Source: Candidatus Nanohaloarchaea archaeon
GTDB taxonomy: Archaea; EX4484-52; GLR71
Reading direction: 5' to 3'
Assembly: GCA_030636615.1 (NCBI GenBank)
Contig: DAOVWP010000001.1
Span: 1 to 28,925, forward strand
DNA: 28,925 nt
Made by a program: the position numbers and the translations under genes. The notes beneath the pieces were generated by a model. It had not been told where the DNA came from. It saw only the letters and a list, made by a program, of their open reading frames with translations, and made no database searches. Positions 1 to 28,925 of the stretch are shown in pieces; positions within the stretch are counted from its first letter, which is position 1, and every line of letters begins with the position of its first letter.

Positions 1-53
1 AAGCAGAAATGAATCGTAAAAAGAAAATTTCAAGGAAAAAGTAGTGTCAAAGA

Positions 54-1157
54 TCAGGTGTGCAGCTCAATTATGTCTTTATCCATAATCCTGTGATCAA
101 GATTTTTCTGCTGGCCAGGGAATTTAGCTGATTTTCCCCAAATTTTTGCGAACTTGAAATCCTTGTTGAATGATCTGTTGAGCTTTTTACATACATCATG
201 TATGGTATTTCCTTTTCTCATTATGAGCGGATCACTCATATCAGCTTCTTTTCCGAGGGGTTTTGTATATATCCGGAGGTATCCTATCTTGTCAATTATC
301 TTGTCTTTAAGCATGTCAAGATTTTCTTCATTTCTTGCAGATATTGAAATTACATCTTCTTTTCGAAAATCCCTTAAAAGTGTCTCCTTCTGTGTTTCCG
401 ATATTGCATCAATCTTGTTGAGAACTACAAACATCTTCACATATATCCTGTTAGCGCGAATTACATCTATCAACTCATTATCATCAATGTTGTCATGTAT
501 TATAAGATCTGCGTTGCTTATCCTGTAACCTTTGAGGACAGATCTAATTGTATCACGAGTTATCTTTGTCAGGCGGACAGACGAGTTTATCATAATTCCA
601 CCCCTGTCTTTTTTTATTATCTTAACATTTGGTTTTGATACATTCATCCTGATACCTGAATCATATAATTCCTTTTTCATGTTTTTGAATTGATTTGTGT
701 CTTTTTTGGCATCAACTATTATCAGCAGGAGATCAGATATCCTTGCAACTGCAAGAACTTCCTTACCTCGTCCTTTTCCTGATGCTGCTCCAGTGACCAG
801 CCCGGGAACATCAAGTATCTGGAGATTTACATCACGATGAGCAAGCATGCCCGGAATGACATCAAGAGTAGTGAAATCATAGGCGGCTACTTCAGATTCA
901 GCGTTTGTAAGATAGTTAAGAAGTGTTGATTTACCGACAGACGGATAACCTACAAGGACAACAGTACCGTCACCGCTTTTTTTTACTGAGTAACCACCCC
1001 ATGAAGAACCAGTACCTTTCTTTTTCTGAGTAATTGTGTCTTCAATATTTGCAATCTTTGCTTTCAAAAGACCGAGGTGTCCCTGGGTTGCTTTGTTTGA
1101 TGGTGTCTTTGCCAGTTCTTCTTTCAATTTATCAAGTTTTTCATTATCGTGTTCCAT
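54..1157 (-). CDS. drg: DRG/Rbg1-family (OBG superfamily) GTPase with C-terminal TGS domain
   Basis: G1 GYPSVGKST, G2 YDFTT, G3 DVPG, G4 NKID; N-terminal HLGLLKAKIA and C-terminal IYTKP...IWGKSAKFPGQ typical of DRG proteins. Confidence 0.96.
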   Translation of the reverse strand: MEHDNEKLDKLKEELAKTPSNKATQGHLGLLKAKIANIEDTITQKKKGTGSSWGGYSVKKSGDGTVVLVGYPSVGKSTLLNYLTNAESEVAAYDFTTLDVIPGMLAHRDVNLQILDVPGLVTGAASGKGRGKEVLAVARISDLLLIIVDAKKDTNQFKNMKKELYDSGIRMNVSKPNVKIIKKDRGGIMINSSVRLTKITRDTIRSVLKGYRISNADLIIHDNIDDNELIDVIRANRIYVKMFVVLNKIDAISETQKETLLRDFRKEDVISISARNEENLDMLKDKIIDKIGYLRIYTKPLGKEADMSDPLIMRKGNTIHDVCKKLNRSFNKDFKFAKIWGKSAKFPGQQKNLDHRIMDKDIIELHT

Positions 1158-1248
1158 AAGACATCTGCAAGAGTATAATATATATTGTATAATATGTTGA
1201 CGAATTTTAAATGTGTTATCAGACCAGAAAGTTTAGTTTGGATATATA

Positions 1249-4131
1249 TCAGGCGTCACTTTTTTCATTTTCCTGCAATTTTGGCTGGGAACTGTCATCA
1301 GGTACTATACTTGTGGCAAGAATAACTATAAGAATCACAATAAATATTACCACTATAATAGTTATAAGAAGTCCTTTGGATGATGATTCGCCGTCGGTAT
1401 TGTCATTGTTGTCTGAATCAGTAATGTCACATTCTGACCCGACACATTCTGAGGTGTCTGGTGGCGGTGTGGGTCTTGGAGAGATAGGTTCAGGTCGGGG
1501 ATCCGGAACAATGCCTGAATGTATAGCATTATACACATCTTCATATTCCAGAACAAGCAGACTGTACTCAGATCTAAGATTCTGCATTTCATCTATTCCT
1601 GAATCAACATCTTTTGAGTAATTTATCAGCAAAGATTCCATGCGTTCCTTAAGCACTTTGATCTTTCTGGTAATATTTTCAACTGAATCATCGTTAGGCG
1701 GCAATGAGTCTGGGTCAAGTATAAGTATCTCTTCATAGAGAGAGTTAATGTCTGAGGAGAGATCAGTGAGATTGGTTTCAACGTCACCAACAACAGTTAT
1801 ATTGACAGGGATTCTTTGGCTTATAGATGTAGGAGCATAGCGATCAGTCATCTGGAACCAGAAACTTCCGCTTGTAGCAGTAGTAATATTACTGAAATTC
1901 AGGTTGTAATATGCATAATCTCCTGCAGAAACATTGGAATATGCTTCAATATGCATATGATCTCTCAAATCACCTTCTACCATTAAAACCGGGTCGGCAA
2001 TAGGCCTATCACCTGTGTTGTTTATAAGAATGATCTTAGTTATGCTTGTGATTCCTGTACTCAGAGAGATGTTCATTGGATCTGTCTGTATATATATTGT
2101 CGGCATTAGACGGACATGTATATTGAGCGGAATAATTAATGCAGTACCTGTTGCATATATTGTAAGGTTCAGTATGTATAGATTATTCCTTACTGCTTCA
2201 AGGGGCATCTTGCTGATGTCAAAGGTTATTGTCACCGGAGTCTGCGCATTATAATTAAGTGTGGTGACATCATAATCAACGCTTATGAAATTGGAGAAAT
2301 TTGTAAGGTTGCCGTCAATATTATAGTTTTCAAAGTTGCCTGTGAATGATGCATTGAAACCAGTTATCATTGATTTATCTTCTGCAATATTTGTAATAGT
2401 CAATACTGTAGCGGTTGTACTTATGTTATCTGCGTAGAGATCAGTATCCCCACTGACATTGATGTATTTGTTTGAAAATACCCTATAAAAATAAACATCT
2501 GTACTGGTATTGTATATATTATCATATTTATCTTCTCCAAATACCTCTACTGTATAATTCCCAATAGGGAATTCTGTCTGTGTGGCGAATGTAAATGTAT
2601 GAATCTGCCTGTCTGTGCTTGTAGCGTTTGTCCATACAGATCCATTTGGATAAAATATTGTAGCATTTATATTGCCGTGCAAGATTGTCGCATCTAATCC
2701 TGTGGAATTCTGGATATAAGAATCAAATGTCAAGGTATTGCCAAGAATCATTTCATACAAAGGAGTCATTTTGATACTGTATCCGATAAGCTCAAGTTCA
2801 TGTGTGTAGAGACCAACATATCCAGTTGAGTGGGTCACCTTTACATTCAGGGTTATATTTCCTGACCTGTTGTCTGAAAAGGTGTAGTTTATTTCTCTTG
2901 TGTCCTTATCAATCCTGTCAAGAGTTTCATTATAATTCTCTTCAGTGTAGCTGAGCCATGCAGATATGTTGGTAATTTCGCCGTAATACTGCTCAGTCGA
3001 TAAATTGATTGCAACCTGATCATTTACATGGAATGTCCTGTTCTCTGTCTCATTCCCGTCAAGCTTTATGTCCAGTGCAAAAGGGATGGACTTAAAAAAG
3101 TAGAATGATCCACCCACATAGAATTCTCCTCCATATTCTGATACTGCTTCCAATTCAATAATTCCGACCGGCGCTGATTCAGATACTGTATAGGTCAGCA
3201 GATACTGGTCATGCGTATCGGAATTATAATCTGAGTCATATGTCAACTCTTCTGCAATCATATCAGCCGAACCGGTAGGATCGCGCATTGTAAACTTCAC
3301 AGTTGAGTTGGTCATAGCCTGATCATTATATCTGATATCTGCAACAATATGGATTGTCTCACCTACTGTCTTGTTGAGATTAATATATGATAATGTGTTT
3401 TCAGTAATGGTGACATTGACTTTTCCAATAGTAACTGTACTGTTATATGTCCAGTTTTTCTGGGGACTAACTGCATCATATTTGTCAAGACAGCCGCCCA
3501 TGATTGAATAACTGGTATAGGTCATAGTTAATCTTTCATCAGAATCACACTTGAATGTCATCTTATTTGCTGAATATCCTGTCCACTGGATATGGGCTGT
3601 ATCTGATCCGGAAACACTTACTGAATTGTCGTCTGTCCTGGTTGTCCCTACAGAGCAAAGCTCTACCGGGTTAGATATTGCGCCGTCTATTACAATTGAT
3701 ACGCAGGCAGTCTGAGAATTATAATCAATGACTTTTATATTGTGCGCCAAATCATCTATGTTGCATATTTTTGACTCAGTCTTATACATAGATACATAGG
3801 TCGGATCCGCATCGTGAGTGAACTCTCTCAGAGCTAGATTTTTACAAAAATACGGAGAGTCATAAGAATCATTCAGATCAAGAACATCCTGAAGAGGGAT
3901 CATACTGGACCAATTTTCATAGCTATAATTTATGAAAAAAGAAGTAGAATCATCAATACAAGTAGTAATTGGGGATTTTTCACATATAATCACATTATTT
4001 CCTTCAGTAACATAATAGGGTATTATCATTGGATCCAGATCCTCTGTGTCTGCTGATACAGATTGTAGAACTATCAAAAACAGAAGACATATAATAACAA
4101 CTAACAGGCTTAACCTGTAGATACCCCTCAT
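1249..4131 (-). CDS. Large secreted, C-terminally membrane-anchored surface glycoprotein (960 aa)
   Basis: N-terminal Sec signal (MRGIYRLSLLVVIICLLFLIVLQSVSA), beta-rich body with many N-x-S/T sequons, helical segment, Pro-rich linker (PDPRPEPISPRPTPPP), acidic spacer and a C-terminal hydrophobic helix (GLLITIIVVIFIVILIVILA). Confidence 0.85.
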   Translation of the reverse strand: MRGIYRLSLLVVIICLLFLIVLQSVSADTEDLDPMIIPYYVTEGNNVIICEKSPITTCIDDSTSFFINYSYENWSSMIPLQDVLDLNDSYDSPYFCKNLALREFTHDADPTYVSMYKTESKICNIDDLAHNIKVIDYNSQTACVSIVIDGAISNPVELCSVGTTRTDDNSVSVSGSDTAHIQWTGYSANKMTFKCDSDERLTMTYTSYSIMGGCLDKYDAVSPQKNWTYNSTVTIGKVNVTITENTLSYINLNKTVGETIHIVADIRYNDQAMTNSTVKFTMRDPTGSADMIAEELTYDSDYNSDTHDQYLLTYTVSESAPVGIIELEAVSEYGGEFYVGGSFYFFKSIPFALDIKLDGNETENRTFHVNDQVAINLSTEQYYGEITNISAWLSYTEENYNETLDRIDKDTREINYTFSDNRSGNITLNVKVTHSTGYVGLYTHELELIGYSIKMTPLYEMILGNTLTFDSYIQNSTGLDATILHGNINATIFYPNGSVWTNATSTDRQIHTFTFATQTEFPIGNYTVEVFGEDKYDNIYNTSTDVYFYRVFSNKYINVSGDTDLYADNISTTATVLTITNIAEDKSMITGFNASFTGNFENYNIDGNLTNFSNFISVDYDVTTLNYNAQTPVTITFDISKMPLEAVRNNLYILNLTIYATGTALIIPLNIHVRLMPTIYIQTDPMNISLSTGITSITKIILINNTGDRPIADPVLMVEGDLRDHMHIEAYSNVSAGDYAYYNLNFSNITTATSGSFWFQMTDRYAPTSISQRIPVNITVVGDVETNLTDLSSDINSLYEEILILDPDSLPPNDDSVENITRKIKVLKERMESLLINYSKDVDSGIDEMQNLRSEYSLLVLEYEDVYNAIHSGIVPDPRPEPISPRPTPPPDTSECVGSECDITDSDNNDNTDGESSSKGLLITIIVVIFIVILIVILATSIVPDDSSQPKLQENEKSDA

Positions 4132-4154
4132 ACCTAAAATTATACCTTTGGCTG

Positions 4155-4171
4155 TATATATAGCTATTTCT
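4155..4171 (-). promoter_or_regulatory. Putative BRE + TATA box for the 960-aa surface protein gene
   Basis: Minus strand reads AGAAATAGC-TATATATA, ending 24 nt before the ATG at 4131. Same GAAA-N4-TATATATA layout as at 22322-22339. The distance suggests a near-leaderless transcript. Confidence 0.55.
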
Positions 4172-4209
4172 ATATGGTTATCCCTTTGTCTATATAACTA
4201 TTTATTTAA

Positions 4210-4815
4210 CTATTTCTTTGCCATTATGACAACAAGCTCTTCAAAATCAAGTTTTTTTGTTGATATGACTTTTGCGCAGAGTCCTTTATTTTTTAAATAT
4301 TCTATTGATTGTTGATATCCTGAAAGGGAAGATTCGAGAAACAGAAGGATACCTTTCTGGTTCAGATGATGTATTGATTCACTTAGGAAACGGCGTATCA
4401 CTTTTCTCCCATCAGGGCCGCCATCCCAGGCAGAGTTTATCGGGTTGTCTATGGTTTCTTCAGAAGACTGCGGGAGATATGGTGTGTTGAACAGAATTAT
4501 ATCAAAAGAGTCTTTTATGTCATTGAAGAGATCTGAGTTGATTATCCGGATGTTTTTTATCTTGTTGGATTCAATGTTGCGTTGCGTAAGTGTTACTGCA
4601 TGAGGGTTTATGTCTGAAGCTGTTACTTTTTTTGCGTATCTGGAAGCAATCAAAGAGAGAAGTCCTGTGCCGCAACCAATCTCAAGAACAGATCTGTTTT
4701 TGAATAGCGAAGAGTTTTTTATGATTGCATCTGCAAGAAGAAATGTGTCATCAGAGGGTTCATATACCTGATCGTCTGAGATTATGGTAAAACCATATAG
4801 TTTAAATTCGCTCAT
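4210..4815 (-). CDS. hemK: HemK2/MTQ2-family SAM-dependent protein (release factor Gln) methyltransferase
   Basis: VYEPSDDTFLLADA N-terminal motif, SAM-binding LEIGCGTG, FNTPYLP (NPPY-type) and WDGGPDGR motifs. Confidence 0.9.
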   Translation of the reverse strand: MSEFKLYGFTIISDDQVYEPSDDTFLLADAIIKNSSLFKNRSVLEIGCGTGLLSLIASRYAKKVTASDINPHAVTLTQRNIESNKIKNIRIINSDLFNDIKDSFDIILFNTPYLPQSSEETIDNPINSAWDGGPDGRKVIRRFLSESIHHLNQKGILLFLESSLSGYQQSIEYLKNKGLCAKVISTKKLDFEELVVIMAKK

Positions 4816-4825
4816 ATTAACCTGC

Positions 4826-5638
4826 TCAGTATCTTGCAGTCCGCTCTTCTACTACATTAAGTTTTTCTATGACAAGATTAAGTTTTTCCTTTATCTGTTG
4901 TATGTCCATCTTCAGAGAGACCAAATCATCTGCCGGAAGTGATAAGGAAAGTGGATCTGATGGGTTTTCATAAGTGTTTTGCGGCTGTGTCCTGGATGGG
5001 GGTCTCTCTAAGTCGGGCTGATTCTGCTGATTAATCTGAGGTTGCTGCGATTGTTGAGGTGCGGAAGTATTAAGTGGATCATTTGGATTGTTTATTGCTG
5101 CGCGGATGTTGTGTATTTCAAGACCTGTAGTGCCTTCCGGAGTTCCTGAAGGTGGTGTGGTTGTCTGTGACATCTGTTGATTCGCAAGTGGATCTGTCTG
5201 TTGGTTTGCCTGTGTATTGTTGTCAAAAGCAGGTGGAATAGGTAGCTGATTATCTAAAGGATTAAACTGGGATTGGGATTGATCCTGTTGCGGATTTACC
5301 GGTTGGGTGTTTTGTTGCGGCGCATATGATGATTGTTGTGTCTGTTGGCTTGGTTGTGTTGGGTTTGGTGGTGATGGAGGAAACGATTGCGATGAAGTTG
5401 ATTGCTGAAATGGCTGAGCAGGATCTGATGACCCCAGTGTTGAAGAAGATGATGCAAGGTTTGATGAAGAAAGCGGATCAGTATTTCTGCTTGCATCAAG
5501 GACTGATGCTGATCTGGAGGTTCCTGTTGTCGGATCACTTTTCAGCATGTTGTCAAGATCGTTGTCTGTGCTGAAATTATCATGTTTTGATGGTACATGA
5601 TCCTTAATCTTATCAGAGAGTTTTTCGAAAAATGACAT
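4826..5638 (-). CDS. Gln/Pro/Ser/Asn-rich intrinsically disordered protein with C-terminal coiled coil (about 270 aa)
   Basis: Long ORF co-oriented with and 10 nt upstream of hemK. ATG at 5638 preferred over TTG at 5647. N-terminal MSFFEKLSDKIK helix, low-complexity middle, C-terminal heptad segment LKMDIQQIKEKLNLVIEKLNVVEER. Confidence 0.8.
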   Translation of the reverse strand: MSFFEKLSDKIKDHVPSKHDNFSTDNDLDNMLKSDPTTGTSRSASVLDASRNTDPLSSSNLASSSSTLGSSDPAQPFQQSTSSQSFPPSPPNPTQPSQQTQQSSYAPQQNTQPVNPQQDQSQSQFNPLDNQLPIPPAFDNNTQANQQTDPLANQQMSQTTTPPSGTPEGTTGLEIHNIRAAINNPNDPLNTSAPQQSQQPQINQQNQPDLERPPSRTQPQNTYENPSDPLSLSLPADDLVSLKMDIQQIKEKLNLVIEKLNVVEERTARY

Positions 5639-5695
5639 ATTAAACAACTGCCTAAATTATTTTTTAGTTATAATTGTCTGTTGAGAAATATATAT

Positions 5696-5739
5696 ATCCT
5701 ATATAAATTATGTATAAATCCTATAAAGATCCTATAAAG
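5696..5739 (+). repeat. Short tandem repeat ATCCTATAAAG x2 plus variant ATCCTATATAAA in a divergent intergenic region
   Basis: Exact 11-mer at 5718-5728 and 5729-5739; variant at 5696-5707. Confidence 0.7.
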
Positions 5740-5776
5740 TAATGTATTTAAAGATAAATAAACTTAATTCAGGCAT

Positions 5777-5789
5777 AAAGGTTTATAGC
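5777..5789 (+). promoter_or_regulatory. Putative BRE/TATA box of the nucleotidyltransferase gene
   Basis: AAAGG-TTTATAGC about 30 nt upstream of the ATG at 5819. Confidence 0.4.
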
Positions 5790-5818
5790 ATAATTATAAT
5801 TTTGGATGGTTTTTGTAT

Positions 5819-7117
5819 ATGGGTAGTAAAAATAAATCTGTGGAAGATAATAAGAGTGTGAAAGTTGGAAAAAGCATAGAATCAAAAGAATCAAAGGCAC
5901 GCACATCACCGAAAAAAGAAAAAAAAGCAAGAAAAAGCATTAAAGATATCAGATCGGAGACCCAAAAAGAAAGATTTAAGCTTGCGCAGAAATTTGCCCA
6001 GGAAGTTCTAAAAGAATTTAAGAAATCATTAAAAGTCGTTGCAGTATATGGATCAACTGCAAAGGGAAAACACAAGAAGTCCAGTGATCTGGATGTTTTT
6101 GTCGTGATTGATGATACAAAGATAGACAAGGATGTCCCTGCAGAGGTAAAGGATAAGATACAGAGGGATCTTTACAAGATTGCAGCAGATGTTGACAGTA
6201 ATATTACAATCCAGTATTTCTTATTCCTTACAGAATTCTGGGAATCGCTAAGATCAGTACAGCCGATACTTATGCATGTGCTGAATGCAGGAATACCGGT
6301 CTATGATGTAGGAATATTCATGCCGGCAAAAAGAATGCTGCAGAGAGGACTTATACCTGCAACAAAGGAAGCAGTGTCAAAAAGACTGTATACTGCACCA
6401 CAGCTTCTTGAAATGGCAAGGGGCAGAATAACATCTGCGGCTCATTCACTTGAGCAGGCAATGGCATCGGCCGGACAGGCGCCTCTTATGCAGATTGGTA
6501 CTGTAGCTGTCGGAAAAGAAGAGATTTCAAAACATCTTCGTGAGAATTTCGTGAAAAAAGGACTTCTTGAAAAAAAATACGCAGACATGGCACATAAGAT
6601 TCATAAGTTTGCAAAAGAAGTTGAGAAGATTGAAAATGATGAGGAGAAATGCAAAGGTATAGGCGCACGGATGGATGAACATATTGAAATGACAAAAGAT
6701 TTCATCGAGAGGATGAAAAAACTTACGACAGAACTTGACAGTGACAGTAAAACAGATATTATCATGAAAACATACAAGACATTCCTTAAGGCAAATATTG
6801 GCGCACTTGAGCTTATCGGTGTGAACCCGCCGGAAGAGCTGAAAGATCTATCAAATGTCATGGGCACTAATTTCCCTGAGCTGAAAGATGATCAGAAAGA
6901 GTTGTTTGAGAGGATTGCGAAAGCTGTAGTGGTATCAAAGAACGGGAAGTCTGATATAATTCCTGAAGGGGAAGTTTACGGTATCAGAGAAGAAACCAGA
7001 AGATTCATATACAACCTTGGAAATAAGCTGAAAGAGTTGAAGAAAGACGGCAAGATAGAGCTGCCTGAGGACTTTGATGACGATGAATCCGGTTCAGACA
7101 AGAAGTCATATTCCTGA
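5819..7117 (+). CDS. Pol-beta-type minimal nucleotidyltransferase fused to HEPN-like helical domain(s) (about 432 aa)
   Basis: VAVYGSTAKG...SDLDVFVVIDD is the GS-x-DxD NTase motif, followed by all-helical region(s) with AxxxALxxxG-type HEPN-like segments. ATG at 5819 preferred over TTG at 5813. Confidence 0.85.
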   Translation: MGSKNKSVEDNKSVKVGKSIESKESKARTSPKKEKKARKSIKDIRSETQKERFKLAQKFAQEVLKEFKKSLKVVAVYGSTAKGKHKKSSDLDVFVVIDDTKIDKDVPAEVKDKIQRDLYKIAADVDSNITIQYFLFLTEFWESLRSVQPILMHVLNAGIPVYDVGIFMPAKRMLQRGLIPATKEAVSKRLYTAPQLLEMARGRITSAAHSLEQAMASAGQAPLMQIGTVAVGKEEISKHLRENFVKKGLLEKKYADMAHKIHKFAKEVEKIENDEEKCKGIGARMDEHIEMTKDFIERMKKLTTELDSDSKTDIIMKTYKTFLKANIGALELIGVNPPEELKDLSNVMGTNFPELKDDQKELFERIAKAVVVSKNGKSDIIPEGEVYGIREETRRFIYNLGNKLKELKKDGKIELPEDFDDDESGSDKKSYS

Positions 7118-7118
7118 G

Positions 7119-7156
7119 TTTTTTGTTTAATTTTATTTTTTGTTTAATCTTTTTTT
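7119..7156 (+). terminator. Oligo-T archaeal-type terminator region between convergent genes
   Basis: T-rich tract directly after the stop at 7117, containing TTTTTTGTTTAAT twice (7119-7131, 7136-7148). Confidence 0.55.
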
Positions 7157-7664
7157 ATTGTTCAGACCACAGTATAAAGTTCAGGTCTGTCTCTATCAGG
7201 TCATCTGAGTTGTTATAGAGTATAATGCGTGATTTTGAAACAATGTCTGTGGCATTGTCACCAACATGTTCACCTATAGAGTAAAAGGTATCTGATGAAT
7301 TGCTGATTGTCAGATTGTAATGATAAAGGTTTATCGCCCATAATGATTTAAGGGTGGATTGGTCTATAGCTGAAAGTGAGTCAAGTTTTCTATTGCTTAT
7401 ATATAAATCCTCATCAAGCAGACCTGGGAGTCTTACAGTTGATGCGTTCCATTCATTTGGATAACCTTTTGTTCTTACAAGAAGTTCTGTGATATACTCA
7501 GCTTTTTGCGAGAGATATTTGTAGTGCTGGAAATCTGTTGATTTTGATTCGATTGCGTTCCAGGTCATATAGGTCAGAGATATTATTGCGAAAAAAATAA
7601 TTGCACTTACCATGAAATCCGTCGAGAGAACCATACCTTTTTTCTTACAATATGCTGGATACAA
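7155..7664 (-). CDS. Prepilin-like protein with class III signal peptide (KKG/MVLSTDF type)
   Basis: KKKG followed by a hydrophobic helix with an acidic residue near +5/+6. TTG start preceded by GGAGGTG at 6 nt spacing; overlaps the upstream gene by 20 nt. Confidence 0.8.
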   Translation of the reverse strand: MYPAYCKKKGMVLSTDFMVSAIIFFAIISLTYMTWNAIESKSTDFQHYKYLSQKAEYITELLVRTKGYPNEWNASTVRLPGLLDEDLYISNRKLDSLSAIDQSTLKSLWAINLYHYNLTISNSSDTFYSIGEHVGDNATDIVSKSRIILYNNSDDLIETDLNFILWSEQ

Positions 7665-8058
7665 ATATTACACCTCCTATATTTGAGATTGTGTTTTTGC
7701 CTGCTGAGATTGTTCCATTAACATCTGAGCTGACAATTTCTGAAAATACTGTCCGATCATTCCATTCCACAAAAATAAGGTCTTCTTCAATAGTTATATT
7801 ATATAGATAATTCATAAGTGTATCCGGAAGAGTGAAATTTGCTGAAAACCCGTCAGATTCAGCAAAAGCAATATTGATTCGACAGGCAACTTTGTCGGAG
7901 ATATATTCAGCTTCCCTTGATTCTTTATATGCAATAAAATCCTGCTGGCTGGAAGACAGATTAAGATAGAATACAGTAAATATCGTAAAGATGAATATTA
8001 CAAGCATCATGAATTCTATTCCTACCTGAGCAGACCTGTTATTCATATCATTATTCAC
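7645..8058 (-). CDS. Prepilin-like protein with class III signal peptide (RSA/QVGIEF)
   Basis: Canonical archaeal [KR]-x-[GA]/Q-x-x-x-E motif, then a hydrophobic helix. GTG start with GGGTGA 6 nt upstream. Confidence 0.87.
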   Translation of the reverse strand: MNNDMNNRSAQVGIEFMMLVIFIFTIFTVFYLNLSSSQQDFIAYKESREAEYISDKVACRINIAFAESDGFSANFTLPDTLMNYLYNITIEEDLIFVEWNDRTVFSEIVSSDVNGTISAGKNTISNIGGVIFVSSIL

Positions 8059-8503
8059 TGATATTCACCCAAATTGATCCCTGCGAACTTACAGCTTTGA
8101 CAATTATCTTATGGAGACCTTCACTATTTGTAAGGTTACCGCTTATGTTAAAATCAACACCTTCAACAATTGAGTTGGTGATGTTTCCATGAGTAACATA
8201 GAAAATGATTTCCTGCTTATCTATGACAATTGAGTTGATATTAGATGGAAAATTTACTGAAACTGACATCTTTGAAGGCGGACCCTGGGCTTTTACAATC
8301 TTGCTTGCTTCAACTATAGTATTGAGTGAATTTGATACCTGGATGTTTCGGTTGGTCTCTGTAAGATTAGTTGTCTGGTCTGAGATAATAATATAGACTG
8401 GGAGAAGAAGAAGGATTGCTATAAGGACTATAAGTACAAACTCAATGGAGACCTGTCCATGGCGGATGTTTTGTTTTAAATAAATATTGGAAAAATATAT
8501 CAT
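8051..8503 (-). CDS. Prepilin-like protein with class III signal peptide (RHG/QVSIEF)
   Basis: GQVSIEF motif, hydrophobic helix, and a globular domain with a GPPSK...FP segment as seen in small archaeal pilins. Confidence 0.88.
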   Translation of the reverse strand: MIYFSNIYLKQNIRHGQVSIEFVLIVLIAILLLLPVYIIISDQTTNLTETNRNIQVSNSLNTIVEASKIVKAQGPPSKMSVSVNFPSNINSIVIDKQEIIFYVTHGNITNSIVEGVDFNISGNLTNSEGLHKIIVKAVSSQGSIWVNISE

Positions 8504-8621
8504 ATATTCTATTAATTTAACTAATCAGATATAAATAGAGTATATTGGTGTGGTATAATGTTATATGATGTGTTATATTGTTATTATTTAAATACCATTA
8601 TCAAAATAGATGTTATAGGTG

Positions 8622-9458
8622 ATGGGCATTAGTGAAGAATTAAGAGAAATGATAATCAAGACAGGAGTTGATAGTCTCTTAGATCTTATCGTTGAAAAAG
8701 ACGGGCTTAGTATTGCAGAAGCATCAAGGGTTCTGCAGATACCTTCAAACAAGATTGAGTCATGGGCAACAGTGCTGTCAAAAGAAAAACTTATCACTAT
8801 GAAATATGAGGCTGGCGGGAACGTTGTAATGGGTCTGAATGCCAAGAATATGAAAAGTCAACAGGATAATATCAATAAAATCTCATCAAAAGTCTCTGAA
8901 GATATTGATAAGGTAGATAATGAACTTAATTCTTATGAGCAGACAATAAATCTCAACAAGGAAAATATCAATAGTTTTGAAAAAATACTTAACAAGGATA
9001 TAAGTAAGATTGAAGATATTGAAAAAGATCTTGCATCATTTTCAAAAAATAAAAAAGAACTTGAAGCCAGTATCTTAAAGATCAAGGAAGAAGAAAAAAT
9101 ATTATTGAAAAAAGAAGAGAATCTTGAGAAAAAAGAAGTTGAGATCAGCAGTAAAGAAAAAGTGTTGAAGAGCACATCAAAAGATATTATAGATACTATC
9201 ACAGAGAAACTTAAGATAATTGATGAAAGTCATGACAAGATTGTTGCTCTCAATAATGAGAAAAACAGACTGAAAGAAGATGTGGAGTTCATCAAGAAGA
9301 TCTCAAAGGTAATAGAGAAAGAAAAAGATACTGATAAACTACATGAGAGAATAAAAACGGTCGAAGAAAAACACAAGGCACTCAAAGACAATAGTTTCCT
9401 TTTGAAAATAAAGTTTGAGAAATTCCAGGAAATTGTAAAGAAGATCTTTCAGGTATGA
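8622..9458 (+). CDS. N-terminal winged-HTH-like domain plus long coiled-coil protein
   Basis: TGVDSLLDLI...LSIAEASRVLQIPSNKIESWATVL...ITMKY has an HTH-wing pattern; the remaining about 200 aa are K/E-rich heptads. Start GTG 8619 or ATG 8622. Confidence 0.75.
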   Translation: MGISEELREMIIKTGVDSLLDLIVEKDGLSIAEASRVLQIPSNKIESWATVLSKEKLITMKYEAGGNVVMGLNAKNMKSQQDNINKISSKVSEDIDKVDNELNSYEQTINLNKENINSFEKILNKDISKIEDIEKDLASFSKNKKELEASILKIKEEEKILLKKEENLEKKEVEISSKEKVLKSTSKDIIDTITEKLKIIDESHDKIVALNNEKNRLKEDVEFIKKISKVIEKEKDTDKLHERIKTVEEKHKALKDNSFLLKIKFEKFQEIVKKIFQV

Positions 9459-9535
9459 GAGCCTAAATATATAGAGTATTTTTAACAATAGATACTATAT
9501 ATATACTTCTTGTATAAAATTACATTCAGATAGAT

Positions 9536-11374
9536 ATGGGACTAAACAAAACAAGCAAGGCGGGGAAAGTTGGAAAGAAGAAAACAAAAGATATTATAAC
9601 CAAAAATCAAAAAAAAATACATCCAAGTCTACCTGCTGAAAATAAATTAAGTAAAAATGTAGTAAAGCTTGAAGAATCCCTTAAAAAAGCAACAGCAATA
9701 AAAACAACAAAAGAAGATAATAAGGATACTGCAACAAAAATAAAAAAAGAAGTGACAGAGAAGATAACAAAACCACTGAAAGCAAAAAAAGATAATAAGA
9801 ATACTGTAACAGAAGTTAAAAATGAGAAGATAATACATAAGAAAAAAGTGGTAAAGACAAAAAATGATGATCAGAAGATAGTTGATAAATATGATCTCTG
9901 CGCAGATGGTGTAAAAGCACAGGTCCTCATAATAAAAAATAAAAATGATTATGTCCCGTTCTATAAACTTGTAAAACCAGAATTACAGGAAGCAACACAA
10001 TCAATCCTTAAAGATGTGAGGGAAAAAGTCATATCAATCGTGCAGTTGAGTGAGAATGAGTTTGTTGATCCAAAAGCCTTAAGTGAAGTCAAGAAAAGGT
10101 TTATGGAAAAATCTGATGAGATACTCAAGGAAGATCTTCCGTTCCTAAGTGAGAATGACCGAAAAGTGCTTGTGGGAAAACTTATACACCAGATGCTTGG
10201 TCTTGGTGATATTGAACTTCTTCTTACAGATTCACAAATAGAAGAGATTGTCATCAACAGATGCAATGAACCGGTCTGGATATTTCACAAAAAGCAAGGG
10301 TGGATGAAGACTTCTATCATATTCGATACAGAAGAGTCAATATATAATCTGACGAGTTCTATAGGTAGGAAGGTCGGTAGGGAGATTACAAACCTGAATC
10401 CTCTGATGGATGCACACCTGTCAACAGGAGATCGGGTAAATGCTACGATGTTTCCAATATCTTCTTTCGGAAACACTATGACGATAAGGAGGTTTTCAAG
10501 AGATCCATGGACTATTGTGAAAATGATAGATCCAAAGGTAAAGACTATGTCTGTCGAGATTGCCGCTCTGTTGTGGTTATGCATGCAGTACGAGTTAAAC
10601 ATACTTGTAGTCGGCGGTACTGCATCAGGCAAGACATCAACGCTTAATTCAATAATACCTTTTGTCCCGCCAAACCAGAGAATCGTATCCATAGAGGATA
10701 CGCGTGAGATCAAGCTGCCAAAGTTTATGCATTGGGTACCACTTTCATCAAGACAGCCAAATCCTGAAGGAAAAGGTGGAGTGCAGATGATAGATCTTCT
10801 TGCTAATGCAATGCGTATGCGTCCAGACAGGATCATTGTCGGTGAGATCAGAAGAGAAAATGAAGCAGAAGTAATGTTTGAGGCAATCAGGACCGGTCAC
10901 TCAGCTTATGCAACATTTCATGCCGATCGCGCAGAGCAGGCATATACAAGAATAACCAATCCTCCAATCAATCTTCCTGAACCTCAGGTCAGCGCGCTGC
11001 ATGTCATAATTGTGCAGTACAGACACAGGCGGCTTGGAGTACGAAGGACTATGGAATTTGCTGAAATAATACCTATGGAAGCTATTGGGAAAAATAAAGT
11101 AAATGTCATCTATAAATGGAATCCAAGAGAGGATACTTTCGATAAAGTGGGAAGACTTGTAAGGATTATGAGAGAGTTGAGCCATTATACAGGGATGAGT
11201 GATACAGAGATTGAAGATGATCTTAAAGAAAAGGAAATTATACTCAACTGGATGCTTAAGCATGAGGTTTTTGATGTAGATCCAGTTGGCAAGATATTTG
11301 CGGAATATTACAGAGATCCAAAAAGAATTGCCAGTTTTGCCAGAAGAAATAAATTACCTGATGAGTTGATATAA
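9536..11374 (+). CDS. Type II/IV secretion (CpaF/TadA/VirB11/FlaI-like) pilus assembly ATPase
   Basis: Walker A GGTASGKTS, Asp box IVSIEDTRE, Walker B RMRPDRIIVGEIR, His box GHSAYATFHA; Lys-rich N-terminal extension of about 110 aa. Confidence 0.95.
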   Translation: MGLNKTSKAGKVGKKKTKDIITKNQKKIHPSLPAENKLSKNVVKLEESLKKATAIKTTKEDNKDTATKIKKEVTEKITKPLKAKKDNKNTVTEVKNEKIIHKKKVVKTKNDDQKIVDKYDLCADGVKAQVLIIKNKNDYVPFYKLVKPELQEATQSILKDVREKVISIVQLSENEFVDPKALSEVKKRFMEKSDEILKEDLPFLSENDRKVLVGKLIHQMLGLGDIELLLTDSQIEEIVINRCNEPVWIFHKKQGWMKTSIIFDTEESIYNLTSSIGRKVGREITNLNPLMDAHLSTGDRVNATMFPISSFGNTMTIRRFSRDPWTIVKMIDPKVKTMSVEIAALLWLCMQYELNILVVGGTASGKTSTLNSIIPFVPPNQRIVSIEDTREIKLPKFMHWVPLSSRQPNPEGKGGVQMIDLLANAMRMRPDRIIVGEIRRENEAEVMFEAIRTGHSAYATFHADRAEQAYTRITNPPINLPEPQVSALHVIIVQYRHRRLGVRRTMEFAEIIPMEAIGKNKVNVIYKWNPREDTFDKVGRLVRIMRELSHYTGMSDTEIEDDLKEKEIILNWMLKHEVFDVDPVGKIFAEYYRDPKRIASFARRNKLPDELI

Positions 11375-11409
11375 ATTATCCTGAAGTTGCCAGTTGTTTA
11401 GTCGCAATA

Positions 11410-12291
11410 TTGAAAAAGGGAGGGGTGGGAGTTATAGATAAGATGAAAAGAAAGATGAAGATACCCTCCAGATTCAAGGTTTTTGCAGAATCGATTGAGC
11501 CATATTTCTCATCAGTCAAAATAGACCTTCTACGGGCACGCATAGATACTAAGCTTACTGATTTTCTTGCGGAAACCTGTTACAAGAGCTTTAATATGGG
11601 TCTCATGTTTTTAATGTGTATGGTGATTTTGGGAGTATTTACAAAAAATATTAAGATTATAGGTATGGGACTTCTTATCGGACCGATCATAACAGGATTT
11701 ATCTTTTACAGTCTCCTATATGGGCCAAAAGTCAAGGTCAACAAGAAGGCAAAACTTATTGATAAGAACCTGCCATTTGCGCTCAGGCATCTTCTGATAG
11801 AGCTTAAGTCAGGAATACCTTTATATCAGGCAATAGTTGCTATATCCACAGATTATGATGAGTTGTCTGATGAGATAAGAGATATAATAAAAGAGATAAA
11901 CAGCGGTAAGTCTGAAATTAAAGCAATTGAAGAGAGTATCTCACTATCTCCTTCAAAAAATTACAGACGTGCGTTCTGGCAGATATTGAATGCTATAAAA
12001 ACCGGTACAGATATAAGTATCACGCTTGAGTCAACAGTAGAGAACATAACACAAAGACAGCTTATAGCGATAAAACAATATGGACAGGAACTCAATCCAT
12101 GGACACTTATGTATATGATGACTGCTGTAATCGCTCCATCGCTCGGGCTTACATTCCTTATGCTTCTGTCAAGTTTTACAGGACTTAACATCCCTGAGTG
12201 GGGAATGTATATCATGTTATTTTTCCTTGCAGTGTTTCAGCTATTCTTCCTGAATGTTGTGAAGTCAAGAAGACCTATGGTGAGAATATGA
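11410..12291 (+). CDS. Type II secretion system F-family (TadB/TadC/FlaJ-like) membrane platform protein 1
   Basis: IDKNLPFALRHLLIELKSGIPLYQAI motif and several TM helices, directly downstream of the ATPase. Start may be the ATG at 11443 rather than the TTG at 11410. Confidence 0.9.
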   Translation: MKKGGVGVIDKMKRKMKIPSRFKVFAESIEPYFSSVKIDLLRARIDTKLTDFLAETCYKSFNMGLMFLMCMVILGVFTKNIKIIGMGLLIGPIITGFIFYSLLYGPKVKVNKKAKLIDKNLPFALRHLLIELKSGIPLYQAIVAISTDYDELSDEIRDIIKEINSGKSEIKAIEESISLSPSKNYRRAFWQILNAIKTGTDISITLESTVENITQRQLIAIKQYGQELNPWTLMYMMTAVIAPSLGLTFLMLLSSFTGLNIPEWGMYIMLFFLAVFQLFFLNVVKSRRPMVRI

Positions 12292-13357
12292 TTGATAACA
12301 AAAAACTCCTCAAAAAGATAGAAGATCTGAAACAGGGAGTTAGCAGCAGGACAACTGAGAAGAAGAATTATCCGAAGATAATCTATGACCTTCTGCCGGA
12401 AAAGTACAGGAAGAAGATAGAGATTGAAGCGGATTATGCTGGGATTTATACACCAATCCATAACTATTTCGCAAATGTCATGAAAGCCTGTATTGCAATT
12501 GAGTTATTACTATTATTAATTATTACTCTCTTTTTCGGTATTGGCGTGAAACTTATTTTGGTCTATATTATTCTTGCTTTAGGTGTTAGTGTTTTTGTAC
12601 CATATATTCTTCTTACAATACTTTCAGAACATAAAAAAAGAATATGGAAGAAGTGCTGCCGGATCTGCTTGTACTTGTCGCGTCAAATATAAGATCTGGT
12701 CAGACAATTGACAAGGCGTTGTTTTTCGCTGCAAGAGATGAGTTCGGTGAATTATCAGTAGATGTCAGAAAAACTGCAATGAAGATATACAGCGGAACGG
12801 ATATAGGTCATGCATTACTGCAGCTTACAAATAGAGTGAAATCGTTCAGTTTCAAGAGGACTATGAAAATGTTAGCTGAGGGATTAAAAAGCGGTGGAAA
12901 TATTGCAGTTCTGCTTGATGAGAGCGCGTCAGATATACGCAGCACAAAGATACTTCTTAAGGAAATCGCTACATCTGTGCAGATGATGATCATGTTCATA
13001 TTTATAGCAGGTGTGCTTGCATCTCCTGCAATGTTTGCCATATCAAACTATCTTATAGTTAAAATGAGTAGTATGTGGAGTGGTGTTGACTCCTCTGCAT
13101 TTGAAGGAGCAAGTGCAGGTGGTGGTCTTATGTCTGCTTTAGAATTTGGTGAAACAAGCATTTCACCGGCGTTTTTTGATATGTTTTCTATATGGTGCAT
13201 ACTTATAACCACAATCTTTGGAGGTATGATAGTGTCTCAGATCAAAACAGGCAATATCAAAGACGCTGTTAAATATTCACCTCTATTCTCTGTTATTGCT
13301 ATAGGGATATATCTTGCTATAAAATATGTACTGTTTCAACTCCTTGGGGCAGCTTAG
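12288..13357 (+). pseudogene. T2SS F-family (TadB/TadC-like) membrane protein 2, split by a one-base frameshift at the A7 run 12633-12639
   Basis: ATG at 12288 overlaps the previous stop (ATGA) with GGTGA upstream. The N-terminal part (two TM helices) goes out of frame at CAT-AAAAAAA-G; the -1 frame continues MEEVLPDLLVLVASNIRSGQTIDKAL. One extra A gives a continuous 356-aa protein (...HKKKNMEEVLPD...). Could be a sequencing error rather than a true pseudogene. Confidence 0.85.
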
Positions 13358-13359
13358 GT

Positions 13360-13500
13360 TTAGGCATTTGTTTTCATAGAGATCATATCTAGGGATATTG
13401 AGATTTGGATATGATACTGCTAAAACCGCGAGAGTCATTTGGGATTAGGCATTGTTTTCACAGATATCATATTTGTTGGATACTGAGATAGGGATATGAT
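13360..13500. repeat. Degenerate direct duplication of 56 bp (13360-13415 vs 13445-13500)
   Basis: By-eye alignment gives about 45-47 of 57 identical columns with one compensating indel pair. The right copy is the last 56 nt of the 13445..14341 gene including its stop. Confidence 0.85.
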
Positions 13501-14341
13501 CACAGATATATTCAATTATCAGTTCACTGTCGTATTCTTCCATTTCTGTCTCGTCGTATCTTGATACAAGAATCACTTTAGTGTCGTCTAATCCTTTTTC
13601 TTCTATGAGATATACATAATTATATCCTTCAAGAGTGGGAAATCTCTGAGTTATGTCTCCTATGAGATCCTGGAAGATCTTGGATGAATATGGAGCATGC
13701 ACTTCAAGAACAACACGGTTGTTGTTCAAGAGAACTCTTTCCTCTGAATAGCTTATCTCATCTCTTGATATAACCTGCTCGGTCTGGGAAAGGATAGCAA
13801 TGATCTCATCCTCACTTAATTCCTTATCCAGTTCATCTGCGCCTGATGAGAAAATCTCTTTTATACGGCAATAATCATAATTATCCCTTACTGTCGGATG
13901 AAGATTATCGCATATGAATGTTCCAATAACATCCCTGTTAAAATATGACAACTCGGTTGTATTATATTTTCCTCTAAGGATTATTGTACCTGCTGAAGAA
14001 GAATCGTTCATCTCTTCAACAAAAACAAAACTTACATTTCCTTTATTAGACTCCAATGGCTCGAAATCTTCAAGAACTGTCTTATACTCTTCCTGAAAAT
14101 CTGAATCTGGCGGAAGTTCTATGAAAACCGAATATTTGCCAAGAAGAATATTTTTCTCCTCGAAAGAGAGTTCGCCTTCTTTAATTATCTGTTTGGTGTC
14201 TGCATTCTGTGGAGAGTATATTTCCCCGTAGAAAATCGCGCCCACCATAACTGATACGACAACAAGGGAAGTCATACCTATCATCAATATATACTTATTC
14301 TGCGGCTTTTTCTGACTGTAGTCTTTCAATAATTTCTTCAT
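13445..14341 (-). CDS. N-terminally membrane-anchored acidic protein with two internal repeats of about 100 aa
   Basis: Basic N-terminus, then a single TM (ILMIGMTSLVVVSVMVGAIFY). Two repeats start SFEEKNILL / SYSEERVLL and end ICDNL...YDYC / ICDHI...YDIC. Confidence 0.8.
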   Translation of the reverse strand: MKKLLKDYSQKKPQNKYILMIGMTSLVVVSVMVGAIFYGEIYSPQNADTKQIIKEGELSFEEKNILLGKYSVFIELPPDSDFQEEYKTVLEDFEPLESNKGNVSFVFVEEMNDSSSAGTIILRGKYNTTELSYFNRDVIGTFICDNLHPTVRDNYDYCRIKEIFSSGADELDKELSEDEIIAILSQTEQVISRDEISYSEERVLLNNNRVVLEVHAPYSSKIFQDLIGDITQRFPTLEGYNYVYLIEEKGLDDTKVILVSRYDETEMEEYDSELIIEYICDHIPISVSNKYDICENNA

Positions 14342-14372
14342 AATGCATCACTATCGTTCTATCATCCAATTA

Positions 14373-15608
14373 TCAATATATGAGGGATTGAGCACCCATT
14401 GAAGTTATATGATCATTATCCAGCATGAACCATGACAGTTCATTACTTACACCCATAAGGCGGTTAATACTGCCTGAATATCCTGAAAAGTAAAGATAAT
14501 CAATTGCAGTGTTGTTGAGTCTCATTGACTGCGGAAGTGATCTCAGATCCACAAAGGTTGCAAGGCCATAAGATGTTACATTATAATCCGGACTCATAGC
14601 AGATGAGCATTCAAACCGGTCAAAAAATGATGGGGCATCAAGGTCTTCAAAATAGCAGCCGGATTCTATTTCAGATAAGATATTGTTGAACCATACACTA
14701 CCTGACGAGTTGATCATCACAAAATAATCATTATCCTGCGCAGAAGCAAGCGCGCCTGCAACTATTTCTATTACAGGAACACTCAGATCAGTAGTATTGA
14801 TGTTCTCTTCAAACACAAGGCCTCTGAATGAGTTGAGATCAGTTGTGTCAAGACCGTCCTTGTTTGCTGAGACAAATATTTTGTTTCCTGCATCAGGACT
14901 ATTTATATCTGTAGTCACATATCCGCTGATAAATGGCTCAGAGAAACTTTCACTGATGCCTGAGTCAATGAAACCAAGCCGTTCTGTATGGTTGCAGATA
15001 TTGAATTTGCGTATGATATAGCTGTTGCTGTAAACAGAGAGATAGGGATCTTCAAACAGATCTATCCGGAGCAGCTGGCTGATAATATATGATTTATTGA
15101 ATGTTATTTCAACACTTGGATCTGAAGCTATGAAATTAACACTGCTTGTTATGTTCAGGGTAAATGGTGATGACGATGTGTTAAATGATATGGAATGTAT
15201 GTCTACTGTGCAGTCTATACCTATATCGCTGCTCATGAATACTACATTCTGTATCCAGTCGTCAAGGGTTGAGCCATTGAGAATATGTGAAGGCGTTCCG
15301 TTTATTGTGCCGTTAAAAATAGTCTCTAAAAATACTGCTGAAACATTGTCCACACATTTACCATCTGTGATTGTCTGACTTGTTGTTGCAATTATTGCTC
15401 TTTTCGTTGATATGATAATAGATCGTTCGATATCTTTTCTCAGGTCTGCCATAAAGAAATATAGTTCATCGCTCCTGAGCTTTGAGATCATCTCATCAGA
15501 AGTTCGCTGGTTTTCAGTATTTACATAAAATATAATCGGCGCAAAGGTTGCAATAACAAAAAGCGCGAACAGAGTATATATTACACCTTTTCTTCTTATC
15601 TTAATCAC
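14373..15608 (-). CDS. Large prepilin-like protein with class III signal peptide (RRKG/VIYTL), 411 aa
   Basis: RKG followed by a hydrophobic helix, a long amphipathic helix, and a C-terminal APSFFDRF motif. GTG start overlaps the vWA gene stop by 8 nt. Confidence 0.82.
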   Translation of the reverse strand: MIKIRRKGVIYTLFALFVIATFAPIIFYVNTENQRTSDEMISKLRSDELYFFMADLRKDIERSIIISTKRAIIATTSQTITDGKCVDNVSAVFLETIFNGTINGTPSHILNGSTLDDWIQNVVFMSSDIGIDCTVDIHSISFNTSSSPFTLNITSSVNFIASDPSVEITFNKSYIISQLLRIDLFEDPYLSVYSNSYIIRKFNICNHTERLGFIDSGISESFSEPFISGYVTTDINSPDAGNKIFVSANKDGLDTTDLNSFRGLVFEENINTTDLSVPVIEIVAGALASAQDNDYFVMINSSGSVWFNNILSEIESGCYFEDLDAPSFFDRFECSSAMSPDYNVTSYGLATFVDLRSLPQSMRLNNTAIDYLYFSGYSGSINRLMGVSNELSWFMLDNDHITSMGAQSLIY

Positions 15609-18600
15609 CTATTGATAATGTAGTGACAATCGGACCCCATAGCCAAGGTATGTCTGAGATGAATGAAGGTCTGAAGTTTATATTGTCTGAAATAAGCACA
15701 ACATCAAGACGATGGTCCATATTGTTGTCAAGCGTTTCAAAAAGCCTGTATGCCGCATCAATATAGGCATCATCAGTTGTCAGTGTCTGGCTTGAGTTGG
15801 TATAGTAGCATAGGTCTGATCCTGAATAGTCTGACGGAACAGTTATGTTTGTTGTGGTTGCATCATAAAATTCTACTTCCCAGATACACCCCTCGGATTC
15901 TGTGAACACTTCACCATAATCAACATAAGATCTTACTTTCAGCTTGTAGATTATCTTGTTATCAGGCGATCCTCCTTTTGGATTGTTTGGATCCAGTCCT
16001 GTCCTGACATTTACATAATTGTATTTTCCGGAAGAAATATACTGCAAAGGTATGTCTATTATGAACGGATCACCAAGAGACTGGTAAAGTGAATTGTAAT
16101 CATATAGTGAATATATTACTGAGCCGTTTGATGTAATGTCTGAAGAGATATTAATCTCATCAGTCCACCATTCTGAAGAGTAGGATATAACTTTTGCCTG
16201 AGAAACATGAGTGTTGTTGGGCACCATAAGTTGTCCTCTTTTAAAAGGCATATCTATATCATCTCCTGAAAAAGAACTGAATAATCCTGATTCCATATCA
16301 AGTGTGATGTTACCATAATTTTCAGATGATTCCTGTATGTATGAGTAAGATATGTTTGATATCGGATAAAGAATAATGTTGCTGAAATCACCTGTGAGCG
16401 TGGCAACCTGAGAATCATATCGCACAAGCGCGTTGGCAATACTTTCATATATCAGTATAAGCTGTTGGGCATCATTGCTTAAATAGTAATCTCCTCTTCC
16501 GCAATCCGCTATTCCTCTCATAGTAAAAGCATCAGATTCACTTCCGAAACCAATAGCATGTATAATAACACCATAGTCTCTGTGCAGATCGCATGCCGCT
16601 TTTATCGCATCGACAGAACTGCTGCCTGTACTCTGCGCGGCGCAGGATGTAGTAGCTGCGCCATCGCTCATGACTATTATAAACTTGTTCCTTAGATCTG
16701 TAAGTATCAGCTCAAGATCAAACTTGGCTGAGACATTTGGATTTACAAGTTCTACTGCAATTACATTATCACCAATAACAAGATTTGATGTTCTAATCAC
16801 AATCTCTTCGCTGTTCCAGTACTTTGCTGGTGTATCATCGTGTGATTGTTCATGAACAAGATTACCATTTATGTATACATTTGCATAACCATCAGCAAGA
16901 AGGTTCAAAAGAAGTTTCATCTCAGTCATGTTGGTTATATTGAAATGCTTCCTGAAGTAATAGGTATCTGTTCCGCTTGAGTTGACAAGCTTGAGACAGA
17001 TGTTATCAAATAGGATTTCTATACCTTCATTATCGCTCTTTGTCCCGCTCCTGTTTACCCAATCTACTATGCCACCAAGACTGAGATAGTATTTGCCTGA
17101 TCCTGCAACATATTCTGTAATGTCCTGACTGAAATGGCCACTATTTGGATCAGGAGCGAAACCGGATGATGGACTTGTCGAAGATGCCCAGACCTCATTT
17201 GTCTCATCAGACATGTTGTCAAGGTTTCTTCCAAGATAATTTGAAGTGGAATTATAATCAATCCTGGCTTTTATCCATGCAAACTCTTCAAGATCATTGT
17301 CCTCATCATCAACAGTCCAGTCGAATCCTATATGGAGTTCAGCGCCTGAGCTGATCATGTCATACTGTTGAGTTGTTATGTTGAAATCAATTCCCCATGC
17401 TCCACTGGCAATATATTCACTGTATCCTGTGTCAAATCCGCCAATCTTTACGCTGATCGACCCGGCCGTAATCTGATCTGATGCGCCATTAGGGTCACCA
17501 TGTATTGTAAAGCTTTCAGGCATGTTATTGTAGTCTGTGAATGGGTTGTCTGCCCAATCCCAGCCATCCTGCGCCCCGCTAAGTCCGAATGTGTTGGCAG
17601 TATAGTTGAGAGCGCTGAAAGTTACGCATTCTGAAGAAGATGAAGGAGAGCAGTTTTTTTCCCATAGATCTGCAACAAAGTAGTCTGTTGCATTTGAAAC
17701 GACAAAAGAAATGTTTCTGAAATACGCGCCAAGACCTTCGTTTGAACCTTTGCCGTTTGAATCTGAATCTGCCCAATCTACTTTTGCGCCGAAGTCTATG
17801 TAGTACCAGCCTGATCCGTTTATGTATTCAGAGATGTTTTCTGAAAAAGTTCCGTAATAATAACCATCCCACCCCTTCTTATGTTCGTCTACTAATGCCC
17901 ATACCTCATTTGAACTGTCTTCAAAAATTGCATCAGCTCCATGGTCTAAGTCTGAGCCGAGCCAGTTCATGTCGGTACTGTTTCCAAATCTTGCTTTTAT
18001 CCATGCGCCTTCTTCCAGATCATCATCAAGATCATCGGCGTACCATAAGAATGAATAATTGGCTGACCCATTATTGTTGATTATGTCTATCGCATATTGA
18101 GGTATGTAGAATTCTACGCCAAAAGCAGCGCTGTCAATCACATTATCCGGACTGTTGCCGTCATCTCCTATAATCACTTCAAGCTGTGTCCTGTCAGACA
18201 GACCATCATACCTATAGACACCTGAGCCAGTATTTGTATCATAGTCTGTTATGCCTTCAGGATCGCCGAACCTTGAATGATCTGATGTGGAGTCACCCAC
18301 ATAATCTCTCCACCAATCCCAACCATCATTGCTTCCTGATAGTTCAGGTGTATTGTCGGTTGAGTTAAAACCGCAGAAGAAAGTAGTTCCGTTGAACTGT
18401 GGAGTTTCCATATAACCATCCCATAGATCCATGTAGCTTTCGTTTGGATTTGATGAAGGATCAATTATTGTATTAATCAGAATTCCACTTATGTTGTCTG
18501 TGCCGAGAACTGCGTTGCCTGTACTCCACATAGATTCAAGGGAGTAATTATAATCTGACCAATTGTAATCAAGCCCGTCCGGCGCAGGAGCAATATTTGT

Positions 18601-20148
18601 ATAGTTCCATGTGTCTCCCGCAGTGATAAGTCTATCATAAGTAATATCTGGAGTCAGTAAATTTCCTGCTGAGTTGATACCGCAACAGATACATGTCCCT
18701 CCACTAGCATTATAGCCGTCTATTTCATTATCAAGAGTTGTCTGATCATCTGTAAGAGATATAACACTGTCAGTTGATGACTCATAAGATACAAGTCCGA
18801 CCATCTGACCATCATTACCAAGTATAGTATTCACAAAATTCTTGTCCAGCTTGATAGCAAGGCTCATACGATCAGTACCATTGTCGTCATCATCTGTGCT
18901 CCATGGCCAATTGAAACCCATACTGCCTGAGACATCAGTAACAAGAACCACATCACTTCCCTGAGAGAGTCCTGTGACATTCCTCATACCTATCCTTATA
19001 GGAATTGTCTTTAGACTAAGGTTTGTATTGTAGCTTTCAAAAAACTGTGAAATTGTGGAATTATCAATTATATGAATGCCTGTATTATTTGTTGAATATA
19101 CCTCCTGATCAGCAATCTTTACATAGAGTGTGTAGTTGTTGAGGATTGATAATGATATGTTTAGCTCTGTCAGATTACCAGGAATATAGAATGAGTCATA
19201 CAGATTTATCAAGCCGGTTATCCCTGGGAGATATAGTACATCTGATACTGTATTGTTGGCTGAGGTATCTGCAAGGGCAATATTCGATACATTATAGGTG
19301 AGTGCGATGTATCCTCCTGCAATATAGCCGAAATTATCGGAAATAAAATTGATTGAAATGTTGTTTCTTCCGGGTTGAATGTAGTTGTAATATGAATTGT
19401 TTAGGGTCCATTTGTCTGATCTCATATACCCCCCACCCATTGATCCATTATAATATATGCCTGCAGGCTGATCATTAAGTGATAATCTGAAGTTCTCATA
19501 AACATTTAGTTCCATTGTAATGTTGATGAGTGAGTCGAAGTCCTGGGGGAGATCGATATATGAAGTGATATTACCCTCACCTACATAACCTCCAAAGTAT
19601 ATGTAATCTGTGAAAAGCTGGGAGTGGATGCTTTCAATATTAAGCCTTGCGACATATCCTCTTCCTGTTGTGTTTGTCTTGTATCCTGAGACAATCCTTG
19701 ATGCAGATGTCACATGTTCGGACAAGTCCAGATCTCCTCTTGAAGCAATCAGATATGTTATATCCTCAGATGTAATTGAAAACTCAAAGTTGATATCTTG
19801 CGGAAATACTGATGAGAGGTAGCCGTAAGTTACATTTTCGGCAAGAGTTGAATGTCCTTCTGCCCAAAGCCGCCCGATTATATCCAAAAGTGATTCATCA
19901 AGGTTTTGCGCAGTTATGTTTGTTGAGCTGAGTATTTCCTGTTTTGTCGATTCTGGAAGTTGTGTACCTTTAGAAAGGGAAAGAAGCTGGGCCGCGTCTT
20001 CCGCCTGATAGTGGAGTTCTTCATAGTTTGAAGAGAGAACCAATGGAGTTGTATCAATATTTATAGTAAGTATATAGAGGGAGAGGATTATCATAAAAGC
20101 AAGCAAAGCATCTATTGTAAAAATTACACCCTTTCTGGATAAATACAT
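15601..20148 (-). CDS. Giant prepilin-like adhesin (RKG/VIFTIDA) with a split von Willebrand factor A domain, 1515 aa
   Basis: Class III-type N-terminus; MIDAS DVSGS (about 18922-18936), GGT (about 18700), VMSDG (about 16661-16675) and IHAIGFG, with an insert of about 650 aa inside the vWA fold. Confidence 0.9.
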   Translation of the reverse strand: MYLSRKGVIFTIDALLAFMIILSLYILTINIDTTPLVLSSNYEELHYQAEDAAQLLSLSKGTQLPESTKQEILSSTNITAQNLDESLLDIIGRLWAEGHSTLAENVTYGYLSSVFPQDINFEFSITSEDITYLIASRGDLDLSEHVTSASRIVSGYKTNTTGRGYVARLNIESIHSQLFTDYIYFGGYVGEGNITSYIDLPQDFDSLINITMELNVYENFRLSLNDQPAGIYYNGSMGGGYMRSDKWTLNNSYYNYIQPGRNNISINFISDNFGYIAGGYIALTYNVSNIALADTSANNTVSDVLYLPGITGLINLYDSFYIPGNLTELNISLSILNNYTLYVKIADQEVYSTNNTGIHIIDNSTISQFFESYNTNLSLKTIPIRIGMRNVTGLSQGSDVVLVTDVSGSMGFNWPWSTDDDDNGTDRMSLAIKLDKNFVNTILGNDGQMVGLVSYESSTDSVISLTDDQTTLDNEIDGYNASGGTCICCGINSAGNLLTPDITYDRLITAGDTWNYTNIAPAPDGLDYNWSDYNYSLESMWSTGNAVLGTDNISGILINTIIDPSSNPNESYMDLWDGYMETPQFNGTTFFCGFNSTDNTPELSGSNDGWDWWRDYVGDSTSDHSRFGDPEGITDYDTNTGSGVYRYDGLSDRTQLEVIIGDDGNSPDNVIDSAAFGVEFYIPQYAIDIINNNGSANYSFLWYADDLDDDLEEGAWIKARFGNSTDMNWLGSDLDHGADAIFEDSSNEVWALVDEHKKGWDGYYYGTFSENISEYINGSGWYYIDFGAKVDWADSDSNGKGSNEGLGAYFRNISFVVSNATDYFVADLWEKNCSPSSSSECVTFSALNYTANTFGLSGAQDGWDWADNPFTDYNNMPESFTIHGDPNGASDQITAGSISVKIGGFDTGYSEYIASGAWGIDFNITTQQYDMISSGAELHIGFDWTVDDEDNDLEEFAWIKARIDYNSTSNYLGRNLDNMSDETNEVWASSTSPSSGFAPDPNSGHFSQDITEYVAGSGKYYLSLGGIVDWVNRSGTKSDNEGIEILFDNICLKLVNSSGTDTYYFRKHFNITNMTEMKLLLNLLADGYANVYINGNLVHEQSHDDTPAKYWNSEEIVIRTSNLVIGDNVIAVELVNPNVSAKFDLELILTDLRNKFIIVMSDGAATTSCAAQSTGSSSVDAIKAACDLHRDYGVIIHAIGFGSESDAFTMRGIADCGRGDYYLSNDAQQLILIYESIANALVRYDSQVATLTGDFSNIILYPISNISYSYIQESSENYGNITLDMESGLFSSFSGDDIDMPFKRGQLMVPNNTHVSQAKVISYSSEWWTDEINISSDITSNGSVIYSLYDYNSLYQSLGDPFIIDIPLQYISSGKYNYVNVRTGLDPNNPKGGSPDNKIIYKLKVRSYVDYGEVFTESEGCIWEVEFYDATTTNITVPSDYSGSDLCYYTNSSQTLTTDDAYIDAAYRLFETLDNNMDHRLDVVLISDNINFRPSFISDIPWLWGPIVTTLSIGD
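16981..18429 (-). repeat. Two tandem protein repeats (period 253 aa) inside the vWA adhesin
   Basis: DLW starts at 18429 and 17670 (759 nt apart). Shared motifs in order: SGxxDGWDW, GDP, S(A/G)A(F/W)G, DDxDxDLEExAWIKAR, (W/Y)LGxxLD, NEVWA, FSxxIxEY, GSGxYY, VDW, NEG, FxNI. Confidence 0.9.
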
Positions 20149-20224
20149 AAAGCTTAATTTGTATGCAAGCTATTTATTAGTTGCAGAGTACATTGAGAAT
20201 TATAAGAGTATGTTTTATATAATT

Positions 20225-21268
20225 TCAATAAATATCAAGTGTTTTTTTAGTTGAATATGTATTTTTTCCTGTTTTATAGTCTGCAGAGTTAAGATGTTCC
20301 AACAGCCCGTTGTTTATATAAATATTTTCGAGATCTGTAAAGCTTCCTGTTATCTCTTTGAAAAACGTATCTAATCTTTTTCCGTTTTCTATACAAGTAA
20401 TTCTTATATCCTGTTCCGGTGTTTTAAGACTAGTCTTGTATCCTTCGATGACTTCAGCAGGCGTTTTTAATGTTGTCTGGAATGTATTAGGCCCTTTCTG
20501 GTTTATGATATCGTATATCTCTTTGCTGCTCATTGTGAAAAATGCACTATTGTTTTTTGTATTCTTTTTTATTTTATTTTCCAGTCTGTTTATCTCTGCT
20601 GTATCTCCCAATTCTATCTTTTCTATGTCCAGTTTGAATTCTTCTACTTTTTTTGCGAAATTCAGATTGTATTCTTTTATATACTCATAAGGTATGAGCA
20701 CTATATCTTTAATATGAAGATGCTTTGCAACTTCCGGTATGCTGTTTATATTCCTGATTTCTGTATCCAGTGTGTATAGGTAGCATATTATCATCAGATC
20801 AGAGTTTATATTTAGGTCAGATGCCCATTTATTGGCCTGTGTCATATATTTTATTACCTGTCCAAAATTCATGCTGATTGGTGGTATGTCCTTTCCTTCA
20901 GTCTGCATTTTTGCTTTCATCTCATAGATGTTTATGCTGTCGTATGCTTGTGAAACATTTAAAAAATCAGGGCATATCAGCTTCTCTGGCAGAATGTCAC
21001 TTTCGTGAGTTATCTGTCCGTAGATTCTGTTCAATACAGAGTTTTTAAAATTATCCGGCTCAAAAGAAAGTATATTCTGTTGATTTGGGGGATAGGGGCA
21101 GAGCATTCCATCTGATATGTCTGTGAAGAATTGCTTAAAGCATTTTATGTTATGTGTAGGATAAAAATTCAAAATATTTTTGATATGGTTTGCAGAAACT
21201 AATGTTATCCAGTTCTTGTAAAGCTGAGTGTGCGGATTGTGGTTGTTAGAGCTTTTTTTCTTAAGCAT
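20225..21268 (-). CDS. Hypothetical cytoplasmic protein, possible PD-(D/E)xK nuclease fold
   Basis: 347-aa ORF with no signal peptide or TM; contains PD-x12-EMK followed by GQVIKY (QxxxY). The nuclease call rests on motifs only. Confidence 0.6.
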   Translation of the reverse strand: MLKKKSSNNHNPHTQLYKNWITLVSANHIKNILNFYPTHNIKCFKQFFTDISDGMLCPYPPNQQNILSFEPDNFKNSVLNRIYGQITHESDILPEKLICPDFLNVSQAYDSINIYEMKAKMQTEGKDIPPISMNFGQVIKYMTQANKWASDLNINSDLMIICYLYTLDTEIRNINSIPEVAKHLHIKDIVLIPYEYIKEYNLNFAKKVEEFKLDIEKIELGDTAEINRLENKIKKNTKNNSAFFTMSSKEIYDIINQKGPNTFQTTLKTPAEVIEGYKTSLKTPEQDIRITCIENGKRLDTFFKEITGSFTDLENIYINNGLLEHLNSADYKTGKNTYSTKKTLDIY

Positions 21269-21321
21269 AAGAATTTATTCTTTGAAAAATTTAATAAGTT
21301 TTTAGAATATATGATATTGTT

Positions 21322-21380
21322 AAAAAAAAAGAAGAAAAATTTTAAAAATATAAAAAAGAGAATCGGAGTTTTCCGATTCC
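21322..21380 (-). terminator. Stem-loop plus oligo-T terminator after the secreted subunit gene
   Basis: Minus strand GAATCGGA-AAAC-TCCGATTC (8-bp perfect stem, 21360-21379) begins 12 nt after the stop at 21392 and is followed by TCTTTTTTATATTTTT and a T9 run. Confidence 0.8.
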
Positions 21381-21391
21381 TAATCTTATTT

Positions 21392-22279
21392 TTAATATGT
21401 TCCACTAATTGTCAGAGTTCCTGTTGTAGTGTTTCCTGCAGGCATTCCGTAAGGTATTGATGCGAATATGCTTATTGAAAATTCTGATCCCGGTATTAAA
21501 TTAGCAGCTCTTAAATAGTCTCTATTAGTGCATGCAGGGAATGTTGTTGAATAATCGTTTTTATATATGTAGATCCTATCACAATTGACTGATGTTGCTA
21601 CACAGTGTCCGGTAAGCGGACCATCAACACATGCAAATGTTCCCCATGTAGTACCAACTGTAATAGCCCCACAATCAGATGGATCTGCTGTATGATCACG
21701 GCTCATATCTGTGTCATTTTCAGGAATCTCCGATATTATGAATATAGTACCTGTATCATTGCATTTTCCATCCGTACCGTTTTCAACTTTCCAGATATAC
21801 TCATTCCCTGAGGCATTTCTGTACCAGCCATGAGAAAAATTAGTTGTTCCTGATTCAAGATCTAAAGTCTCTTCACTAAGGACTGCTGAAAGGTTCCATT
21901 CAAAACGACCAACATGGTAATAATCTGTTTCTGTTGAATTTCTGACTAAAACGAGGCCTGGAGCGGAATATTTACTTGTATTTGCTGTAGGGAGAGGGTT
22001 TGTTGCTTCGTCAGTGATTGCACTTGAAGTTATATATACATTACTTACATTTGCTGAACCTTTGTTTTTTATTATTACATTTGTTTTACTAGTATCTGCG
22101 CCTGGATTTACCTCAGTCCATGAAACAGAAGTTGGATTTACAACGATTGTTCCAACTGAAGAGATATTTATTGTTACAGTCACTGTATCTGTTGTATCTG
22201 CTGCAAATGTAGCTGGGCCATTTATTAATGCAAAAATAATTATTGCCAATGTAAGAGATATTATATATTTTTTATTCAT
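21392..22279 (-). CDS. Secreted beta-rich putative filament/surface subunit (about 295 aa), no membrane anchor
   Basis: Sec signal MNKKYIISLTLAIIIFALINGPATFA; mature N-terminal strand TVTVTINI; VNPG...IKNKGS motif; six Cys; C-terminal IPYGMPAGNTTTGTLTISGTY. ATG at 22279 has GAGTGA 5 nt upstream (the ORF track starts at GTG 22288). Confidence 0.85.
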   Translation of the reverse strand: MNKKYIISLTLAIIIFALINGPATFAADTTDTVTVTINISSVGTIVVNPTSVSWTEVNPGADTSKTNVIIKNKGSANVSNVYITSSAITDEATNPLPTANTSKYSAPGLVLVRNSTETDYYHVGRFEWNLSAVLSEETLDLESGTTNFSHGWYRNASGNEYIWKVENGTDGKCNDTGTIFIISEIPENDTDMSRDHTADPSDCGAITVGTTWGTFACVDGPLTGHCVATSVNCDRIYIYKNDYSTTFPACTNRDYLRAANLIPGSEFSISIFASIPYGMPAGNTTTGTLTISGTY

Positions 22280-22321
22280 ATCAATCACTCTTAATATTAT
22301 AGTTCTATTTTGTCTGAGGGC

Positions 22322-22339
22322 TATATATATGTGTTTCGG
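22322..22339 (-). promoter_or_regulatory. Putative BRE + TATA box dedicated to the secreted subunit gene
   Basis: Minus strand CCGAAACACA-TATATATA, about 43 nt upstream of the ATG at 22279, in the short intergenic gap. Confidence 0.65.
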
Positions 22340-22364
22340 TTATATTTTGTACTACTTTACCATA

Positions 22365-23708
22365 CTAAACAGGATTCTCTTCGACTCTGATCTCTTTTTT
22401 CTTTTTGCGTTTATATATATACATTTCACCTATTGCCATTACGATTATGATTGCAAGTAATATAAAAAGCCAGATTGCAGGGGAAAACACAATAAGCGTA
22501 CGAGAGGTTCTTAAATTGGCAAGTTCAAGGGCGGCTTCTTCCATATGCTCTCTTGTTTCCTTAAGATACACTCGTACATTATCATAATCTCCTTCATAAT
22601 AATAGTTTTTTGCGATATTAAGGTCTGAATCAGCAAGAGATATATGCTGATCAAGAACAGTTGTATTTTCGCCATCAATATAGAGTTTATCACTTTCACT
22701 TTTTAATCGTGTTATGATATACATATAATTCAATATAGTGTTCATAAGATCCTCACCAGGAGGTAAAGGCCCTACAGCAACATCAATGTGCCCGGTTCTG
22801 TTGCCTTTATCAAAAAGAATCTCAAAATCCATTGGATATGTACGATTGTCAATATCGTATGGTACATCAAGGTTTATCATAAATATAGCAGATTGGTTCC
22901 CTTTTAATGTCTGGATATTTTTTGGTTGCGCATCTATCTTAATATCCCCAATAATACTTGGTAAAAGCATCATTCTTCTAAGTGTCATTGTGCCAATATT
23001 ATTGACTATAACATAAACAACAGATGATTGTCCTGGTTGAACATAGATCTTATCCGGATGTGAAAGTGTAACCAATATCCTGCCAGAGTCAAGTATATCT
23101 GAATCAAATGATGTATATGGGTAATGATCAACATAGCCTGATCCTGAACCATCAATCACGCCAGATCCACCAGAACTGCCGGTCCCTCCAGTACCACTAG
23201 AGTCACCAGTTCCGCCAGAACCACCAGACGGTATAACTATAGCATAATATGGATCCACATAGAATGTTCCCCACGCATCAGCAGTCTTATCTGCATATGA
23301 AATAATCAGGTGCATCCAATAAAAACCATAATTTAACGGAGTATATCTAAACTTATCATAATTTCGCTCACCTGGGTTCATAAACTTTATCAATCCAGTG
23401 CGATTTGCAAGCACAGTCGTATTCTCATCATAAGCACCAATCAACAGCAATGACTCTTTTGTGTATGAAGTGCTTCCCGGATTCAAGAATTCGACATCTA
23501 TCTCCATCTTTGAATACTGTTTAATCCTAGAAGGATACTTAAAGTAGATAATCCTGCCATCATCAATAGAATTTATAGATACACCAATCTCACTAAATAT
23601 TGCGTTCCCTGTGATTAATGAATCTGTAGTAGAAGACAGAACTAGAATCATAATAAAAAGACTAATAATGCTGATTAAGAAGGTAAGGAGGTATTTTCTA
23701 TTAATCAT
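22365..23708 (-). CDS. Membrane-anchored surface protein: two Ig/CARDB-like domains, Gly-Ser linker, helical stalk, C-terminal TM (about 447 aa)
   Basis: N-terminal hydrophobic signal, GGSGGTGDSSGTGGTGSSGGSG linker, VYVIVNNIG...PKNIQTL CARDB/NEW3-like segment, C-terminal TM plus KRKKKK tail. ATG at 23708 preferred over 23729. Confidence 0.82.
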   Translation of the reverse strand: MINRKYLLTFLISIISLFIMILVLSSTTDSLITGNAIFSEIGVSINSIDDGRIIYFKYPSRIKQYSKMEIDVEFLNPGSTSYTKESLLLIGAYDENTTVLANRTGLIKFMNPGERNYDKFRYTPLNYGFYWMHLIISYADKTADAWGTFYVDPYYAIVIPSGGSGGTGDSSGTGGTGSSGGSGVIDGSGSGYVDHYPYTSFDSDILDSGRILVTLSHPDKIYVQPGQSSVVYVIVNNIGTMTLRRMMLLPSIIGDIKIDAQPKNIQTLKGNQSAIFMINLDVPYDIDNRTYPMDFEILFDKGNRTGHIDVAVGPLPPGEDLMNTILNYMYIITRLKSESDKLYIDGENTTVLDQHISLADSDLNIAKNYYYEGDYDNVRVYLKETREHMEEAALELANLRTSRTLIVFSPAIWLFILLAIIIVMAIGEMYIYKRKKKKEIRVEENPV

Positions 23709-24378
23709 ACTTATATATCCCCCATGCAATCACCAGAATAAATATAAAAACAAACAAGATTATAGCCATTTTTATATATTGATCCATCCGGGTTGGTTGT
23801 ACTGTTTCTGCAGATTGTGTGCCGCTTTCGTGATGTGTGACTATAGGGCTTATATCAACAGAAACTGTTTTAGGCCCTATATCTTCATTAGGTATATCCG
23901 GATATAAATCTTTTGTCACATAGACATCAAAAAAGAACAGGCGTTCCTGCCTTAGGGAAAAACCGGATATTGCATCGTTTCCGCCGGCAATGGCTTTCAA
24001 GACAATAATATGGTGACCTTGTTTTTCATATTTTGGAACAGATACATAGACATTTACCATAGCCGCGCTTACTGTCTTTTTAAGACGTGGGATGTATATA
24101 TGTTCAATATTCCCGGAATACATATCATCAAGATAAAACTCAGGGGGGTCTAAAATGACATCCCAATCTTTGGGTACATCAATGTTTTTCAATTTAACAT
24201 CATAACCTGAACCATCAGTATTCCAGAATAAAAGATTAAATTTAATTGTATCCCCAGGGGTAACATTTTGACTTGCAGATTTCTGTAGAGTGCCAAGATT
24301 GAATGCATCTACCGGTTGTGATAAAATACATGCAGTCAATATTGCAATCAATATGATCTTATGGTTGCTGACTTCCAT
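23701..24378 (-). CDS. Small secreted single Ig-like domain protein with C-terminal TM anchor (225 aa)
   Basis: Signal peptide ending QPVDA; VTPGDTIKFNLLFWN beta pattern; C-terminal AIILFVFIFILVIAWGIY. Coupled to neighbours by 20-nt and 8-nt overlaps. Confidence 0.82.
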   Translation of the reverse strand: MEVSNHKIILIAILTACILSQPVDAFNLGTLQKSASQNVTPGDTIKFNLLFWNTDGSGYDVKLKNIDVPKDWDVILDPPEFYLDDMYSGNIEHIYIPRLKKTVSAAMVNVYVSVPKYEKQGHHIIVLKAIAGGNDAISGFSLRQERLFFFDVYVTKDLYPDIPNEDIGPKTVSVDISPIVTHHESGTQSAETVQPTRMDQYIKMAIILFVFIFILVIAWGIYKYD

Positions 24379-26821
24379 TTACAACACCCTGTATATATAT
24401 AGTTCCATTATAATTATCAGCAAATATTGGTGGTATATTGATCCAGTACCACATAGTTATATTTGTCAATGATGACACATTAAACTTTAAAGGCATATAT
24501 GTCTTTGTCAGATTATATGAAGTAGTATATAAATTTGAACTGTTGCTCCATGTAAAATTTCCTACACTAAGAATATGCTTCGTCTTATATCCTTCCATAT
24601 CTGTTCCTTTTATATATAGATCCGTATCGCAGCTACCATCATTTATTGTTATATTATAAAGATCATCATTATTGCCCAATGCAGGATTTTCATAAGTATT
24701 AGGCATTAGAGGATTTGAGAAATTTATATATTCCCAATTGACTGTAAGATCCACAACACAAGGCACTACTGAAATTTCTGATGATAATGTAGTGTTCAAA
24801 GTGGTCCAGCCGGAGTCTGAGCTGAAATTGACATCCAGTTTCCATAGATTGAAATCAGGATCAGTAGCATTCACTATCCAGGAAATATTGCAATATTCAT
24901 TTTCAGATAATGGATTTGTTACACAGGATTTTGTAGATAGTGGTGATGCTTCATCAATGAAGAACGGTTCAGCACCATATGTTATATCTATTGCTGTGTC
25001 CGGATCTGATGATGTCTTATTATAGCGCACTGTCGCAAACACATTGCCGCAATTACCTTCTGCGCATATGACTGTCGCATTTACGATAAATTGCGTATTC
25101 CGTATTATATTTGTAGTAAAAACTGTACTTGGTTCTATAAGTTCAACTTCAAGCGTTGTATTAAATGTAAAATAAACAACAGTACTGTTGAGATTTCCGG
25201 CAGTATCATTTGCATATATAGTTATATTATTAAAGCCTTCTGTTGCTGTTATTGTTGTGTTGGGGTCAAAGGTCACGTTTGAATTTCCATTAAGGCTATA
25301 TTGCCAAGTATCAATAGACTCCTCGGCGCTGACATTAAGGTCAAGTTGTTTGTTAAAATATGTAATGTTCTCTGGCGAATAAAGATATAATACAGGAAGC
25401 ACTGTATCAACTGTAAAATATACAGTCACTTCAGATTCGTTCATATTGCCTGAACTATCGTTGCAGGAATATATGATGTAATGAGATAACTCAGGGAGGC
25501 CTTCTATAAGGCTGTACCAGTCGGTCGCAGATGTGTTTGACATTGTGATATTTGCTGCGCCGTCAAGAGAGTAGCCGCACCATGAACCGTTTTCATTAAG
25601 TGTCAGGTTTGCCCAGACAGAAGTTGAATTATATGACTTGTTCAATGGGAATTGGATTGTGATTTCCGGGGGTATTGTATCAACTGTACTGAAACTATAT
25701 ATTTCAGATACATTCATGTTTCCTGCAGTATCGTTAGCATATACCAGCCAGCTTATAATAGAGTCTACAGTTGAGTTGATCTGCTTGCTGACATTTGACC
25801 AATTACCTGTTCCGATCATACTGACATAAGTATCATTTTCAAATGTTTCGTTGCCATTATCAAAAGAAAATATATAACCTGCAAGAGCATAATCTGTCCA
25901 GTAAAGACTGAACAGCACATCTGTTCCGGCTTCAGTAGAATTTGTCTGATTTAAAGAATATTCAGGATACTCCGTATCGACGGTAAAATATACTGTGACT
26001 TCTGATTCGTTCATATTGCCTGAAGTGTCATTACACGAAAATATGATGTTATGACTTGACTCAGATAAGCCCTCAACAAGGCTGTTCCAGTTGCCGGTTG
26101 TATTTGACATAGTTACATTAGCTGCACCGTCAAGCGAATAGCCGCACCATTCACCCTCTTCATCAAGCGTTAGGTTTGCCCAGACAGAATCAATATCATA
26201 AGATTTGTTTAAAGGCGACTGAACTGTCAATTGCGGAGCTACTTCATCATCATAAATCAATACAAGATCAATCTCATCCCAAAAATTTCTGATCATAGGA
26301 ATATCAGATATTGAAGTCTCAACAGAATTATACAGTTTTATTTTGTATGTGCCAGTCGAAGAAAAATTATTTATACCAATACCAATAGACTCTGAAGTAT
26401 ATACAGCATCATCTGCAGTTGATGAACGCGAAAAAAGCTGGACTTCAGAACTGTCTGGTTTTATCAGAAATACTTTTATAATATTTGCTGTTGGAGCTGC
26501 AAGATCCCAAGTCTGCTTATATGAGAATAATGCAGTTGCAGAAGTAATAGTCCCTGGATTTGACCAAGTACTACCATCATTGGTGAGATTTCCTGAGACG
26601 CTATACCCTGTATCATCCAGGCTATCATTGACTTCAAAAATCCACACACCTGGGTCATCCTTTCCGCCAGAGATACTAAAATTTGATTCTGCAATATCAC
26701 TAAGATCATCTTCAGAATAGGTCCAACCGACAGAACTACCAGAAGTAAAATTACCATTAACTATAAAATTCTGCTGAAGTGAATAGATTGATGGCAATAA
26801 AATAACTAGTACTATCAACAA
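24359..26821 (-). CDS. Large secreted Ig-repeat protein (820+ aa) with a C-terminal subunit-like domain; true start probably at 26843 or 26847, across a T7 run
   Basis: Truncated-looking signal peptide, N-terminal NGNF jelly-roll-like domain, four Ig-like repeats (YxNDTxGN motif), a Cys-paired domain, and a C-terminal IPP...YNGTIYIQG domain; no TM anchor. Confidence 0.85.
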   Translation of the reverse strand: MLIVLVILLPSIYSLQQNFIVNGNFTSGSSVGWTYSEDDLSDIAESNFSISGGKDDPGVWIFEVNDSLDDTGYSVSGNLTNDGSTWSNPGTITSATALFSYKQTWDLAAPTANIIKVFLIKPDSSEVQLFSRSSTADDAVYTSESIGIGINNFSSTGTYKIKLYNSVETSISDIPMIRNFWDEIDLVLIYDDEVAPQLTVQSPLNKSYDIDSVWANLTLDEEGEWCGYSLDGAANVTMSNTTGNWNSLVEGLSESSHNIIFSCNDTSGNMNESEVTVYFTVDTEYPEYSLNQTNSTEAGTDVLFSLYWTDYALAGYIFSFDNGNETFENDTYVSMIGTGNWSNVSKQINSTVDSIISWLVYANDTAGNMNVSEIYSFSTVDTIPPEITIQFPLNKSYNSTSVWANLTLNENGSWCGYSLDGAANITMSNTSATDWYSLIEGLPELSHYIIYSCNDSSGNMNESEVTVYFTVDTVLPVLYLYSPENITYFNKQLDLNVSAEESIDTWQYSLNGNSNVTFDPNTTITATEGFNNITIYANDTAGNLNSTVVYFTFNTTLEVELIEPSTVFTTNIIRNTQFIVNATVICAEGNCGNVFATVRYNKTSSDPDTAIDITYGAEPFFIDEASPLSTKSCVTNPLSENEYCNISWIVNATDPDFNLWKLDVNFSSDSGWTTLNTTLSSEISVVPCVVDLTVNWEYINFSNPLMPNTYENPALGNNDDLYNITINDGSCDTDLYIKGTDMEGYKTKHILSVGNFTWSNSSNLYTTSYNLTKTYMPLKFNVSSLTNITMWYWINIPPIFADNYNGTIYIQGVVNGSQQP
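25404..26236 (-). repeat. Two highly similar Ig-like repeats of about 88 aa (about 25975-26236 and 25404-25668)
   Basis: Both contain PLNKSY-x3-SVWANLTL, WCGYSLDGAANxTMSNT and SCNDxSGNMNESEVTVYFTVDT; similarity is also clear at DNA level. Confidence 0.9.

Positions 26822-28925: not shown

What the first reader, a model, noticed from the sequence alone, without database searches (positions are those of the whole stretch)
16430..18954. Russian-doll adhesin: vWA domain split by a beta-sandwich that is itself split by tandem repeats
Seen: MIDAS DxSxS and the Thr (GGTCICC) lie about 650 aa before the final Asp (VMSDG), whereas canonical vWA domains have only a few tens of residues there. The insert starts LITAGDTWNY...WSTGNAVLG and ends YYFRKHF...ADGYANVYING...GDNVIAVEL, two halves that resemble a galactose-binding-like jelly roll, and the 253-aa repeats sit between them. 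All MIDAS residues are retained. Inference: three nested levels, with a variable ligand-binding cassette carried on a metal-dependent, possibly mechanosensing vWA pilus tip, akin in logic to PilY1 or RrgA but on a class III prepilin.
Basis: partly seen in the sequence, partly recalled or inferred. Interest (0 to 1): 0.72.

Follow-up and report, generated by a model that had tools for sequence, protein, structure and literature searches.

The report
Nested-domain pilus adhesin of DPANN archaeon
A 1515-residue pilin-like surface protein of a tiny symbiotic (DPANN) archaeon carries a metal-binding vWA domain that holds a sugar-binding-type jelly roll that in turn holds two copies of an undescribed beta-sandwich domain, and relatives swap these nested cassettes often, so it is a good candidate for the part that decides what the cell sticks to.

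Summary
Gene 15601-20148 (-) encodes a 1515-aa protein. Its vWA domain is split after helix alpha3: MIDAS D405/S407/S409 and T485 lie 677 aa before D1162. The AlphaFold model superposes both halves on whole vWA domains (Z 24.7; 178 residues at 1.7 A). The insert is a GH2-domain-1-like galactose-binding jelly roll, also in two halves that fold together (Z 14; profile E 1e-9 to 1e-7). Between them sit two 240-aa repeats (35% identical) with no Pfam or PDB sequence match and a CBM/MAM-like fold.

Homologues give a graded series at the same sites: no vWA (~640 aa), vWA only (~840), plus jelly roll (~1030), plus one repeat (~1250), plus two (~1500), or a repeat itself split (~1600). LamG-type cassettes occur instead in some. 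Architecture changed at least 24 times on a 116-protein tree.

The gene sits in a conserved pilin operon of an Epd/Tad-like type IV pilus locus. The closest known proteins are CpaL/TadG and PilB. Adhesion, tip location and mechanosensing are inferred, not shown. This scan noted the same family earlier in an Aenigmatarchaeota genome (e1-1247325).

Verdict: real, a new variant of a known kind, of moderately high interest.

The parts
15601..20148 (-). Whole gene, 1515 aa (P0001), one open frame. Its stop overlaps the start of the next gene by 8 nt.
20059..20148 (-). Class III (prepilin-type) signal-like N-terminus, residues 1-30: M-Y-L-S-R-K-G, then V-I-F-T-I-D-A-L-L-A-F and a hydrophobic helix. 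The [KR][KR]G-x-[FY][FY][ST]-x-D-A pattern is conserved in the family.
   Evidence: Cleavage is inferred. Pfam Class_IIIsignal is not matched.
18955..20148 (-). Family-specific N-domain, residues 1-398. It has no Pfam match and 17 N-glycosylation sequons.
   Evidence: Predicted to pack against the C-domain.
18655..18954 (-). vWA N-half, residues 399-498: beta1 to alpha3, with MIDAS D405-x-S407-x-S409 and T485 in the conserved G-G-T-C-I-C-C-G motif.
18445..18654 (-). N-half of the galactose-binding-like (GH2 domain-1-like) jelly roll, residues 499-568.
17686..18444 (-). Repeat 1 (REP), residues 569-821: an acidic, Trp-rich domain of about 240 aa with a CBM/MAM-like beta-sandwich core.
16975..17685 (-). 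Repeat 2 (REP), residues 822-1058.
16693..16974 (-). C-half of the jelly roll, residues 1059-1152 (YYFRKHF ... VYING ... GDNVIAVEL).
16420..16692 (-). vWA C-half, residues 1153-1243: beta4 ending in the invariant MIDAS Asp1162, then alpha4 to alpha6.
15604..16419 (-). Family-specific C-domain, residues 1244-1515. No Pfam match.
14373..15608 (-). Downstream 411-aa protein with the same kind of R-K-G/hydrophobic N-terminus. It is the conserved follower gene, a candidate partner minor pilin.
7155..7664 (-). 169-aa K-K-G/hydrophobic protein. In relatives it is encoded immediately upstream of the vWA gene.
7645..8503 (-). Two small pilins (137 and 150 aa) with G/A-Q-V-x-I-E-F class III signals.
9536..13357 (+). 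Pilus motor block: a T2SSE-type ATPase (9536-11374) and T2SSF/TadC-type membrane protein ORFs (11410-13357).

Best explanation
P0001 is the large modular minor-pilin-like subunit of an Epd/Tad-like archaeal type IV pilus in a DPANN archaeon. It is the counterpart of bacterial TadG/CpaL and of PilB.

How it is built:
- A class III signal and hydrophobic helix put it into the membrane and, most likely, into the pilus. It probably sits at the tip, together with the conserved neighbours of 169 and 411 aa.
- The N- and C-domains form one body.
- Out of this body projects an optional payload, a complete MIDAS-bearing vWA domain.
- From the alpha3-beta4 connection of the vWA, on the face opposite the metal site, grows a GH2-domain-1-like galactose-binding jelly roll.
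- From a loop of that jelly roll grow two copies of a 240-aa CBM/MAM-like beta-sandwich.

The result is a multivalent adhesin. The MIDAS would bind an acidic residue of a protein ligand. The three lectin-type modules would bind glycans, plausibly on the envelope of the host cell that such episymbionts attach to.

The payload evolves by repeated loop insertion, duplication, loss and exchange of cassettes, which would retune specificity.

Shown: the nested architecture, the folds, the conservation of the MIDAS, cassette turnover, and the operon context. Inferred: signal cleavage, incorporation into the pilus and tip position, metal and ligand binding, and a role in host recognition.
For: Split vWA:
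- Pfam matches the two halves separately.
- The AF2 model has pLDDT above 90 over both halves.
- VIA-align places whole vWA domains on model range 9..866: 6tnj Mfa5 Z 24.7 with 196 aa; 4fx5 178 aa at rmsd 1.7; 7b7p PilB Z 23.6.
- MIDAS residues are invariant or nearly so.

Jelly roll:
- GH2 domain-1 hits reach Z up to 14.1, with 130-140 aa aligned over model range 5..655.
- Contiguous domains of 158-163 aa superpose at rmsd 2.5-2.8.
- 13 relatives carry the domain uninterrupted. Their profile hits rhamnosidase and GH2 sugar-binding domains at E 1e-9 to 1.7e-7.

Repeats:
- The two copies align at E 7e-32.
- They belong to a family of at least 75 proteins.
- CBM70, MAM and other CBM hits have Z 8-10.4 and cover up to 149 of 161 residues.

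Graded series and turnover.

vWA-less orthologues in the same gene slot.

N- and C-domains predicted to bind: ipSAE 0.86 against 0.01 for the best of 3 controls. The mark was reached by 58 of 80 solved complexes and 2 of 110 mismatched pairs, and these counts hold only roughly because my own alignments were used.

Pilus context:
- T2SSE, T2SSF and class III pilins are in the window.
- The operon order is conserved in other genomes.
- A Peptidase_A24 gene is in the genome.

Surface location: 50 N-x-S/T sequons and an acidic composition.

Precedents: PilB (PMC8179133), CpaL/TadG (PMC11870444) and Kil tips (PMC12075869). Pili link ultrasmall cells to hosts (PMC7906910).
Against: - There is no experimental datum for any member of the family.
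- The N-domain (about 370 aa after the helix) is much larger than a pilin module, and its fold was not determined.
- Pfam Class_IIIsignal and the TadE/TadG N-terminal models do not match.
- About 75 residues at the start of each repeat are modelled with pLDDT below 50, so the repeat fold is only partly known. Its structural matches (Z 8-10) are only slightly above the background quoted by the tool.
- GH2 domain 1 is not in itself a proven lectin.
- About half of the related genomes have a vWA-less orthologue, so the payload is dispensable for whatever the core protein does.
Confidence: 0.62

Rival explanations
1. The protein is not a tip adhesin. It is a membrane-anchored priming or anchoring component of the pilus machine, as was once proposed for TadG. 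The hydrophobic N-terminus stays in the membrane (uncleaved or cleaved), and the large ectodomain acts at the cell surface as an assembly initiator, a pilus anchor or a cell-proximal adhesin.
For: - The N-terminal segment equally fits a signal-anchor.
- The N-domain is far larger than a pilin head.
- vWA-less orthologues keep the N+C body, so the conserved function lies in the body and not in the adhesive payload.
- Makarova et al. cite the anchor hypothesis for TadG (PMC4858521).
- Loss of CpaL reduces the number of pili, which fits a priming role (PMC11870444).
Against: - Priming minor pilins generally end up at the tip, so the two readings are not exclusive.
- TadG was found in pilus preparations, according to PMC11870444.
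- Rapid cassette turnover fits an exposed recognition surface better than a buried anchor.
Confidence: 0.2
2. The vWA is mainly a mechanosensor, as in the PilY1/CpaL surface-sensing models. The nested beta-sandwiches act as a force-bearing handle or spacer and not as specific lectins.
For: - A vWA in pilus-associated proteins has been linked to mechanosensing (PMC9210963, PMC8806160, PMC11870444).
- The jelly roll is joined to alpha3 and beta4 by linkers of only about 5 and 2 residues, so a pull on the cassette would be transmitted into the vWA core.
Against: - No signalling partner is evident in the window.
- The genome is about 0.76 Mb as assembled (72% complete).
- High cassette diversity and lectin-type replacements (LamG3, Reelin-B-like, DUF2341) argue for binding specificity and against a generic handle.
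- Nothing here tests force.
Confidence: 0.08
3. The protein is a secreted or surface glycan-processing or nutrient-scavenging protein. The GH2-like and CBM-like modules target polysaccharide, and the protein has no structural role in pili.
For: The best structural and profile matches of the jelly roll are domains of glycosidases, rhamnosidases and sialate esterases. The repeat resembles CBMs of polysaccharide lyases and xylanases.
Against: - No catalytic domain was found anywhere in the 1515 aa.
- The gene is fixed within a pilin operon across distant genomes.
- It has a prepilin-type N-terminus.
Confidence: 0.05

Closest known systems
CpaL of Caulobacter crescentus (TadG orthologue of Tad pili), PMC11870444
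   Same: - It is a large minor-pilin-like protein of a Tad/Epd-type pilus.
- It is encoded with two smaller minor pilins.
- Its MIDAS-bearing vWA domain is divided in the sequence by a beta-rich insert that projects away from the MIDAS.
- It is predicted to sit at the tip.
   Different: - CpaL is split between the DxTxS loop and the Thr (residues 203/384). Here the split is between the Thr and the Asp (alpha3-beta4).
- The CpaL insert is two small beta-barrels with no nesting. Here it is a jelly roll that itself contains two further domains.
- The host here is an archaeon, there is no sequence match to the TadE/TadG N-terminal models, and the N+C body is much larger.
PilB (and PilC) modular minor pilins of Streptococcus sanguinis type IV pili, PMC8179133 and PMC9934059; structure 7b7p
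   Same: - Class III signal plus a pilin module plus a vWA with a functional MIDAS.
- Direct role in adhesion, with tip location proposed.
- The vWA of P0001 superposes on PilB at Z 23.6.
- PilC carries a ConA-like lectin module, and some relatives of P0001 carry LamG3 cassettes.
   Different: - In PilB the modules are joined end to end, and its 'arms' flank the MIDAS.
- Thr-to-Asp spacing in PilB is 28 residues.
- Here the vWA and the lectin-type modules are combined in one chain by nested insertion.
Tip adhesins RrgA, GBS104 and SpaC (sortase pili) and Mfa5 (type V pili), PMC7835359; structures 2ww8, 3txa, 6m48, 6tnj
   Same: - A vWA with MIDAS on a pilus tip protein.
- Nested domain organisation: the vWF domain is inserted in an IgG-like domain, and the vWA itself carries inserted subdomains.
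- These give the best structural matches: 6tnj Z 24.7, 6m48 Z 21.2, 2ww8 Z 18.7.
   Different: - Their ARM1 and ARM2 inserts lie in betaC and between beta4 and alpha4, forming a lid beside the MIDAS. Here the insert is on the opposite face and is 655 aa of autonomous domains.
- P0001 has no sortase or isopeptide features and a different assembly system.
GH2 N-terminal sugar-binding domain / Bac_rhamnosid_N (galactose-binding domain-like superfamily)
   Same: The fold and the sequence profile of the outer insert match: Z 14, E 1e-9 to 1e-7, including the F-D-D-S-x-W and Y-Y-F-R-K type motifs.
   Different: It is not attached to any glycosidase catalytic domain. Here it is interrupted by about 490 aa in the loop before the Y-Y-F-R-K strand.
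Integrin beta subunit (PSI, hybrid and betaI domains nested); own knowledge
   Same: Three-level nested domain insertion that involves a MIDAS vWA-type domain in an adhesion receptor.
   Different: In integrins the vWA-type domain is the innermost unit. Here it is a middle shell that hosts further domains.

Membership tests
vWA domain with MIDAS | Rossmann-like alpha/beta fold of about 180 residues | tested here: met
   AF2 model plus VIA-align: 178 residues at rmsd 1.7 on 4fx5, Z 24.7 on 6tnj, spanning both halves. Pfam VWA, VWA_2 and VWA_3 match the two halves.
vWA domain with MIDAS | DxSxS, Thr and Asp motif residues | tested here: met
   D405, S407, S409, T485 and D1162. They are at least 90% conserved, and D1162 is invariant in 118 sequences.
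vWA domain with MIDAS | Binds Mg2+ or Mn2+ | not testable with these tools
   Needs protein. No model coordinates were available to measure the geometry.
Modular type IV pilin (PilB type) | Class III signal peptide with a prepilin peptidase site | tested here: inconclusive
   An R-K-G / V-I-F-T-I-D motif followed by a hydrophobic stretch of about 20 aa is conserved in the family. Pfam PF04021 is not matched. Peptidase_A24 is present in the genome.
Modular type IV pilin (PilB type) | N-terminal module with a pilin fold | not tested
The N-domain has no Pfam or PDB sequence match.
Modular type IV pilin (PilB type) | Encoded with the pilus machinery and other pilins | tested here: met
   T2SSE, T2SSF and class III pilins are in the window. 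The order pilin-pilin-169 aa-vWA protein-follower is conserved in other genomes.
TadG / CpaL | TadE/TadG-type N-terminal sequence family | tested here: not met
   No Pfam Tad or TadE match at E up to 1.
TadG / CpaL | Large minor pilin with a vWA split by a beta-rich insert, next to two smaller minor pilins | tested here: met
   with the comparison to PMC11870444. The split site differs.
Galactose-binding domain-like (GH2_N / Bac_rhamnosid_N) | Jelly-roll fold superposable on GH2 domain 1 | tested here: met
   Z 14.0-14.1 with 130-131 aa at rmsd 2.5-2.6, over model range 5..655. All 50 top rows are GH2 domain 1.
Galactose-binding domain-like (GH2_N / Bac_rhamnosid_N) | Sequence-profile similarity | tested here: met
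   The profile of 13 uninterrupted relatives hits 3w5m at 1e-9 and 7cwd and 6ed1 at about 1.6e-7. In P0001 itself this profile detects only the C-half, 1060-1150. Pfam matches are below the cut-off.
PilY1 | C-terminal beta-propeller with a calcium site | tested here: not met
   No such domain was found by Pfam or NCBIfam. The C-domain has no match.
Carbohydrate-binding module or MAM-type beta-sandwich (for the 240-aa repeat) | Fold match covering the domain | tested here: inconclusive
   Z 8-10.4, for example 4d0q with 149 of 161 residues. This is only a little above the tool's stated background. There is no Pfam or PDB sequence match, and Atlas feature scores are at most 0.83.

The most novel reading that the evidence does not exclude
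The family is a loop-insertion 'payload rack' on the pilus of DPANN episymbionts. A conserved pilin-like body accepts a vWA domain. The vWA accepts a jelly roll at one fixed loop. The jelly roll accepts cassettes at two fixed loops. The 240-aa REP domain accepts yet another domain after its first ~36 residues, giving up to five nested shells. Fast gain, loss, duplication and exchange of cassettes would set host or surface range.

REP would be a new, insertion-prone glycan-binding domain family that also sits between FG-GAP propeller blades.

In P0001 the model also hints that the first strand of repeat 1 completes the core of repeat 2. If so, the 'tandem' pair is itself nested.
Probability: 0.3. 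Interest if true: 0.78.

Novelty: new variant of a known kind. Interest (0 to 1): 0.62.

Why it matters
DPANN archaea live attached to other cells, and pili have been seen bridging ultrasmall cells to hosts. The molecules that recognise the host are unknown.

This family is found in most related genomes searched and is usually single-copy. It sits in the pilin operon and carries the most variable surface-exposed module set in the locus. It is therefore a concrete, testable candidate for the specificity determinant.

It is also an unusually clean natural series for studying how multi-level domain insertion evolves, because every intermediate from 640 to about 1650 aa exists in nature. It also defines a 240-aa domain family without any database model.

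Tried and rejected
- Whole-protein self-BLAST did not report the repeat. A direct comparison of the two halves did.
- TRF found no DNA tandem repeat.
- phmmer of the whole protein against PDB found nothing. NCBIfam gave only a sub-threshold vWA hit.
- Foldseek with the whole 866-residue model gave low-TM multi-domain matches (IBDV VP2, reelin, beta-galactosidase). I did not use these. VIA-align resolved the domains.
- The repeat profile against PDB and the Atlas feature searches gave only weak leads.
- I looked for DGR-like template/variable DNA repeat pairs or other long repeats near the gene. There are none.
- No paralogue of the gene exists in the assembly.
- Similarity between the N-domain and the 411-aa neighbour is limited to the first ~80 residues (E 0.006). 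There is none with the 661-aa follower of L003.
- PilY1-like and sortase-pilin readings were rejected for lack of a propeller or sorting features.
- I did not test binding of P0001 to its 169- and 411-aa neighbours.

Full report
**The gene**

Window 15601-20148 (-) is one open frame of 1515 codons (P0001). The genome assembly is 758 kb in 146 contigs and 72% complete. Named homologues come from Woesearchaeota, Nanoarchaeota, Aenigmarchaeota and Parvarchaeota. The organism is therefore a DPANN archaeon.

The protein starts M-Y-L-S-R-K-G, then V-I-F-T-I-D-A-L-L-A-F and a long hydrophobic stretch. This pattern, [KR][KR]G-x-[FY][FY][ST]-x-D-A, recurs at the N-terminus of nearly all 120 homologues listed.

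**Observation**

- Pfam matches the vWA model in two pieces. Residues 399-492 match profile positions 1-86 of 174. Residues 1154-1222 match positions 97-154 of 155 of VWA_3.
- The Thr motif and the beta4 motif start 674 residues apart. They are 26-27 apart in 37 insert-free relatives.
- The two internal repeats align at 35% identity, E 7e-32.
- D405, S407, S409 and T485 are at least 90% conserved, and D1162 is invariant, in an alignment of 118 family members.

**Do the halves fold together?**

An AlphaFold2 model of residues 385-1250, built with 118 aligned sequences, has mean pLDDT 76 and values above 90 over both vWA halves. An exhaustive structural comparison put complete vWA domains on a model range of 9..866:
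- Mfa5 vWF (6tnj): Z 24.7, 196 residues.
- 4fx5: 178 residues at rmsd 1.7 A.
- PilB of S. sanguinis (7b7p): Z 23.6.
- SpaC, PitA, RrgA and GBS104: Z 18-21.

A whole vWA domain can only superpose over that range if both halves form one domain.

A second model covered the insert alone (residues 498-1152, 71 sequences, pLDDT 74). Its top matches were the N-terminal sugar-binding jelly roll of GH2 enzymes, with Z up to 14.1, 130-140 residues at rmsd 2.5-3 and 21% identity. These matches span model residues 5..655. Contiguous domains of 158-163 residues from the ESM Atlas superpose on residues 1-655 at rmsd 2.5-2.8. So the two jelly-roll halves also form one domain.

Independent evidence comes from relatives. 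Thirteen of them carry this domain uninterrupted (about 170 aa), and it aligns to P0001 490-549 plus 1061-1149. Their profile hits a rhamnosidase N-domain (1e-9) and GH2 sugar-binding domains (about 1.6e-7) in the PDB by sequence.

**The repeat**

Each unit has two parts. The first is a conserved N-terminal stretch of about 75 residues (L-W-E ... S-G-L-N-x-T-A-N-T-F-G ... D-D-G-W-D-W), modelled with low confidence. The second is a beta-sandwich core of about 165 residues, with pLDDT mostly 75-95.

The unit has no Pfam match and no PDB sequence match even as a 48-sequence profile. Structurally it resembles CBM and MAM jelly rolls, including the CBM70 hyaluronan-binding module (Z 10.4, 149 of 161 residues), MAM, CBM15, CBM27, CBM29 and CBM22. 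That is only modestly above the tool's stated background, so I treat the fold class as probable and the glycan-binding function as an inference.

The same domain occurs interleaved with FG-GAP repeats in other large proteins. It therefore behaves as an autonomous module that tolerates being inserted.

**Where the insert sits**

The model's secondary structure shows that helix alpha3 (487-498) is followed after about 5 residues by the first jelly-roll strand. The last jelly-roll strand (1142-1151) is followed after 2 residues by beta4 (1154-1161), which ends in MIDAS Asp1162.

In the vWA fold the start of beta4 lies at the end of the sheet opposite the MIDAS (established topology). The cassette therefore emerges from the face away from the metal site. 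This matches what was described for CpaL (PMC11870444). It differs from the ARM inserts of RrgA, GBS104 and Mfa5, which lie beside the MIDAS (PMC7835359). This step is an inference from topology, because I had no coordinates.

**The family series**

I used profiles of the jelly roll (GBD) and the repeat (REP) on 254 collected proteins. The stretch between the Thr and Asp motifs takes these forms:
- nothing (26-27 aa);
- a whole GBD;
- GBD(1-55)-REP-GBD(55-165);
- the same with two REPs (14 proteins, including P0001);
- a REP itself split after its first ~36-45 positions by about 300 unannotated residues (P0032, P0137, P0187, P0192);
- a GBD split at a second site near position 120 by about 150 residues;
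- a GBD split at both sites.

Other members carry Laminin_G_3 with DUF4215, or Laminin_G_3 with DUF2341 and a Reelin-subrepeat-B-like domain, at the same vWA loop.

**Turnover**

I built a tree from the scaffold columns only (116 proteins, 845 columns; quick IQ-TREE with SH-aLRT support; four truncated rows left out). It needs at least 24 changes of architecture. The minimum possible is 5, and the mean for shuffled labels is 52. The ten two-repeat proteins need ten changes, nine of them forced by strongly supported branches.

Close sisters differ in payload. Examples are P0002 (two REPs) against P0029 (LamG3, DUF2341, Reelin-B), and P0077 (none) against P0107 (240 aa).

A tree of repeat units shows independent recent duplications: P0002 R1/R2 are sisters at 100, P0014 at 99, and P0009 also groups its own copies. 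It also shows an older duplication shared by eight proteins. Repeat 1 of P0001 is sister to repeat 1 of P0003 at 53% identity, although their scaffolds are only 31-38% identical. That suggests either cassette exchange or stronger constraint on the cassette.

The root is not known, so gains and losses cannot be told apart.

**An outer shell**

The family N-domain was found in 31 of the 42 genomes held for the phylum, and in 9 of 10 high-quality ones. It is mostly single-copy.

About half of the positive genomes, including other genera of the window's own family, have an ORF of only 630-680 aa. In three loci fetched (L005, L006, L007) this ORF lies in the same slot, between the homologues of the 169-aa and 411-aa genes. 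It aligns to P0001 1-377 and about 1221/1245-1515, and the gap is exactly the vWA module.

A complex prediction of P0001 28-398 with 1244-1515 gave ipSAE 0.86 against 0.01 for the best of three controls, with about 450 confident contacts. The mark was reached by 58 of 80 solved complexes and 2 of 110 mismatched pairs in the tool's calibration. These counts hold only roughly, because my own alignments were used. This supports, but does not show, that the N- and C-domains form one body from which the vWA module projects.

The architecture is therefore body > vWA > jelly roll > REP-REP.

**Context**

The window holds the following:
- two small pilins with G/A-Q-V-x-I-E-F signals (8051-8503 and 7645-8058);
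- a 169-aa K-K-G-type protein (7155-7664);
- a T2SSE ATPase (9536-11374);
- T2SSF/TadC ORFs (11410-13357);
- P0001 and, overlapping its stop by 8 nt, a 411-aa R-K-G-type protein.

In other genomes the order pilin-pilin-169 aa-vWA protein-follower is contiguous. A Peptidase_A24 gene is on another contig. P0001 has 50 N-x-S/T sequons and is acidic, which suggests that it is surface-exposed.

**Comparison with what is known**

- Modular minor pilins with a vWA are known in S. sanguinis (PilB, PMC8179133).
- CpaL, the TadG orthologue of Caulobacter, is predicted to be a minor pilin whose vWA is split by a beta-rich region pointing away from the MIDAS (PMC11870444).
- Myxococcus Kil pili have exchangeable minor-pilin tips whose large TadG-like subunit bears a modular C-terminal domain (PMC12075869).
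- The 2016 census of archaeal type IV pili predicted large DUF2341 adhesins in methanococcal loci and mentions vWA proteins only as regulators (PMC4858521).
- My literature searches found no description of this archaeal family.
- This scan noted the same family earlier on other DNA (an Aenigmatarchaeota genome, e1-1247325).

I therefore class the finding as a new variant of a known kind. The kind (pilin plus vWA adhesin) is known. What is new is the archaeal family, the insertion site, the depth and combinatorial turnover of the nesting, and the REP domain.

**A hint left open**

All CBM-type structural matches to the insert model start at residues 70-77 and end at 556-563 in insert numbering. 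They run from the first strand of repeat 1 to the last strand of repeat 2.

This suggests that in the model the first strand of repeat 1 completes the core of repeat 2, and by symmetry that the first strand of repeat 2 completes core 1. The 'tandem' pair would then be topologically nested. The place matches the point, after about 36 residues, where REP is split by foreign inserts in P0032 and similar proteins. I could not check this without coordinates.

**Verdict**

The function (multivalent pilus adhesin, a candidate host-recognition device) is a reasoned inference at about 60% confidence. Mechanosensing is untested.

Noticed in passing
L005:3723-5636 (-), L006:3711-5636 (+), L007:3022-4977 (+): Orthologues of 637-651 aa lie in the same operon slot and lack the whole vWA module. 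They align to P0001 1-377 and about 1221-1515. About half of the positive genomes in the phylum have this short form.
   Followed up: yes
P0225, P0166, P0152, P0199 (proteins): The 240-aa REP domain also occurs interleaved with FG-GAP (integrin-alpha-type propeller) repeats in other large proteins. It is a mobile module that is not confined to the vWA family.
   Followed up: partly
P0032, P0137, P0187, P0192: In these relatives the REP domain is itself interrupted, after its first ~36-45 positions, by about 300 residues without a Pfam match. This is one more level of nesting.
   Followed up: partly
window 16975-18444 (insert-model residues 70-563): All CBM-type structural hits span from the first strand of repeat 1 to the last strand of repeat 2. 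This hints at a strand swap that would make the two repeats nested and not simply tandem.
   Followed up: partly
window 16501-18693 (Cys486, 488, 489, 1169, 1186, 1216): Six nearly invariant cysteines lie in the vWA domain: three in the T-C-I-C-C-G motif next to the MIDAS Thr and three in the C-half. They could form disulfides or a second metal site.
   Followed up: no
window 17686-18444 compared with P0003: Repeat 1 is 51-53% identical to repeat 1 of P0003, while the scaffolds are 31-38% identical and fall in different clades. This could mean cassette exchange between lineages.
   Followed up: partly
window 11410-13357 (+): The T2SSF/TadC-type gene is read as three overlapping ORFs (11410-12291, 12198-12692, 12644-13357). 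This may be a frameshift or an assembly error in the platform protein.
   Followed up: no
window 25390-26249: Two direct DNA repeats of 132 and 151 nt, at 75-80% identity and spaced about 570 nt apart, lie inside the 820-aa Big_13-containing gene. They point to an internal domain duplication in the neighbouring surface-protein cluster.
   Followed up: no
G021:C39:34793-39609: One related genome carries two adjacent full-length family genes (ORFs of 1554 and 1210 aa). This may be a case of two payload variants side by side.
   Followed up: no

Follow-up and report, generated by a model that had tools for sequence, protein, structure and literature searches.

The window, by which we mean the whole 28,925-nucleotide stretch of DNA analysed here, encodes on its reverse strand two secreted proteins and three Ig-like neighbours with membrane helices. 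DPANN archaea live attached to other cells, and their means of holding on are largely unknown. The large secreted surface protein P0001 (820 aa; 24359..26821, reverse strand) comprises a variable N-terminal region, Big_13-like Ig repeats and a conserved C-terminal half (residues ~385–820), the only part kept in relatives of 464–1121 aa; its true start may be the ATG at 26843, behind a T7-run frameshift. The stand-alone subunit P0005 has 295 aa when read from the ATG at 22279 (21392..22279, reverse strand), within an ORF that opens at the GTG at 22288 and encodes 298 aa, and it carries a Sec signal peptide that is probably cleaved after A-T-F-A (residue 29). Both proteins lack a membrane anchor and both are rich in N-glycosylation sequons, of which P0001 carries 51.

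The neighbours lie on the same strand. P0002 (225 aa; 23701..24378) has a signal peptide and a single NEW3/COG1470-like Ig domain and ends in a membrane helix; P0003 (454 aa; 22365..23729) likewise ends in a membrane helix and also contains CARDB/NEW3-like Ig domains and a coiled coil; and P0004 (26850..28925; over 691 aa, truncated at its 5′ end where the contig stops) combines multiple Ig and CarboxypepD_reg domains with a membrane helix and a Lys-rich cytoplasmic tail. The P0002 gene overlaps both of its neighbours and in relatives always stands directly after the large-protein gene, as part of a conserved order of overlapping genes that runs from the large protein through P0002 to P0003. 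Three more conserved genes (~330, ~190 and ~250 aa), sometimes with one for a ParA/MinD-like ATPase, precede P0004 in relatives.

In the window, at loci L001–L003 and L008 and in genomes G024, G025, G029 and G038, no more than ~3 kb separates the subunit gene from that of the large protein, and at L008 this linkage is kept at 28% subunit identity. The two genes are on separate contigs in G041, G036 and several other genomes. The P0004 block adjoins subunit arrays also in genomes that have the large-protein gene at another place, and in G041 and G002 it is this block, with neither P0002 nor P0003, that the arrays adjoin. Among 42 genomes from the phylum, 25 encode both the subunit and the C-terminal domain of the large protein, 2 the domain only, 8 the subunit only and 7 neither. 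The subunit family is present in 33 of the 42, often as 2–6 tandem paralogues, and missing from 9; among the 10 genomes with a completeness of 90% or more, 3 lack it. Its ~60 clusters carry solely DPANN/Aenigmarchaeota labels.

Homology of the subunit and the P0001 C-terminal domain

An earlier note on this DNA had suggested that the C-terminal domain of P0001, at 24359–24790 (reverse strand), is homologous to the subunit. These coordinates were confirmed as residues 678–820 and the stop codon of the 820-aa ORF (24359–26821), and the six peptides quoted in support are all found where they had been placed, the subunit being ORF 21392–22288 (reverse strand). Direct comparison of the subunit with the large protein gave no correctly placed alignment by BLASTP and a Smith–Waterman score within the range of 500 shuffles (p = 0.27); block 2, alone of the three blocks aligned in the note, exceeded shuffles (p = 0.007). 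Shallow full-length profiles (A1 vs A3) yielded a 1% hhalign probability for an off-register match of 18 columns, and deeper ones yielded 20% and then 41% (P = 2.8e-4), with 34–51 columns in the register first proposed. After excision of the insert described below, subunit residues 33–118 plus 259–298 matched the C-terminal domain with 92% probability (P = 5.8e-7, 121 columns), and residues 33–150 plus 262–298 did so with 94.3% (P = 1e-7, 125 columns). The deeper alignments A4 and A5 were required for this result, as insert-excised shallow profiles were still weak (P ~0.01–0.02). All three blocks were recovered in register, together with a fourth (VGRFEWNLS ~ VGNFTWSNS), at a pairwise identity of ~21–24%.

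The insert-excised subunit scores 44–50 against the C-terminal domain (43.9 in the shuffle comparison). With the same query profile, 100 column shuffles score 12.2 ± 2.4 (maximum 19.6), reversed profiles 16, four further Ig-like domains of P0001 11–14.5 and six other protein families of the locus no more than 22. We considered whether a generic ‘PG...xNxGS’ hairpin of all Ig domains at the locus causes the match, and rejected this because the other domains score at the null level. An HMM built from the subunit core hits several large proteins in their C-terminal domain (P0168, E = 6e-7), and the C-terminal part of the subunit resembles the C-terminus of a distant large protein by BLASTP (E = 7e-4), in agreement with hmmsearch. 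The proposed homology withstood the controls, and the profile comparisons support the view that one and the same pilin-like Ig β-sandwich is present, as homologous copies, in the 298-aa secreted protein and in the C-terminal ~145 residues of the 820-aa protein.

The subunit core is interrupted. Its N-terminal part (residues 33–150; 21839..22192, reverse strand), delimited by hhalign, conservation and model strands, contains the conserved amphipathic strand TVTVTINIS, a PG...IKNxGSxNxSxxY hairpin and a GRxEWNxS block, as well as a second, smaller insert (~residues 97–120) without counterpart in the large protein. The six-Cys insert described earlier was traced to residues 151–261 (21506..21838, reverse strand) from a deletion grid over the subunit, in which the score peaks where the structural insert sits, from the Cys positions and from the model; all six Cys fall inside it (176, 206, 220, 229, 236 and 253). 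These ~110 residues are missing from the domain of the large protein and are modelled as a separate small β subdomain. Nanobody matches to the insert (E 0.08–0.9), weak and confined to one family, were treated as chance. The C-terminal part of the core (residues 262–298; 21395..21505, reverse strand) supplies the last two sandwich strands, and its motif PG-E ... VP-G-PAG ... GTLTI aligns to IPPIFADNYNGTIYIQG of the large protein. The N-terminal strand and the C-terminal strands are the regions conserved in all subunit paralogues, and the blocks common to the two families are those conserved within each.

The C-terminal domain of P0001 (residues 677–820; 24362..24793, reverse strand), delimited by an AlphaFold2 model and hhalign, begins with a short linker strand, residues 677–686, that aligns to the N-terminal strand of the subunit. 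Cys688 and Cys731 probably form a disulfide, and the five N-x-S/T sequons are almost invariant. The domain family has 273 representatives and occupies the extreme C-terminus in 150 of 150 listed proteins (94–4980 aa), behind highly variable N-terminal regions. Short forms (94–241 aa) were rejected as stand-alone proteins: they have no signal peptide and start inside the preceding domain, and are therefore gene fragments. PF27237 (AF_1625_C), of which we found no mention in the literature, is listed for one distant large protein and for no other carrier of the domain, and therefore probably lies in the payload, outside the domain.

Fold and family relationships

The subunit and the C-terminal domain are both modelled as pilin/PapD-like Ig sandwiches (pLDDT 91 for the C-terminal domain by AlphaFold2) that map to the same template ranges, and these shared ranges served for the comparison in place of direct superposition. 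The two models have 36 of their top-50 PDB neighbours in common. The neighbours include chaperone–usher pilins and the pilin domains of FimH, CfaE, CsuE and LpfD, and the fold class appears to be the one to which donor-strand pilins and tip-adhesin pilin domains belong. TLP-1b is the most complete structural match, and the closest solved structures with full coverage are linear fibres and not lattices. The fold of the domain is equally near to complete, non-polymerising sandwiches, and an Atlas cluster annotated WxL is among its structural neighbours (TM 0.66). A heterodimer model of the mature subunit with the C-terminal domain, built with both alignments and without controls, reached a best score of 0.18 against a mark of 0.32 and counts neither way. 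Taken together, the analyses of this locus show the homology, the position of the domain, its fold class and the conserved gene linkage.

No solved relatives were found by sequence for either family. Neither the Pfam copy that we scanned nor the members' precomputed Pfam hits contain a family for the subunit or the C-terminal domain; the two Pfam-less families are defined here and related to one another. The WxL profile (PF13731) has no match at E ≤ 1 in the window's genome or among 42 subunit and 82 domain sequences, with a Lactococcus lactis control detected. The only recurrent Pfam match of the subunit family is Peptidase_M73 (PF12389), which reaches 12.9 bits (E = 0.098, residues 5–92) on P0005, under its 22.5-bit curated cut-off, and matches 7 of 42 subunit family members, all below the cut-off (best E = 0.0035), and none of the C-terminal domain family. 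The CARDB/NEW3/DUF11-type Ig families PF07705, PF10633 and PF01345 gave no qualifying profile match. The neighbouring proteins have the same architecture as the membrane-anchored DUF916/DUF3324 chaperones (signal peptide, one or more Ig domains, C-terminal helix) but match domains of the NEW3/CARDB/COG1470 type, and no DUF916/DUF3324 or PapD chaperone family matched these accessory proteins. Usher and PapD-type chaperone Pfam families are absent from the genes of the window and of loci L001–L003, L008 and L009.

Likeness to known pili and filaments

Among known systems, the nearest parallels are two types of pilus, Elr/WxL in Bacillota and Pam in CPR bacteria. The Elr/WxL system of Enterococcus faecalis and other Bacillota is reported as confined to Bacillota (10.64898/2026.10.17.759780). 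The layout of a WxL cluster is found here too, with linked genes for a small domain-only protein and a large protein that bears the same C-terminal domain behind a variable payload. As in Elr/WxL, the small secreted protein amounts to roughly the domain alone and has an N-terminal amphipathic strand, the Ig-like accessory proteins end in a membrane helix, export is by Sec and there is no usher. Unlike Elr/WxL, our locus has no Pfam WxL or DUF916/DUF3324 sequence match and no LPxTG/sortase anchor, and it belongs to an archaeon without peptidoglycan; its subunit has a large Cys-rich insert, both proteins abound in N-glycosylation sequons, and the polymer is here only proposed.

Pam pili resemble the present case in their ultra-small, single-membrane episymbiont host, in the encoding of all parts at one locus, in Ig-like pilins and in chaperone-like and terminator-like proteins with C-terminal membrane helices, and an acceptor-only tip subunit has been proposed for them (PMC13278184). 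They differ in being bacterial, in having two-domain pilins with a linker strand and in having a small single-domain tip in place of a large adhesin. In TasA/camelysin-type and archaeal donor-strand filaments, which we also compared (TasA 8aur, AbpA 7ueg, cannulae 9h8b, Tafi 9p0a, TLP-1 9ikk and the Saci_0406 threads 7pnb with their putative cap Saci_0405), a minor protein of the same fold has been proposed as cap or nucleator (PMC9715654). Unlike P0001, the caps proposed in this group are small proteins rather than large modular adhesins, and none is from DPANN; at our locus, the Pfam scores are below cut-off and no SipW-type peptidase is encoded nearby. The tip adhesins of chaperone–usher pili (FimH, CfaE, CsuE and LpfD) likewise join an N-terminal receptor-binding region to a C-terminal pilin domain homologous to the shaft. 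Unlike in those pili, there is no outer membrane here, the locus encodes neither an usher nor a periplasmic PapD-type chaperone, and sequence similarity is absent.

A candidate strand-complemented fibre

The pilin domain is C-terminal in the tip adhesins FimH, CfaE, CsuE and ElrA. We tentatively propose that the locus encodes a Sec-dependent, usher-less surface fibre held together by β-strand complementation, with the small protein as shaft and the large protein joined to it via its C-terminal domain, a reading that we rank as the likeliest, though somewhat short of even odds. The small protein would form the shaft through its conserved amphipathic N-terminal strand, and the invariant C-terminal domain would act as the connector by which the large protein attaches its variable N-terminal adhesin payload at one shaft end. 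The membrane-anchored Ig-like proteins P0002, P0003 and P0004, along with the ~330-, ~190- and ~250-aa proteins of relatives, may serve as chaperones and/or base anchor, by analogy with ElrE and PamC/D/R. Pili of this type, with modular tip adhesins and with chaperones held in the membrane by their C-termini, are made by bacteria that have a single membrane (10.64898/2026.10.17.759780; PMC13278184). The earlier note had inferred a shared assembly domain that lets the large protein dock onto or cap a polymer of the small one. Of this, the homology stands, and the docking or capping itself is plausible but unproven; the C-terminal position, the conserved neighbourhood, the donor-strand fold class and the two usher-less pilus parallels all argue for a shared assembly or docking module.

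Several observations count against a fibre. The two genes lie on different contigs in some genomes, and in 8 of the 42 genomes the subunit was found but no domain was detected. By profile, the accessory proteins match NEW3/CARDB/COG1470-type Ig domains rather than DUF916 or PapD chaperone families, WxL is not matched and Peptidase_M73 stays under threshold. P0001 also retains the strand-like segment 677–686 and is therefore not obviously ‘acceptor only’.

The shared domain could instead be a non-polymeric anchoring module by which both proteins attach to a common partner, either a surface glycan or one of the membrane-anchored proteins P0002, P0003 and P0004 as receptor, giving a ‘cell-surface complex’ as in the older Csc/WxL model. 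P0001 and P0005 are anchorless and their three co-transcribed neighbours have C-terminal membrane helices, two of them in the conserved, overlapping gene order; the nearness of the fold to non-polymerising sandwiches and to the WxL-annotated Atlas cluster also fits such docking, and WxL proteins bind the DUF916/DUF3324 protein of their own cluster (PMC10599100). However, the WxL clusters behind that model are now reported to make donor-strand pili (10.64898/2026.10.17.759780), and the arrays of G041 and G002 by the P0004 block lack P0002 and P0003. Tandem subunit paralogues and a strictly conserved amphipathic strand right after the signal peptide are likewise more typical of polymer subunits, and we regard docking without a fibre as rather unlikely. 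Common ancestry alone, with the two proteins as diverged paralogues of a general extracellular β-sandwich that have no common partner or assembly role, seems improbable. Ig-like sandwiches are freely duplicated and shuffled among surface proteins, some genomes have the two genes unlinked and the pairwise identity is low, but the other Ig-like domains of the locus are unrelated to either protein, the terminal position is fixed over all 150 listed architectures, the neighbourhood persists at L008 despite subunit divergence, and the blocks conserved within the families are those shared between them. A two-dimensional S-layer-like coat of the small protein, with the large protein inserted via its homologous domain, would suit a widespread, secreted, glycosylation-rich family in a window where no S-layer protein is otherwise evident, but is very improbable given the small size of the subunit for an archaeal S-layer protein (~300 aa, one sandwich and a small insert), the genomes that lack the family, even near-complete ones, and the linear fibres among its nearest full-coverage structures.

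What holds for this very small, symbiotic DPANN archaeon is that a secreted small protein and the tail of a large, variable surface protein share an ancient β-sandwich in a bacterial adhesin-to-fibre layout, with the fibre as a candidate. One ~145-residue module forms the C-terminus of hundreds of very different large surface proteins (up to ~5000 aa) and also the core of a small secreted protein, often multi-copy, whose gene lies beside theirs, a pattern characteristic of modular adhesins carried by a shared scaffold. If the strand-complemented fibre exists, archaea, and with them a second group of ultra-small symbionts, would share an assembly principle that was not reported until 2026, from Gram-positive and CPR bacteria, and this would point to convergent or very old solutions to pilus building on a single membrane. 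Such a fibre would be the archaeal equivalent of Elr/WxL and Pam pili and a candidate determinant of the episymbiont's choice of host. We think it rather unlikely that this is the first donor-strand-type usher-less pilus of DPANN, with a Cys-rich ~300-aa shaft on anchored Ig-like chaperones and interchangeable adhesins of up to ~5000 aa attached via an invariant module. The subunit, the C-terminal module and the anchored neighbours are concrete targets for expression, electron microscopy and metaproteomics. The subunit genes, in arrays of 2–6 copies, are arranged in tandem like major and minor pilin genes. As a separate observation, a giant ORF that follows the G041 array extends past the contig end.

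A remote homology between the stand-alone subunit and the large protein

A small secreted protein and the ends of many large secreted proteins have one homologous sandwich in common. The former is P0005, the stand-alone subunit, a 298-aa ORF without an anchor (21392-22288, minus strand); the latter are represented in the window by P0001, an 820-aa ORF also without an anchor (24359-26821, minus strand). The earlier note proposed this homology from three blocks aligned by eye, and the interval in which it placed the C-terminal domain (24359-24790, minus strand) is residues 678-820 of P0001 plus the stop codon; its six quoted peptides all occur where it put them. Pairwise BLASTP gave no alignment at the expected place, the best Smith-Waterman score was attained by 27% of shuffles, and of the three blocks only the middle one, IIKNKGSANVSNVYI against ITINDGSCDTDLYI, exceeds shuffling (p = 0.007). 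As the family alignments were deepened (31 and then 42 sequences for the subunit, A1 and A5; 11 and then 82 for the domain, A3 and A4), the full-length profile-profile probability rose from 1% to 20% (P 1.1e-3, 34 columns) and 41% (P 2.8e-4, 51 columns), both later stages in the register of the note.

AlphaFold2 models the subunit (pLDDT 79) as a sandwich of residues ~46-118 and ~262-298 with a Cys-rich subdomain between them. With this insert cut out of the profile, hhalign matched subunit residues 33-118 plus 259-298 to the C-terminal domain with 92% probability (P 5.8e-7, score 43.9, 121 columns), and residues 33-150 plus 262-298 with 94.3% (P 1e-7, score 49.7, 125 columns). With the same query, every control stayed close to the null. 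Shuffling the target's columns 100 times gave scores of 12.2 ± 2.4 and never more than 19.6; reversed profiles reached 16, four further Ig-like domains of the P0001 family 11-14.5, and the six remaining protein families of the locus at most 22. A grid of 64 alternative deletions peaked with the deletion ending at subunit residues 255-262. Used by itself as an HMM, the subunit core hit the C-terminal domain in several large proteins of a 412-protein set (P0168, E 6e-7; three more, E of about 1e-3 or lower), and a BLASTP alignment connects the last 38 residues of the subunit with the C-terminal end of a distant large protein. The hhalign alignment recovers all three blocks of the note and adds a fourth, HVGRFEWNLS against SVGNFTWSNS, whose positions are invariant within each family. 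The extra insert with six cysteines also proved correct, all six lying inside it, and a second, small insert occurs at about residues 97-120. At the level of sequence profiles, the comparison thus confirms a remote homology interrupted by two inserts.

The structures were compared indirectly, through PDB neighbour lists and template ranges. The C-terminal domain is modelled confidently (pLDDT 91), and 36 of the 50 nearest PDB representatives are common to both models, which fall on matching ranges of identical templates: 5fqe_A (subunit 46-298 on 5-149, domain 20-150 on 5-153), 2qsv_A (1-88 and 1-95) and 6fvi_A (1674-1776 and 1657-1783). Subunit residue 46 is therefore paired with residue 20 of the domain, just as in the register found by hhalign, and both model-based tests agree with the sequence alignment.

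The Cys-rich insert possibly forms a small V-like subdomain containing three disulfides. It carries HGWYRNASGNEY (window 21740-21880, subunit residues ~138-220), resembling camelid nanobody framework 2, and this region draws a run of weak PDB matches (E 0.08-0.9) that are probably due to chance.

Architecture and distribution of the two families

The C-terminal domain profile found 273 representatives at 50% clustering, and among the matches listed the domain forms the protein end in 150 of 150, in proteins of 94-4980 aa. Short proteins ending in the domain were considered as stand-alone forms and ruled out as gene fragments. The 11 closest relatives of P0001 (464 to 1121 aa) share only its C-terminal half. 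The subunit family comprises about 60 clusters of 290-330 aa, its named members all DPANN. Of the 42 genomes compared in the phylum, 33 have the family, frequently in tandem sets of 2-6 paralogues. These paralogues conserve the N-terminal strand directly behind the signal peptide, a PG hairpin, an R-x-E-W/Y-N block and a C-terminal VP-G-P...G-LT strand, exactly the blocks held in common with the large protein. The scanned copy of Pfam has no family for either, and no precomputed Pfam match of a member covers the domain or the subunit. A distant large protein of 1619 aa (L008:10001-14860) has a precomputed match to PF27237 (AF_1625_C), which probably lies in its variable N-terminal payload, since this family is not listed for other proteins bearing the C-terminal domain.

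Sec-type signals are present, and N-glycosylation sequons are dense (51 in P0001). Five of them (domain positions 6-8, 53, 85, 90 and 117-119; window 24362-24793) are invariant or nearly so across the 82 diverse sequences of A4; their glycans may belong to the module's structure.

The P0001 long frame starts at a TTG within the hydrophobic core of a signal peptide (26820-26847, minus strand). Across a T7 run, and displaced from this frame by one base, the ATG at 26843 opens a good n-region (MEKTLYFF...). Loss of one T would produce a normal signal peptide; the break may reflect an assembly error or phase variation. For P0005, the ATG at 22279 is the likelier start than the GTG at 22288, judging by sequence, because every relative starts at that Met, four codons on (MNKKY...).

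Conserved gene neighbourhood

The window is a complete 28.9-kb contig from a 0.76-Mb genome of 72% completeness, and its relatives are labelled DPANN/Aenigmarchaeota. A conserved linkage joins the subunit and large-protein genes with one another and with genes for Ig-like proteins anchored in the membrane. The block runs, co-oriented and in the 5' to 3' direction, from P0004 (>691 aa, truncated by the contig end) through P0001, P0002 (225 aa) and P0003 (454 aa) to P0005, with neighbours overlapping or at most 76 bp apart; P0004, P0002 and P0003 each have a membrane helix. The four-gene order P0004-like, large protein, P0002-like, P0003-like, with an adjoining subunit gene, recurs in three relatives' loci (L001-L003), there with the subunit gene convergent on the opposite strand, and in L008, where subunit identity is only 28%; coordinates place block and subunit together in four genomes (G024, G025, G029 and G038).

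The window's contig stops short of the genes upstream of P0004. In relatives (L003:15008-17354, L002:11984-14468, L001:18624-19999, L008:19371-24860, L005:1993-7723) three further conserved genes lie there, encoding ~330 aa (signal peptide, Ig domains, membrane helix), ~190 aa (membrane helix, weak HYDIN/ASH/PapD-like match) and ~250 aa, sometimes with a ParA/MinD-like ATPase gene. In G041 and G002 the P0004 block directly adjoins subunit arrays and the large-protein gene is elsewhere; the most constant neighbour of the arrays is this P0004-upstream block rather than the large protein. Across the phylum, 25 genomes have both subunit and domain, 2 the domain only, 8 the subunit only and 7 neither, which supports an association short of proof because the genomes are interrelated and incomplete.

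In G041, four subunit genes in tandem are followed directly by an ORF of >3343 aa in the same orientation, which continues past the contig end (L010:647-10675). A type IV pilus-like locus (window 7155-20148), with a VWA-bearing giant pilin, small prepilins, an ATPase and two TadC-like genes, adjoins the Sec-dependent cluster, as in distant L008 (87-9114); it does not do so in L001-L003.

Possible assembly and resemblance to known systems

Architecture, linkage and fold class fit a putative shared assembly module, as the earlier note had suggested, and give it partial support. We tentatively favour a strand-complemented fibre as a possible arrangement: polymerisation of the subunit would use its N-terminal amphipathic strand, the large protein would attach to one fibre end through its own domain copy and display a variable adhesin, and the role of membrane-bound chaperones or of a base anchor would fall to the anchored neighbours. 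A non-polymeric docking module that binds those neighbours is a rival reading, which we consider rather unlikely. Common ancestry of the two domains without common function is improbable, and a surface lattice more improbable still.

No sequence test gave family membership in the WxL/Elr or chaperone-usher systems, to whose tip-plus-shaft pairs the locus can be likened by analogy. The WxL profile had no match in the window's genome, Peptidase_M73 matched 7 of 42 subunits, all below threshold, and neither family matched as a CARDB/NEW3 member by profile. The examined loci, in the window and relatives, contain no usher, PapD-type chaperone, DUF916, sortase signal or SipW-type peptidase, and a full-text literature search found no paper on donor-strand filaments of DPANN archaea. 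In CPR bacteria, the Pam pili follow the logic proposed here (PMC13278184), and the role proposed for the large protein resembles that of Saci_0405, a putative cap in archaeal threads (PMC9715654). In the strand-complemented fibre, the large protein could be a strand donor rather than an acceptor, because it keeps a segment (677-686) that aligns with the N-terminal strand of the subunit.
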